DNA of 64,000 nucleotides from Nitrospirales bacterium. GTDB taxonomy: Bacteria > Nitrospirota > Nitrospiria > Nitrospirales > UBA8639. The position numbers and the translations under genes were made by a program. The stretch is taken from the NCBI GenBank assembly GCA_963555755.3, contig OY820905.2:320001-384000 (forward strand), written 5' to 3'. Below the pieces are notes generated by a model. It saw only the letters and a list, made by a program, of their open reading frames with translations, had not been told where the DNA came from and did not search any database. This document shows positions 1-64,000 of this stretch, piece after piece (positions within the stretch are counted from its first letter, which is position 1; each line of letters starts with the position of its first letter).

Positions 1-48
1 CGGGATAGGCTGACCGAGCTACTTAATAGTTAGCTGGACAAGAAATAG

Positions 49-435
49 ATGACGCTGAAACGAAAGCGTAGGACCGGCTTACAGAAGAAGGCAAAGCGCG
101 GCTTTCGAGGCCATCCGATCGCCACGGTCGCCTTCTACGGACCCGATGCCGATCGCGCCAGCAAGGTCGCCGTTGGAATAGTTGTGGACGAATCCGACGA
201 AGTGGTCGACATGAAGCGTTGGCTTTCGGACGACGTGGACGTGCGAGCGGATCCTTCGATCGGCGAGTCGATCGAGGAATTCATCCGGGGGCACGGAGTT
301 CGTAGTGTGGTAATGACCGATCGCATAATCGGTTGTCCGCACGAGGAGGGACCCGCTTATCCAAAGGGACAAACCTGTCCAAAGTGCCCGTACTGGGCAG
401 ATCGTGACCGTTTCTCTGGCGAGCGAATAGAATAA
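49..435 (+). CDS. Integron cassette hypothetical protein with Cys-rich C-terminus (CPHEEG, CPKCP)
   Basis: ORF lies between GTTAGCTGG (29-37) and its complement CCAGCTAAC (447-455), the standard cassette boundary pairing. Confidence 0.75.
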   Translation: MTLKRKRRTGLQKKAKRGFRGHPIATVAFYGPDADRASKVAVGIVVDESDEVVDMKRWLSDDVDVRADPSIGESIEEFIRGHGVRSVVMTDRIIGCPHEEGPAYPKGQTCPKCPYWADRDRFSGERIE

Positions 436-448
436 TGCTGAGCACGCC

Positions 449-529
449 AGCTAACAATCCGTTGAAGCTGTCGGTCACGCTCCTTGCTTGCGCAAGGGTC
501 GTGCCCGCAGCTTAACGACAACGTTAGGC
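449..529 (+). other. attC site
   Basis: R'' AGCTAAC, R' GTTAGGC; L boxes GTTGAAGCTG/CAGCTTAAC; imperfect palindrome. Confidence 0.85.
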
Positions 530-566
530 GCTAAAAAAGCCAACATAAGTTGGCAAAGGACTTTTC

Positions 567-1349
567 GTGACGATCCTGGAAAAGATCAATTTTGCTGGGG
601 CGACAATACTTGCCATTCAAGCTTTCATCATATTTGTCGTAGCCTATCATCGACAGCAAAGTCTACATTTGCAGGCGTTTTTTGTTCATTGGGGCATAGT
701 ATGGCTCTGTTTGTTCATCTTTTACCTCCTCGATTTGATATACGAAACACCTGCATTAACATACGTTGGTATGAGTGTCGATACCATAGGCAACTTTGCG
801 CTCGCCTTCGCGGCTTATGCGCTATTTAGAGCCGATCAATTCAATTGGTCAGACAGATTGCTCATTTACGGTTACGGAATACTACCAATAGTTATCGTTT
901 TCAATATCGCAGTATATGTCCTCATCCCGAACTCAGATATTGTTTGGATTATGTTCTACAACTCGCCCAATATCCTGATGGCCGCTGGCTGCTCGATAGC
1001 AATAGGCATCGGACTATTCCGTGAACCCACCGCAAAAGTAGTCCGCTGGCCCTTAATGATCGTTTTTCTCACATATGCCTTCCTTCAAATTCCCGCGTAT
1101 TATTTGGATTTTCTAAAGAATGTGCCGGAACTTGATGCGAGTAAGAACGCCATGTCGGTTTTTCTCGCATCTGGTAAGTTCGTACTAATTGTTGCTTTCA
1201 CTACCATGGCAATTTCTAATACTGAAATTGGGAGCGAGAAGTTTGTTAAGACAATTCAAATAGCGACTTGGATTCTTACGCTCGGATTCAGCCTTTATAT
1301 ATTGCTATTTCGGTTGCTGCAGGCCCTCTCGCTTTCTAATGGAGGTTAG
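567..1349 (+). CDS. Cassette polytopic membrane protein
   Basis: About 8 hydrophobic segments; bounded by attC sites. Confidence 0.7.
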   Translation: MTILEKINFAGATILAIQAFIIFVVAYHRQQSLHLQAFFVHWGIVWLCLFIFYLLDLIYETPALTYVGMSVDTIGNFALAFAAYALFRADQFNWSDRLLIYGYGILPIVIVFNIAVYVLIPNSDIVWIMFYNSPNILMAAGCSIAIGIGLFREPTAKVVRWPLMIVFLTYAFLQIPAYYLDFLKNVPELDASKNAMSVFLASGKFVLIVAFTTMAISNTEIGSEKFVKTIQIATWILTLGFSLYILLFRLLQALSLSNGG

Positions 1350-1358
1350 TAGCCCTGC

Positions 1359-1469
1359 ACCTAACAAGGCGTTGAACCGGACGTGCCACAGCTGTCTTTT
1401 TTGTGCCGGCGGTTCATTTTTGTCCCAAAAAAGCCAGCTGCGGCACGCCGGTTAACTTTGTCGTTATGC
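1359..1469 (+). other. attC site
   Basis: R'' ACCTAAC, R' GTTATGC; GTTGAACCGG/CCGGTTAAC arms and long internal palindrome. Confidence 0.85.
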
Positions 1470-1475
1470 TGCAAA

Positions 1476-1976
1476 ATGACTACTCGTTCTGATATCGAAA
1501 AGCGGTTCGTCGAACAGATCCGCTGCGTTGACGACCTCGCACAGATCGTCCTCAAGGGCCATCTGGTAATGGAAGAGGTGATGACCGAGGCGCTTGGTCG
1601 TTTTGTCCTGAACCCCGAATTCATTGAATCGGCAAGACTCCAATTCCATCAGAAGGTCAAACTATGCCGCGCAGCGTCCGCGAATGAAAAAGACAACTCA
1701 ATGTGGGCTCTGATTGATGCCCTAAACAGCCTAAGAAACCAATTGTCACACTCACTGGACGCAGAAAAGAAGCAAAAGAAACTTCAGACAATTCGCGAAC
1801 TATACGATCGCGAATTTCCAGATGGTAACCCGGACGAAATCGAAGACATGAACCCAGACTCAGCATTGTGCATGCTCGCGCTCTCTGGATGTTTGGGTTT
1901 CGTGTCGTCGCTCCTTGCCGAAATCAAAACATTTGAAGAGATGGTCAATCTTCATCGTCCACCACCAAGAGCTTGA
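1476..1976 (+). CDS. Cassette hypothetical helical protein (possible HEPN/MtlR-like, LRNQLSH)
   Basis: Start moved to ATG 1476, just after the attC; RNxxxH motif. Confidence 0.6.
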   Translation: MTTRSDIEKRFVEQIRCVDDLAQIVLKGHLVMEEVMTEALGRFVLNPEFIESARLQFHQKVKLCRAASANEKDNSMWALIDALNSLRNQLSHSLDAEKKQKKLQTIRELYDREFPDGNPDEIEDMNPDSALCMLALSGCLGFVSSLLAEIKTFEEMVNLHRPPPRA

Positions 1977-1989
1977 TCGCACAAATACA

Positions 1990-2120
1990 GCATAACAAGG
2001 CGTTGCACCGGTGCACGCTCGTCTTTCGGCTTTTCAACGTCTTCACCTTCGTTTACGCTTTTTGGTTGTTCAAACGTTAATCCCATTGGGCCGCGTGCCC
2101 GGTGAACTTGGTCGTTAGAT
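1990..2120 (+). other. attC site
   Basis: R'' GCATAAC complements the upstream GTTATGC; R' GTTAGAT; CACCGG/CCGGTG arms. Confidence 0.8.
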
Positions 2121-2154
2121 GCTATTCGTCCTGTGAACTCAGGAAGGAGGTACC

Positions 2155-2778
2155 ATGCCTTTAAGTCGCTATCTGGCAGAAAAAGGGAACGCGTTAGAAT
2201 TCAACCTATGTGTTTTCGAAGGAAAGGACGATTGGTCTGACGAAGTACGAGAGAGGTTAATCGAAGAAAGCATACAGGTTTTGGATGACCTGACATTGGA
2301 TCCCGTTTTAAGCTTTTCACTACAGGTTGCCTACGAGACTGCACGGGAACCCGACGATTCGATCAAGAAGGTTCTTGCAGGAGGCGAGGCCCTAAATAGC
2401 TTTTTGGAATCCGAGAAATTTCTTCTGGAGTCATCGGGGTTTCAGGCGGGAACAGTTGATTCCGTTGTAGGCCTTGTCAGGGAGAATCTAGAAGCCGGGC
2501 TTAGTGGGCTCGTCCCGCCGAGCGATGTATTCAAGGCTATAGTTAGATTGAAATTTGCCTTAATTGAAGCCAAAGAAGGGAAGCGGCCATTCCGCTGGCA
2601 CCACGTTGCCCTAAAGCTCGCATTAGGATTCTCTGGAGCAAGTCTTATCGGGCTCAACGCCAGTGGATTGGCGCTAACCGTGGGAATTTTCGGACCACTT
2701 ACTGCTCTCTCCAGTGCTGTGGGCGGGATCATTCTTGGCGAATCAGGAAAAGGGGCGTTAGAACTGATATCGAGGTGA
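2155..2778 (+). CDS. Cassette hypothetical protein with C-terminal Gly-rich hydrophobic hairpin
   Basis: RBS AAGGAGG before the ATG; bounded by attC sites. Confidence 0.7.
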   Translation: MPLSRYLAEKGNALEFNLCVFEGKDDWSDEVRERLIEESIQVLDDLTLDPVLSFSLQVAYETAREPDDSIKKVLAGGEALNSFLESEKFLLESSGFQAGTVDSVVGLVRENLEAGLSGLVPPSDVFKAIVRLKFALIEAKEGKRPFRWHHVALKLALGFSGASLIGLNASGLALTVGIFGPLTALSSAVGGIILGESGKGALELISR

Positions 2779-2825
2779 GTCCGACCTGGAGTTCAAGCAA
2801 ATCAGAACTAGGGTCGGAATATGCC

Positions 2826-2897
2826 ATCTAACAAGATGCTGCAGCTGACGGCCAACCCGCTGCGCGGCTTGTCTGCAGCTGAGCTTGGTCGTTAGCC
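2826..2897 (+). other. attC site
   Basis: R'' ATCTAAC complements the upstream GTTAGAT; R' GTTAGCC; GCTGCAGCTG/CAGCTGAGC arms. Confidence 0.85.
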
Positions 2898-2970
2898 TGA
2901 CAGATTAGTTGTATAACAAGCTCCCGACTGGGAGGCGAAATCATGCAGATCCGAGAGGCTAGTTTGCATT

Positions 2971-3657
2971 TTGATCCAGCAGGAAAAGGAGAAGGGCATG
3001 AGTGGGCGAGAAACCATGAGGCGAGCTAGGCTTGGTTTCCTGGCCGTTCTGCTGATCGCAGTTGGCTGTCAGGTAGCTGGTACACAGAAGGAGGGTGGAA
3101 AAACCATGAGTGGTCGTAACCTTACTCCGGAGCAGCAGGCGATGGTCGAGATATGGGAACGACACATGGCCGCCGAGTTCGAGGAGAAAAGTATCAACGC
3201 GACGATGGCGACAATGACGTCTGATCCCTTCGTCAATCATGTCCCTGTCATGACAGGTGGCGTTGGCTCTAGTGAAGTCCGCCACTTCTACAGCACGTAT
3301 TTCCTCCCCGGTCATCCACCGGACACCGAAACCTTACCGGTCGCTCGCACGGTTGGAGATGACCGCGTAGTGGACGAACTGATTCACAAGTTTACCCACA
3401 CGATCGAGATGCCGTGGATTCTCCCCGGCGTACCGCCTACGGGCAAACGGGTCGAAGTTGCCGTCATCGTGGTTGTGCAGTTTAAAGAGGGAAAGATCGC
3501 CGGTGAGCGCATCTACTGGGACCAAGCTTCCGTACTCGCGCAGGTCGGCATGATCGATGCGGAGAAACTGCCCGCGACAGGGATCGAGGCCTCCCGCAAA
3601 GTCGTTGACCCCGCACAGGAACCATCCAACAGGTTAATCAAGCGGGTGAGTGAATAA
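2971..3657 (+). CDS. SnoaL/ester-cyclase-like protein, probable lipoprotein
   Basis: VNHVPVMTGG, FTHTIEMPWILPG and ERIYWDQASVL motifs; lipobox-like IAVGC. True start may be 2998 or 3016. Confidence 0.75.
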   Translation: MIQQEKEKGMSGRETMRRARLGFLAVLLIAVGCQVAGTQKEGGKTMSGRNLTPEQQAMVEIWERHMAAEFEEKSINATMATMTSDPFVNHVPVMTGGVGSSEVRHFYSTYFLPGHPPDTETLPVARTVGDDRVVDELIHKFTHTIEMPWILPGVPPTGKRVEVAVIVVVQFKEGKIAGERIYWDQASVLAQVGMIDAEKLPATGIEASRKVVDPAQEPSNRLIKRVSE

Positions 3658-3664
3658 CAATGAT

Positions 3665-3813
3665 GGGGGCAAGGCTTGAATTCACACATTAACTTCCTTC
3701 TGGTCTGCCCTATGACGTGGGAGCAATCGGTGTGTGGAAAAGTTGAGGTAGACCCTGGAGCTCGATTTGCGTGTGCCCATGGCTCAAAAGGTATTCACTT
3801 ACAACCTGACCCC
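3665..3813. repeat. ~150-bp mini-element copy A (GGGGxCAAG...ACAACCTGACCCC)
   Basis: Shares TTAACTTCCTTCTGG, GGAGCTCGA and CAAAAGGTATT blocks with four other copies; short terminal inverted repeats. Confidence 0.85.
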
Positions 3814-3849
3814 TTAACTATAAAAAGTTTTATACCAAGGGAGGTAAAT

Positions 3850-5076
3850 ATGCGTACCAAGTTGATGGCCATCATAGTTTTAACTGCAACGCAATTTTTT
3901 ATATCATCACCTGTGTTCTCAAAAGAAAACGATTTTACAACTCTTCGTGTGGCTTTATATCCCTATGTTCCCAATCGGCATTCCTTATTTCATAAAGTTG
4001 AAAAGATATTCGAGAGTCGTAATCCAGGTGTCAACCTGGAGTTAGTTGAAGATTCGGCTCTCCTCGAGAAATATTACTCAGGAGGGTTACAGAAAACAGT
4101 TGCCGATGTTTATGAAGTAGACACTATACTTTTATCCGATCTGATTAAGTCAGGAAAGATTTCACCTATTAAGCTTCCCAGCGGCTCATTTACGAAAGAA
4201 GCAATTGCTGCTGTGACTAGACACGGTGATGTTTACGGTGTTCCTCATTGGCTATGCGGGAATTTTCTCATTTATAAGAAGGGTGATATAGAAATTGAAA
4301 GTTCAAAAACCTGGAAAGATTTAAACGAGGTTCTAAAAAAACGGAATGAAAGTGTATTTGTTGATTTTAAGGGAAAATCAACCTTAGGAGAATGGTACCT
4401 TACAGCTTTGTCAGGACAGCAAGGGCTAGAGCAAGCGCAGAAGCACGTTTTAGAATCTGAAGAATTAGATGAACAAGCTGTTAGTTCTCTAGCTTCAATG
4501 TTGAAATCCTGTCCTGCGGGCTTTTGTCGTAATGATGATCTTCATGATCGTGCTGGTTATTATTCAAGGGCATTTATAGCAGGAAAGTCTAGCGGTTATG
4601 TTGGATATTCTGAATCAATTCACTATGGAATTCAGTATGCCATAGATAATTGCACGAAAACCTCAAGCTGTTTGTCAATAGATGACATTGCTGTTCGTAG
4701 GCTTCCTGGATTTTCGGAACGTTCGGTGAATGAAGGTATCGGGTGGGTCGATGCGTTAGCCACAGATTCAAGCCTGGATGCTAAAAAGAAAATTTTAGCC
4801 ACAAAGTTTATTGAATTTATGGTGTCTGAGGAAGCATATAAAGTAATTTTAGAGCCTGAATGGGGAGAAGCACCCAGATATTTAATTCCAGCACAAACAG
4901 GTATCAATATACAGAACGCGCCGTTATATGGTTCATTCTATGAAGCTCATTCTGGGAGGGCCACGGGAACATTGGTAGGGCTAAATAATAAGTTACGCGC
5001 AATGGGGAAGAAACTAAATTGTGAACTACCAATTAGCAGAACTGATATTGTTACATTAGAACAGTGTACTCCCTAA
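3850..5076 (+). CDS. Thiaminase I (thiamine pyridinylase)-like secreted protein
   Basis: Signal peptide; TLRVALYPYVP, YGVPHWLCGN (catalytic Cys) and YVGYSES (catalytic Glu) match thiaminase I motifs; RBS GGAGG; truncated attC start GCCTAAC at 5081. Confidence 0.75.
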   Translation: MRTKLMAIIVLTATQFFISSPVFSKENDFTTLRVALYPYVPNRHSLFHKVEKIFESRNPGVNLELVEDSALLEKYYSGGLQKTVADVYEVDTILLSDLIKSGKISPIKLPSGSFTKEAIAAVTRHGDVYGVPHWLCGNFLIYKKGDIEIESSKTWKDLNEVLKKRNESVFVDFKGKSTLGEWYLTALSGQQGLEQAQKHVLESEELDEQAVSSLASMLKSCPAGFCRNDDLHDRAGYYSRAFIAGKSSGYVGYSESIHYGIQYAIDNCTKTSSCLSIDDIAVRRLPGFSERSVNEGIGWVDALATDSSLDAKKKILATKFIEFMVSEEAYKVILEPEWGEAPRYLIPAQTGINIQNAPLYGSFYEAHSGRATGTLVGLNNKLRAMGKKLNCELPISRTDIVTLEQCTP

Positions 5077-5168
5077 AAATGCCTAACAAGACAAATTAAC
5101 TCGAAAAAGGTGGCGCTACCATTTTTCAATCTTCACGAAGCCACTTCAAGACCATCTTCGACAGAGAA

Positions 5169-5318
5169 GGGGTCAAGTATTGACTGCATACATTAACTTC
5201 CTTCTGGTCGGCTGCGATGACGTGGGATCAATCGGTGTGTGGGAAAGTTGAAGTAGACCCTGGAGCTCGATACGCGTGTGGCCATGGGTCAAAAGGTATT
5301 CACTCACAACCTGACCCC
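5169..5318. repeat. Mini-element copy B
   Basis: GGGGTCAAGTATTGAC...ACAACCTGACCCC. Confidence 0.85.
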
Positions 5319-5319
5319 T

Positions 5320-5493
5320 TCATCGTGCCACACCTTTCGCCATTCATTTGCCACGCATCTGCTGGAAGGCGGCTACGATATCAGGACAGTGCAAGAACTG
5401 CTGGGCCATCGCGACGTCAAAACGACCATGATCTATACTCATGTTCTCAATCGTGGGGCAGCTGGAGTCCGCAGTCCGCTGGATGGGTTGTGA
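5320..5493 (+). pseudogene. intI: Integron integrase 3' fragment
   Basis: [44 protein letters not shown]; 5' part replaced by the mini-element. Confidence 0.9.
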
Positions 5494-5676
5494 GCCTATT
5501 CAAATAAGTGGCATTATCCTGATCCGCATAAGATGCCAAACTAACTGGACTCGTGGATGCAACCAATTGAAAAGACAACGATTCCGGCGTATTGTTCAGA
5601 AGGCGCGATGCGTGTTATCCGGACAGAAACTCGAAGACCCGTGCTCTTACACGGATCCATCTAAACATTGTTAGAC
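5494..5676 (+). promoter_or_regulatory. Putative attI region with Pc-like promoter, copy 1
   Basis: ~180 bp repeated three times, with homology ending at GTTA; TTGAAA-17-TATTGT at 5567-5595; GTTAGACGCCC pairs with GGGCGTCTAAC (7379-7389). Confidence 0.7.
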
Positions 5677-5704
5677 GCCCTCGTATCGTCACAGCAGGAG
5701 CGAC

Positions 5705-6604
5705 ATGGCAAAAGCATCGCTGCCACTTCCGAACGGAGCGACTGTGGAAATCGAAGGCTCCATCCATGAAGTCAAGGAACTGCTCGAGTTCTACGGAGGG
5801 CGCGCTGGAAAGGAGTCCGGTGCACCCAAGAAGCGCGCATCCAAGAAAGGGACGAAGGCTGCCGAGCCAGCAGCACCCGAGGCCAAGGGCGTGGACATCA
5901 CGGAGGTAGTTAATCTCGTCAAGAGTTGCGACGAAGCCGAGGACATTGAGGCTCGAATTCTGGACAAGAGCACCCAGGTCGCTCGCGTTCTGCTTCCGCT
6001 CTATATGGTCCATGAGTACTTGGAGAACGCGCATGCCTTGTCATCGGGCGACGTTGCTGCAATTACAACTCAATTGAGCGTTCCAGTGGCTCAGCCGAAC
6101 GCTTCAAGAACGCTGTCAGGTACTGCGTCCAAGTACGTCATCGGCGACACCTCTCGGAAGAAGGGAGCTGCAGTCCGGTACAAGCTCAACAGGAGAGGTG
6201 TCAAGCACCTCCAGTCTGTCATAGCCGGCGATGCCGGTTCAGTCTCGAACGAAGCCACTGGCCACTCGACCCGAAAGAAAATACCGAAGAAGGCTGTCGA
6301 GAAGACTGGACCGAAGAAAAAACCCGCGAAACCGAAAGCGGCAAAGAAGCGAGCCTCCCGATCCTCAACAAAGGGAAGCAAGACCCGGCGCCCTGCCCCG
6401 GGCGAGATGCTAAGGGAACTTGTCGCAGGGGGATTTTTTCCCAAGTCGCGAACAATCAACGCAATCCAAGAACACGCCCAGCACAACCTTGCTCATACGT
6501 ATGGAGTCAACGAACTATCCACTCCGCTACGCCGCGACATTCACAATAACCTCCTAGTCAGGACAAAGAACTCCGATGGCCAGTACGAATACGCCGGGTC
6601 CTAG
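5705..6604 (+). CDS. Cassette gene 1 of 2: Lys-rich, probably DNA-binding hypothetical protein
   Basis: RBS AGGAG; wHTH-like segments separated by KKxAxK linkers; overlaps the next gene. Confidence 0.65.
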   Translation: MAKASLPLPNGATVEIEGSIHEVKELLEFYGGRAGKESGAPKKRASKKGTKAAEPAAPEAKGVDITEVVNLVKSCDEAEDIEARILDKSTQVARVLLPLYMVHEYLENAHALSSGDVAAITTQLSVPVAQPNASRTLSGTASKYVIGDTSRKKGAAVRYKLNRRGVKHLQSVIAGDAGSVSNEATGHSTRKKIPKKAVEKTGPKKKPAKPKAAKKRASRSSTKGSKTRRPAPGEMLRELVAGGFFPKSRTINAIQEHAQHNLAHTYGVNELSTPLRRDIHNNLLVRTKNSDGQYEYAGS

Positions 6605-7388
6605 TTCTGGCCTAGAAAGTGCTCTCGAAAACGCTCCATCCAAGTTTCGGAAGAGGATCATCGAATCCTATACTGAAATTAAACGCAGGCACCGCGAAGC
6701 AGGATCGGGGTCGGGGATCGACGCGGCCGGGCTGAGCGCTGGTAAGTTTTGCGAGTCGGCCATAAGGCTACTTCAGCACGAACTGACTGGTGACAGTGTC
6801 CGCTTCGGGAAACACATTCCCAACTTCCCGGACGCTTGTCGCAAGCTGATCGTCCTCGATGCCTCGACAGGTCCGGAATCACTGCGGGTCTTGATTCCGC
6901 GAGCGCTGGTTTTCCTTAATACTATGCGTGGGAAGAGAGGAATCGGCCATGTCGGCGGAGACATCGAGGCCAATTCAATTGATCTCGCAACAATCGTACG
7001 CATGTGCGACTGGGTACTGTGCGAGCTCATTCGTGTCTACCACAACCTTCCAATCGAAGATGCTCAAGCAGTAGTTGATTCGCTTGCGACCAAGCAGCTT
7101 CAGGACATCTGGGAAATCGGCGGAAGGAAGCGAATACTTCGCACAGGCTTGAATTTTAAGCAGGAGGTTCTTCTTCTTCTCTACTCGCAGCCCGACTCAG
7201 CCGCCCTGGCCGAGGAGCTGTTCGAATGGAGCGAGCATTCGAACAGCTCCGTTTTTCGCAGAGACGTCCTCAAGCCGCTCCACAAGGCGAAGTTAATCGA
7301 ATATGACCAAGCGGAAGAGATTGCATACCTATCCCCTCTTGGCGTCATAGAAGTCGAAGAAGTTCTCGATGACCGCCCGGGCGTCTAA
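6576..7388 (+). CDS. Cassette gene 2 of 2: HEPN/Abi_C-like protein with C-terminal wHTH
   Basis: GKFCESA and MRGKRGIGHVGG (R-x-H) motifs; stop codon lies in the attC R'' GTCTAAC. Confidence 0.6.
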   Translation: MASTNTPGPSSGLESALENAPSKFRKRIIESYTEIKRRHREAGSGSGIDAAGLSAGKFCESAIRLLQHELTGDSVRFGKHIPNFPDACRKLIVLDASTGPESLRVLIPRALVFLNTMRGKRGIGHVGGDIEANSIDLATIVRMCDWVLCELIRVYHNLPIEDAQAVVDSLATKQLQDIWEIGGRKRILRTGLNFKQEVLLLLYSQPDSAALAEELFEWSEHSNSSVFRRDVLKPLHKAKLIEYDQAEEIAYLSPLGVIEVEEVLDDRPGV

Positions 7389-7430
7389 CACGAGCTTGCA
7401 GTCGGACTGGGCAACAGCCAGGCGTTACGA
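7383..7430 (+). other. Truncated or degenerate attC
   Basis: R'' GTCTAAC present; right arm short and degenerate just before the mini-element/IS junction. Confidence 0.5.
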
Positions 7431-7468
7431 CCTTTGGTAGTAAGGGAATAAGGGGGTCAAGATAAGGG

Positions 7469-9372
7469 CAGGGCCATTTCATTCTTTTTATAAGCAAGGG
7501 ATTCCATGAGGTTTTTTGTGCCCTCTTTTTCAGGGCAGGGCCATGCGGATGGCTAAATGGGGCTTGCCCCAGAGCAGTCTACACGCCTGCGCGATATTGG
7601 TGTAGCCTTTCAGGCGTAAGAGACTGATGGCATAGCGTCTCAGACAGGTCATGACCATTGGGCCATTGAGACTTCGTATCTGACTCCTGTCTTCATCAAA
7701 GGTGACGTCCAACACATAATGCTGCTTATTCTCCACACTCCAATGCTTTCGGTTTTGCGAGAGGATGGTCTTCGGCCCCGCCTTGTCTTTGGACTGACTC
7801 GTGACACCGCAGACCGCTTCGACGGTCGTGAGGCCCTGCTTGAGATGCGTCACTTCCCTCTCAATGCAGAAGACTTGCTGGACATGAGGAAAGTTGACAT
7901 AGGCATTCAGGGAGTCATCGCACCAGATCCTGCGGGTCGTGATCTGCCCATGGCCTTTCTCGGTGGTGGCATAATCGCACCGGCGTGCTCGCAACGCTAA
8001 GGCCTCAATGTCGTGCTTCAAGGTGGGCTGGTTTCCCTTGACGGTGAAGACGAAGTCGGCGCCGCGTTCGTGCACCAGGTACTCGGCAATCTCTTTCTGG
8101 GTGAGGAGCGCATCCGCCGTGATCACCTTCCCTGCGATCTCGAGCGCATCTAACAGGGGCCGCACGCAGGGGATCTCATTGGTCTTGGAGTGAACTTTTT
8201 TTGGGTGAGGTGGCGCCCGGCTTGATGGGTGACGGCGCTGAGGACGTGGGGCTGTTCGCTTGGGACCTTCGACGTCCCCCGCATGGTCTTCCCATCAATG
8301 GCAATGCCCTGATCCTCCCCGCCGAAGGTGTCCAGCCACCGGCCGAGCAGGGTATCGACTTCACAGGGGTCGACGGCCGTGATAAAGCGGTAAAGAGTGC
8401 TGCGGCTCGGGACGAGGTAGCGCCCCCCTCGCTGAGTACAGCCTAGCCGCTTGCGCATCGGCTGCGATAACTGCTGGGCCCAGTCCGAGATCGCTTCATA
8501 GCCGCGCGCGCCGCACAAGGTGGCACAGAACATGATCGCCGTGAGGGCGCGTCGGGTGTGCCGTTGCCCTTGCAAATGGCGGGGATCGGTCAGCTGCACC
8601 ACATACGTAAAGAGGGAGTCCGTCTGTTTTGTATTCAATCTCATCTGAGGCGCTTCTCCTTTCTGATAGGGCTGATCAAGCATCGGGCGTGCAAGGATCT
8701 CTCGGGCTTGGGGATGCAGCCGCACGACTAGGATGCGCTTCGGTCTCTCATGCTGAACATAACACGTGTTCGACTTGCGAAACCCTCGTGTCAGACCGAG
8801 CTCGTGCCACCCGGCGGCCCGATAGCAGGTCCCGGTGAAGCGGGCAGGATCGACGAAGGTCTCTAAGAGGAGCAAGGGGTAGCCGTGGTACAGTTGCCAA
8901 TCGGCCGAGATCCGTTTCGCGCAGAGCGACAGGACTTTCGAGGCGAGGTTCTTTTGCGAACAGCCCGGCAGCATGAGAAACCGGGTGTTGTTGGCCAGTA
9001 AATGGAGTCGTTGCCATTGAAAACAGGGGGGCCAGCCGATCCAGTGGTCTCGCGGTCTCGATTTGAGGGCCGCCGCCGCAAACACCAGCAAGGCCAGCCA
9101 GCGATCCTGCACACAGGCGAGATATTGTATCGATTGGCCAATCAGCGGGGCATGACCGAGGTAGTGGTGTCTGTCGAGAAGGGTCTTGAAGGCGTCCTTT
9201 TCGTCTCGGACAATTGGGCGAACCACGACTTGCCTCAGATCAATGTCCGGCTGTCCGCTTGGCGATTCGTCTGGCATGCAAAAGAGTATGCCGTAAACGA
9301 AAAGAAAAAGCCAGCCTAAATCGATTATTCCTTATTATCTATAAAGTTACACTTTAATATGAAATAGCCCTG
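7469..9372 (-). mobile_element. ISAs1-family IS, copy 1 (DUF4338-fused transposase; ORFs 8150-9277 and 7530-8165)
   Basis: CAGGGC(C/T)ATTTCAT IRs; 9-bp TSD AGATAAGGG (7460-7468 / 9373-9381); IAIDGKT, TADAL, VKGNQ, HWSVEN and FDED motifs. Confidence 0.92.
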
Positions 9373-9378
9373 AGATAA

Positions 9379-9528
9379 GGGTGGCAATTCTTGACTTCAT
9401 ATATTAACTTCCTTCTGGTCGGCCCGCGGACGTGGGCGCAATCGTTGTGTGAGAAAGTTGATGTAGAGTCTGGAGCTCGATACGCGTGTGGCCATGGGTC
9501 AAAAGGTATTAACTCACAACCTCACCCC
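9379..9528. repeat. Mini-element copy C
   Basis: Aligns with copies A and B; left end adjoins the ISAs1 insertion. Confidence 0.8.
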
Positions 9529-9529
9529 T

Positions 9530-9713
9530 TAACTATTCAAATAGGTGGGATTACCCGGATCCGCATAAGATGCCAAAATAATTGGACTCGTAGACGTAAC
9601 CAATTGAAAAGACAACGATTCTGGCGTATTGTTCAGAAGACTCGCTGCGTGTTATCCGGACAGAAACTCGAAGACCCGTGCTCTTACACGGATTCATTTA
9701 AACACTGTTATGC
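9530..9713 (+). promoter_or_regulatory. Putative attI region with Pc-like promoter, copy 2
   Basis: TTGAAA-17-TATTGT at 9604-9632; ends in GTTATGC, which pairs with GCATAAC at 10316. Confidence 0.7.
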
Positions 9714-9743
9714 CTCCTCAATTAAAAACCAGGGAGCGATTCT

Positions 9744-10313
9744 ATGAGAACAATTAGATTGTTGATTATCGTCATCGCAGTAAGCAATGCCAACACGGCT
9801 ATAGCGCAGCAAATCCCACCACCCGTTGACCTCGGTATTCAGAACATTCTCCAAGAAACGGAAGTCTGGTGCTGGGCGGCCGTAGCTCAACAAATAATAC
9901 TCGCCTTAAACGGACCTCAGGGTACGCCACCACAATGCGCGATGGTTGCTATAGCTAATAACGCAAACCCTCAAATCTGCTGCCAAATACCGCAACAGTG
10001 CCTGGTCGGAGGTAGTCTTCAACAGATACAAGGTCTAATTGCACATTTCGGTGGGCACTATTCAGCCATTGCTCCGCCAGCAGATCCCATGACTATATAT
10101 AACTCGCTAGCATCGGGGAAGGCGATAATTATGGCAGTACGGTCTAGTCCTTTTAGTGGTCACGTCATTGTAATACGCGGGATGCAATGGGTTCCAACCC
10201 AGTTTGGCTTCCAGCCGGTACTACATATAAACGATCCAATGTCGTTTTTTACGCAACCAGTACCATTTCAGAATATCGTTGGATATTGGCAAGCGGCGAT
10301 AGTCGTTCACTAG
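9744..10313 (+). CDS. Secreted papain-like (C39/AvrRpt2-like) cysteine peptidase cassette
   Basis: Signal peptide; QETEVWCWAA, GHVIVI and INDP motifs. Confidence 0.7.
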   Translation: MRTIRLLIIVIAVSNANTAIAQQIPPPVDLGIQNILQETEVWCWAAVAQQIILALNGPQGTPPQCAMVAIANNANPQICCQIPQQCLVGGSLQQIQGLIAHFGGHYSAIAPPADPMTIYNSLASGKAIIMAVRSSPFSGHVIVIRGMQWVPTQFGFQPVLHINDPMSFFTQPVPFQNIVGYWQAAIVVH

Positions 10314-10315
10314 AT

Positions 10316-10428
10316 GCATAACAAATCGTTCAACGCGGACGCTAGATGCATAACAAATCGTTCAACGCGGACGCTTGACTGTGGCTTGCCGTTTGCTGCG
10401 GCTTCGGTCGGCCTCAATCAAGCGCCGG
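10316..10428 (+). other. Truncated attC with a 32-bp tandem duplication of its left arm
   Basis: CTAGATGCATAACAAATCGTTCAACGCGGACG occurs twice; resembles attC 13264-13362 but lacks R'. Confidence 0.7.
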
Positions 10429-10451
10429 AAAGGTGAGGGGGCAATAAGGGG

Positions 10452-12355
10452 CAGGGCTATTTCATATTAAAGTGTAACTTTATAGATAATAAGGAATAAT
10501 CGATTTAGGCTGGCTTTTTCTTTTCGTTTACGGCATACTCTTTTGCATGCCAGACGAATCGCCAAGCGGACAGCCGGACATTGATCTGAGGCAAGTCGTG
10601 GTTCGCCCAATTGTCCGAGACGAAAAGGACGCCTTCAAGACCCTTCTCGACAGACACCACTACCTCGGTCATGCCCCGCTGATTGGCCAATCGATACAAT
10701 ATCTCGCCTGTGTGCAGGATCGCTGGCTGGCCTTGCTGGTGTTTGCGGCGGCGGCCCTCAAATCGAGACCGCGAGACCACTGGATCGGCTGGCCCCCCTG
10801 TTTTCAATGGCAACGACTCCATTTACTGGCCAACAACACCCGGTTTCTCATGCTGCCGGGCTGTTCGCAAAAGAACCTCGCCTCGAAAGTCCTGTCGCTC
10901 TGCGCGAAACGGATCTCGTCCGATTGGCAACTGTACCACGGCTACCCCTTGCTCCTCTTAGAGACCTTCGTCGATCCTGCCCGCTTCACCGGGACCTGCT
11001 ATCGGGCCGCCGGGTGGCACGAGCTCGGTCTGACACGAGGGTTTCGCAAGTCGAACACGTGTTATGTTCAGCATGAGAGACCGAAGCGCATCCTAGTCGT
11101 GCGGCTGCATCCCCAAGCCCGAGAGATCCTTGCACGCCCGATGCTTGATCAGCCCTATCAGAAAGGAGAAGCGCCTCAGATGAGATTGAATACAAAACAG
11201 ACGGACTCCCTCTTTACGTATGTGGTGCAGCTGACCGATCCCCGCCATTTGCAAGGGCAACGGCACACCCGACGCGCCCTCACGGCGATCATGTTCTGTG
11301 CCACCTTGTGCGGCGCGCGCGGCTATGAAGCGATCTCGGACTGGGCCCAGCAGTTATCGCAGCCGATGCGCAAGCGGCTAGGCTGTACTCAGCGAGGGGG
11401 GCGCTACCTCGTCCCGAGCCGCAGCACTCTTTACCGCTTTATCACGGCCGTCGACCCCTGTGAAGTCGATACCCTGCTCGGCCGGTGGCTGGACACCTTC
11501 GGCGGGGAGGATCAGGGCATTGCCATTGATGGGAAGACCATGCGGGGGACGTCGAAGGTCCCAAGCGAACAGCCCCACGTCCTCAGCGCCGTCACCCATC
11601 AAGCCGGGCGCCACCTCACCCAAAAAAAGTTCACTCCAAGACCAATGAGATCCCCTGCGTGCGGCCCCTGTTAGATGCGCTCGAGATCGCAGGGAAGGTG
11701 ATCACGGCGGATGCGCTCCTCACCCAGAAAGAGATTGCCGAGTACCTGGTGCACGAACGCGGCGCCGACTTCGTCTTCACCGTCAAGGGAAACCAGCCCA
11801 CCTTGAAGCACGACATTGAGGCCTTAGCGTTGCGAGCACGCCGGTGCGATTATGCCACCACCGAGAAAGGCCATGGGCAGATCACGACCCGCAGGATCTG
11901 GTGCGATGACTCCCTGAATGCCTATGTCAACTTTCCTCATGTCCAGCAAGTCTTCTGCATTGAGAGGGAAGTGACGCATCTCAAGCAGGGCCTCACGACC
12001 GTCGAAGCGGTCTGCGGTGTCACGAGTCAGTCCAAAGACAAGGCGGGGCCGAAGACCATCCTCTCGCAAAACCGAAAGCATTGGAGTGTGGAGAATAAGC
12101 AGCATTATGTGTTGGACGTCACCTTTGATGAAGACAGGAGTCAGATACGAAGTCTCAATGGCCCAATGGTCATGACCTGTCTGAGACGCTATGCCATCAG
12201 TCTCTTACGCCTGAAAGGCTACACCAATATCGCGCAGGCGTGTAGACTGCTCTGGGGCAAGCCCCATTTAGCCATCCGCATGGCCCTGCCCTGAAAAAGA
12301 GGGCACAAAAAACCTCATGGAATCCCTTGCTTATAAAAAGAATGAAATGGCCCTG
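10452..12355 (+). mobile_element. ISAs1-family IS, copy 2 (ORFs 10547-11674 and 11659-12294)
   Basis: Near-identical to copy 1 but inverted; 10-bp TSD CAATAAGGGG (10442-10451 / 12356-12365). Confidence 0.92.
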
Positions 12356-12362
12356 CAATAAG

Positions 12363-12511
12363 GGGGGACAAGTCTTGACTTCATATATTAACTTCCTTCT
12401 GGCCTACCGCATGACGTGAGATCAAACGGTTTTTGGGAGAGTCGAGGGAGACCCTGGAGCTTTATACGCCTGTGGCCATGGGCCAAAAAGTATTAACTCA
12501 CAACCTGACCC
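12363..12511. repeat. Mini-element copy D
   Basis: GGGGGACAAGTCTTGAC...ACAACCTGACCC. Confidence 0.8.
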
Positions 12512-12663
12512 ATTCATTTGCCAGGCATCTGCTGGAAGGCGGCAACGATATCAAGACAGTACAAGAACTGCTGGGTCATCGAGATATGAAAACCACAATT
12601 ATCTCCACCCATGTTCTCAATCGTGGGGCAGCTGGAGTCCGCAGTCCGCTGGATGGGTTGTGA
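12511..12663 (+). pseudogene. intI: Integron integrase 3' fragment with catalytic Tyr lost
   Basis: [43 protein letters not shown] has become ISTH. Confidence 0.85.
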
Positions 12664-12846
12664 GCCTATTCAAATAAGTGGCATTATCCTGATCCGCATA
12701 AGATGCCAAACTAACTGGACTCGTGGATGCAACCAATTGAAAAGACCCCGGTTCTGGCGTATTGTTCAGAAGACTCGATGCGTGTTATGCGGACAGAAAC
12801 TCGAAGACCCGTGCTCTTACACGGATCCATCTAAACATTGTTAGGT
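12664..12846 (+). promoter_or_regulatory. Putative attI region with Pc-like promoter, copy 3
   Basis: Nearly identical to 5494-5676; GTTAGGTTTCA pairs with TGAAACCTAAC (13260-13270). Confidence 0.7.
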
Positions 12847-12866
12847 TTCAGCGGAAGATCTTATCG

Positions 12867-13262
12867 GTGCTTGCTCCGAATCAATTTCAGGTTAACGAAG
12901 CTTGGATCGCGTTCAAGCTAAATGACGCTCCGATTTCCATACAGGAAGATGGCGACTTTAACGTTCTGGCTCTAATGGATGCAGCGAGTTGCTTCATTCT
13001 AGGCACAGAGTTAGTGCCCGCAGATTCGACAGAACCATCTCAATTGGAGTCCATGCGATTGCTGAAGGGTGGGCAATCTCATAAAGATCAATTGCCGAAA
13101 AAACTCTTAATTCCAAACAAGCAAATTGCAGATATACTGACAAGAGAAGCCGAGCGGATCGGCATCGTCGTAGTTCGTGTTCCAGAAGAGCAGCTTTTGG
13201 CGTTCATAGATGAAGCACGTGAGGGATTTCAGGAGCACGTAAATGGGGGCCGGACGCACTGA
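12867..13262 (+). CDS. Cassette hypothetical protein
   Basis: GTG start after the recombination point; stop codon abuts the attC. Confidence 0.65.
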   Translation: MLAPNQFQVNEAWIAFKLNDAPISIQEDGDFNVLALMDAASCFILGTELVPADSTEPSQLESMRLLKGGQSHKDQLPKKLLIPNKQIADILTREAERIGIVVVRVPEEQLLAFIDEAREGFQEHVNGGRTH

Positions 13263-13263
13263 A

Positions 13264-13362
13264 ACCTAACAAGCGCGATCGAGACCGACGCTTGGCTGCG
13301 CCCTTCCTTCGCTACCGCTTCGGTCGATTGCAATCAAGCGCGGCTCATCGCGGACGTTAGGC
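13264..13362 (+). other. attC site
   Basis: R'' ACCTAAC, R' GTTAGGC; CGCGATCGAG/CTCATCGCG arms. Confidence 0.85.
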
Positions 13363-13428
13363 TGCATAGCCCACCCTATTCGTGAAGTTACTTGCCCGCC
13401 CGAGGAGGAAAGTCGAAATATGATTTCA

Positions 13429-14440
13429 TATGCCTTCCCATTTGACTAAGGTTAGTCCCTAGACTAGTCTGCTGGACTATGGACACAGGGTATGCTGCTG
13501 ATATCTTGGATTTTTCTGTTAGGTTCCACACCGAAGAAGCGTGCTTCGAGTACTTGCGGGCGATTCGGTGGCCAGACGGGTTTATGTGTCCAGCTTGCGG
13601 TCATCGCGGTGGTTGGTGGCTCAAAAAATATTTCCGGTTTGAGTGTTCGTCGTGTCATAGACAGACATCACCGCTAAGCGGCACAGTGATGCATAGATCG
13701 CACTTGCCGCTACGGCTTTGGTTTTGGGCTGCCTATTTCGTCTCCACGCACACACCTGGCATCAGTGCTGTGCAATTGCAGCGTCAACTCAGTATCAAGA
13801 AGGTGGATAGCGCCTGGTATTTGCTCCACAGATTGCGACGAGGAATGGTACGACAGAACCGTGAACGGCTCGCAGGAACAGTTGAAGCCGATGAAACCCA
13901 TATCGGTGGACCGGTAAAAGGCAAAACGGGCCGTGGCGTCGCGAAAGCGAAAACCAAGACGTTAATAGCCGGAGCCGTAGAAATTGTCACGTACACACAA
14001 GGGGATCACTTTCGAGAGAAAGCAGGGCGTTTACGATTAGCGATTCTTCAAGACGCTGGAGAGAACGAGATCAAAGCATTCCTCAATAGCCATGTCGCTG
14101 AGGGCAGTAAGATCAAGTCCGATGGTTGGAAGGGATACTCGGCAAAAGCCTTGGCAGGATACGAACACCTGAGACGGACCCAGGGTGACCCAGCAAGTGC
14201 TGGGAAGCACGCTCCACACATCCATAGAGCGTTCGGCAATCTGCAGACCTGGCTGAACGGGATTCACCATGGAGTGGATTCAAAATACCTGCAACACTAT
14301 CTTGATGAGTTTGTCTTTCGCTATAACCGCCGTGAGACTCCAATGAGTACCTTCCAGAGTTTGTTGAAAATCCTGACCAGCAGCTCAAAACCCTTGGGAT
14401 TCAATAAACTGAAGCAACCTTAGTTAAATGGGAAGGCATA
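13429..14440 (+). mobile_element. IS1595-family IS (transposase 13479-14423)
   Basis: 24/25-bp IR TATGCCTTCCCATTT(G/A)ACTAAGGTT; 8-bp TSD TGATTTCA; Zn ribbon CPAC/CSSC, VEADET, SDG and YLDEFVFRYNRR motifs. Confidence 0.93.
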
Positions 14441-15171
14441 TGATTTCAAATCCCAGGATACTCAGAGTGCGACCCCCTTTACAGCGAGGTACTGTGTTGT
14501 TGCCAACTCGCGAAACGATGCTCCTGATTAGCCGCGCATGCCTTGCGACGGCATTGCTCGTGATGATGGCCGCCTTGGGTCAGTCGGTTCACGCCACAGG
14601 CGGAAGTCAGACGAGGTTTCAGCGCATTTCGACGCAGTTCATCGCAGCATTGGGTACTCCAGGTGCAACCTCCGGGAGCGGCGCGCAGTCGTGGGGTCTC
14701 TGGCCTCTGGATCCGGGCCCTCGTGGAGTGAGGTTGAGCAGCTTTGAGCAGTTAGAGGAGGCGGGTGGAGTGGCCCCCGCACGCTGGAAATTCGACCACA
14801 CAGACTGGTGGCTGGAGGAACACGGCTTAATAATGGAGCAGCCGAGATTTCCGATCCCTCCTGGCAAATACCTGGTCACGGGTAACCGCGAGGTCACGAC
14901 CGTGCTGACCATTCATCCCGCTGACAAGGATGGAAATAGGCGCTGGGAGCTCGATGACCACGCGACGCTCTATGACGTGACGCACTTGGGCTGCCGCTCC
15001 GCGCGGTATACACCGATGACCGGTGACGGTTCGTGTTCTCCGGTAAACGTGCAGAAGACTGCGTTTCCGGTCACTCCAGGGGGGACGATGCCTACAGTCG
15101 AGGGCTGCAAGAAGCAAGACTATGCGGTTCTCTTCGTGATCGCTGTGGTAGTGAAAAACGAAGGTCGGTGA
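14440..15171 (+). CDS. Cassette secreted hypothetical protein (cut off from its native RBS by the IS1595)
   Basis: Original GAGGAGG...ATGATTTCA at 13402-13428; ATG regenerated at 14440; followed by an attC. Confidence 0.7.
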   Translation: MISNPRILRVRPPLQRGTVLLPTRETMLLISRACLATALLVMMAALGQSVHATGGSQTRFQRISTQFIAALGTPGATSGSGAQSWGLWPLDPGPRGVRLSSFEQLEEAGGVAPARWKFDHTDWWLEEHGLIMEQPRFPIPPGKYLVTGNREVTTVLTIHPADKDGNRRWELDDHATLYDVTHLGCRSARYTPMTGDGSCSPVNVQKTAFPVTPGGTMPTVEGCKKQDYAVLFVIAVVVKNEGR

Positions 15172-15205
15172 TGCCGGCAAGATTCGTAGCGTATAGCGAG
15201 ATGTC

Positions 15206-15278
15206 GCCCAACAAGCGCAGGCAGTCGAGCAAACCACTCGCTACGCTTGCGGTCTGCCGCTGAGGCGTTGCGTTAGAT
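15206..15278 (+). other. attC site
   Basis: R'' GCCCAAC, R' GTTAGAT; GGCAG/CTGCC arms. Confidence 0.7.
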
Positions 15279-15307
15279 GTCACACGCGACTAAAGGGCTA
15301 ACTCGAT

Positions 15308-16182
15308 ATGGAACAAACGACAGAATTTCGAGAGATTACTGCGAATTCGGAATCACAGCAGCCAGGCCTAAGCTTCCTGCTGACGTTCATAAGGGCACCT
15401 CTAAAAACCGTCCTTTTCCGTGATGGCGGCGTCAGTCGCGTGCTCACATCCTCATGTATTCGCCCATACACTCCGGTTTTCCGCGCGCGGCTTCCTTGCC
15501 CTCACAAAAAATGCCTGGTTTTTAGAGGTGCCCACAACATGTAACCTGCTCTGTGCGACAATTTTTCAGGTTCTGAGTCATATACCTCCGTGGAAAGAGG
15601 ATTCACCGATCGAGGATTTTACAGGAGGCATCCTCTGGATGCTGAGCTTAACTTGCCTGCTGATTGCATGTCGTTACACATCCTCTAAGATCGAGGCTGA
15701 TTTTTTGGCTGATGTCATGTGCTGCCCTTTCTGTACTGGCGATGGATGAGATATTTGCATTCCACGAACGTCCCGAACAACAGGGATTATTCAACGACGA
15801 CTATTTTAAGGTAATTTGCTGGCTCGCGACGGCCTTCGTATTCCGCCTTGTCTTCCGCATGGAGGAGCCTTCTCTTACTGCCAGGCGTGCCATATTCACA
15901 GGCTATCTGTTCCATAGCCTGTATATTTTGGTTGAGCTAGGGGATGGGGAGTTTTTTCGAATACCTTTTCTATCGATACATCTTCTTAAGTGGTCGGAGG
16001 AATTTTTCGAACTCTTTTTCCTGGTGTCATACCTGTTAGCTTTTGTCCTTATCCACATGAGCCATAGTAATGATAAAGAGAGAGTCGGCCAGAGGGAAAC
16101 TTACCTAAATCCTGCACTAGATATGAATGCACTGCGTTCGGATCGGCATTGTGTCTCGAAGGGGTTCGACGGATTGGTCTAG
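15308..16182 (+). pseudogene. Cassette membrane-protein gene interrupted by a MITE and frameshifted
   Basis: Hydrophobic coding pieces in three frames (15308-15392, ~15534-15700, 15664-16182 with LAMDEIFAFHE). Confidence 0.55.
15393..15533. mobile_element. 141-bp MITE, copy 1
   Basis: 17-bp IR GGGCACCTCTAAAAACC; three near-identical copies in the window. Confidence 0.9.
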
Positions 16183-16244
16183 AGAGCCCGGACATGGTGG
16201 AGTTACTCGAGAATGAGCTTACGATCGAAGGTAAACCATAAGCC

Positions 16245-16332
16245 TTCTCACAACCGCATGGAGCGGCCACAGTATGCACAAAGTGCCTGAAGTGAAACGG
16301 CAGCCGCGTGCCGCTCATGCGGGACATTAGAC
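16245..16332 (+). other. Degenerate attC
   Basis: CCGCATGGAGCGGC/GCCGCTCATGCGG arms intact; cores mutated (TTCTCAC, ATTAGAC). Confidence 0.6.
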
Positions 16333-16365
16333 CACATCCGTGACCTGCAGAGGAGGTTCAAGACG

Positions 16366-17316
16366 ATGACCAGCTTGCGAACTTTTCACCGTGTACTCCT
16401 TCTATTCGCGCTGGTGCTCTTCAGCGTTGCGTCAACAGTCTTTGCCCAGGCTAGTCGGACAGTATCGATTCACCAACTAAGCGACGATTACGGTTTCCCG
16501 TACGGTGGCACTCAGTCCATGAATCTTAGTGGCTTCGTGGGATACAAGGGACGTCTCTTTATCGTGGGTGACAAAGGACTTGATCGAAGTCTCTATGAGA
16601 TTCGTAAGGAGGGAACGCAGTGGCGCATCATTTCCCGGGTTCCCCTAAAATTCAGTAGTCCGTCTGATTTGGAAGGGGCATTCTACTCTGCCACCGGGTT
16701 GTTTCTGGTAAACGAGAGCCAGCAGCGCGTGTACTGGTTTGATTTCGATGGAAACAGTGCGAAACGGCGACGATTGACGATTGATTTCCCTCAGTCAATG
16801 AATTCGGAGAATTGGGGTAATGCAGGATTGGAGGGCGTTGCGTACGATGATGAACGTGGCCTTCTATATCTTGCAAAAGAGCGATCGCCACGAGCAATAC
16901 TGGTTTTCGCTGTAAAGGAATCAGACGGATCCAGTGCGTTCATAAAGCAGTTTGACATACGACCTCCAGCCGGTGCTTCGGGCACGCATAGCTTTTCAGA
17001 TCTGTATTTCGAGAACGGTTTTCTCTATGCGCTGGAACGACGTTCATTGTCAGTCGCAAAAATCGACACAGTAACCGAACAAGTCGTCGGCCGCCTCGAT
17101 TTCAGCTGCATCATCGATACGAATGGTGGCCTCTACGATGGTGATCCCAATAGATACGGGTTAGCGGAGGCCTTGTTGCTCACATCTGACATGGTCCTCA
17201 TCGGACTCGACAACAACGGGAAGCCGATCAACGATGCTAACAAGTTCGCGCAGCGTTTCAATCTGAATGGCACGCAGCCGACTATTTTGCAGGTTCCCAG
17301 GCCTGCGGGCTTCTAA
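16366..17316 (+). CDS. Secreted beta-propeller protein (SdiA-regulated/phytase-like)
   Basis: RBS GAGGAGG, signal peptide; NLSG, DLEG, NAGLEGVAYD, LYLAKER and LYALER motifs. Confidence 0.7.
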   Translation: MTSLRTFHRVLLLFALVLFSVASTVFAQASRTVSIHQLSDDYGFPYGGTQSMNLSGFVGYKGRLFIVGDKGLDRSLYEIRKEGTQWRIISRVPLKFSSPSDLEGAFYSATGLFLVNESQQRVYWFDFDGNSAKRRRLTIDFPQSMNSENWGNAGLEGVAYDDERGLLYLAKERSPRAILVFAVKESDGSSAFIKQFDIRPPAGASGTHSFSDLYFENGFLYALERRSLSVAKIDTVTEQVVGRLDFSCIIDTNGGLYDGDPNRYGLAEALLLTSDMVLIGLDNNGKPINDANKFAQRFNLNGTQPTILQVPRPAGF

Positions 17317-17720
17317 GGGCTCGCGCAAGAATAACTTCCCATTTTGGGGTGACGAGACACCTGTCTGGCAAGGCGCGAGGACTGCGCATACTCTTGGTAT
17401 GTAAGGGACGAGCAACGCCGCCAGACAGGATGGATCGACGCTCAAAGATGGGAAGTTATTCTTGCGCGAGCCCTAAGGCTGGGATGAGGGGGCAACCTAT
17501 TAGACGGCTCTGGTTAAGTGGACACACGGCTCCGCTCTTTTTCTCTATGCTTCTTAAATCCTGGCTTCTTAAAAAGGGGACGCTACCCTTTTTCGACCCT
17601 TTTGGGGCGAGGTTCATTGTGGATGGCCAGGATATTTCAGCACTGCTCATTGAAAAAAGCCTCGCCGTACCCTGTGACGGGGGGATGAAGACCAATGATT
17701 GGTGTGAATAAGGAGGATGA

Positions 17721-17979
17721 CATGCAAAACCAAATTAAAATTTTAATTTTTTTATCTGAGAGTAATAACGGTAGATGCACGTATGCGGAATTTAAAAGGT
17801 TCGATAATGACCCGACCCACCACTTAGCCACATTTTTACTAGACCTGATTTTCACCGGCAAGGTCCAGGATAATACGGGCACCGATGAATATATTTTGAC
17901 CGATGAAGGGAAAACGTATCTCGTAGAATTACAAACGTTGTCTGTTTTGTCCAAAAGTGTGTCCCAAAAAAGTAAATAA
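17721..17979 (+). CDS. Small hypothetical protein
   Basis: RBS AAGGAGG before MQNQIK; wHTH-like tail YILTDEGKTYL. Confidence 0.5.
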
Positions 17980-18252
17980 AAAGCCCCAGGGCTCCGAAGA
18001 ATCCTGAGGCTTGAGTCGAACGCTACACATGGACGGGATGAGCCTAGCAGATCGGGGTTGTCAATCCGAGGGTATTCTTCTGGTCGTGCGGTGTAGCAAG
18101 GGGGGAGGAGGGTGAGGGTTTCCTCTATGCAGGGAAACACCACACGAAAAGATGGGGTCAGACTCGATTAAACACAAAGACGTCGAGTACCGTTAACCAA
18201 AAGGCATTTACCCAAAATCCGCGCGAACTTTTTTCGCAAAAGGTTCAAGCCC

Positions 18253-18894
18253 ATGTCATCACCAACCCGAGGGATACTTTATCGAATTTTCGATTGGCTG
18301 AATCGCCTCATCTGTCGTGTCTTGTATAAGGTTCGCCCACCATCAGGGTCGCCCCTGCCTGAAAGTGGCCCTGTGCTCTTGGTCTCCGATCACTCTTCCT
18401 ACAGCGATCCGATGGTGTTGGCGGCTACCGCTGGTCGCCCGATTATTTTCCTCACTGCCAGAGAGATTTATCATCGTCCCTTTCTGGGATGGTTTTGCAA
18501 GACGGTCCGGTATATACCGGTGCGCCGGGACGTTCAGGATGTCGGGGCGGTGCGGGCCATGCTCCGGGCTTTAAGCCAGGGCGAGGTTGTTGCCCTCTTT
18601 CCGGAAGGGGGCATTGACGAATATCGGGAAGAGCGTGGACATTTGGGAATTGGATATTTGGCGTTGAAAACGGCGGCCCCCGTGGTGCCGGCTTCCATTG
18701 TATGGGACCAAGCCAGTCCCCTCACTCTGGGGCGAAGTCTTTGTACCCCTCGGAAAGCAACGGTCCGCTATAGCGCGCCGATTTTATTCCCATCTCTCGC
18801 ACACCCTGATCGTGAACACATTGAGCAGGCCACCGCCAGAATCATGGATGCCCTTCGTGCCCTCAGAGATTCCCAGACCTCCACTCTTTGCTAA
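18253..18894 (+). CDS. Lysophospholipid acyltransferase (PlsC-like)
   Basis: HSSYSD (HxxxxD) and FPEGG motifs. Confidence 0.85.
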   Translation: MSSPTRGILYRIFDWLNRLICRVLYKVRPPSGSPLPESGPVLLVSDHSSYSDPMVLAATAGRPIIFLTAREIYHRPFLGWFCKTVRYIPVRRDVQDVGAVRAMLRALSQGEVVALFPEGGIDEYREERGHLGIGYLALKTAAPVVPASIVWDQASPLTLGRSLCTPRKATVRYSAPILFPSLAHPDREHIEQATARIMDALRALRDSQTSTLC

Positions 18895-19001
18895 GCAACT
18901 GTTGCTCTCCCTCCGTAGGGGTCAACCTTCTTTTGTGGGACAGGTCTCATGTTTTGCACGCGAATGACTCGGAAATATAAACCGAAAAAGAGAAAAGGGT
19001 C

Positions 19002-19117
19002 TTCTCCCAAGTGAGTGGGTAAATTTGGGCGAGTCATGTCCTGAAAGGCTTGCTGGAGAAGAGGTTGGTGGGTTTTTCGACCGTGGGAAAAGTGGCCAGG
19101 CTTTCTTGAGGCTTCAC
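19002..19117. repeat. 116-bp dispersed repeat, copy 1
   Basis: Aligns without gaps to 32219-32334. Confidence 0.8.
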
Positions 19118-19131
19118 AAGGCAACGATCTC

Positions 19132-19521
19132 TTGGTGAGATACAGGGGGCTCGATAGTCCGGGGATCAGCAGAAGGATTATGCAACGAATTGTCGGAGCG
19201 TGTGATAAATATGAGTATTTCAACGTTTTGGTACTTGGTTACTTCGAAAACTCAGTACCTACGTTTGAGAATTATGACCTGTCCGCGATGTTCACAGAAG
19301 TAGGCTTTACCTGGAAACATCGATTGGCGTGGGTTGACCAGAATTCAAGCACCTATGATAGCATTCATTTTGCGGAACCAGTCTTGTCAAATCGTGGATT
19401 TTCGGCACGTCTTTTCCGGGAAGTTGAAGATGCAACACAATGGCTTCTTCGCGACACTACTGATTCACATAACCATTCGCTCAACCGGACGCCTGAAGGC
19501 GATGGTTCGCTCGCACGTTAG
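19132..19521 (+). pseudogene. 5'-truncated cassette gene reading into an attC
   Basis: SpoIIAA-like tail ARLFREVEDATQWL; begins right after the 116-bp repeat. Confidence 0.45.
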
Positions 19522-19523
19522 GG
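19467..19523 (+). other. Short degenerate attC
   Basis: R'' ACATAAC, R' GTTAGGG; AACC..CGCC/GGCG..GGTT hairpin. Confidence 0.55.
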
Positions 19524-19553
19524 CTATAGGGAAATCATGACGTGAATACTACA

Positions 19554-19694
19554 GGGCACCTCTAAAAACCGTCTTTTTCTGTGATGGCGGCGTCAGCCGC
19601 GTGCACAAATCCTCATGTATTCGCCCATACACTCCGGTTTTCCGCGCGCGGCTTCCTTGCCCTCACAAAAAATGCCTGGTTTTTAGAGGTGCCC
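19554..19694. mobile_element. 141-bp MITE, copy 2
   Basis: Same IR; flanked by a TACA direct repeat. Confidence 0.9.
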
Positions 19695-19749
19695 TACAGA
19701 GCAATTCTCCATTGATGCATGAATTGGAATAAGAATTGAACTAGGGAAA

Positions 19750-19909
19750 GGGGTCAAGAAAGAGTCCAGACTTGACTTAATACTTTAACTTCCTTCTGGT
19801 CGCTTCGATGACATGGGCGCAATCGGTGTGTGAGAAAGTTGAGGTAGATTCTGAAGTTCGAACCGCGTGTGGCCATGGCTCAAAAGGTATTCACTCACAA
19901 CCTGCCCCC
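19750..19909. repeat. Mini-element copy E
   Basis: GGGGTCAAG...ACAACCTGCCCCC; last copy, at the right edge of the cassette region. Confidence 0.8.
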
Positions 19910-19924
19910 TGAACGGACCCTTAC

Positions 19925-20278
19925 ATGAGTGAATTTGTCGAATATCTCACGGAAGTGTTTGTTGATTTTGGACCGATTCAGACGCGGAAGATGTTTGGGG
20001 GCTACGGCATTTATCACCAGGGGGTCATGTTCGGACTCGTCGCGGATGACACGCTGTACTTGAAAGTTGATGATACCATTAAACCGTATTTTGCAACCAA
20101 AGGTTTACGCCAATTTGAATATGACAAAGGTGACAAGGTTGTGAAGATGTCCTACTATTTGGCACCCGATGACATTCTTGATGATCCGCAAGAAGCGGCA
20201 ATTTGGGCTCAGCGATCTTTTGATGTGGCCGCGAGGTTGAAGATCGCAACGATTCGGACCCGTCGCTATATTCCGTAG
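19925..20278 (+). CDS. TfoX N-terminal domain protein
   Basis: RKMFGGYGIY, LYLKVD and MSYY motifs. Confidence 0.85.
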   Translation: MSEFVEYLTEVFVDFGPIQTRKMFGGYGIYHQGVMFGLVADDTLYLKVDDTIKPYFATKGLRQFEYDKGDKVVKMSYYLAPDDILDDPQEAAIWAQRSFDVAARLKIATIRTRRYIP

Positions 20279-20287
20279 TCGTGACAC

Positions 20288-20770
20288 ATGAGGTGTGAGG
20301 AGGTTTTCGAGATGAGACATTTCGAGGAGCGTTTCAAAAATCTAGGAGTGTGTTTCTGTATGCTGCCGTTACTTGGTTGTACTGGTCTCCAGTTTCAACC
20401 TGCGACTCCAGAGGAAAACAAGGCGCTGGTATATCTGTATCAGCCCTCTGAATTTTTCCCTGATGGAGAGCACAATCTCGTGGCGGTGAATGAAAAAGTC
20501 GTGGCGGAGATTGAACCTGGATGTTATTTTGTTCTGGCGGTTTCCCCAGGTCGGATTTCCGTGACCCGAAAGCTGACGTCATCGTTTGGGCTGTTGTCGC
20601 CGAGTTCGCATATTGGCTGGTGGGAGGGTTTCGTCGAGATGGAAAATTTTGGAGCGAAGAGTGGACATCGATATTATATTCGTTTTCCCGAAGGGGTGTA
20701 TGTGGATGAAGAGGAGGAAGCTCTTGAAGAAATGGAGGAACTCAAACTGCTTGAGCCTTACCAGGAATAA
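20288..20770 (+). CDS. DUF2846-like lipoprotein
   Basis: Lipobox LLGC; ALVYLY and VSPG motifs. Confidence 0.6.
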   Translation: MRCEEVFEMRHFEERFKNLGVCFCMLPLLGCTGLQFQPATPEENKALVYLYQPSEFFPDGEHNLVAVNEKVVAEIEPGCYFVLAVSPGRISVTRKLTSSFGLLSPSSHIGWWEGFVEMENFGAKSGHRYYIRFPEGVYVDEEEEALEEMEELKLLEPYQE

Positions 20771-20854
20771 GGGTTGGAATTGCATCATAGCCCTGACCTA
20801 TTCACAACATATTTCTCGGCATACACTCTTTCACGGCCACGGTCCAAGGCGGAA

Positions 20855-21616
20855 ATGACTTTTGCTCTCACCCGACAGCCAGCTTTGTCGCTTGAGAATG
20901 GGGAAGTCACTCATGTTTCCCGTCAAAGCATCGATCTTCCGCTTGCGTTTCACCAACATGAAGCATATTGCCAGGCCTTACAACACATGGGAGTGGAGGT
21001 TGAACGACTTCCATCTGTAGAAGGTCATCCCGACAGTGTCTTTATCGAGGACAACGCGATTATCCTCGATGAACTGGCGGTGCTTTCTTCCATGGGCACT
21101 GTTTCACGGCAGGGTGAGATCGATTTCCTTCTTCCTGTTCTTTCCAGACATCGTAGTGTCGTTACGATATCACCACCTGCCCTACTTGAAGGCGGTGATG
21201 TGTGTTGTATTGGCACAACATTGTTGGTGGGAATTTCTTCTAGGACCAACTGGTTGGGAGCAGATGCTCTGCGAGCGATCGTGGAACCGTTCGGGTATCG
21301 AGTGACTCCCATTGAAATTCAAGGGTGCCTCCATCTGAAAACAGCATGTACACCTCTTGATGATAAGACGCTGTTGGTGAATCCGACTTGGCTGGACTTG
21401 GATGCCCTGAGACAGTTTCAGCTTGTGCGGGTACCATCCGCAGAACCGCTCGGCGCGAATGTGTTGCGCTTGCCTCAGGGAATTCTGGCAAATGCTGCAT
21501 TCCCAAGGACTCTCGATTTGATGAAGGCCGAAGGGCACACGGTCCGTGACATCGAAATAAGTGAGTTTTTCAAAGCTGAGGCTGGGCTGACATGTTTGAG
21601 CCTCATCTTTGATTGA
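20855..21616 (+). CDS. Dimethylarginine dimethylaminohydrolase (amidinotransferase family)
   Basis: PDSVFIED, LEGGDV, LHLKT and GLTCLS motifs. Confidence 0.9.
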   Translation: MTFALTRQPALSLENGEVTHVSRQSIDLPLAFHQHEAYCQALQHMGVEVERLPSVEGHPDSVFIEDNAIILDELAVLSSMGTVSRQGEIDFLLPVLSRHRSVVTISPPALLEGGDVCCIGTTLLVGISSRTNWLGADALRAIVEPFGYRVTPIEIQGCLHLKTACTPLDDKTLLVNPTWLDLDALRQFQLVRVPSAEPLGANVLRLPQGILANAAFPRTLDLMKAEGHTVRDIEISEFFKAEAGLTCLSLIFD

Positions 21617-21668
21617 GTGTGTATTGTGACATAAAGGCCTTTGTGTATGCCCCAAAAGGAGTCTTGCT

Positions 21669-22067
21669 GTGATACGAAGATCGTTGTTTGTCGTGTTCAT
21701 GTGGACCATTCTTTTTCTTCCGGTCGCCTATGGTGAAAATCCCGACAATTCTATTTCTGTGACGGCCACGGATTTTCAATTTAGGCCGAATACCTGGAGC
21801 ATTGCTTCGGGCCAGGACATAGCCCTTTCTTTTACCAATAACGGCGTGCAAGAGCATGAATGGGTATTACTCAAACAGGGAACTGAAGTGACTCTACCCT
21901 TTAATGACGATGACGAAGAAAAAGTCTTCTGGGAATTGGAAACCGGTCCTGGTGCAACCAAAGTAGGAATATTTACTGCTCCACCTCAATCCGGCACCTA
22001 CACTATTGTCTGTGGAAAACCTCGACATATTGAACGGGGAATGACCGCTACTCTGATCGTCCAGTAA
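21669..22067 (+). CDS. Secreted cupredoxin-domain protein
   Basis: HEW ... CGKPRHIERGM type-1 copper ligands. Confidence 0.8.
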   Translation: MIRRSLFVVFMWTILFLPVAYGENPDNSISVTATDFQFRPNTWSIASGQDIALSFTNNGVQEHEWVLLKQGTEVTLPFNDDDEEKVFWELETGPGATKVGIFTAPPQSGTYTIVCGKPRHIERGMTATLIVQ

Positions 22068-22436
22068 TGTGTTCTTCTTTTGTGGGATGACGGACCCTAA
22101 GGATCCACCGGCCGCACCTCTTCTCGGTTTTGCGATTTTCGCTATTCGCTATATATTGCCTGAACGATCAACGAATTGAGGATTCACAATCGTTCTTCGT
22201 CCAGATCAATAGCATCGACCCATCTTGTGACTGTGGGCAGTTGGTCCACAGTCACCCCACGTATTTCGGCAATGCCGGCAAGTAAGGCGTTCAAGTGGGC
22301 TCCATTTCATTTTTCGGTTCTCCATTAACAACCATGTCATTCCATTGGTCTTTATCTTCCGGGGTCAATGCCATGCCATGCCCCTTGTACCCAGAAGGCA
22401 GGTTGAAGTGTTATTTGGCAAGGTCGTGGATGCTAT

Positions 22437-22452
22437 GGGCATGGGGTTTGCT
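22437..22452 (+). promoter_or_regulatory. Candidate sigma-54 promoter
   Basis: GGGCATGGGGTTTGCT = GG-N10-GC, about 95 bp upstream of the STAS gene. Confidence 0.4.
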
Positions 22453-22547
22453 AGATTAGAGTGTGATACGAATGGAAAAGGTTATTTCCATTCATTAACA
22501 CCTTTTACACGTTGATTCAATGACCTTTTTCTCATAGAGGAGGAAGT

Positions 22548-22880
22548 ATGGAAATTTCTGGTTACTGGGAAAAAGATGCCCGGGTGATTGCCGTGTCAGG
22601 GTCAATTGACCCATCGGAATGGGTTGTCCTGACTGCGGCGTTTCTGGCTGCACAGATTGCCCAGCGTCGACACATTGTTTTGAATTTAAGCAAAATGGAT
22701 GGTGCGGAACCCTGGGTTGTCGTGAAATTGTTTACGTCATATCTTCAACTTCGGCAACAGGGCATTCGTTTGAGTCTTGTGAATCCCCAACCTTTCCTAC
22801 GTAGGAAATTAGAACCAACCAATATCCCCGCCTTTGTTGACTACTTCTCTAGCGACCTAGAAGCCTTGAAGGCCGCATAA
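22548..22880 (+). CDS. STAS-domain (anti-anti-sigma-like) protein
   Basis: VIAVSGSID, IVLNLSKM, LSLVNPQ; RBS GAGGAGG. Confidence 0.7.
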   Translation: MEISGYWEKDARVIAVSGSIDPSEWVVLTAAFLAAQIAQRRHIVLNLSKMDGAEPWVVVKLFTSYLQLRQQGIRLSLVNPQPFLRRKLEPTNIPAFVDYFSSDLEALKAA

Positions 22881-23014
22881 TCCTTTGAATATTGGGAATG
22901 TTGAAAAAAGCCGCCAGCGGCGTTCTCGCCCTTTTGCCGTGCTCACGTACTATGAGTACGCTCCGCTCGTCAAAAAGGCTGCGGCCTTGCTGGATAGACC
23001 CTTCGGAAAGACTC

Positions 23015-24224
<1,210 letters not shown>

Positions 24225-24360
24225 GGCATGCTTTTTTGAACATTCCCTCCCACTGACGATGCGTGGCTCATCTGGAGCTTTTTGGGGCTGTTGGAGTGCA
24301 ATATTCAACAGGCCCATATTGGACGAGTTGTACGTAGGAGAGGTTGCCTACTTGATTTAT

Positions 24361-24501
24361 GGGCACCTCTAAAAACCGTCCTTTTCCGTGATGGCGGCGT
24401 CAGCCGCGTGCTCAAATCCTCATGTATTCGCCCATACACTCCGGTTTTCCGCGCGCGGCTTCCTTGCCCTCACAAAAAATGCCTGGTTTTTAGAGGTGCC
24501 C
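24361..24501. mobile_element. 141-bp MITE, copy 3
   Basis: Same IR and body as copies 1 and 2. Confidence 0.9.
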
Positions 24502-24701
24502 TTAACTGTAAAAACAAATTTCCCTTGATCTGTTTTTACCTTTCACAATGATTGTTGAGCAAAAATGGTCGTTGGGGTTACTGGATGTCGGAATACAAGA
24601 GGACGGAGAAATTCGACAATTACTGAAAGATCGATGGGTGGTTCGTGGAAATTTTGTTGCGCTGCTGTTACACCTACCGTACACTCGATTGCAGGTCTAC
24701 T

Positions 24702-25877
24702 ATGACACTTGATGTACTGAAAAAAAGTATCCATGAGAAATCCAACGCGAATTTGGGTGTGTATATTCACATTCCCTTTTGTCGTGTGCGATGCCAGTTC
24801 TGTGCGTTTTATGTGCAGACGTATCGAGATGAAAAGGTGGAGGCTTTTCTTGACGGGTTGGATCGAGAAATCCCACTGTATGGGCGAGAGATGGGTTTTG
24901 AAAATATTTCTGTCACTTCTGTGTATTTTGGTGGGGGGACGCCGACGGTATTGTCGTCTCGGCAATTGGGTCATGTGTTGGATGAAATCCGAAAATGGTT
25001 CGTGGTTGCGGCTGATGCCGAAATATCCCTGGAAGCCCACCCAGGAACGGTCGATCAACAGAGCTTAAACATGCTGCGTTCGAGAGGATTCAATCGGCTT
25101 AGCATTGGAGCTCAATCCTTTGATGACCAAGAACTCCTCCAGTTAAGTGGGCGATCAACGCGCCGGACCACGCAAACAGCGATGGAATCTGCTCGACAGG
25201 CTGGGTTTGAAAATATCAGCTTGGATTTGATGTATGGGTTTCCCGGACATACCGCCGATTCTTGGGAGCAGACAGTAGATGCCACCATTGCCTTAGCCCC
25301 GACTCATCTTTCCTGTTATGCTTTTACTGTCGAGGAAGGTTCGCATTTGTACGATAAGGTCAAGCATGGAACGGCTTGCCCACCGGATGAGGCCGTTCAA
25401 GCCCGTCTAGCGATGCTCACCGGTGAATATCTTAGGGCAGCTGGGTATGAACAGTATGAAATTTCAAATTTTTGCCAATCTGGCTTTGCCTGCCGACATA
25501 ATCTTCGTTATTGGCAAGGTGAATCCTATCTTGGGTTAGGTCCTAGCAGCCAGTCTTTTGTGAGTGGAGTGCGGTTTGGAAATGTGGCGGATCTGGATTC
25601 CTATTGCCTCGCACTCATTCAGAAAGAATTACCCATTGACCATTTGGAAGCGCTCAACACACAGGAAATCCAACGTGAGCAAATTGTCTTTGGGCTGAGG
25701 ACAATGAGAGGCGTGCTTCGCGATCAGGTTGGATATCTGTCAGAGAGGGATGTCGGGTGGGCTAGGGCTTTCAGTGGTCTGAAAGTGCAGGGTTTGCTCG
25801 TTGAGGAAGAGGGGTATGTGCGATTAACGGAAAAAGGTATCCAGTTTGCGGATACGGTTGCTGTGGCATTGATTTAA
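24702..25877 (+). CDS. hemW: Radical SAM heme chaperone HemW (HemN-like)
   Basis: YIHIPFCRVRCQFCAF, YFGGGTP, YEISNF and HNLRYW motifs. Confidence 0.88.
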   Translation: MTLDVLKKSIHEKSNANLGVYIHIPFCRVRCQFCAFYVQTYRDEKVEAFLDGLDREIPLYGREMGFENISVTSVYFGGGTPTVLSSRQLGHVLDEIRKWFVVAADAEISLEAHPGTVDQQSLNMLRSRGFNRLSIGAQSFDDQELLQLSGRSTRRTTQTAMESARQAGFENISLDLMYGFPGHTADSWEQTVDATIALAPTHLSCYAFTVEEGSHLYDKVKHGTACPPDEAVQARLAMLTGEYLRAAGYEQYEISNFCQSGFACRHNLRYWQGESYLGLGPSSQSFVSGVRFGNVADLDSYCLALIQKELPIDHLEALNTQEIQREQIVFGLRTMRGVLRDQVGYLSERDVGWARAFSGLKVQGLLVEEEGYVRLTEKGIQFADTVAVALI

Positions 25878-25966
25878 GACCTATGACCTTCCTGAAAGAG
25901 ATGGCGTGAGGCGAAAGGGTGTGGAAAAATTAGGTTTGTCTACCGGTTCACGATTTTCCCACCCCG

Positions 25967-26275
25967 TTAATTTTGGTCAGGCTGACTGACTTCTTTCGAA
26001 TCTTCTTGGTCAATCGTTAGACAGTGAGTGTCAAGCCAGCTTCCAGAACACTCCAACACTTCACGAACCATGGTTTCAGGGTGTTTCGTCCGTCGAATGG
26101 TCCATTGGCACACGTATTCCAGCAAATGTTGACGGTCAAATTTTTTGGTAGATGTTTTGGCTAAGGAAGCGAGTTCTTCCATCCCGGTTTGAACAATATC
26201 CTCTACCACATCATGACTATATGATGTGCGGGTGGTCACGTATTGAGTTATTCGTTGAATTTCCTGTTGATTCAT
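25967..26275 (-). CDS. Small hypothetical protein with internal helical repeat
   Basis: Clean ORF convergent with hemW. Confidence 0.6.
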   Translation of the reverse strand: MNQQEIQRITQYVTTRTSYSHDVVEDIVQTGMEELASLAKTSTKKFDRQHLLEYVCQWTIRRTKHPETMVREVLECSGSWLDTHCLTIDQEDSKEVSQPDQN

Positions 26276-26548
26276 AGTTACAAAGCCGTTGGGATGATAG
26301 GATTAGGCAAATGTTTCAGTCTTGATGGTGAAGGCTCATTCTAAATGGTTCATCGTGAACCCCACAACGTTACTTTTATCCTTATCTTTTCATTCTACTT
26401 ATATGCACATTTATTAGGCATTTTGCTTTGATAGGCATGGTTTCTAGGTCGATGGTTTTTATAAACAAGGTTATCCACATTTGATTAACAGTTTTTGGGG
26501 ACATGATTTTTTGTGAAAGTTTTCATTCCTTTTATTGATTGAAAGTAA

Positions 26549-27997
26549 CTACTCAGGTGTGATGATCTTTGTAGTGAATTGTGCAGGCATAAAGGGGTGG
26601 CCGATCATGGCTTGTGAAATGGCTTGCAGCATGTTGCCGCCCTGCTTTCTCGCGGTAGAAAGGTAGCTTCGTATGCGGGCGAACTGCCTCGCGCCTTGAA
26701 GCGTTCGAAAACACCCGGATATTTTGAGGCGGAGCTTGATCATGCGGATATCCTGTTCTGCCAGATTATTAGTGAAGGGAACCTGTCTGTCATGGAGGAA
26801 CGCGAGCACGGAGGCTTCATGCTCGCCAAGACGGGTGAGGAGATTTTGGGCCTTGGTCTTTTTGGGCCGGCCTCGTGACTTTTTCTGTGGCGGTGCCGGA
26901 AGGGGGTTGGCCTGCCATCCGAGGGTGAGAAGATCCCTGTATTGTTTCAGCCAGGGGGTTTTCTGTTCTTCCGTTAACTGTGCGAGTTGCTTGCTGACAA
27001 ACACGTTCATCGTCAGCAACAGGTCAAACATGTGTTTGGCCCATGGTTGTTCGTGCTGCTCGAACAGGCACGTGAGTTCCCGCAAATGATGGGCGTTACA
27101 GAGGCCGTGGGCACAGTCATAGGAGAGATAGGGTTTCCAGAAATCGTGGATCAGGCGGCCAGCAAAATCCGGGAGGATCTGGAACTGCTCGATCGCCTCT
27201 CTTCCCCGTTTGGCGTGCACACCGTAAAAGGTCAACGTGGCCGTGCTGGCACTGTGGAGCCAGTGGAGCGTCCCGGCCGTGCGGACGCCGCTTTCATCGG
27301 CATGGAGGATGGGACTCTTGCCGAGCGCTTCTTTGACCGCAGTCTCGAACGGCGCGAGGTGCTCATAACTTCGGCGGGAGGCCTCGTCAATGGTGGCGTC
27401 GCTGACCGAGGCGCCATACAGATCAGCCATCATCTGGCTGACACGGCGTAAGGGGATCAACTGTTGGTTCTGGAGGTAGACCAGGAGGCTGCGAAATCTG
27501 GGACCGTACTGTGCCGGCGCAGGCAGGTCATCAGGAAATGACGCCGTGACCGAGCGGCCGCATTGGGGGCAGGTTTTGATTGCTCCCCGATATTCGGTGA
27601 CGTCGAGTTTTGGCTCCGGCAGTTCAAAGAGCTGCCGGCGTTCATAGCCGGTGACCGTCTCGTTGGTGAGGTCGGCATGGCAGGAACAGGAGTGAACAGG
27701 CAGGTGGACCAGGTGGTCTGGGGTTTCCACCTGTTTTAACGTCTGGCCGGCATGTCCCTGTTGGCCGCCCGGCTTTTTCCCGGAAGGTATGCGCAGGCTC
27801 TTGGTTCGGGGCTTGGCCGGTCCATCGGACGAGGGCGGTTTGCTGCTGTTGCGACTGTGTTGGTCGAGCCGCTGTGCCAGTTCGGTGACATGCGTGGTCA
27901 GCGCCTGCCCCTGTTCCTGCAGCGCCAGGATCAGTTCGACGAGCGCCTCGGGGTTGCTCTTGGCCAGGATGAGGAGTGCGTCGCGGGTGAAGGTCAT
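26549..27997 (-). CDS. IS66 transposase (TnpC)
   Basis: SRNSSKPPSSD, GGQQGH, LHADES, LCNAHHLRE and FTNNLAEQDIR motifs. Confidence 0.92.
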   Translation of the reverse strand: MTFTRDALLILAKSNPEALVELILALQEQGQALTTHVTELAQRLDQHSRNSSKPPSSDGPAKPRTKSLRIPSGKKPGGQQGHAGQTLKQVETPDHLVHLPVHSCSCHADLTNETVTGYERRQLFELPEPKLDVTEYRGAIKTCPQCGRSVTASFPDDLPAPAQYGPRFRSLLVYLQNQQLIPLRRVSQMMADLYGASVSDATIDEASRRSYEHLAPFETAVKEALGKSPILHADESGVRTAGTLHWLHSASTATLTFYGVHAKRGREAIEQFQILPDFAGRLIHDFWKPYLSYDCAHGLCNAHHLRELTCLFEQHEQPWAKHMFDLLLTMNVFVSKQLAQLTEEQKTPWLKQYRDLLTLGWQANPLPAPPQKKSRGRPKKTKAQNLLTRLGEHEASVLAFLHDRQVPFTNNLAEQDIRMIKLRLKISGCFRTLQGARQFARIRSYLSTARKQGGNMLQAISQAMIGHPFMPAQFTTKIITPE

Positions 27998-28881
27998 GGC
28001 TTGCTCCGGCAGAGGGCCTGTCGGAAGTGGCGGATGAGGGGATAGAGATAAATTGCCTTCACCGGCACGCGCAGAGCCTTGTCACGGTCCTGCCGGGACC
28101 GGCCTTTGGTCTGCCCGACATAGAGCCAGTTCGCGGCCTGATAGCAGATACCTTTGAAGCGGTCTCGCTCCACAAAGGTCTCCACCAAGTGGACGGGATG
28201 GCCGTATTTCTCGATCCAGTCCTGCCGGAGACGTCTCATGACCCGGCCCAGGAGATGGCTGGCCAGATGCGGCACACGCACCCAGGGCAGGATGAGAAAG
28301 CGGGTATTGTTGGTCATGAAGTTGAGGTTGGCGGCTCGGGTGTCCGGCTCCCAGCCGATAAAGGTGTCGCGCGGGGTGGTTTTCCAGGCGGCGGAACCGA
28401 AGAGGAGGCAGGCCAGATCCTGCCCGGAGCGATCCCGCACCAGGTACTTGAGATGTTCACCGACCGTTCGGGTGAACCCGAGGTAGTGATGGTGGCTCAG
28501 GTAATATCCCACACAACTGGCTTCGTAGGAATGTGAGGTTGGAATATGAATGGACAGGGGCGTCAGGGTCTTGAGAGCTGCGTCGATGTGCGGGGCTTCG
28601 GGAGGCATAAACCCCTTTCGGAAAGGGGGGAAGATGTTGCGTCGAGAGGCGACACGAATCGGGGGCAGCTTCAGGAGCCCGCGATGTTCGAGTTTGTCGA
28701 TCATGCTGCGGGCGGCAAAGGTTTTCAGTTGTCCGGACGGGGTCTGCCAGCCCCAGTGCCGACAAATATGCTGGGTTATTTTATGGCGGCTCCAGTCAGG
28801 GTGCCGGCAAACCAGATGGCGTAACCAGCACAGATCAGATTGGGGGAGGCGACGACCTTGACATGTAATCGCTTCATTCAT
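27994..28881 (-). CDS. DUF4338 / DruA-like protein
   Basis: HHYLG, RDTFIGW, NNTRFLILPW, LASH, ETFV and GICYQAANW motifs; ATGA overlap with the transposase. Confidence 0.8.
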   Translation of the reverse strand: MNEAITCQGRRLPQSDLCWLRHLVCRHPDWSRHKITQHICRHWGWQTPSGQLKTFAARSMIDKLEHRGLLKLPPIRVASRRNIFPPFRKGFMPPEAPHIDAALKTLTPLSIHIPTSHSYEASCVGYYLSHHHYLGFTRTVGEHLKYLVRDRSGQDLACLLFGSAAWKTTPRDTFIGWEPDTRAANLNFMTNNTRFLILPWVRVPHLASHLLGRVMRRLRQDWIEKYGHPVHLVETFVERDRFKGICYQAANWLYVGQTKGRSRQDRDKALRVPVKAIYLYPLIRHFRQALCRSKP

Positions 28882-29225
28882 GGCCCCGATTATGCCATGG
28901 GTGGAGCCGTTAGTCCAGAAAAAAATCAGGCTATAGAAAATTGACCTGAGTAGTTACGATTGAAATAAAAGTAATGGTTGAAGTTAAATTACATTCATTA
29001 TATTTTACAGTGTGATTGGTTATTGAAAAGGCTTTAACCTTTGCTTGAATTGATGAATCGAGTGTCATGAAAATAAAAGTATGACTTGAATGGCGAAATG
29101 GGTACGTTTGGCTGTTATCCACAGTATTGAATGGGGTAATTTTACTAACGGTTTCGAATAATGGCATGCGGAGCATGCGGACTGATGAATGTTTGTGTTG
29201 GCATTCCTGTTTATTTCCAAAGTGG

Positions 29226-29753
29226 TCATGAGGATGCACCAAGCTGCCAAATAGTCTGAATTCCCAAAACGATGAGAGTAAAGGTTCCCCCAACTAACAG
29301 AAATAGGAAAACAAGAAGTCCGATCACAAAAATCCAATCGCTGGTAGTTGCGCGGGTTGTGGTTTGGGTGGTATAGCGGCGCAACAATTGTGCATTGATT
29401 TGGTTGCTTCGAAACCAAATGGAAAATAGATCCCCAAGCCCAGGAATGGCGCCAATCACGGTATTGATCCCCACATTGAGCGCCATTCGGGCTAGGACGA
29501 TTTTTGGAACATGCAGTTGAGCAGCAAAAAACAGGATTGAGGAGCCAATGAGGTTGGCGATGATATCGCCTATTCCTGGCACGAGGCCCAAGAGGGGATC
29601 GAGGCCGATACGAATCCGAGTCCCAGGAATGCAAAAGGCAGAGTCGAGTAAACGGGCGATGAACTCGGCAAAGGCTCGAACTTGTTCTCGATCTGATTCT
29701 TCCTCAAGAACGGGTTCAACCGTGGGCCTTCTATATTGAGTATGATCGTCCAA
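29226..29753 (-). CDS. DUF4112 membrane protein
   Basis: LLDSAFCIPGTRIRIGLDPLLGLVPGIGD. Confidence 0.85.
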   Translation of the reverse strand: MDDHTQYRRPTVEPVLEEESDREQVRAFAEFIARLLDSAFCIPGTRIRIGLDPLLGLVPGIGDIIANLIGSSILFFAAQLHVPKIVLARMALNVGINTVIGAIPGLGDLFSIWFRSNQINAQLLRRYTTQTTTRATTSDWIFVIGLLVFLFLLVGGTFTLIVLGIQTIWQLGASS

Positions 29754-30084
29754 GAGGTTCTTCCTATTTTGGCATCTCGTACCTAGGAGCCTGTCCCAGA
29801 TTAGACGAATTTACTGTGGGTGTGCTGGATTTGGCCAGATCTTCCGATCCTTTTCGTTGAATAGCCCAACTGTCGGGTCTAGGTTGAAGCTGACTCGAAA
29901 TTAGATTTAACAAATCAGGCTTCCTGGAAATTGTCAAGGGGGTCTTGGTCTGGTTTCATTTCCAATATGGAGTAAGGGGGTGAGGAGTGAAAAGCAAAGA
30001 GTCCTTTGGTATCCAGCTCCTTCCTCCTGACTCCCTACTGATTCTTTCCCTGGAAATGCGTAACTATTTCATGAGTGCTATTCA

Positions 30085-31584
30085 ATGACGACTTTTATTC
30101 CCAAACGACCACGATTGTCGAAATCGCGCTTTCTTTCCGGTCGCCAGTGCCATAAACGCCTCTATTTTGAAGCGTATACTCCGGAGTTGGCTGCTAAAAC
30201 TGATGGTCAACGTCAAGCCATGTTGGACATGGGCAAACAGATTGGCGACACGGCGCAACAATGTTTCCCCGGCGGGCAACTCGTGACTGAGGGGTATCGG
30301 CAATCAGCGGCTGCCTTGGAGCGGACCGCCACCTTCATGACCAACCCCGACATCCCCGCCATTTTTGAAGCGGCGTTTCAGTATGAGGGGACACTGATTC
30401 GGGTGGATATATTGGAACGAAGCGGGGAGCAGACGTGGCGTTTGATTGAGGTCAAAGCCTCTTCTCGTGTGAAAGCCGTGCATTATCATGATCTGGCTAT
30501 ACAAACGCATGTGTTACAGGGAGCTGGCATTGCTATTTCACATGTCTGTTTGATGCATATCAATCGGCATTATGTCTTTCAAGGCGGGGATATCGATCTA
30601 CATCAGCTCTTTGTCGTGGAAGACCTTACCGAAGAGGTCTTGCCACGATTGTCCGGTATTCCTGATCAGTTGGAACAGATGCGTGCCGTATTAACTCAGG
30701 AGGTTCCGCCGGTGGTGAAGCCGGATGGCCATTGCCATACGCCTTATGAATGTCCGTTTTGGGATCATTGCACGCAGGAAAAATCCGAACGCTGGATTTA
30801 TCACTTGCCTGGCACCAAAGAGGTGGTGAGGCGAATGATGAAGCAGGGTATTGAACTGATCGATGACATTCCTTCCCGCGTGAGGTTGTCCGCATTGCAG
30901 CAGCGTGTAAAGGACAATGTGGAATGGCTCTCTCCAGAGTTAGAGCAGACCTTGAAGTCGGTACACTATCCGATCCACCATCTTGATTTTGAAACATTCA
31001 TGCCGGCGATTCCGTTGTATTCGCAGACACGTCCCTATCAGCCCGTTCCTACCCAGTGGTCGAATCATATTGAACGCGAGGATGGGACCCTTCAGCACGA
31101 AACCTATTTGTGTACGGACCACCGGGATCCTCGAGAAGAATTGGCCGTCGCCCTTCTCTCTTCCTTAGGACAGGACGGGAGCATTTGCGTCTACTCCGAT
31201 TATGAGAAGTATGTGTTGACTGCCCTGGCAGAAGTATTGCCTTCTCTACGAACAGAATTGCTTCAACTCACGCATCGGTTGTGGGACCTTCTTTCCGTCA
31301 TCCAATCGCACTATTACCATCCGGGGTTTGCAGGGTCTTTTTCCATCAAGTCGGTGTTGCCGAGCTTGGTGCCTTCCTTAAGTTACTCCGATCTGGAGAT
31401 TCGGGATGGGGCTACGGCTTCAGCGATGTATCATCAGATGGTCTTCAAGGAAGCGGATTGGGTGGAACGGCAACGAATAGAATCAGCATTGCATGAATAT
31501 TGCGCACGCGATACATTGGGCATGGTTGAATTGCGTCGAGTCTTAGCTGAGAAGGTTCAACACAGAGTCCCCCCAACGTCCTGA
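30085..31584 (+). CDS. DUF2779-domain predicted nuclease
   Basis: LSKSRF..G.QCHKRLY, DIL..EVK, LDFET, SFSIKSVLP and YCARDT motifs. Confidence 0.8.
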   Translation: MTTFIPKRPRLSKSRFLSGRQCHKRLYFEAYTPELAAKTDGQRQAMLDMGKQIGDTAQQCFPGGQLVTEGYRQSAAALERTATFMTNPDIPAIFEAAFQYEGTLIRVDILERSGEQTWRLIEVKASSRVKAVHYHDLAIQTHVLQGAGIAISHVCLMHINRHYVFQGGDIDLHQLFVVEDLTEEVLPRLSGIPDQLEQMRAVLTQEVPPVVKPDGHCHTPYECPFWDHCTQEKSERWIYHLPGTKEVVRRMMKQGIELIDDIPSRVRLSALQQRVKDNVEWLSPELEQTLKSVHYPIHHLDFETFMPAIPLYSQTRPYQPVPTQWSNHIEREDGTLQHETYLCTDHRDPREELAVALLSSLGQDGSICVYSDYEKYVLTALAEVLPSLRTELLQLTHRLWDLLSVIQSHYYHPGFAGSFSIKSVLPSLVPSLSYSDLEIRDGATASAMYHQMVFKEADWVERQRIESALHEYCARDTLGMVELRRVLAEKVQHRVPPTS

Positions 31585-31748
31585 CCATTTTCATAATTTC
31601 CGCATGATCTCTTCCATTGACCCAATTGGACCACCTTGTTAGAATCCACCCACATGTCTCGACACTGGGCATGTGCAGCGAACGTCGTGCCAGGCCCTTC
31701 CTTGCCTGATGTATGCTTTCCTTATTCACATTCTCATTAATTGTCATC

Positions 31749-32204
31749 ATGATACGGATTTTAGTCTTACACGGTCCTAACCTCAATATGCTTGGTGTGC
31801 GCGAACAGGACCTGTACGGGCATCAAACATTGAATGATATCAATGGGTTGCTGGATTCATGGGCCAAGGAAGCCGGTGTACACTTAGAAGCCAAGCAGTC
31901 GAATCATGAAGGGGACCTGGTGACGTTCATCCAGGAGGCGCGAGGGCAATTTGATGCCATTGTGATTAATCCTGCGGCGTACACACATACCAGTATAGCC
32001 TTGCGAGATGCCGTGTTAAGCGCCGAGGTGCCGACGGTCGAGGTGCATCTCTCGAATATTCATCAACGAGAGGAATTTAGGCAGCACTCTTTTTTAGCTG
32101 GGGTGGCGCTTGGGCAGATTAGTGGTTTTGGTCCGACGAGTTATGTGTTAGGAGTGCGCGCTGCACTCGATCATGTCCAATCGAAACAATCAACTTCGAA
32201 GTAA
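31749..32204 (+). CDS. aroQ: Type II 3-dehydroquinate dehydratase
   Basis: [23 protein letters not shown] and EVHLSN motifs. Confidence 0.95.
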
Positions 32205-32218
32205 TGACTATTTGGCTT

Positions 32219-32334
32219 TTCTCCCAAGCGAGTGGGTAAATTTTGGCGAGGCATTTCCTGAAAGGCTCGCTGGAGAAGAGGTTGGTGGGGTTTTTGACCG
32301 TGGGAAAAGTGACCAGGCGTTCTTGAGGCTTCAC
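32219..32334. repeat. 116-bp dispersed repeat, copy 2
   Basis: Matches 19002-19117. Confidence 0.8.
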
Positions 32335-32473
32335 GCTGGTCATCCCTCCCCTTCCCCTCCTTTTACAAAGGAGGGGAGTGAAAACCGCCAGAAGTCACCC
32401 ACACGATTTGGAGAAGAGCCTACTATTTTTTAGTGGGGTATCTCCTCGTTATGATCGAAAGGGAAAAAGAATC

Positions 32474-33034
32474 GTGATTTCAACGTCTGATTTTCGGAAT
32501 GGGGTCCGGCTGAAGTTATCTGGGGCACCCTTTTCCATTATCGAGTTTCAGCATGTGAAACCAGGAAAAGGAGGCGCTTTTTGCCGCACCCGATTGAAAA
32601 ATTTGAAGACCGGCCAAGTCTTGGATCGAACGTTTCGATCCGGCGAAAAAATTGACGAACCCGATCTTGACGAATGCGATATGCAGTTTCTCTATTCGAG
32701 TGGTGACTCCTATACGTTTATGGATACGTCAACCTATGAACAGTTTACCTATGAGAAAAGTCAACTTGGAGACCGCACCGATTTGCTCAAGGAAGAAACC
32801 ATTGTGCAAATCCTCATATTCGAAGGAACACCCATTTCGGTTGAATTGCCGATTTTCATGGAACTCAAAGTGGTCGAAACCGATCCAGGCATTCGCGGTG
32901 ATACGGCCAGTGGTGGCACCAAGCCAGCCGTGGTCGAAACCGGTGCCACGATTAAAGTTCCCCTGTATCTTGAAATCGGCGAGATCATTAAGGTTGATAC
33001 CCGAACGAGAGCATATGTTGAACGAGTGAGGTAG
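32474..33034 (+). CDS. efp: Elongation factor P
   Basis: QHVKPGKGGAF, GDTASGGTKPA and IKVDTR; GTG start inferred. Confidence 0.95.
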   Translation: MISTSDFRNGVRLKLSGAPFSIIEFQHVKPGKGGAFCRTRLKNLKTGQVLDRTFRSGEKIDEPDLDECDMQFLYSSGDSYTFMDTSTYEQFTYEKSQLGDRTDLLKEETIVQILIFEGTPISVELPIFMELKVVETDPGIRGDTASGGTKPAVVETGATIKVPLYLEIGEIIKVDTRTRAYVERVR

Positions 33035-33081
33035 TCCCACACACGAGTGAAATCACATCAACTGCTCCAAGCTCAGACCTG

Positions 33082-33549
33082 ATGAAAAGTGACCAACGCA
33101 AAGAGATCCAAGAACTCGTTGACATTCTAACCGAGCAAAATCTGACCGAGATTGAAATCGAACGCAAAGATTTGCGTATCCGTATTCGGAAAGATCGTGC
33201 GCCGTTGGTTTCGTCCACCACTCCAGTATCGGCGCCATCGGTTGAACCGATGCCTGCGCCTCCCGTCTCTATTGATTCCCCTGACATTGATAATGGGCGG
33301 CTCCTCACTGTCACGTCCCCAATCGTTGGGACCTTTTACCGTTCGGCATCTTCCGAAACCGACGCCTATGTCGAAGAAAATGATATCGTCAGTAAGGGGC
33401 AGGTCCTCTGTATTGTCGAAGCCATGAAGCTGATGAATGAAATTGAATCCGAAGCCGACGGACGTATTGTCAAAATCCTTGTGGAAAGTAGGTCGCCTGT
33501 TGAATATGGCCAACCCTTGTTTTTGATCGAACCCCATTCTGTTCCATAA
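33082..33549 (+). CDS. accB: Acetyl-CoA carboxylase biotin carboxyl carrier protein
   Basis: SPIVGTFYR and EAMKLMNEI motifs. Confidence 0.95.
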   Translation: MKSDQRKEIQELVDILTEQNLTEIEIERKDLRIRIRKDRAPLVSSTTPVSAPSVEPMPAPPVSIDSPDIDNGRLLTVTSPIVGTFYRSASSETDAYVEENDIVSKGQVLCIVEAMKLMNEIESEADGRIVKILVESRSPVEYGQPLFLIEPHSVP

Positions 33550-33733
33550 GCCGGTTTTTCATTGATGAACTTTTTTGTAACGGCTCAGGTGGATAGACTG
33601 AAGGCGGAAGGTTTTTAGCTGAAACCGAAAAGCCCTTGAATGGCGTACTCCTAGCGTTACCTGATGAATGATGGTTTTCAGCCTTCAGCCTCAATACCTA
33701 ATCAGTCTCCTCTGATGTCGCCGATGTGTAGGT

Positions 33734-35089
33734 TTGACCGTGATTAAGAAAATTCTCATTGCCAATCGTGGAGAAATAGCTCTGCGCATCATTCGTGCGT
33801 GCCGGGAAATGGACATTAAGTCGGTGGCCATTTATTCGGAAGCAGACATGCGATCGCTTCATGTACGGCATGCGGACGAACAGGTGTGTGTCGGCCCCGC
33901 CGATAGTGCCATGAGTTATCGGAATATTCCCAATGTGTTGAGTGCCGCGGAAATTACCGGGGCGGATGCCATTCATCCAGGCTATGGGTTTCTTTCCGAG
34001 AATGCGCATTTTGCGGAAGTGTGCGAGTCGATTGGCATCACTTTTATTGGACCGACCTCTGAACACATTTCGTTGTTGGGCGATAAAGCCAAAGCCAGAG
34101 AAACCATGATGAAACATGGTATCCCGGTTATGCCGGGAAGTGACGGTGAAGTGCATAATCTTGATGAGGCGCGACGTATTGGCAAAAAAGTCGGCTATCC
34201 TTTGATTGTGAAAGCCTCGGCGGGGGGCGGCGGGCGAGGCATGCGGATCATTTCACGCGAAGAAGATTTGGATAAAGCGATCCTTGCGGCCCAACTCGAA
34301 TCCCGGGTGGTATTTGGTTCGGATGGCGTCTACCTCGAAAAATTTTTTATCGACCCGCGTCATATCGAAATTCAAGTGTTGGCGGATGAACACGGTCACG
34401 TGATTCATTTGGGCGAACGGGAATGTTCCGTACAGCGTCGATACCAAAAGTTAGTTGAAGAGTGCCCATCACCGGCAGTGGATGATTCTCTGCGGCAAGA
34501 AATGGGGAAGATTGCGATCAAGGCCGTCAAATCCGTTCGGTATCGTAATGCTGGAACCGTGGAATTCTTGCTTGACCAGAATCGAAAATTTTTCTTCATG
34601 GAATTTAATACACGCATTCAAGTGGAACATCCGATTACGGAAATGGTCACGGGGATCGATCTGGTCAAGGAACAAATTCGTATCGCAGCCGGGTTGCCCC
34701 TCACGATCCGTCAAAAAGATGTGCACATGACCGGGCATAGTTTCGAGTGCCGGATTAATGCCGAGTGTTCGGATACGTTTACGCCAAGCCCTGGTCCGGT
34801 TCCACGTTTTCACACGCCTGGGGGTCCTGGCATTCGAGTTGATACCGCCATGGAATCCCCTGGGTATGTCGATCCGAGTTATGATTCGATGATTGCCAAA
34901 CTCATTAGTTATGGGCGCGATCGCGAGGAAGCGCTCGCTCGGGCGAAGCGTGGCCTTGATGAGTTCGTGATCGAAGGCGTCAAAACTACCATACCCATTT
35001 TGCGGCTGATTTTGAGTGACCCTGATTTTCAAAAAGGTCGAGTGTCAACGGGGTTTCTAGATCGGTTCATGGCCAGCCGAAGTTTATAA
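33734..35089 (+). CDS. accC: Biotin carboxylase
   Basis: ILIANRGEIA, IHPGYGFLSEN, GGGGRGM and NTRIQVEH motifs. Confidence 0.95.
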   Translation: MTVIKKILIANRGEIALRIIRACREMDIKSVAIYSEADMRSLHVRHADEQVCVGPADSAMSYRNIPNVLSAAEITGADAIHPGYGFLSENAHFAEVCESIGITFIGPTSEHISLLGDKAKARETMMKHGIPVMPGSDGEVHNLDEARRIGKKVGYPLIVKASAGGGGRGMRIISREEDLDKAILAAQLESRVVFGSDGVYLEKFFIDPRHIEIQVLADEHGHVIHLGERECSVQRRYQKLVEECPSPAVDDSLRQEMGKIAIKAVKSVRYRNAGTVEFLLDQNRKFFFMEFNTRIQVEHPITEMVTGIDLVKEQIRIAAGLPLTIRQKDVHMTGHSFECRINAECSDTFTPSPGPVPRFHTPGGPGIRVDTAMESPGYVDPSYDSMIAKLISYGRDREEALARAKRGLDEFVIEGVKTTIPILRLILSDPDFQKGRVSTGFLDRFMASRSL

Positions 35090-35106
35090 CACTTCTCTTA
35101 TTTTCC

Positions 35107-35742
35107 GTGGCAACTCCCTTCCTTCATGGTGTGTATCTTCTCTTAGACGAACAGTGGTCTTCACAGGTTTCCCTGGTCGAAATCGTCGAGACTGCCGCAA
35201 AGTGTGGCGTTCGTCTCTTTCAATATCGAAACAAAACGGATTCTATGCTGGACTGTTATCAAAAGGGAATGCCGTTACGACACGCGACGGCGGATGTAGA
35301 TGCCACCTTTATCGTGAATGACCGGTGTGACTTGGCGATAGCCCTTGAGGCGGATGGCGTTCACCTTGGTCAAGATGATCTTCCATTCGATGTCGCGAGG
35401 CAAATTTTGGGAGAGAAGAAAATTATTGGGATCTCAACACACCGGCCTGAAGAAGTCGAAGCCGCGACGAAAGAAGGTGCGGATTACATTGGCTTTGGTC
35501 CCATTTTTTCAACAAGGACAAAGGCGGATCATGCACCGGTTGTCGGGATTACAGGGCTAGGGCAGGTTCGCTCGTTGACCACCCTGCCCATTTTTGCCAT
35601 TGGTGGGATTACATTAGATTCCGTACCGGCCATCCAACAGGCCGGTGGAAATGGTGTGGCGGTGGCTTCGGTCGTGTATCATTCCGTGAATATCGAAGAA
35701 ACCCTTCGTGGATTGGTTAAGTGCTTTCCTCTCAGGTCCTAA
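35107..35742 (+). CDS. thiE: Thiamine-phosphate synthase
   Basis: QYRNK, VNDR, GVHLGQDD and AIGGI motifs. Confidence 0.92.
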   Translation: MATPFLHGVYLLLDEQWSSQVSLVEIVETAAKCGVRLFQYRNKTDSMLDCYQKGMPLRHATADVDATFIVNDRCDLAIALEADGVHLGQDDLPFDVARQILGEKKIIGISTHRPEEVEAATKEGADYIGFGPIFSTRTKADHAPVVGITGLGQVRSLTTLPIFAIGGITLDSVPAIQQAGGNGVAVASVVYHSVNIEETLRGLVKCFPLRS

Positions 35743-36487
35743 GTATCGTCATAAGTTGAGTGATGGCCGGATCCTCCGTCAACTGTCTTATTCCTTGTTC
35801 CCAATCAGTCTCTAACAGCGGCTCGAATGGAATCGGTCCAACAACGGGAATACCACTCAATTCACGAATCAATTGACTCGTCGATTCGTATTGAAGCTGT
35901 TCGACTTCGGACCGTAACGCTGACGTTGTCTGATTCAGTACGATGGCCAAGACTTGTATTTTTCGATCACGAAGCGCTTCAAGGGTCAACAATGTGTGAT
36001 TGACCGATCCGAGTGTTGGTCGGCTCACCACGACGCATGGCAGTTCCAAATACACGATTAAATCTCGCACAGTCTGCTGCGCAGTGAGCGGAACCATTAC
36101 TCCTCCTGCACCCTCGACGAGGAGGAGGTCACAATTCCTTGAAAGTTCATGATACAGATTTTTAATGCATTCAAAGTCGATAGGTCGTTGAATCCGCCTG
36201 CTCGCTGCAAGAGGGGCAAGAGGGTCAGGAAATTGATACAGAGTGACCACATCGCATGTTTCATCAGCGGCAAGTAACCTTTGTAGGCGCCAGCCGTCTG
36301 TTTCGGGTTCACGACGTGATGGGCAAATTCCGGTCTCCACGGGTTTCATGACTCCAAGCCGAAGTCCCGTCTTTTTGAGTGCCACACCCAAGGCAGTGGT
36401 CAATACGGTTTTGCCGACGTGGGTATCAGTACCGGTGATGAACATGCCCCTGTTGCGGGCAGGAGTGATCTGAGGCGTTTTACTCAT
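35732..36487 (-). CDS. bioD: Dethiobiotin synthase
   Basis: FITGTDTHVGKT, MKPVETG, VEGAGG and LGSVNHTLL motifs. Confidence 0.92.
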   Translation of the reverse strand: MSKTPQITPARNRGMFITGTDTHVGKTVLTTALGVALKKTGLRLGVMKPVETGICPSRREPETDGWRLQRLLAADETCDVVTLYQFPDPLAPLAASRRIQRPIDFECIKNLYHELSRNCDLLLVEGAGGVMVPLTAQQTVRDLIVYLELPCVVVSRPTLGSVNHTLLTLEALRDRKIQVLAIVLNQTTSALRSEVEQLQYESTSQLIRELSGIPVVGPIPFEPLLETDWEQGIRQLTEDPAITQLMTILRT

Positions 36488-36500
36488 GTTGTGATCGTCT

Positions 36501-37274
36501 TCACCAGATCCGATTGTCGAGATTGAACACTTGTCCGGAAATATCGTTGGCCGTGGCGAGGTGATAAATCTGGTTGGCGGTCTCGTTGAGATTCGGAGTG
36601 CGGCCCAAAATATGATCGTGACAAGACTCAGTGGTTGGGAAGGCTTCGCCTGACAGCGTTGATTGGTGCCAACCGGGAAACACTGCATTCACGCGAATAT
36701 TGGATTCTCCCCATTCTTGAGCCACGGATCGTATCAATCCTAGTACCCCGGCTTTGGTGGCCGCATACGCCGCTTGACCTGTAGTTCCTTGAGCGCTGGC
36801 AAGCGAGCTGACGACCAGAATCGATCCTGACCCTTGGGCTTGTAAAATGGGGCCGACTGCTCGAAGGCAAAAAAACAAGCCAGTCAGATTGGCGTGAATG
36901 AGTTCATCCCATTGTTCGGAGGTCATACGAACTGTCACCGCATTGATTGTTTGACCCACCGCCCAAATTAGGGCATCAAGTCCGCCCCATCGTTCCCTGA
37001 AACGTTCGATACTGTTGGTAACTTGGCGTGGATCTCGGACATCAGCGTGAAAAAGAGAACCGTCTTCTCCTTGTTCCTCAAAGTGCAAGTAGACGTTCCG
37101 AGCCGACTGTTCGTGACGATGGTAGTGTACCCCGACCTTCCAATTGGCCTCAGCAAACCTCAAGCAAATGGCGCGTCCAATGACCCCGGAACCACCCATG
37201 ACCAACACGGTTTTAGGACGAGCATTATGCATAGAAAGGGCCGGAGGCGTTGTATCTTCTGAAGGAATTTTCAT
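36501..37274 (-). CDS. SDR oxidoreductase (FabG-like)
   Basis: GGSGVIG, YAATK and IRVNAVFPG motifs. Confidence 0.88.
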   Translation of the reverse strand: MKIPSEDTTPPALSMHNARPKTVLVMGGSGVIGRAICLRFAEANWKVGVHYHRHEQSARNVYLHFEEQGEDGSLFHADVRDPRQVTNSIERFRERWGGLDALIWAVGQTINAVTVRMTSEQWDELIHANLTGLFFCLRAVGPILQAQGSGSILVVSSLASAQGTTGQAAYAATKAGVLGLIRSVAQEWGESNIRVNAVFPGWHQSTLSGEAFPTTESCHDHILGRTPNLNETANQIYHLATANDISGQVFNLDNRIW

Positions 37275-37511
37275 TGGTTGGCAAGAAAATATTGATTATC
37301 GCGAACAGGCCAAGTGAAGGCAAATTCATCATGATGATCAGTTTCTTGCGGCAGTCAGATCTCTGTGTTAGTGTGATTGGCGGTATTGAAGTAGGAGTTC
37401 CCGCCACACGTCAGATCGACCAATAATTCGATTTCCAAGATGGTTTCCGAATAGACTGAAAAGGGTAACGTTTCACAGTGATATTCTCAATAATGACTGG
37501 GAGCCTGAGTC

Positions 37512-38414
37512 GTGCAACGTAACTCGGGTGTTCTGGAGACGATAGCCCAGATATGTGTTGGAGGGGTATGGCTGGCCGTATTGTTCAGTGTGGGGTTAGC
37601 TTTTGGCCAATCTTTACCAAGGTTCATTCATCAACCGGGGGAGTTTTTTCCTGATCAAGCCGGCAATGAATGGCGCTATCAAGGCCGAATTGTTGAAGGG
37701 GCCGTGAATCAAATCGCCGATAAAACCTTTGTGAATATTTCTACTGTGACCGGGAAGGAAACGATTGATGGCGTCAATGTGACAGTCTTTCATGATTCCA
37801 ATCCTGGGAACCAAGGCTCCACGGATAGTTATTATCTGCGGGATGCGGCAGGCATTCGTTATTATGGATCGAAGCCTGGTACCCGGCTAGAAAAACAATT
37901 GGTGCCGTATCAGATTATCCGATTTCCCTTGGAAATCCCGAGCTCTTTTGAGCAACTGCATCGAACGAATTTAAATCTCGGATTAGACCTTGATCATGAT
38001 GGCCAAGCGGAAAAAGTGGATGTATTTGCGACCGTGACCCTTCATGGCCAGGAAACTATTACTGTCCCTGCTGGGACCTATGAGAATGCCGTCCGGATGG
38101 AATCGAAAATGAAACTCTTGGTGCATTTGTCGGGTGCTGGGACGCAGGTGAAAGGTTTCGATTCTATGACGGTGTGGTTTGTGAAAGATGTCGGGTTGGT
38201 GAAATATTCTGAGCGGCAAATGATTCCCAACCCTCGCACGGGAAAAGATCGATTAATAGAAATAACCGAAGAGTTGCAAGAGGCAACATTGCAGGGTGGC
38301 ACACAACTATTGAGTGGGCGCAAAGCCTCGACGCATAGTGTTCTCACTCGTCACACGTTGGACCATGAATTGTTGCAAGTACCCTTCCCCTCCCGCCTTG
38401 GTGCCCACCCCTGA
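37512..38414 (+). CDS. Secreted hypothetical beta-rich protein
   Basis: Signal peptide; ETITVPAGTY and WFVKDVGLVK motifs. Confidence 0.7.
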   Translation: MQRNSGVLETIAQICVGGVWLAVLFSVGLAFGQSLPRFIHQPGEFFPDQAGNEWRYQGRIVEGAVNQIADKTFVNISTVTGKETIDGVNVTVFHDSNPGNQGSTDSYYLRDAAGIRYYGSKPGTRLEKQLVPYQIIRFPLEIPSSFEQLHRTNLNLGLDLDHDGQAEKVDVFATVTLHGQETITVPAGTYENAVRMESKMKLLVHLSGAGTQVKGFDSMTVWFVKDVGLVKYSERQMIPNPRTGKDRLIEITEELQEATLQGGTQLLSGRKASTHSVLTRHTLDHELLQVPFPSRLGAHP

Positions 38415-38500
38415 AAGTCGATGTCCGCCAAAGGGCTGCCGTCCAACTAATGATCCGGTGATGGGGCGGTTGATGTAGAAATTTCCCACATCAAAATGAC
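38307..38500 (-). pseudogene. putA: 3' stub of a P5C dehydrogenase / PutA gene
   Basis: FDVGNFYINRPITGSLVGRQPFGGHRLSGVGTKAGG...ENTMRRGFAP; upstream part absent from the window. Confidence 0.8.
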
Positions 38501-38567
38501 TGAAGGAAGGCTATAAGAATCCGGATAGATTTCCACCTATGCTCGCGGGAATGCTTGGATAGAATGA

Positions 38568-38894
38568 TTACTCGCCATACATTTCGGTGATAAGCTGTCG
38601 AAGTAATGTGGCATCTTGTGACACTAACTTGTCCAGCTTTTTGATCAACCGACGCTTGGAAATCGTACGGATTTGGTCAACGGCAATCTCTGCAGGTTTC
38701 CCTGCACATTGTATTTGAATTCGACTGCGCCAAGCAGGATGGAGCTTACTTGTGAGCGGACAGACCACAACAGTCTCAAGGGCCTTGTTCATCGCATCAT
38801 CACTCACCAGGACCACGGGACGAGTTTTTCTGATTTCAGAACCAACAGTTGGATCAAGATTGGCTACATACACTTCATATCGTGAAATGGTCAT
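38568..38894 (-). CDS. PemK/MazF-family toxin
   Basis: LDPTVGSEIRKTRP, PLTS and DQIRTISK motifs. Confidence 0.9.
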   Translation of the reverse strand: MTISRYEVYVANLDPTVGSEIRKTRPVVLVSDDAMNKALETVVVCPLTSKLHPAWRSRIQIQCAGKPAEIAVDQIRTISKRRLIKKLDKLVSQDATLLRQLITEMYGE

Positions 38895-39151
38895 ACATGA
38901 CTATCCAAATCAACATCCAGATCTTGCCAATCAGACCACTCACTGTGTTCTTCATGAGCCATAGCATTGTACGTATCTTCCCAACTAAGCTTCCCGTTGG
39001 GAACCGCATGGATCAAGATACCTTCTTGGACCTCTTGCAGAATCACACGCTCACCAAAACCATATCGTGAAATCATCCCCTTGGGTAACCTGATACCTTG
39101 AGAATTGCCAATTTTTATGAGTTTGGCTTTTTTCAGCATGGTGCTCTCCAT
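38891..39151 (-). CDS. AbrB/MazE-family antitoxin
   Basis: KIGNSQGIRLPK; 4-bp overlap with the toxin. Confidence 0.88.
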   Translation of the reverse strand: MESTMLKKAKLIKIGNSQGIRLPKGMISRYGFGERVILQEVQEGILIHAVPNGKLSWEDTYNAMAHEEHSEWSDWQDLDVDLDSHV

Positions 39152-39243
39152 CTTCCTGAAATCTGATTGCCCTACACTTTATCCCAGACTGCCATTCATC
39201 CCCATTTTCCCAGAATGGAGATTTAGACATGCTTTTCAAATAA

Positions 39244-39272
39244 AGTATATCCTGTAATTACATAGTGGGCAA
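39244..39272 (-). promoter_or_regulatory. TA promoter with palindromic operator
   Basis: TTGCCC-17-TATACT with the palindrome TGTAATTACA in the spacer. Confidence 0.6.
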
Positions 39273-39519
39273 GCTCCATGTGGGATTCAATGGCGGCGAG
39301 AATGATCAAGGGGTCGCTGTACTCCATACAGGTGGTGATGTCGACCAGCGAATACCCGTTTGAGTAACTTCGCCCAGCTCATACGAAACTGCGTTGAGCC
39401 TGCGAAGGCCTCGCCATCCGCATTGGAGGAGGCCGTGGCCTAGTCAGACTCGCTGGGAACCTTCTGAGACCGTAGCGTAGCGTTAAGCGCCAGCACGCCA
39501 TGGAAGCGAATGAGATTGA

Positions 39520-39793
39520 ACGCAGGTGAGAGGTTTCGATTCTATGACGGTGTGGTTTGTGAAAGATGTCGGGTTGGTGAAATATTCTGAGCGGCAAATG
39601 ATTCCTAACCCGCGAACGGGAAAAGATCGATTAATTGAAATAACCGAAGAATTGCAAGAGGCAACATTGCAAGGTGGCACACAACTATTGAGTCGGCGCA
39701 AAGCCTCGACGCATAGTGTTCTCACTCGTCACACGTTGGACCATGAATTGTTGCAAGTACCCTTCCCCTCCCGCCTTGGCGCCCACCCCTGAA
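39520..39793 (+). repeat. 274-bp direct repeat of 38142-38415
   Basis: Near-identical copy at offset 1378. Confidence 0.9.
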
Positions 39794-39842
39794 GACCCCG
39801 TCGAGAGAATGTAGGAATATTTGAACTGACCCCGCTGACGCT

Positions 39843-40133
39843 GAGGAGCAGTTGCAGCATCAAATGTATTTGGGCTCCGAGGCCTTCATCTGCCAGGCTC
39901 AAAAACGGCCCCGCGCGACCCAGGATCTATCCGAGGTCCCTCGGGTGCATCGACGCTCTCCTCAGAAACCCTTGACGTGGTATGTCCAGACCAGCCGCAA
40001 CTCTTATCGTGGGATAGCCCATGCGTATGCTTCTGGGGGATACACGCTAAAGGAAATTGGTGAGTACTTTGCGGTCCATTACAGTAGGGTCAGTCGAGTG
40101 GCAAAGCGAGTGGAGGGAGAGAAGCTGGCTTGA
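39843..40133 (+). pseudogene. C-terminal remnant of a REP-associated tyrosine transposase (RAYT-like, HTH tail)
   Basis: EQLQHQMYLGSEAF and GYTLKEIGEYFAVHYSRVSR; followed by TTGCAAGACCT(A/G)ACCCC repeats. Confidence 0.7.
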
Positions 40134-40155
40134 TGTGGCATTGCAAGACCTAACC

Positions 40156-41624
40156 CAATACTGTTCACTTAGATGAAAATCTGTTATGCTTCGCCTCCAC
40201 ACGTAATCTGGGAGGAGGCAACATGGCAAGAAAGAAAGTCGGCTTGGGGGCGGGGGCTCGATTGGCGGATTATTTGAGCACGGGATTACTGGCTCGTGCC
40301 TTTCCGGTGGCCATCATCAACGAAGAACTTGACGCACATCATTGTAACAGTGAACGTGTCCGCACCTTTCCCGCTTCTGCCGTGGTGTACTACACCATGG
40401 CGTTGAGCTTATACAGCGAGGCCGCGTACGAAGCGGTGTTTGCCGCTGTGGCCCAAGGGCTGGCCTGGCAAGACCAGCAACCTGTGGCTCCCGTGAGCGT
40501 TGTCAAATCCGCCATCAGCAAAGCCCGCTCACGGCTGACGTGGCAGGCGCTGAAAGCCATTGGGCAGCGCTGCTTGCGCCCGTTGGCTCGTCCAGAGCAT
40601 GCCCACGCCTTTTTTGCAGGCTACCGACTCGTCGCGATAGATGGCTCCAACTTTGAGGTCCCGGATGAGGAAGCCACTGTGCAAGCCTTTGGGTACCCAG
40701 GGAGCCGAACCGGGCAGGCCGGCTACCCCCAAGCCCAGTGCGCCATTTTGACGGAATGTGCCAGTCACGCCATTTTGGATGCCGAACTAGGGGCCTATAA
40801 GCAGGCCGAATGGGAGGTGGCCGCGCCCTTGGTGCGTCGCCTCACGCCCGACATGCTCTGCATGGCCGATCGCGGCTTTGTCGGGTACGCCCATTGGCAG
40901 GCCGGCCTTCAGACCGGAGCGCAACTGCTCTGGCGCATGCCGAAGCACTTGCTCCTTCCGGTTGACAAGCTGTTGGACGATGGCTCGTACCTGAGCCGTC
41001 TGTACCCCAGTGAACGCGCCAGAAGAAAGCGAATCGATGGGATCGCCCTCAGGGTGATTGAGTATGTCTTACCGCAGGGGCCCAATAGCGAACCGCTGTA
41101 CCGTCTCGTCACCACGCTGCTGGATGACCAAGGCGCACCCGCCCAGGACCTGGCTCAACTGTATCACGAGCGCTGGGAGGTGGAATTGGTGTTTGATGAG
41201 CTGAAGACGCACCTGGGGCAACGTCGTCGCGTCCTGCGCAGTAAAACGCCAGAGTTGGTGCGTCAAGAGTTCTACGGATGGGTGATGGCCCACTACGCCG
41301 TGCGCTGGTTGATGTATCAAGGGGCCACCCAGGCAGACATCCCGGACCGCACAGTATCTTTTACGGCCACGGTGCAGTTAGTGCGTCGAACCCTGCCCCA
41401 ATCTGGGGCCCTTCCCCCCTGAGCGCCAAAAAACATGGTATCGGCTGCTGTTTGAGGCGACGGCAAAACTGTTGTGTGAATCCAGCCGGGGAAAAATCAA
41501 GCCGAGGATGGTGAAACGCCGAAACTCTCCATACGCACCGTACAAACGCCCGAGACCGCCCGTTGCGCAAATGGACTGGACACCATCCATCAAACCACCG
41601 AAGATATCTAAGTGAACAGTATTG
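40156..41624 (+). mobile_element. IS4-family IS, copy 1 (transposase 40223-41422)
   Basis: 19-bp IR CAATACTGTTCACTTAGAT; TSD AGACCTAACC; AIDGS, ADRGF and YHERWEVELVFDELK motifs. Confidence 0.93.
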
Positions 41625-41676
41625 AGACCTAACCCCAAACCTGACCCCCAACCATGTGGCATTGCAAGACCTGACC

Positions 41677-43145
41677 CAATACTGTTCACTTAGATGAAAA
41701 TCTGTTATACTTCGCCTCCACACGTAATCTGGGAGGAGGCAACATGGCAAGAAAGAAAGTCGGCTTGGGGGCGGGGGCTCGATTGGCGGATTATTTGAGC
41801 ACGGGATTACTGGCTCGTGCCTTTCCGGTGGCCATCATCAACGAAGAACTTGACGCACATCATTGTAACAGTGAACGTGTCCGCACCTTTCCCGCTTCTG
41901 CCGTGGTGTACTACACCATGGCGTTGAGCTTATACAGCGAGGCCGCGTACGAAGCGGTGTTTGCCGCTGTGGCCCAAGGGCTGGCATGGAAAGACCACAA
42001 ACCCGTTGCTCCCGTGACCGTTGTCAAATCAGCCATCAGCAAAGCCCGCTCACGGCTGACGTGGCAGGCGCTGAAAGCCATTGGACAGCGCTGCTTGCGC
42101 CCGTTGGCTCGTCCAGAGCATGCCCACGCCTTTTTTGCAGGCTACCGACTCGTCGCGATAGATGGCTCCAACTTTGAGGTCCCGGATGAGGAAGCCAATG
42201 TGCAAGCCTTTGGGTACCCAGGGAGCCGAACCGGGCAGGCCGGCTACCCCCAAGCCCAGTGCGCCATTTTGACGGAATGTGCCAGTCACGCCATTTTGGA
42301 TGCCGAACTAGGGGCCTATAAGCAGGCCGAATGGGAGGTGGCCGCGCCCTTGGTGCGTCGCCTCACGCCCGACATGCTCTGCATGGCCGATCGCGGCTTT
42401 GTCGGGTACGCCCATTGGCAGGCCGGCCTTCAGACCGGAGCGCAACTACTCTGGCGCATGCCGAAGAGCTTGATCCTTCCAGTTGACAAGCTGTTGGACG
42501 ATGGCTCGTACCTGAGCCATCTGTATCCCAGTGAACGCGCCAGAAGAAAGCGAATTGATGGGATCGCCATCAGGGTGATTGAGTATGTCTTACCGCAGGG
42601 GCCCAATAGCGAACCGCTGTACCGTCTCGTCACCACGCTGCTGGATGACCAAGGCGCACCCGCCCAGGACCTGGCTCAACTGTATCACGAGCGCTGGGAG
42701 GTGGAATTGGTGTTTGATGAGCTGAAGACGCACCTGAGGCAACGTCGTCGCGTCCTGCGCAGTAAAACGCCAGAGTTGGTGCGTCAAGAGTTCTACGGAT
42801 GGGTGATGGCCCACTACGCCGTGCGCTGGTTGATGTATCAAGGGGCCACCCAGGCAGACATCCCTGACCGCACGGTATCTTTTACGGCCACGGTGCAGTT
42901 AGTGCGTCGAACCCTGCCCCAATCTGGGGCCCTTCCCCCCTGAGCGCCAAAAAACATGGTATCGGCTGCTGTTTGAGGCGACGGCGAAACTGTTGTGTGA
43001 ATCCAGTCGTGGAAAAATCAAGCCGAGGATGGTGAAACGCCGAAACTCTCCATACGCACCGTACAAACGTCCGAGACCGCCCGTTGCGCAAATTGACTGG
43101 ACACCATCCATCAAACCACCGAAGATATCTAAGTGAACAGTATTG
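41677..43145 (+). mobile_element. IS4-family IS, copy 2 (transposase 41744-42943)
   Basis: Same IR; TSD AGACCTGACC. Confidence 0.93.
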
Positions 43146-43407
43146 AGACCTGACCCCCAACCTGACCCCCAACCCCGAGACGTTCACCGTGGAAGGGTAC
43201 AACAGCTTGTTTCGACATTTTCTGGCACGCTTCCGTCGCAAAACGAAATGTGAGAGCAACAGCGAAACCATGTTGCGGTATTCGGTCATGCTGTTGATGG
43301 CCCAATGGAACGGCGAGCTAGGATATATCTTAAATTAACAATGCCATATTCTGTATGATCCATCTTTTCTTTGTATGGTGATATAAACCCTTAGTTAATT
43401 GTATAAA

Positions 43408-43436
43408 TTGACTTAATTGAAGTGATATATTATTGT
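43408..43436 (+). promoter_or_regulatory. Candidate sigma-70 promoter in an AT-rich tract
   Basis: TTGACT-17-TATTGT. Confidence 0.4.
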
Positions 43437-43733
43437 AAGAGTATATTACTCTATTTGTAATTGAATTGGGGCATATACGCTCATGTTAAATGTACCGTTA
43501 ACCTAGGGAGTACCTGCAAAGCCGTTTCAGCGTTCGAGGGCCTCTTCCGTACTTCTCGTCAAGTAACGCGTAGGGCCGAAACTGGCCACCTTCCCCTTCC
43601 CCTTTCTCTACAACGCGGGTTTCTGACACATCTCCGAAAGGCATACAGCCTGATGGAGATCATCGTCAGCGTGTGGTCACAGGATGACATGAACCTAAGG
43701 ATCGAGCGATCCCAGACACCTAAAGGAGAATCT

Positions 43734-46562
43734 ATGACCATCACCCATCACCCGATCTTATCCTTCTGTCCCATCCTAAGGGGCGTGAGTCGTCGCCCCT
43801 GGTGGGGGCTGCTTGGAGGCATCCTGCTGCTGCTGTGTACCGGCCTGAGTCTCCCCGACCAAGTCCTGGCCCAATCGGCTTCGCTCAGCGCGGGGGGCTA
43901 CCACACCTGTGCCCTGGGAGCCGACGGAACGATCTCTTGCTGGGGGAATGATTACTACGACCAAACGATTGTGCCGACCGGGCTCGTTGCCGCGGCCGTC
44001 AGCGCGGGCCGCAACTACACCTGTGCCCTGAAGGCCGACGGGACGATCTCCTGCTGGGGGAATAATGACTTCGACCAAACTGACATACCAGGCGGGCTCG
44101 GGCCCGCCATGGCGGTCACCACCGGCGACTTTCACACCTGTGCCCTGGGGGCTGACGGGACGGTCACTTGCTGGGGGCAGGATAACAACGGCCAAACGAC
44201 GGGCGTGCCCGACGACCTCGTCGCCACAGCCGTCAGCCTGGGTCTCCACCACACCTGTGCCCTGGAAGCCGCCGGAACGGTCTCCTGTTGGGGGGATGAA
44301 TACTTCGAACAAACGTGGGTGCCGGACGGGCTCGGACCCGCCACGGCCGTCAGCGCGGGCGAATCCCACACCTGTGCCCTAGGAGCCGACGGGACGGTCA
44401 CCTGCTGGGGGCATGATCAATTCGGCCAAACGACGGTGCCGAACGAAATAAAGGATAAGCTTGACCCGAGTTTTATGGGGGCCATGGCGGTTAGCGCGGG
44501 CGGGCGTCACACCTGTGCCCTGAGGGTCGACGGGACGGTCATCTGCTGGGGAGACAATCGTGAAGGCCAAACGGACGATGGGCCGGCCGGGCTCGTTGCC
44601 ACGGCCATCAGTGCGGGCGAATCCCACACCTGTGCCCTGGAAGTCGGTGGAGGGGTCATCTGCTGGGGATACAATGGCTCTGGCCAAACGAATGTGCCGG
44701 GTGACCTCGTCGTCACGCTGGACGCCATTACCGTCACACCAGAGAATCCCACAATCGCCGTGGGGGCCACCCAAGCCATGACGGCTACTGGAACCTTTAG
44801 TGATGGGAATACCGCTGACCTCATGTCCAGCCTTCCCTTGCGGGCTACGGCGCTCAGCGCGGCTGGGGGTCACACCTGTGCCCTGGGCGCCGACGGGACG
44901 GCGAGCTGCTGGGGGTTGAATGATGGCGGTCAAATAAACGTCCCGGACGAGCTCGGGCCTGTCAAGGCGATCAGCGCCGGAGGCTTTCACAGCTGTGTCC
45001 TAAAGGCCGACGGGACCGTCTCCTGCTGGGGAGCCAATGCTGACGGACAACTAGAGGTACCGAACGAGCTCGGGCCTGTCAAGGCGATCAGCGCCGGAGC
45101 CTTTCACACCTGTGCCCTAAAGACTGACGGGCCTGTTACCTGCTGGGGGCGGAATGGGGATGGCCAAACAGATGTGCCAATAACCCTCGGACCCGCCATA
45201 GCCGTCAGCGCCGGAACCTTCTCCACCTGTGCCATGGAGGCTGATGGGATGGTCATCTGTTGGGGGCTGAATGACGAAGGCCAAACAGATGTGCCGAACG
45301 AGCTGGGACCCTTCAGAGCGATCAGCGCAAGCGTGTCAAACGCGTATTACTGTGCCCTTGGGCCAGACGGGAGCGTGACCTGCTGGGGAAATAATAATTA
45401 CGACCAAACTGATGTACCCCTCAACCTCGGCCCCGTCACGGCAATTGGCGCAGGCGGCGCACACAGCTGTGCCCTAAAGGCCGACGGGACCGTCTCCTGC
45501 TGGGGAGCCAATTTCAACAATCAGTTGAATGTGCCAGCCGGACTCGGCCCCGTGAGGGCGCTCAGCGCGGCTGCGGGTCACAGCTGTGCCCTAACAGTCG
45601 ACGGGACCGTCTCCTGCTGGGGGTTCAATCTCTACGGCTCATTGGACATCCCCGTGTCTCGCCCCACTTGGGAAAGTTCGGATCTGGTTGTGGCCACCAT
45701 CGACGAGACCGGGCTTGCCACGGGCATGGCGGTAGGCACCACCACCCTGTCCGCGAACCTGTTCGGCGTGTCGGGGCAGATTTCCTTGACGGTGGAGGAT
45801 CCAACCCCGCCGGAGATTACGCCCTTGGTCACCGGCACGCACGGCACGGATGTCTCCATCGGGCAGACGTTCGGGTGGTATACCTCCGACGTCACGGTGA
45901 CCTGGGAGGTGAGTGATCCCGAGTCGACCATTACGGAACAACTTGGCTGTAACGAAACTATCATCAGTGCGGATACGGATGCCGCCGGCGTGACCGTCAC
46001 CTGTACGGCCCAATCGGCCGGCGGGGCGCGTTCCGTTACCGTGACGATTCTGAAGGACAGCACCCTGGCGACGGTGAGTCTGCTGACGCCCCCCGATGGG
46101 GCCACATATGTGGTGACACAACCCGTGGTGGCCGAGTGGAGTGTGAGTGATGCCAGTCCCGGCTCGGGAGTGAGTACCTCTACTGGGACGGTACCAAGTG
46201 GCCAGTTGATTGATACCACCACGGTGGGGGACCAAACCTTTACCGTTGAAGTTACGGATGGGGCCGGACTCATGACCACGGTGACGCATCAGTATACGGT
46301 CGTCACGCCAGTGGAGGCCCTGGCCACCTTCGTGGGCCACGTGCAGAGCCTGGGCCTGCCGCATGGCCTCACGAACAGCCTGGTCAAAAAGCTGGAGAAT
46401 GCCAGCCAGGATCTCGACAACGACGATCCTGCTCGGGCTGCGGGGAAACTCCAATCGTTCATAAAGGCGGTGAATAGGCAAACGGGGAAGAAGATTGCCC
46501 CCGACGATGCGGCAGCCTTGATTGCGCAGGCGCAAATTATCCTGGCCGCGATCATTCCGTAA
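43734..46562 (+). CDS. Secreted RCC1-repeat beta-propeller protein with Ig-like domains and a helical C-terminal domain
   Basis: RBS AAGGAG; two blocks of SAGxxHTCAL..DGTVxCWG repeats. Confidence 0.85.
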   Translation: MTITHHPILSFCPILRGVSRRPWWGLLGGILLLLCTGLSLPDQVLAQSASLSAGGYHTCALGADGTISCWGNDYYDQTIVPTGLVAAAVSAGRNYTCALKADGTISCWGNNDFDQTDIPGGLGPAMAVTTGDFHTCALGADGTVTCWGQDNNGQTTGVPDDLVATAVSLGLHHTCALEAAGTVSCWGDEYFEQTWVPDGLGPATAVSAGESHTCALGADGTVTCWGHDQFGQTTVPNEIKDKLDPSFMGAMAVSAGGRHTCALRVDGTVICWGDNREGQTDDGPAGLVATAISAGESHTCALEVGGGVICWGYNGSGQTNVPGDLVVTLDAITVTPENPTIAVGATQAMTATGTFSDGNTADLMSSLPLRATALSAAGGHTCALGADGTASCWGLNDGGQINVPDELGPVKAISAGGFHSCVLKADGTVSCWGANADGQLEVPNELGPVKAISAGAFHTCALKTDGPVTCWGRNGDGQTDVPITLGPAIAVSAGTFSTCAMEADGMVICWGLNDEGQTDVPNELGPFRAISASVSNAYYCALGPDGSVTCWGNNNYDQTDVPLNLGPVTAIGAGGAHSCALKADGTVSCWGANFNNQLNVPAGLGPVRALSAAAGHSCALTVDGTVSCWGFNLYGSLDIPVSRPTWESSDLVVATIDETGLATGMAVGTTTLSANLFGVSGQISLTVEDPTPPEITPLVTGTHGTDVSIGQTFGWYTSDVTVTWEVSDPESTITEQLGCNETIISADTDAAGVTVTCTAQSAGGARSVTVTILKDSTLATVSLLTPPDGATYVVTQPVVAEWSVSDASPGSGVSTSTGTVPSGQLIDTTTVGDQTFTVEVTDGAGLMTTVTHQYTVVTPVEALATFVGHVQSLGLPHGLTNSLVKKLENASQDLDNDDPARAAGKLQSFIKAVNRQTGKKIAPDDAAALIAQAQIILAAIIP

Positions 46563-46579
46563 CCGGCACCGCTTCCTCA

Positions 46580-46610
46580 GGGGAGAGGCCACGACTCGTG
46601 GCCTCTCCCC
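46580..46610 (+). terminator. 14-bp GC-rich hairpin after the RCC1 gene
   Basis: GGGGAGAGGCCACG/CGTGGCCTCTCCCC; no U-tract. Confidence 0.4.
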
Positions 46611-46750
46611 ATGAATCAAGGGGACCGTTAGAAGAAGCCGTATCAACCAACCCCTCGCGAATAACGCTGGGGGAACACCAGCAAGCCAGCGCGTGGCCCC
46701 ATTAATGAACCTGAGGATCGAGCGATCCCAGACAATTATTAGGAGAATCT

Positions 46751-49700
46751 ATGACCATCACCCAACACCCGACCTTATCCTTCTGTCCCATCGTAAGGGA
46801 CCTCTGTCGTCGCCCCTGGTGGGGGCTGCTGGGGGGCATCCTGCTGCTCCTGCTCGGCAGCCTGAGCCTGCCCGACCAGGTCCAAGCCCAATCGGCTTCG
46901 GTCAGCACGGGCGGCTACCACACCTGTGCCCTGGGGGTCGACGGGACGGTCACCTGCTGGGGGAAGAATACCGACGGCCAAACGACGGTGCCGACCAACC
47001 TCGGGCCCGCCAAGGCGGTCAGCGCGGGCCGCTACCACACCTGTGCCCTGGGGGCTGACGGGGCGGTCACCTGCTGGGGGTGGAATATCAACGGCCAAAC
47101 GACGGTGCCGGACGGACTCGTCGCCACGGCGATCAGCACGCGCTACTACCACACCTGTGCCCTGGGGGCCGACGGGACGGTCACCTGCTGGGGGTTGAAT
47201 GACAGCGGCCAAACGACGGTGCCGGACGGACTCGTCGCCACGGCCGTCAGCGCGGGTGGCGACCACACCTGTGCCCTGGGGACCACCGGGACGGTCACCT
47301 GCTGGGGGGGGAATTTTTCCGGCCAAAGGACGGTGCCGGACGGACTCGTCGCCACGGCCGTCAGCGCGGGCCTCACCCACACCTGTGCCCTAGGAGCCGA
47401 CGGGACGGTCACCTGCTGGGGGCGGAATACTTACGGCCAAACGACGGTGCCGGACGGGCTCGTCGCCATGGCCGTCAGCGTGGGCCGCACGCACACCTGT
47501 GCCCTGGGGGTTGACGGGACGGTCACCTGCTGGGGGTCGAATACCTACGACCAAAGGGATGTGCCGTACGGACTCGAGCTCGCCACGGCGGTCAGCGCGG
47601 GAGAATACCACACCTGTGCCCTGGGGACCGACGGGACGGTCACCTGCTGGGGGTACAATAACGACGGCCAAACGACGGTGCCGTCCGAACTCGTCGTCAC
47701 GCTCGACACCATTGCCGTCACACCAATGGATCCCATCATCGACGCGGGGGCAACCCAAGCCATGAATGCCACCGGGACCTTTAGTGATGGGATGGAGGCC
47801 GATCTTACCCCTGGACTCCCCATCCTGACCACAAGGGCCAGCGAGGGAAGGGACCACACCTGTGCCCTGAGGGCTGACGGGACGGTCACCTGTTGGGGAT
47901 CTAATAGCGACGGCCAAACGATGGTGCCAACCGGACTCGGGCCCGCCACGGCGGTCAGCGCGGGGGGCGCCCACACCTGTGCCCGTGGGGCTGACGGGAC
48001 GGTCACCTGTTGGGGATCTGATAGCGACGGCCAAAAGAATGATGTCCCATTCGGCCTTGTCGCCAGGGCAATCAGCGCGGGCGACGCCCACACCTGTGCC
48101 CTAGGGGCTGACGGGACGATCAGCTGCTGGGGGAATGATACCTTCGAGCAAACGACGGGGCCGGACGGGTTCGTCGCCTCGGTGGTCAGCGCGGGCGGCG
48201 GCCACACCTGTGCCCTAGGGGCTGACGGGACGATCAGCTGCTGGGGGAATGATACCTTCGGGCAAACGACGGGGCCGGCCGGGTTCGTCGCCTCGGCGGT
48301 CAGCGCGGGCGGCGCCCACACCTGTGCCCGTGAGGCTGACGGGACGGTCACCTGTTGGGGATCTAATAGCGACGGCCAATCGGATGATGCCCCAGCCGGC
48401 CTTGTCGCCACGGCGGTCAGCGCGGGGGGCGCCCACACCTGTGCCTTGGAGGCCGACGGGACGGTCACCTGCTGGGGGCGGAATAATGACGGCCAATCGG
48501 TGTTGCCGGACCAGCTCGGGCCCTTCACGGCCGTCAGCGCGGGCTACGAACACACCTGCGCCCTGAGGGGTGACGGGACGGTCACCTGCCGGGGGAATAA
48601 TGCCTACGGCCAAACGGAAGAGGCCGTGGATCGCCCTACTTGGGGGAGCACAGATCTGGCCGTGGGGACCATCGACGCTAATGGCCTCGCCACTGGCGTG
48701 GCGGGGGGCACCACCGACCTGTGGGCGGACCTGTTCGACGTGTCGGGGCTGACCACGTTGACGGTGGTGGCTGGGGAGGATACGGTGCCCCCCGTGGTGA
48801 CGGCCCCTTCGTCGATTACGGTCGAAGCCGTGGATAGCGACGGAACGCCCGCTACCAATTCAATCATTGACACATTCCTGGGCGCCGCCACGGCTACCGA
48901 TGAGGTGGACGGGCCGTTGCCCACAACCAATGATGCGCCGGCGAATTTCCGGCTTGGCATCACCACGGTCACGTTTATCGCGACGGATGCGGCAGGGAAC
49001 ACGGGCAGCGACACCTCAACCGTGACGGTGGCCGACACCACCCTGCCCGTGATCACCTTGCTGGGGGCCTCCTCAGTGACGGTGGAAGTGGGCAGTCTCT
49101 ACGATGCGAGCGTGGATGCGGGGGCGACGGCCGCGGATACGGTGGATGGGGATCTCACGGGCAGCCTCGTGACTGGCGGCCTGCCGGTGGACACGAGTGC
49201 GACGGGGACCTTCCAGGTCACCTATGACGTTTCGGACCAGGCCGGCAACCCCGCCACGCAGGTGACCCGCACGGTCCATGTCGTGGACACCACCCTGCCC
49301 GTGATCACCTTGCTGGGGGCCTCCTCAGTGACGGTGGAAGTGGGCAGCCCGTATACGGATGCCGGGGCGACGGCCGCGGATACGGTGGATGGGGATCTCA
49401 CGGGCAGCCTCGTGACTGGCGGCCTGCCGGTGGACACGAGTGCGACGGGGACCTTCCAGGTCACCTATGACGTTTCGGACCAGGCCGGCAACCCCGCCAC
49501 GCAGGTGACCCGCACGGTCCATGTCGTGGACACCACCCTGCCCGTGATCACCTTGCTGGGGGCCTCCTCAGTGACGGTGGAAGTGGGCAGCCCGTATACG
49601 GATGCCGGGGCGACGGCCGCGGATACGGTGGATGGGGATCTCACGGGCAGCCTCGTGACTGGCGGCCTGCCGGTGGACACGAGTGCGACGGGGACCTTCC

Positions 49701-51119
49701 AGGTCACCTATGACGTTTCGGACCAGGCCGGCAACCCCGCCACGCAGGTGACCCGCACGGTCCATGTCGTGGATACCACGCCACCCGTGATTACGTTGGT
49801 GGGCACCAGCCCGGTGACGGTGGAAGTGGGCAGCCCGTATACGGATGCCGGGGCGACGGCCGCGGATACGGTGGATGGGGATCTCACGGGCAGCCTCGTG
49901 ACTGGCGGCCTTGGACACGAGTGCGACGGGGACCTTCCAGGTCACCTATGACGTTTCGGACCAGGCCGGCAACCCCGCCACGCAGGTGACCCGCATGGTG
50001 ACGGTGATGAATACCCCCCCCGTGGTCACCAGTCTCTCGTTAAATTCCGCCTCTATCAATGAGAATGACAGCGTGACGCTCGTTGGACATTTTGCCGACC
50101 CGACGAGCATTGATAGCCACACAGTAAGCATCACCTGGGGAGAGGGGTTACCCATTACAGTCGTGAATCTTCCTCCGGGCTTGCGAACATTCCAGGTCGT
50201 GCATCAATACCTCGATGATGTACCGACCCATACGCCGCTGGATAGTTCTCTCATTCAGGTAGCGGTGACCGATTCGCAAGGAGGTGTTGGAGGGAATTCC
50301 ACGAATATTGTCGTAAACAATGTAGCGCCGGTGATTCCAGTAGATGGAATTAGTGGACCGGTTGGGCCCATTGCGTTAGGGGTGGCAGCCCTTGTGACGG
50401 CAACCTTTAATGATGTGGGTAGTTTGGACACGCATACGTGTACATTTTCTTGGGGTGATGGCACGGCAGATGACGTCGTGGCGCTAGTTGGGACAGGCAA
50501 TACGTCATGTGCCGCGTCGCACCCCTATGCTGGTCCCGGCATCTATCAAGTCACCACCACCGTGGAGGATGATGACACGGGGACGGTCAGTCGCCCCTTT
50601 GACTTTGTGGTGGTTTACGATCCGGATGGCGGGTTTGTCACCGGTGGAGGATTCATTGATAGCCCAAGAGGCGCTTATCAGCCCGATCCAACGTTGACCG
50701 GCAAGGCGAATTTTAGTTTTGTGTCGAAGTATAAAAAAGGGGCTAAGATTCCGACCGGCAATACGCAATTTCACTTTAAAGCGGCAAGCGTTAATTTCCA
50801 CAGCTCCAACTATGAATGGTTAGTCGTGGCGGGCGCGAAAGCGCAATTTAAGGGCTCTGGAAAGGTCAATGGGCACTTCGGGTCGGATGGGGTGAGTGGA
50901 TACGGGTTCCTGTTAACCGCCACGGATGGGCAACGAGCGGGCGGTGGCGGCGTTGATAAGTTCCGTATCAAAGTGGTGGACAAGGCCACCGATACCGTTG
51001 TGTACGACAATAATACGAGTGGGTCAGACGATATTGATGCCGCCAACCCCCAGGAAATTAGCGGGGGCAGTATTGTCATTCATACGAAGAAACATACGAA
51101 GAAACAAACGAAGAGATAA
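46751..51119 (+). pseudogene. Second RCC1-repeat protein with HYR/DUF5011-like and PKD-like domains, frameshifted near 49911
   Basis: ORFs 46751-49951 and 49911-51119 join if the 5 bp GCCGG present in the other repeat units is restored. Confidence 0.8.
49034..49995 (+). repeat. Four tandem ~243-bp Ig-like domain repeats
   Basis: Units start at 49034, 49286, 49529 and 49772; near-identical. Confidence 0.9.
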
Positions 51120-51269
51120 CCGAATATTCCCACCAAGGAGCCCATCCAAGATGACCGATCGTCACGAGGTTGAGCTGGTTGGAGTCAGATTGTTCGATCG
51201 TGTGGGGCGAGTGGGGACTATTGAACGACAAGGATCGGACAATCTGGCCAAATCCATGGGGGATACGAC

Positions 51270-51715
51270 AGACGCAGGCGAGTCCGTCACCTGTACGGCC
51301 CACTCGGCCGGCGAGGAGAGCTCGGTCACCGTGACGATTTTGAAAGACAGCACCCCGCCGGCGGTGAGTCTGGTGACGCCCCACGAGGAGTGGGCCACCT
51401 ATGTGGTGGCACAACAGGTGTTGGCCGAGTGGAGCGTGAGTGATACCATCCCCGGCTCGGCGCTAAGCACTTCCAGAGGGACGGAATCGAATGGCGACCC
51501 GCTGGATACGGCCACGGTGGGGGACAAGGATTTTACCGTCGAGGCCACGGATGGGGCCGGATTCATGACCACGGTGACGCATCAGTATAAGGTGATTTCG
51601 CCCGTGCAGGCCCTGGCCACCTGTATCGGCCAAGTACAGAGGTTGGGCCTCCCGAGAGGGATCACGACCAGTCTGGTCAAGAAGTGTGAGAATGCCAGCA
51701 AGGATCTCGACGGAG
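51270..51715 (+). pseudogene. Degenerate copy of the 3' part of gene 43734-46562
   Basis: VTCTAHSAG..VTVTILKDST...GLPRGITTSLVKK aligns with ~45990-46420. Confidence 0.75.
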
Positions 51716-51972
51716 CGGCTGTCACGCGGGAGCACGAAGAGACAGAGCTGGCCCCGTCAAGGGAGACTGGCGATGAAGCCAAACCGTGGACAGATCAAGA
51801 TGAGGAGAATCAACGGCTGCGAAGAGCTGCCCGCGATCATCAAGCAGCGCGAGGGCGCGAAGAGATACCATTCACCAAACCGACGCTAAGAGGACTACGC
51901 CTGGGTCGAATTCCTACGAGAAATAGGGACACATCCGGTCGTGGCGGCGAGCAAGAGAAAGGACAAATCATC

Positions 51973-52515
51973 ATGCATCATTGGAGAATTGAGCTTCGTT
52001 CGAGGAGTATCTGGGGGCTGAGATGTGTGGCCCTGCTGTTGGCGGGGCTAGCAATGGCCACAGCGGCCGACCCGGCCCTCGCGGCCTCCCCTAAGGAATA
52101 TAACGTAGCCAAGATGAGGTACGAGAACAAAGGAGGCTACACCGCCAAGGTGTACGCCGTCTTCAAGCACACAAAGGGCAGCAAGACGATGCGGTGCAAA
52201 GTGGAGCGCGGCCCCCGCGACTCGGCCGTAGTCGCAGCAGACGAAGCTGTTACATACAGAATGAACACAAACGGCCCATGGCAGGCAGACTCGGGCAATC
52301 CATCCGCCTGCCCTGACAGTCCGAACGCTGGGGCTGAAGTATGGCTGCAGATTCACATTGTGAATGGCGATGTGGAGAGCTGCCGAAAAAACGGGGCCAG
52401 ATACTTCTACTCCGCGAACGGCGGCACCGTCAGGTACGTGACCAAGGGCACCACGCTGAACAACAATCGCTGTCGGAACGACAGCCCCGCGGAGAGCTAC
52501 AGAATAGACAACTAG
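51973..52515 (+). CDS. Secreted Cys-rich family 1 protein (GTTL family)
   Basis: RBS GAAAGGA; YENKGGYT, EVWL, ESCRK and KGTTLNNNRCR motifs. Confidence 0.75.
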   Translation: MHHWRIELRSRSIWGLRCVALLLAGLAMATAADPALAASPKEYNVAKMRYENKGGYTAKVYAVFKHTKGSKTMRCKVERGPRDSAVVAADEAVTYRMNTNGPWQADSGNPSACPDSPNAGAEVWLQIHIVNGDVESCRKNGARYFYSANGGTVRYVTKGTTLNNNRCRNDSPAESYRIDN

Positions 52516-52597
52516 GCCCTGTGAAAGCGAAAGTGTAGTTTGGTGCCATTTGGTTTCAGTCTTCGAGACCGACAGGTGCCGCGAGCGCCGGTTCACC

Positions 52598-52678
52598 CTA
52601 GGCCGCCTCCGGGAGAGGAATACGCTCGTCCATGTCGAGTTCGAAGAGCCCATAGGGGTTGACGTGGCTGTAGATCGG
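52598..52678 (-). pseudogene. Tn3-family transposase C-terminal remnant
   Basis: Hand translation gives IYSHVNPYGLFELDMDERIPLPEAA*. Confidence 0.65.
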
Positions 52679-52929
52679 GAATAGGAATTTTAAACGCTAT
52701 TTTAGGGGAATCGGAAACGTTTCGAAGAGACCGTGGGCTGTCAATCAGACCGTGGGCTGTCAATCAGGCCAGTCGCGGACTCAACATGATGGGAGAGAGG
52801 CTTCGAGCATGGCGTTCCTGGCCCTTGGACACATTTGGCGCACAGGCGATTCCCAAGAATGGCGACACAGAGGGGCATCTGAGGTGGTGAAGACCAAGGG
52901 GGATTGTGGGCTCAGCGTGTGAACCGGAG

Positions 52930-53807
52930 CGAACGAAGTAAAAACAGTTGGTGTAACCGAACGCCGCAACGGTCATCAGCACCGCCAACGGCAACATCAA
53001 CTCAAGCGGCTTGGTGAACTCGAGATTGGCGGCAACGATGAACAGCGGCTTGAAGGCGTCCACGCCGAAAGCCAAGCTGAACACTGAATAGGAGACCGTC
53101 GTGGCGATGAACGCCGGGATCAGTGCTTCGGCCTCAAAATCCGGATCCCGGTACATCACCTCGATGGCGAAGATCGCGCCGGCGAGGGGGGCATGAAAGA
53201 TCGCCCCGATGCCCGCGCCCAGGCCGGCGGCCATGAGCATGCGCCGTTCGCTGTCGGACAATTTCAATCTTGTCGCCAAAAAGGATCCGAAACCCGCGCC
53301 GATCTGCGCGATCGGTCCTTCCCGGCCGCCCGACCCGCCCGTCCCCAGCGTAATGGCGGACGAGATCATTTTGATCAGGGGCACGCGGGCCCGGATGATG
53401 CCCCGATCGTGGTGATAAGCCTTGATCGCTGCATCCGTACCGTGGCCTTCAGCTTCGGGCGCAAATCTGAATACCAGCCAGCCGCTGACCAGCCCGCCGG
53501 CGGCTGGGATCAGAATCAACAGCCACGGCGTAATATCGGTCTTGGCCTCGTCGTCGTGCATCTCAATCGGCGATATCTGATGCAGTTCCGTTTCATTGGC
53601 TGGTCCCTTTTGTTCATAGCCGACCGCCTGCGCCAGCGCGAAAAGGGTGACCACCAGGCAAAGCAGGTGAAACAGGATCGCCCCCAGGCCCGCCACCACA
53701 CCAACCACCGCCGCCAGTCCCATCAACCGACCCAGCGCCCGGCCACCTGATTCCGGCAAGATGCCGACGCGATGTAAAAGGTGCTTGATATCCATGGCAG
53801 AAGGCAA
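52930..53807 (-). pseudogene. 3'-truncated ClC chloride channel/antiporter
   Basis: GHGTD, GSGGREGP and FHAPLAGAIFAIE motifs; second half missing. Confidence 0.85.
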
Positions 53808-53943
53808 AGCGTAGCACGATCAGCTGTCGATTACACGAATGAGGCGCTGGAAAAAGGAGTCGCCGCACCGTTTTCAATGAAATGACCACTCGATGGTCGA
53901 CCGCTATACTGTCGCGCTTTCGATGGACCTGGAACCTGACCCC

Positions 53944-54753
53944 ATGTCGCCTCGACGCCCAACCCGCCAGATCACGCTCGGAGACGATACTCACGGCTAT
54001 GTGAGGATCGGTGGCGATGCTCCCGTCTCAGTGCAGACCATGACCGCGGGTTACACTTACGACATCGATGCCTGCGTGGCGGAAATCCACAAACTCGCCG
54101 CCGCCGGCGCTGATATTGTGCGTGTCGCCGTACCGGAGAAGAAGGACACCGAAGCGCTGGCGCAAATCCTGCCCCAGGTAAACGTGCCGATCGTGGCGGA
54201 TGTGCATTTTCATTTTCAACGCGCGATTGAGGCCATCAAAGCCGGTGTGCATAAGATTCGACTCAACCCGGGCAACATCAGCGACCGCGAACAGGTCGTG
54301 AAGGTGATCGATGCGTGCAAGGAACGATCGATTCCTATTCGCATCGGCGTCAATGAGGGCTCGATCATTGAACGCAAAGACAAACAGAAGCGCATGGAGG
54401 AACTGGGCAAGTTCTTCAGCGACAGCAAGCACGGGCATCTGCTGGCCATCATGATCGCCAAGCTCGAAGAATACCTTGATATCTTTGAGCAACGGGATTT
54501 CCACGACGTCTGCATTAGCGCCAAGAGCATCGATCCGCAAATCGTCATCGACGCCTACACGGAAATCAGCAAGCGATTCGACTACCCCCTGCACCTGGGC
54601 GTCACGCACGCCGGGCCGCGGGAGGTGGGACTGATTCGCAGCGTCGTCCCGCTTGGACATCTGCTGGCGTCGGGTGTCGGCGACACCGTTCGCATCAGCT
54701 ACGCGAACGATTCTTCTCTCGAAGTTGAGGACGCCATCGAAATGCTCTGCTAA
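53944..54753 (+). pseudogene. ispG: 3'-truncated HMBPP synthase
   Basis: SVQTMT, VADVHF, IRLNPGNI, IRIGVN, YPLHLGVT and GDTVRIS motifs; lacks the C-terminal Fe-S domain. Confidence 0.85.
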
Positions 54754-54981
54754 CTTGACAAGCCCATTGGTAATACCAACCACGTCAGCAACGCACTCAA
54801 CGTTAGAACCATTCGTTTCAGCACCCTCCCTAGTCTGGTCAAGCCGGGATTCTCCCCCATGGTTACCCCGGGTCGCCGACGCCAGTGGCTGAGTCTGGGG
54901 GGGTCATCAGCCCGATTTGCCGGACGCCGGGTAACGTGACAGTCCCTCAACGATTCATTCGTAGCCCTCGATTCGGGACCT

Positions 54982-55608
54982 TTACAGCTTGGTACCGTCG
55001 ATGCCCTTGATGGCACATTTCACAGCGTTGACAGTGCCGCCTGCCTTGTATTTGAAGATATCTTTCTTGCCCATTTTATACCAAGTACTTTTACCCTTGT
55101 GCCGCCACTTCCAATAGGGATTCGTACCATCCACATATTTTACGCTGGCGACGGAACACTTATCTTGCATACCTGAACCGGCACCGACTGACTTGATCTT
55201 AAGACGAACTTCAAATCCGTTTTTCTGCAGCGTCCCCAACGTGGTGCCAAGCTTGCCCTCCAGGAAAGACGTGGAAAACCAGAAATTCACGAATGCCGCA
55301 CCGAGCGGTTCACCATTAATATGGGAACCGAACTTATCGAGTTCGATCCAACTCGATTGACCGGAAAGCCGTGCGCGCAGCCAGACGGTATCCACGGTAT
55401 ACCCAGAGGTATTCCAAAGTGTGAAATTAAACGGAGCATTATAAGCTTTAGCTTTCAGCTCTACGTCCAGGCAGTCGCCGTTGGCTGTGTCTGCATTACT
55501 ACATCTTCCTTTGCTTGCATCAAAATTGCTGGTGCCTGCCCAGCCGTTATAGCCTACGACTAGAAGAATTATGAGTCCAAGCAATAGTTTCCCGGTGATC
55601 CTCTTCAT
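54982..55608 (-). CDS. Secreted protein, distant member of family 1
   Basis: RBS AGGAGG; WNTSGYTV, EVRLKIK and GGTVNAVKC motifs. Confidence 0.65.
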   Translation of the reverse strand: MKRITGKLLLGLIILLVVGYNGWAGTSNFDASKGRCSNADTANGDCLDVELKAKAYNAPFNFTLWNTSGYTVDTVWLRARLSGQSSWIELDKFGSHINGEPLGAAFVNFWFSTSFLEGKLGTTLGTLQKNGFEVRLKIKSVGAGSGMQDKCSVASVKYVDGTNPYWKWRHKGKSTWYKMGKKDIFKYKAGGTVNAVKCAIKGIDGTKL

Positions 55609-55620
55609 GATTTACCTCCT

Positions 55621-57539
55621 GTGCGCCGGTCAAAACCGGCAAGGTGTTAAAGTGAAAGTCTTCAACGTTGAAGGATTAGCGACCCACAACGTCCCCGAGT
55701 CATGCGCGAGTCCGCTGGGTAACCACGGCCGCGAAGCGTTGACAGGGGGGCGGGCAGGCTGGGTATTGAGCCGCGAAAGTATCTTGCTTCGGGGTGCCGA
55801 CCTTGTAGGAGAATGGGGAAGGCGACACCGGTTGTGCCGATTGCGCGAGGCACAGCGGGACCCTGCGCGGTCAGAGACCCCATGCATGTTCGTACGCACC
55901 TTGTTTGGGAACCGGGAGATCCCACCACCGCCCGCGCGACATGGCGCTGCGGGCCGCATCGGGAAGTCCAAGGACGTATGCCGATGATGCACGGTCGTGG
56001 GAAGTCGGACACCCGTGTAGTACCCAAGAAGTCCCCGAACAACGTTGGCCGACCAGCGGCGGAGGGGATGGAGGGAAGACGGGTGGCCAAAGGGAACTCG
56101 CGTGAGCAAACCATGCGCCGGACGCAAGGCCGGGCACGCATGCAAAGCGCGCTCGCGCGGGTACGTCAAGCGGCAACACGGGATACGTCGTTGCGGTTCA
56201 CTGCGCTCCTGCACCACATTTACAACATCGATACCCTCCGGGAGGCCTACTTCGGCCTCAAGCGGCATGCCGCGCCGGGGGTTGATGGGGTGACGTGGCG
56301 GCACTATGGGGAACACCTGGAGGCGAACCTCCAAGATCTTTCCGCGAGGCTGCAACGCGGAGCGTACCGAGCGAAGCCGACGCGGAGAACGTTCATCACC
56401 AAGTCTGACGGTCGGGACCGACCGCTGGGCGTGACCGTGCTGGAGGACAAAGTGGTCCAACGGGCGACGGTCGAAGTGTTGAATGCTATCTACGAAGTTG
56501 ATTTCCTCGGGTTTTCGTACGGGTTCCGCCCGGGGTGTAGCCAGCATCATGCGCTGGACGCGCTCTATGCGGGCTTGCTGACGCGGAAGGTGAACTGGGT
56601 GCTGGATGTCGACATTGCCGGGTTTTTCGACGCCATCAACCGGCAGTGGCTGATGAAGTTCCTCGAGCACCGGATTGGGGACCGGCGCGTGGTGCGGCTC
56701 ATCCAGAAATGGCTGAACGCGGGCGTGCTGGCAGAGGGGAAGCGAATCGTGAGTGAGAAGGGCACGGTGCAAGGCAGCAGCATCAGTCCGCTGTTGGCGA
56801 ACGTGTACCTGCACGATGTGTTCGACCTGTGGGTTCAGGATCGGCGGACGCAGTGGGCGTATGGCGAGGTCATCGTCGTACGGTTCGCGGATGATGCCGT
56901 GCTGGGCTTTCAGCATCGTGGCGTCGCTCAGCAGTTCCTCGAAGATCTTCGCAAACGTTTGGCGGCGTTCGGACTGGAGTTGCATCGCGACAAAACGCGG
57001 CTTCTGGAGTTCGGGCCGTACGCGGCCCAGAACAGAAAGGACGCCGGGCGGGGCAAACCGGAGACATTCACCTTCCTTGGCTTCACGCATATCTGCGCGA
57101 AGAAGCGAAGGAATGGCATGTTTACGGTGTTGCGCCAGACCATGCCAAGAGGTTGCAAGCCAAACTGAAGGAGGTGAAGATCCTCCTTCGGCAACGCTTG
57201 CACGACCCTGTCCCGGAAGTGGGCCAGTGGTTGGCGTCGGTGGTTCGGGGGCATTGCCAGTACTATGGCGTGCCGATGAACGGCCCGGCGTTGGCGCTGT
57301 TCCGTTTTCGCGTGACCTGGCTCTGGTGGCGGTCGCTTCGGCGACGCAGCCAGAAAACCAATGTGACGTGGGAGCGAATGAAGCGCCTGATCGATCACTG
57401 GATTCCTCCGGCCCGTATCTGTCATCCGTATCCCCTGAGAAGACTTGGCGTTATCACCTGAGGCAAGAGCCCAGTGCGTTAGCAGCGCTCGCTGGGATCC
57501 GTGGAGGGGGTGTTCAGTAATGGGCATTCCTACTCCGAC
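55621..57539 (+). mobile_element. Group II intron (probably bacterial class E, no En domain)
   Basis: 5' GTGCG; domain V GAGCCCAGTGCGTTAGCAGCGCTCGCTGGGATC; domain VI ending CCTACTCCGAC. Confidence 0.9.
55984..57461 (+). pseudogene. ltrA: Intron-encoded RT/maturase, frameshifted near 57145
   Basis: APGVDG, SYGFRPG, QGSSISPLLAN and RFADD motifs; domain X continues in another frame (57153-57461). Confidence 0.85.
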
Positions 57540-57655
57540 TTTTGATACCCAGGCCCAGGGCATAAACATCCCGTCGTCTTGATAAATAGGCCATCACTAA
57601 ATGATCCGCAACGGCTGTTGTGGCGCTAAGTTCTTCACGGAGATGCGGTACACGA

Positions 57656-58129
57656 TCACCAATCCCAGGAGTATTCACAGTTTCCTGTGCCGGGACCTAC
57701 ATAAGACTCGGTGAGCGGTTTTTTGACCTTACGACAACGGTTCCCATTCAATGTCGTGCCCTTGGAATAGTAATACTGGTCATTCTGATTGTTCGCATAA
57801 ATCATCTTCTGGCTTTTCCGACAACTCTCCTTGTCCCCCCCCGCAATCTTAAACTTCAACCAGACCTCGGACCCCTCTTCGAGAACATCAATTTTTCTCA
57901 GGTCTGCGCAGGACTCTTGCCCTGCCATCAGATCGCCAGCCCATTTCCTGCGATTCTCCACCCCGTCTTTTTCCCAAAACACTTGCATATCATCCACGGT
58001 ATACCCCCGGAATTATAGTACAGTAGGACAACGACGTTTTTGGGAATTGTCATCAGTAAATGATGCACTGACATTAAGAAAGATGACCGGAAACCCCCAC
58101 GCAACCGTGATGTCCCATTTGTATGCCAT
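57656..58129 (-). pseudogene. Family 1 paralogue with two 5' frameshifts
   Basis: MAYKW..., NVVVLLYYNSGG and QVFWEKDG lie in different frames. Confidence 0.75.
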
Positions 58130-58256
58130 GTTGACTTTCTCCAACTAATGGTACCGGGTAATATCGTGCAACGGTCAGGAGTCTGTGTGCACGACAGGGG
58201 ATACATACCACCCGTTCGTAGATCGCGGGGAGTTTATCGCCTATCACACTCGCTAA

Positions 58257-58742
58257 TCAATCAGGCCAATAATCGGAGGCTTTACAATTTCCAGTGCCAG
58301 GGCTCACCAGAGACTGAGTAGGGGGCTTCGATTTCCTGCAACGATTCCCATTCAAGGTCGTCCCCTTTGAATAGTAAAACTCTAGAGTATCCCCAAATTT
58401 ACTTTTCACAAAAATCATTTTCTCGCTTTTTCGACAACTCTCCTTGTCGCCACCCGAAATCTTAAACTTCAACCAGACCTCCGACCCCTCATCGAGACCA
58501 TCCACTTTGTTCAGGTCAGCGCAGAACGCCTTCCCTATGGTCAGATCTCCAGCCCATTTCCTGCGTTTCTCAACCCCGTCCTTTTTCCAAAACACTTGCA
58601 CATAGTCCACGGTATATCCCCCTGAATTGTAGTAAAACAGGATGTCGACGTTTTTGGACTTGTCTTCAGAAAATGATGCATTGGCATGGAGAAAGATTCC
58701 CAGAAATGCCAACGCCACCGTGATGACCCATTTGTGTGCCAT
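58257..58742 (-). CDS. Secreted Cys-rich family 1 protein
   Basis: RBS GAGGAGG, signal peptide, YNSGGYTV...YYSKGTTLNGNRCR. Confidence 0.85.
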   Translation of the reverse strand: MAHKWVITVALAFLGIFLHANASFSEDKSKNVDILFYYNSGGYTVDYVQVFWKKDGVEKRRKWAGDLTIGKAFCADLNKVDGLDEGSEVWLKFKISGGDKESCRKSEKMIFVKSKFGDTLEFYYSKGTTLNGNRCRKSKPPTQSLVSPGTGNCKASDYWPD

Positions 58743-58880
58743 GATGCTCACCTCCTCAATGAATGATGTGACCGGTTTCTATCATCGTGCAACGGTCATT
58801 GGTTTGTGATGTGCCCCCAGGGAATAAAGCACCCTTTGAAAGACGCGATATCGTAAATGGGTATCGCCTTCGCTATTCAA

Positions 58881-59369
58881 TCAACCCGCAGTAGAATCAT
58901 ATGAACAATTTCCCGTGCCGGCATCAAGCGCAACATTGTTGGGCGGCCTCCCTTTCCGGCAACGATTCCCATTCAACGTCGTGCCCTTTGAATAGTAATG
59001 CTGGGGTACTAGTGTGTTCAGTGAGGCGCTCTTCGTAAAAATCATTTTCTCGCTTTTTCGACAACTCTCTTTGTCGCCACCCGAAATCTTAAACTTCAAC
59101 CAGACCTCTGATCCCTCTTCGAGACCCTCAATTTTGGTCAGGTCAGCGCAGAACCCTACACCAACCGTCAAGTCTCCACCCCATTTCTTGCTTTTCTGCA
59201 CCCCGTCTTTTTTCCAAAACAATTGCACATAGTCCACGGTATACCCCCCTCGATTAAGGTAATACAGGACCTCGACGTTTTTGGATTTGTCCTCAGAAAA
59301 TGATGCACTGGCATGCAGCCAGATGCCCAGAAACACCAACGCAACCGTGATGACCTTTTTGTGTCTCAT
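58881..59369 (-). CDS. Secreted Cys-rich family 1 protein
   Basis: Tandem paralogue with the same motifs. Confidence 0.85.
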   Translation of the reverse strand: MRHKKVITVALVFLGIWLHASASFSEDKSKNVEVLYYLNRGGYTVDYVQLFWKKDGVQKSKKWGGDLTVGVGFCADLTKIEGLEEGSEVWLKFKISGGDKESCRKSEKMIFTKSASLNTLVPQHYYSKGTTLNGNRCRKGRPPNNVALDAGTGNCSYDSTAG

Positions 59370-59498
59370 GTGGCTCACCTCCTCAATAATTGTCCCGATC
59401 AATATTTTGCTAGTGTCAGTTGCCTGTGTTTTGTCACACGGGAGAGAGAACACAACACCCTTCGAAGCACGCGAGACCCTTAACGAGTCTCGCATTCG

Positions 59499-59981
59499 TT
59501 ACCAATAGTTGCCCCAAGGACAATTTCCATTTTTATTATCCCTATATGAAATTCCAGTGGAGGAGGGTTTCGCTTTCCTGCAACGATTCCCATTCAATGT
59601 TGTGCCCTTTGAATAGTAATGCTGAGTTTTTACCTCTTCACTATCCTGAAAAATCATTTTCTGGCTTTTCCGACAACTCTCCTTGTCGCCACCTGCAATC
59701 TTAAACTTCAACCAGACCTCTGACCCCTCTTCGACCCCATCAACTTTGCTCAGTTTTGCGCAGAATCCTTGAGCTGACATCACATCTTTAGACCATTTCT
59801 TGTCTTTCTGCACCCCATCCTTTTCCCAAAACAATTGCACATAGTCTACGGTATACCCACCTGAATTATAGTACAGCAGGACGTTGACGTTTTTGGACTT
59901 GTCTTCAGCAAATGCGGCATTGGCACTGAGCACCATGACCAGAAACACCAACCCAACAGTGATCACCCATTTGTATGTCAT
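59499..59981 (-). CDS. Secreted Cys-rich family 1 protein
   Basis: Tandem paralogue with the same motifs. Confidence 0.85.
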   Translation of the reverse strand: MTYKWVITVGLVFLVMVLSANAAFAEDKSKNVNVLLYYNSGGYTVDYVQLFWEKDGVQKDKKWSKDVMSAQGFCAKLSKVDGVEEGSEVWLKFKIAGGDKESCRKSQKMIFQDSEEVKTQHYYSKGTTLNGNRCRKAKPSSTGISYRDNKNGNCPWGNYW

Positions 59982-60360
59982 GTTGACCTCCTTCAAAATG
60001 AATGTCCTGAGAATGATCGTGCAGCGGGCATTGCCCTGTGGTGCACCAACACCACACCCTTCGAAGCACGCGAGACCGGCAACGGGAATTGCAATCGTTA
60101 TCCAGGTTGCCTTCATAGTTTGCATCGGTTATTGGTCAAAGGAATGAAACGTCATGGTGCTATCCACCTCGCTTTTAGAAATCAGCCTATGGCGGCAACT
60201 ATGGCGTGTGAGAAGGCCAACACGAGGGCCACTACAGCCAAAAAATTGGTTCCTCTGATGGTTGTGGGACACATGAAGTGTTGCCTCCTTGGTCATATGT
60301 TCTGACAGTATCAAGGGATGATCTTGTCGACAGGGTTCATCATCCCAGGTCGATCGTGAT

Positions 60361-60798
60361 CTAAGGCAGTTGGCTGACCCTACAGCGATTGTTTGTTGCC
60401 AATTCTCCACTCGTCTTATAGGTCACCTTCGCGTTGGAAGCGGGAAGGTAATAGAACTTCTTGTCGTCCTTGCGGCAATTCTTACGTTCGCCAAGCTGAA
60501 TGCCGATGATTGCCCACACCTCATCGCCCGACTTGATTTTGGCTTCGGTCCTCCCATCAGAAACCTTCCCAAGCTGAAAGCTTCTGGTCTTGCCGGCGTT
60601 GACGCAATCGTTGTCCTGCATCGTTTTAAACTTCTGGCCGTTCGGCTTCTTCCAATGAATCGACACGCATGCCCGGTATGTACCGTTGTTATAGTAAGTG
60701 ATTTTATCGATATTGTAGTCTGTCGCGTGTGCAGGCGACGCTGCAACCGCGCACATGCCAAGCGCAACAATTGAGAATAATTTTTTAAAGAAGCTCAT
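60361..60798 (-). CDS. Secreted family 1 protein, divergent
   Basis: YYNNGTY, GDEVW, NCRK and NNRCR motifs; GTTL replaced by GELA. Confidence 0.75.
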   Translation of the reverse strand: MSFFKKLFSIVALGMCAVAASPAHATDYNIDKITYYNNGTYRACVSIHWKKPNGQKFKTMQDNDCVNAGKTRSFQLGKVSDGRTEAKIKSGDEVWAIIGIQLGERKNCRKDDKKFYYLPASNAKVTYKTSGELATNNRCRVSQLP

Positions 60799-60936
60799 AC
60801 GGTTCCCCTCCCAGAAGGTATGGGACCTCGACGTTCAGTCAGGTCCCGCTTTTGCTCAGTTTGCCACATTGGTGTCCATGAGAATCAATCGGTTTAGAAG
60901 GAGCTCAGGCGATTCTTTTTGCTGCTATCATTCGGG

Positions 60937-61368
60937 CTATGATCCTGCCTTCAAGGTTTTGAAGTCACTTTCTGAATAGCCGCACTTTAGTGTGAGCGCG
61001 GGACTCTGTTTTCCACTGTTAAGTACCGAGCAGCGCTTTTTCGGTCCTTTATTCTTAGTCCCTCTGGTCTCCTGACCTTCCGCGCTACCCTCACACCAAA
61101 ACACCGACACTTGCCTATTCGACGTGCCGGGCTTAAAAAAGTATTTGGCTTCTTCTCCGGGTCCAAGCCGAGCCTTTTTGCATACCAGAGCATTTGCATC
61201 TGCTGCACAACTAAGGCTTGCCGATTTTACCCCGGCACACCCTGCTGCTGTAAAAAAAACCTCTATTTTCCTATCCGACCCGTTATAGACCTTGCTGCCG
61301 GCTTCAACCGACAGGGGTAACAAGACTCCGGTCAAACTCAGCATCAACATTCCAATCTTCACTCTCAT
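60937..61368 (-). CDS. Secreted Cys-rich family 2 protein
   Basis: RBS AGGAGG; SKVYN, AAGCAGVK, CKK, YFFKPGT and KKRCS motifs. Confidence 0.8.
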   Translation of the reverse strand: MRVKIGMLMLSLTGVLLPLSVEAGSKVYNGSDRKIEVFFTAAGCAGVKSASLSCAADANALVCKKARLGPGEEAKYFFKPGTSNRQVSVFWCEGSAEGQETRGTKNKGPKKRCSVLNSGKQSPALTLKCGYSESDFKTLKAGS

Positions 61369-61438
61369 GGTGTATCCTCCTGTGTTCTACCCCAAATATT
61401 CGGGTATCAGGCGATTCTTGTCGCCAATGTCATTCGGG

Positions 61439-61870
61439 CTATGATCCTGCCTTCAAGGTTTTGAAGTCACTTTCTGAATAGCCGCACTTTAGTGTGAGCG
61501 CGGGACTCTGTTTTCCACTGTTAAGTACCGAGCAGCGCTTTTTCGGTCCTTTGTTCTTCGTGATCTTGGACGTAAACTCTTCCCCCGTGCCCTCACACCA
61601 GGCCACGTATACTCTCCTATCCGACGTGCCGGCCTTGAAAAAATATTTGGTGTCTTCACCGGGGCCAAGCCGAGCCTTTTTGCATACCGTAGGACTCAAA
61701 CTTTTAGAACAACTCAAGCTTCCCTGCTTAACCCCAGCGCACCCTACAGCTGTAAAAATTACTTCTATTTTCCTATCCGACCCGTTATAGACCTTGCTCC
61801 CGGCTTCAACCGACAGGGGTAACAAGACTCCGGTCAAACTCAGCATCAACATTCCAATCTTCACTCTCAT
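61439..61870 (-). CDS. Secreted Cys-rich family 2 protein
   Basis: Tandem duplicate of the preceding gene at 502-bp period. Confidence 0.8.
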   Translation of the reverse strand: MRVKIGMLMLSLTGVLLPLSVEAGSKVYNGSDRKIEVIFTAVGCAGVKQGSLSCSKSLSPTVCKKARLGPGEDTKYFFKAGTSDRRVYVAWCEGTGEEFTSKITKNKGPKKRCSVLNSGKQSPALTLKCGYSESDFKTLKAGS

Positions 61871-62088
61871 GGCTTATGCTCCTTTGTCTGTCCCGTAGTT
61901 GCATCTTTCAGTGCCTGAGGGTAGGTGGTTTTGTCGTCATGGAAAGCAAACCATTCAGTGACTTATTTCGGTGACTTCTTATAGAAGGCCGTTTCTGTAT
62001 GAGAGGCCCTAGGAAATGAAAGCCATCATCTGCCAAGTCAGTCACGAGAGAGGAAAGGATCACTTTTTCGAACCATTCATCTCTCCGC

Positions 62089-62508
62089 TCAGTTGCCCTT
62101 GAGCGCGTCGTATTCTGCCTGGCTGTAGTTACACTTGACGTTTTTATCAGAATTAGCCGAGCAACGCTTTTTGTCGCCCTTATTACCGGTGTTGGCGTAA
62201 TTCCAATTCGAAGCTGTGCCACCTCGGTAGCATTGGATGACCAATACCGATCTGCCCGTCGTGCCGTCCTTAAAGTGATACTGACTGGATTCACCCGACG
62301 CCAACACCTTCTTCTTGCAGACGGTCTTCACATCTTTTTGAACGTCGTCGCACGAAGGGGTCGGTTTGACGCCTGCGCACCCCGCAGCCTGCCAGTACAC
62401 CGTGACCTCCTGACTGGTCGAGTTATAGACATGGGATTTTGCCCACAGGTTCAAGGGCGCCACGCTCACCAAGACGGCGAGCGTCCATGTGATGATAAAG
62501 ATTTTCAT
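62089..62508 (-). CDS. Secreted Cys-rich family 2 protein, divergent
   Basis: SHVYN, AAGCAGVK, VCKKK, YHFKDGT and NKGDKKRCS motifs. Confidence 0.8.
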   Translation of the reverse strand: MKIFIITWTLAVLVSVAPLNLWAKSHVYNSTSQEVTVYWQAAGCAGVKPTPSCDDVQKDVKTVCKKKVLASGESSQYHFKDGTTGRSVLVIQCYRGGTASNWNYANTGNKGDKKRCSANSDKNVKCNYSQAEYDALKGN

Positions 62509-62653
62509 CGCTCACACTCCTTTCATGAATAGGCTCTTCAAACAAAGTGTCCCGGGACCGGAAACGCGACTGAGCAGGTGCCCTACCAATACACGAGGCA
62601 TGATGTATCACCCTGCAATACATGCCAATGCCTGGAGTGCTAAGAGCGGATGC

Positions 62654-63163
62654 CTATGATCGTTTATTGATAGAGAGATAAAATTTGGCATCGTCTGCAC
62701 TCTCACCACAGTTACTATAGCTAGCACTCATCGGCAGGGAGTTGTAATCCAAATCCGTGATATTGATGGATTTATCTCCTTTGCGTTCGAAATCAACCCG
62801 CCATTTATATTTGGATTTTTTGGTGCATTTTTTCTGGCGAATATATACTTTCAACTCACCAACTCGTGCCGTGCTGCCGTCTTCAAGATTTTCGACAACC
62901 CGTAAGTAGGCTTTCGCTGCCTGTCTCTTGCCATTCTCCGTCGTAACAGTGATGTTACATGATCCTTTTCCGGAAACGATCCTGTTGCAACGTGAAAAAT
63001 CAACCGTCGTGAGTTTTCCATCCGTGCTTGCGAGAGAAATGGCGTAGCTTTTTTCATTCTTAAAGTCTACGCGTACAGATACTGTCGCGACAGAAGGGCC
63101 TGCGGCCATAGCTAGCCCGTAGGGTGCAATCAAACAAAGTACGACATACACCAAGATTTTCAT
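62654..63163 (-). CDS. Secreted hypothetical protein
   Basis: RBS AAGGAG before MKILVYVV; signal peptide; four Cys in the mature part. Confidence 0.65.
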   Translation of the reverse strand: MKILVYVVLCLIAPYGLAMAAGPSVATVSVRVDFKNEKSYAISLASTDGKLTTVDFSRCNRIVSGKGSCNITVTTENGKRQAAKAYLRVVENLEDGSTARVGELKVYIRQKKCTKKSKYKWRVDFERKGDKSINITDLDYNSLPMSASYSNCGESADDAKFYLSINKRS

Positions 63164-63418
63164 TTTTTCTCCTTTCAATTCCATGGAGGGACGGTTTTCA
63201 CACAAGGGCTTAGCGGGATGGCTGCCCAAGATGGGGGCCAAGCGCATGTGTTCTCCTCCCAATGAGAAACCGTCATGCATGGTGAGAGCCGATTCCTACT
63301 AGCCATGAGAGAACCTGGTTCACCCATAACTCCGACCATGCTCCATTTCCACCGAGTGATTCTCTGTCATCCTATTTGCGTGATACCCTTTTCATCGGCA
63401 ACACCCTTTTGAGTGTTG

Positions 63419-63730
63419 TTAGAATTGACCACCACAGTTAGAACAAAACTTTGCGCCAGCCTGCATTTCTACACCACAGTTACTGCAAAATTTACCTTGC
63501 GGGAACGCCTCACCACACTGCTGGCAAAATTTACTGCTTCCGTCATTGATAGTGTGACATTTCTGACAGCTGATGGTTGAGACGCTTTGCGATGTAAGAT
63601 CCGGCTTACTTTGAGAATAGCTATGACCCTGTTGAGCACCTGCGAAATCACCCAGAAGCCTGCCCAGCCAACCACCTTTTCCACGACTTCCTCCACCATG
63701 ATGCCCCATCAATACACCTCTATTCTTCAT
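63419..63730 (-). CDS. Double zinc-ribbon protein
   Basis: CQKC, FCQQCG and two FCSNCG knuckles. Confidence 0.8.
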   Translation of the reverse strand: MKNRGVLMGHHGGGSRGKGGWLGRLLGDFAGAQQGHSYSQSKPDLTSQSVSTISCQKCHTINDGSSKFCQQCGEAFPQGKFCSNCGVEMQAGAKFCSNCGGQF

Positions 63731-64000
63731 TGCTCTTTTTTGAAATGGTCACAATCTTTCCTTGGGAGAAAGGTTGTTCATCGTCACAGCTCCTGCCATG
63801 AATAAAATTTTTTCAGTTGGATCGGAAGAGTTGGCCAGGCCATGACTTTTTTGCCTTGAATAGGGCCTCGGACCATGCGGTAAAAGGGCGCAAGAGAGGA
63901 GATGATCATTACCCATATTCGACGCATCCTGAGAGTTGGAGAATAATTCCTATCGGGGCTGTTGAATATTTCCGTTTCAGACATCGAACGGTTCGCCAGG

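Follow-up and report, generated by a model that had tools for sequence, protein, structure and literature searches.

The window analysed here is a 64,000-nucleotide stretch of contig OY820905.2 from a Nitrospirales bacterium. It carries five repeats of 149–150 bp (hereafter minis), all on the + strand and 72.5–88.6% identical in pairwise comparison, which confirms the five co-oriented copies of about 150 bp proposed earlier from the letters alone (the sequence-only reading). Copy 1 (3665..3813, subfamily A) has the tails TGAT (3661–3664) and TTAA (3814–3817), and its right end is linked to a solute-binding/thiaminase-1-like gene (3850..5076, +; PF13416, PF22141). Immediately left of copy 2 lies a fragment from the interior of a second integrase gene of integron type (intI'; 5120..5164, +), ending ...KPLQDHLRQ. 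This piece continues IntI-like in locus L069 of genome G006 and aligns with P0121; alone, it gave no score against the array's own IntI. Copy 2 (5169..5318; tails AGAA, 5165–5168, and TTCA, 5319–5322) replaces 240 bases of intI' and is the only one of the five with both GGGGTCA ends intact. The idea that it truncates an attC at 5081 was dropped because both the intI' piece and a further end word separate the two. To its right follow the intI' 3' tail (5323–5493) and an attI-like platform ending with G|TTAGAC at 5670–5676; this segment (5323..5676, +) is a partial match to TIGR02249.

Copy 3 (9380..9528) runs through its right tail TTAA (9529–9532) directly onto the platform (9533–9713). An ISAs1-type IS (7469..9372, − strand, 9-base target duplication) interrupts its left end and separates it from a scar, the duplicated left-end word GGGGTCAAG (7453..7461, +). 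Copy 4 (12364..12512) is likewise interrupted at the left end by a second ISAs1-type IS (10452..12355, +, 10-base target duplication) and is followed by an intI' 3' tail and attI-like platform (12510..12846, +; partial match to TIGR02249). These IS elements showed no general preference for mini ends. Copy 5 (19761..19909) has a duplicated left-end word at 19750–19756 and a TfoX-family gene downstream. The platform, a putative attI site, occurs eight times in the genome with different DNA after each copy. Five of the eight lack a mini, which leaves the mini unsupported as a dedicated carrier of attI platforms; GGGGTCA was absent from the 330 bases upstream of the platform at all 19 relatives' loci examined, and a plasmid search returned integrase tails only.

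The window copies were recovered by nhmmer at E 1e-44 or better, and the shuffled genome gave one match (E 0.36). The whole genome returned 26 rows at E<1. The 19 at E<1e-5 resolve into 17 mini loci, five in the window and 12 elsewhere, and one longer 3' remnant of the parent gene; the earlier view that the repeats are confined to the cassette region thus holds inside the window and fails genome-wide. Its report of no target duplication is borne out, the longest exact flank–flank match being 0–1 base at 5/5 copies with either boundary tested. The attC covariance model R1 gave seven matches in the window and none on any mini copy, and the minis lack the RYYYAAC...GTTRRRY arrangement; in the genome search with this model 150 of 584 candidates were scored.

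Each copy is laid out on the + strand as a left inverted repeat, a leader, an ATG (lost in copy 3) and then the last ~32 TIRYT codons with the right repeat. The frame ends L-T-P-stop and runs across the right terminal inverted repeat (TIR). These repeats are 26 bp long and pair at 20/26 positions in copy 2 and 15–17/26 in the other copies. The distance from TIR to ATG is 47–48 bases in four of the five copies and 46–53 bases in 25/25 intact loci. Read on the + strand, the minis match the C-terminal part of intact proteins with Y1_Tnp and Bac_DnaA_C domains; + strand frames score 58–89 against TIRYT C-termini, whereas minus-strand frames score 27–38 against N-termini, with a null maximum of 40. 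The sequence-only reading quoted end words and, on the minus strand, the string ATGGCC..CGTATCGAGCTCCAGGG; these are present, most clearly in copy 2. That reading chose the wrong strand: the gene-sense strand is +, the supposed start GGGGTCAGG is the 3' end of the gene read in reverse complement, and the likeness of RIELQG to a RAYT N-terminus lies within the null and is due to chance. Nor did the minis prove REPIN-like, as none of six folds, covering 3/5 copies, gave a hairpin of notable stability (z −1.3 to +1.9) and no conserved GTAG-hairpin was found at mini ends.

In a TIRtron, a gene for a tyrosine transposase is flanked by long inverted repeats, which carry a GGGGWSAS-type end and extend into both ends of the gene (Di Nocera et al., 2013, PMC3733652). 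The minis fit this layout, with the ATG, where kept, 47–48 bases from the end and the frame closing across the right TIR. The right end of the minis, GGGGTCAG, is of GGGGWSAS type; the left end is mostly GGGGTCAA, which departs from that type at the eighth base, as it does at many intact loci. PF01797 and PF08299 were found in the proteins of L007 and L008 (PF08299 below cutoff in L008), and H60, H62, Y119, N123 and P124 (HuH, YxxxNP) are invariant in 6/6 proteins. Judged by these features of their sequence, the repeats are TIRtrons that have lost their interior and no longer carry the gene for the single-strand-cutting tyrosine transposase (TIRYT, RAYT group 1 / subclass 2.1), and they are not REPINs; the narrower label 2.1.2 for the parents comes from domain content alone. 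What survives of the 'internally deleted RAYT' is descent from a RAYT-family element with Y1_Tnp and a helix-turn-helix; its strand, its REPIN likeness and its parent do not.

The parent named earlier was the remnant at 39.8 kb. This is a real C-terminal TIRYT piece (39843..40155, +, ending MWHCKT-stop) that has ~13 outermost bases in common with the mini. However, it belongs to a different TIRtron family and was not matched in the element's genome-wide searches, which rules it out as the parent. Of the cognate gene, this genome retains a 3' remnant only, and none of the genome's intact TIRYTs has the cognate TIR. No full-length parent with the mini's leader was found among one genome-contig match, 20 metagenome matches and 301 genomes; all 21 pattern matches in public collections were minis or pieces of minis. 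Since the scan pattern demanded the leader word, a parent with another −10 box would escape it. The closest intact TIRtron is in a same-genus genome, and over its first 28 bases the mini agrees with the intact G002 TIRtron at the left end. A DDE element, which the sequence-only reading had said would count against it, was absent from the genome-wide matches.

The minis fall into subfamilies A and B, with 25 differences over the 87 bases of the right half and, when compared by eye, nearly identical left halves. Differences between A and the parent remnant are distributed over codon positions as 7/3/12, compared with 25/27/25 within A. On this comparison A and B appear chimeric, with a common left half and unlike right halves.

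The genome contains 809 TGACCCC sites, 127 of which form pairs no more than 120 bases apart (5–8 in controls), and 4–6 outer bases are common to 87 of these 127 pairs. Among 59 scar clusters, which mainly represent this genome's other TIRtron families, 54/59 outermost copies have a pyrimidine at +5, and the base is identical in 40/59 at +5 and in 18/59 at +6; the cut boundary is blurred because the scar tails are T-rich (TTTT in 23/59). The minis have a pyrimidine at +5 in 13/15 distinct right flanks and a purine at −5 in 23/26 left flanks; these flanks include scars, IS duplications and sequences from related strains and are thus not all independent, loci with unplaceable ends were omitted, and left flanks are purine-rich in general. 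Mini junctions lie 4 bases out from TGACCCC, with a pyrimidine next to them. The right tail TTCA of copy 2 could be partly target-derived.

Changes at the flanks affect one side at a time. In 55/55 IntI matches carrying the motif, 80 residues separate the two intI' codons that flank copy 2. One contig of the X19 run has exactly 240 letters between the flanking points, a figure from that single contig which assumes that its 20-letter side extends to the end of the record, and the letters in this gap are marked 'not known'; the X18 run shows the same joint. The right flank of copy 1 was found under four different left flanks (this window, L022, L026 and L030), and contigs of X9 join a mini to position 18101, where L030 also has its left junction (18100). 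Three separate points on the platform are joined to right ends (copy 2, copy 3 and L038), always +4 from the repeat. The right junction of copy 4 probably arose from the copy-2 form through a small deletion at a microhomology. Neither a clean empty site nor a circle was seen in the contigs searched. The sequences themselves show how the mini is built and oriented, that target duplications are lacking, that 4-base tails are inherited, that a pyrimidine is preferred at the junction, that the two subfamilies have one left half and different right halves, and that flanks change on one side only; the flanks suggest separate joining of the ends, which fits them better than clean insertion.

We therefore favour, with a probability of about 60%, a reading in which the minis are deletion derivatives of a TIRtron that likely spread through a TIRYT acting in trans, with cuts 4 bases outside TGACCCC and separate joining of the ends. 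Mobilization in trans is plausible. A TIRYT supplied in trans would act on either TGACCCC end, cutting 4 bases farther out, and each end would be joined, independently of the other, to a new site starting with a pyrimidine. With HUH polarity, the element end would keep the 3'-OH and the target would carry the 5'-phosphotyrosine; the sequences are equally consistent with the other strand. Because the ends would be joined separately, insertion may be accompanied by deletion, duplication or carriage of flanking DNA. The copies are probably mostly inactive now, since the cognate gene is a 3' remnant and 4/5 copies have a decayed end.

The strongest competitor is MITE-like behaviour, in which the whole unit inserts precisely without duplication and the one-sided changes arise later through adjacent deletions, other IS or homologous recombination between copies. 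Whole-element insertion followed by deletion would give an identical end state, and 17 both-ended loci with a single common deletion junction imply that the unit was copied whole repeatedly. The copies do recombine, as the A/B mosaic and L024 (left flank of copy b2, right flank of copy b1) indicate, and the region holds many other mobile elements. New junctions nevertheless fall at the +4/pyrimidine position and not at random, the left junction of L030/X9 at 18100 has no window mini as recombination partner, and a precise empty site was not seen; we consider this alternative unlikely, although it deserves real weight.

A much smaller probability goes to minis as passive passengers: an old insertion, or two, would have been amplified either through segmental duplication or through IntI shuffling of [mini + intI' tail + attI'] units. 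The same platform does follow copies 2, 3 and 4, the copy 4 junction seems derived from that of copy 2, and platforms without a mini are common, here and in the relatives. Yet minis 2, 3 and 4 are 79–88% alike against 90–96% for their platforms, three separate +4 junctions lead onto the platform, and the right flanks of copies 1 and 5 are unrelated, though joined at +4. The literal earlier model, a minus-strand REPIN-like hairpin with a RAYT N-terminal start derived from the 39.8-kb element, would account for the ~13 end-word bases resembling that remnant and for the missing target duplication; with minus-strand frames within the null, no hairpin and a remnant that the element does not match, it is very improbable. 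Least probable of all is a MITE whose parent is a DDE family, Tn3-like or related, with ends that read GGGG: its terminal inverted repeats would start with GGGG as seen, but target duplications are missing, the interior is TIRYT coding sequence and the genome-wide matches include no DDE element.

The element itself is an ordinary derivative and probably a fossil. A wider idea, which we put forward tentatively and regard as doubtful on present counts, is that each TIRtron end works as a HUH joining site in its own right and that host DNA is moved in this way. Minis would then have captured the integrase tail and attI platform and planted them three times in the array, each copy later gaining its own cassettes, and would have carried a cassette gene between positions. 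If true, this would add a second, IntI-independent shuffling layer to an integron, by an enzyme class for which we found no bench study; the TIRYT literature returned by our full-text search was computational, and no integron link turned up in it. The junctions are unusually informative, predicting a cut 4 bases outside TGACCCC, joining before a pyrimidine and ends that act singly. The mini offers a 150-base substrate, and an intact enzyme with the cognate TIR exists in a same-genus genome.

The minis resemble one-ended rolling-circle capture by IS91/ISCR, in which a fixed end is joined to variable sites and neighbouring DNA is carried along without target duplication. Unlike those elements, which have a Y2 enzyme and distinct ori and ter ends, the minis derive from a PF01797 Y1 parent with symmetric inverted ends, both apparently active. 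Bacterial MITEs are 70–300 bp long with 15–30 bp TIRs and no coding capacity (PMC3733652). The minis resemble them as short, non-coding, TIR-bounded and multicopy sequences, and differ in the missing target duplication and the HUH parent. The same source describes TIR families repeated in the host genome as single, dimeric or grouped TIRs; a start-to-end deletion derivative, a cut site, a target rule and a mechanism are absent from the portion of its text examined. TIRYTs are the second largest Y1 subclass, found in 14.9% of strains (PMC6006769), and RAYT group 1 has a duplication rate of 6.3%, the highest among true RAYTs (Quentin et al., 2018, PMC6006769; Bertels et al., 2017, PMC5581495). 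The parents of the minis resemble TnpA-Y1 subclass 2.1 (= RAYT group 1) in HuH, YxxxNP, the Bac_DnaA_C-like tail and the lack of REP-like hairpins (PMC6006769, PMC5581495). Non-autonomous derivatives, as seen here, do not appear in the subclass 2.1 text available, and 'MITE' and 'non-autonomous' have no occurrences in the available text of PMC6006769. With REP/REPIN and TnpA-REP of groups 2 and 3 the minis have in common HUH chemistry, cleavage outside the motif, strand transfer and a pyrimidine after the cut (C|T; PMC8266576). They differ from that system in having no GTAG foot or hairpin and in a cut that is apparently fixed at +4 rather than made at any nearby CT (PMC8266576).

The five co-oriented elements of roughly 150 bp described in the sequence-only reading are present on the plus strand at 3665-3813, 5169-5318, 9380-9528, 12364-12512 and 19761-19909 (copies 1-5; 149-150 bp, 72.5-88.6% identical). 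All five lack a target duplication, as had been noted, with a flank match of 0-1 base, and four have a decayed end. Their supposed confinement to the cassette region does not hold: nhmmer against the genome returned 26 rows at E < 1, 19 of them at E < 1e-5, corresponding to 17 loci and a longer remnant of a parent gene; after shuffling, the genome yielded a single match, at E 0.36. Matches were present in six of 60 relatives, and a pattern scan of sequence collections found the element in one genome contig and 20 metagenome contigs.

We interpret these gene-less elements, with a probability of about 95%, as minis, that is, internally deleted derivatives of a TIRtron, which has terminal inverted repeats (TIRs) and a tyrosine transposase (TIRYT). 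The mini matches the 3' ends of intact Y1_Tnp + Bac_DnaA_C genes at two loci from relatives (L007, L008), and the plus-strand translation of copy 2 (31 residues) aligns with GINRCVQKLRKTIASNEHLARAQKILIQNLTP, the C-terminus of the L007 protein, followed by the stop. Plus-strand frames scored 58-89 against the C-terminal 40 residues of 117 homologues and minus-strand frames 27-38 against the N-terminal 40 residues, where the maximum of 30 shuffles was 40. Because the plus frames beat this null and the minus frames do not, the RIELQG string once read as a RAYT N-terminus is a chance match, and the minus-strand reading had the orientation backwards. The parent's left end makes up the left half: an inverted repeat of 26 bp is followed by a leader and an ATG; this ATG lies 47-48 bases from the mini end in four of five copies and 46-53 bases in all 25 intact loci. 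The first 28 bases match the left end of an intact locus in a genome of the same genus (G002). A TTGACT box inside the TIR stands 17 bases ahead of a hexamer (TAGGCT in locus L044, TCTGGT in the minis), and in the minis the pair would be a dead promoter.

All 21 pattern matches are minis or mini pieces with a common fusion point, as judged by eye, and a full-length parent with the mini's leader was not found in the genome-contig and metagenome scans or in 301 genomes. Of the cognate gene, a 3' remnant of 76 codons is all that persists here (83% identity to the G002 protein), and the intact TIRYTs of this genome carry TIRs other than the mini's. The idea of a deleted RAYT element survives in that the parent is of the Y1_Tnp family; the remnant at 39.8 kb proposed alongside it ends MWHCKT and belongs to another family, and six folds of three of the copies showed nothing REPIN-like. 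All window copies belong to subfamily A. A and B are, by eye, almost base-for-base identical in their left halves, whereas 25 of the 87 right-half bases differ. Pairing between right end and left TIR covers 25 of 26 positions in B and 21 in A. A differs from the parent remnant by 7/3/12 at the three codon positions, and variation among type A copies is flat (25/27/25). The right end of type A probably came from a related TIRtron.

The end word TGACCCC occurs at 809 sites in this genome, and 127 pairs within 120 bases are tandem scars; four control words gave 5-8 such pairs each. In 87 of the 127, 4-6 outer bases are common to both members. Among 59 scar clusters (after removal of four tandem or long repeats), the fifth base outside the word (+5) is a pyrimidine in 54 and the same between copies in 40, and +6 is the same in 18. 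Given this bias and the drop in sharing at +6, the junctions fit a boundary between +4 and +5 and a C or T as the first target base. On the right, 13 of 15 distinct mini flanks obey this rule, and on the left 23 of 26 flanks, counts that cover loci with placeable ends and flanks not fully independent. The type A right tail (the four outer bases) is TTAA or a one-base variant, the parent's stop codon. A 1469-bp IS4-family element (40156-41624 and 41677-43145) is present 21 times in the genome; 20 of these copies interrupt AGACCTGACC, the end word of TIRtrons (≤2 mismatches), and are flanked by a 10-base duplication, and one of the 20 occupies the end of a type-B mini. For REPs, targeting by IS elements is already published (PMC1525189); our literature search found no report of TIRtron ends as targets.

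An integron integrase gene, the array's own (L001:6998-7880; G000:C1:318997-319880), ends just upstream of the window (G000:C1:320001-384000) and is oriented in the direction of the cassettes. Its frame matches the family model starting at position 28; the N-terminus is missing, apparently removed by an IS, and the frame differs from the tails in the array of intI', a second integrase gene in pieces. An attC model built from seven window sites, which it recovers by construction, found at least six further sites in the genome (150 of 584 candidates scored). The left flank of copy 2 encodes ...KPLQDHLRQ, which runs on as integrase-like sequence in a relative (G006) and as a piece alone gave no score against the array's IntI; the right flank encodes SCHTFRHSF.... 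In all 55 motif-bearing IntI (of 120 IntI hits), 80 residues separate these two points. A 375-letter contig of sequencing run X19 carries 115 letters left of copy 2 and 20 right, and run X18 has the same joint. If the 20 letters reach the contig's end, 240 lie between, so that 158 bases (mini plus tails) would replace 240 bases of intI'.

Copy 1 and its downstream gene have a different left flank in each of four places (the window, L022, L026 and L030), and in L022 a mini from another TIRtron family closes the gene on its right side. Mini right ends join a platform (intI' 3' tail plus attI-like stretch, a putative attI) at three places, copy 2, copy 3 and L038, each at +4 and each followed by different cassettes; attC-like sites without a 3' half precede copies 3 and 4. 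It is moderately probable from these junctions that TIRtron ends were joined separately to new DNA. A later deletion after insertion of a whole unit would look no different, and the contigs compared contained neither a circle nor a precise empty site. Platforms without the mini are common (five of eight in this genome and all 19 relatives' loci examined, of 23 fetched from other genomes), so the mini is no more than one platform carrier among several.

Platforms lie at 5494-5676, 9533-9713 and 12664-12846 in the window and at loci L073-L095. The eight orphans in this genome each precede a different gene; orphans occur in 23 of 114 family genomes, and immediately upstream of the platform, five relatives' loci carry another end word of GGGG type. 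Two type-B minis flank 2.1 kb at G000:C1:2531843-2534239, and in L024 this segment's end runs into its own start via one mini, as in a circle or tandem copy. A gene end duplicated at 38142-38415 and 39520-39793 (97% identical) adjoins a reversed TIRtron-like end (39808-39831), possibly another one-ended event. The left end of copy 3 and that of copy 4 were each hit independently by one of two near-identical ISAs1-type elements (7469-9372 and 10452-12355; first ORF with a DruA-like domain), which belong to a set of more than 30 near-identical copies that shows no general preference for TIRtron ends. A distinct 149-bp MITE-like repeat (15390-15538, 19551-19699, 24358-24506), very abundant in the compared runs, is inserted within the mini left TIR in L010, L034 and L035. 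An IS1595-family element (13418-14451) directly follows an attC and is missing from L026 and three compared runs; an inverted-repeat element with 43-bp arms (17313-17477) is abundant there, with many different flanks. The cassette gene at 9744-10313 has a weak Peptidase_C70 (papain-like) match, and 43461-52515 and 57789-59996 hold large genes for repeat proteins, with units of 114-117 and of 243 bases, together with four tandem gene units of ~613 bases.

A literature search, mostly at listing level, found neither bench work on TIRYT nor a link to integrons; any TIR family lists in published supplements may bear on novelty. The available texts equate TIRYT with TnpA-Y1 subclass 2.1 (PMC6006769) and RAYT group 1 (PMC5581495), and describe TnpA-REP as cutting C|T to give 3'-OH and 5'-phosphotyrosine products (PMC8266576), a chemistry that by analogy TIRYT would share. 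The mini matches the TIRtron/TIRYT architecture in the available text of Di Nocera et al. (PMC3733652); this kind of element is already named, and the mini is a further member.
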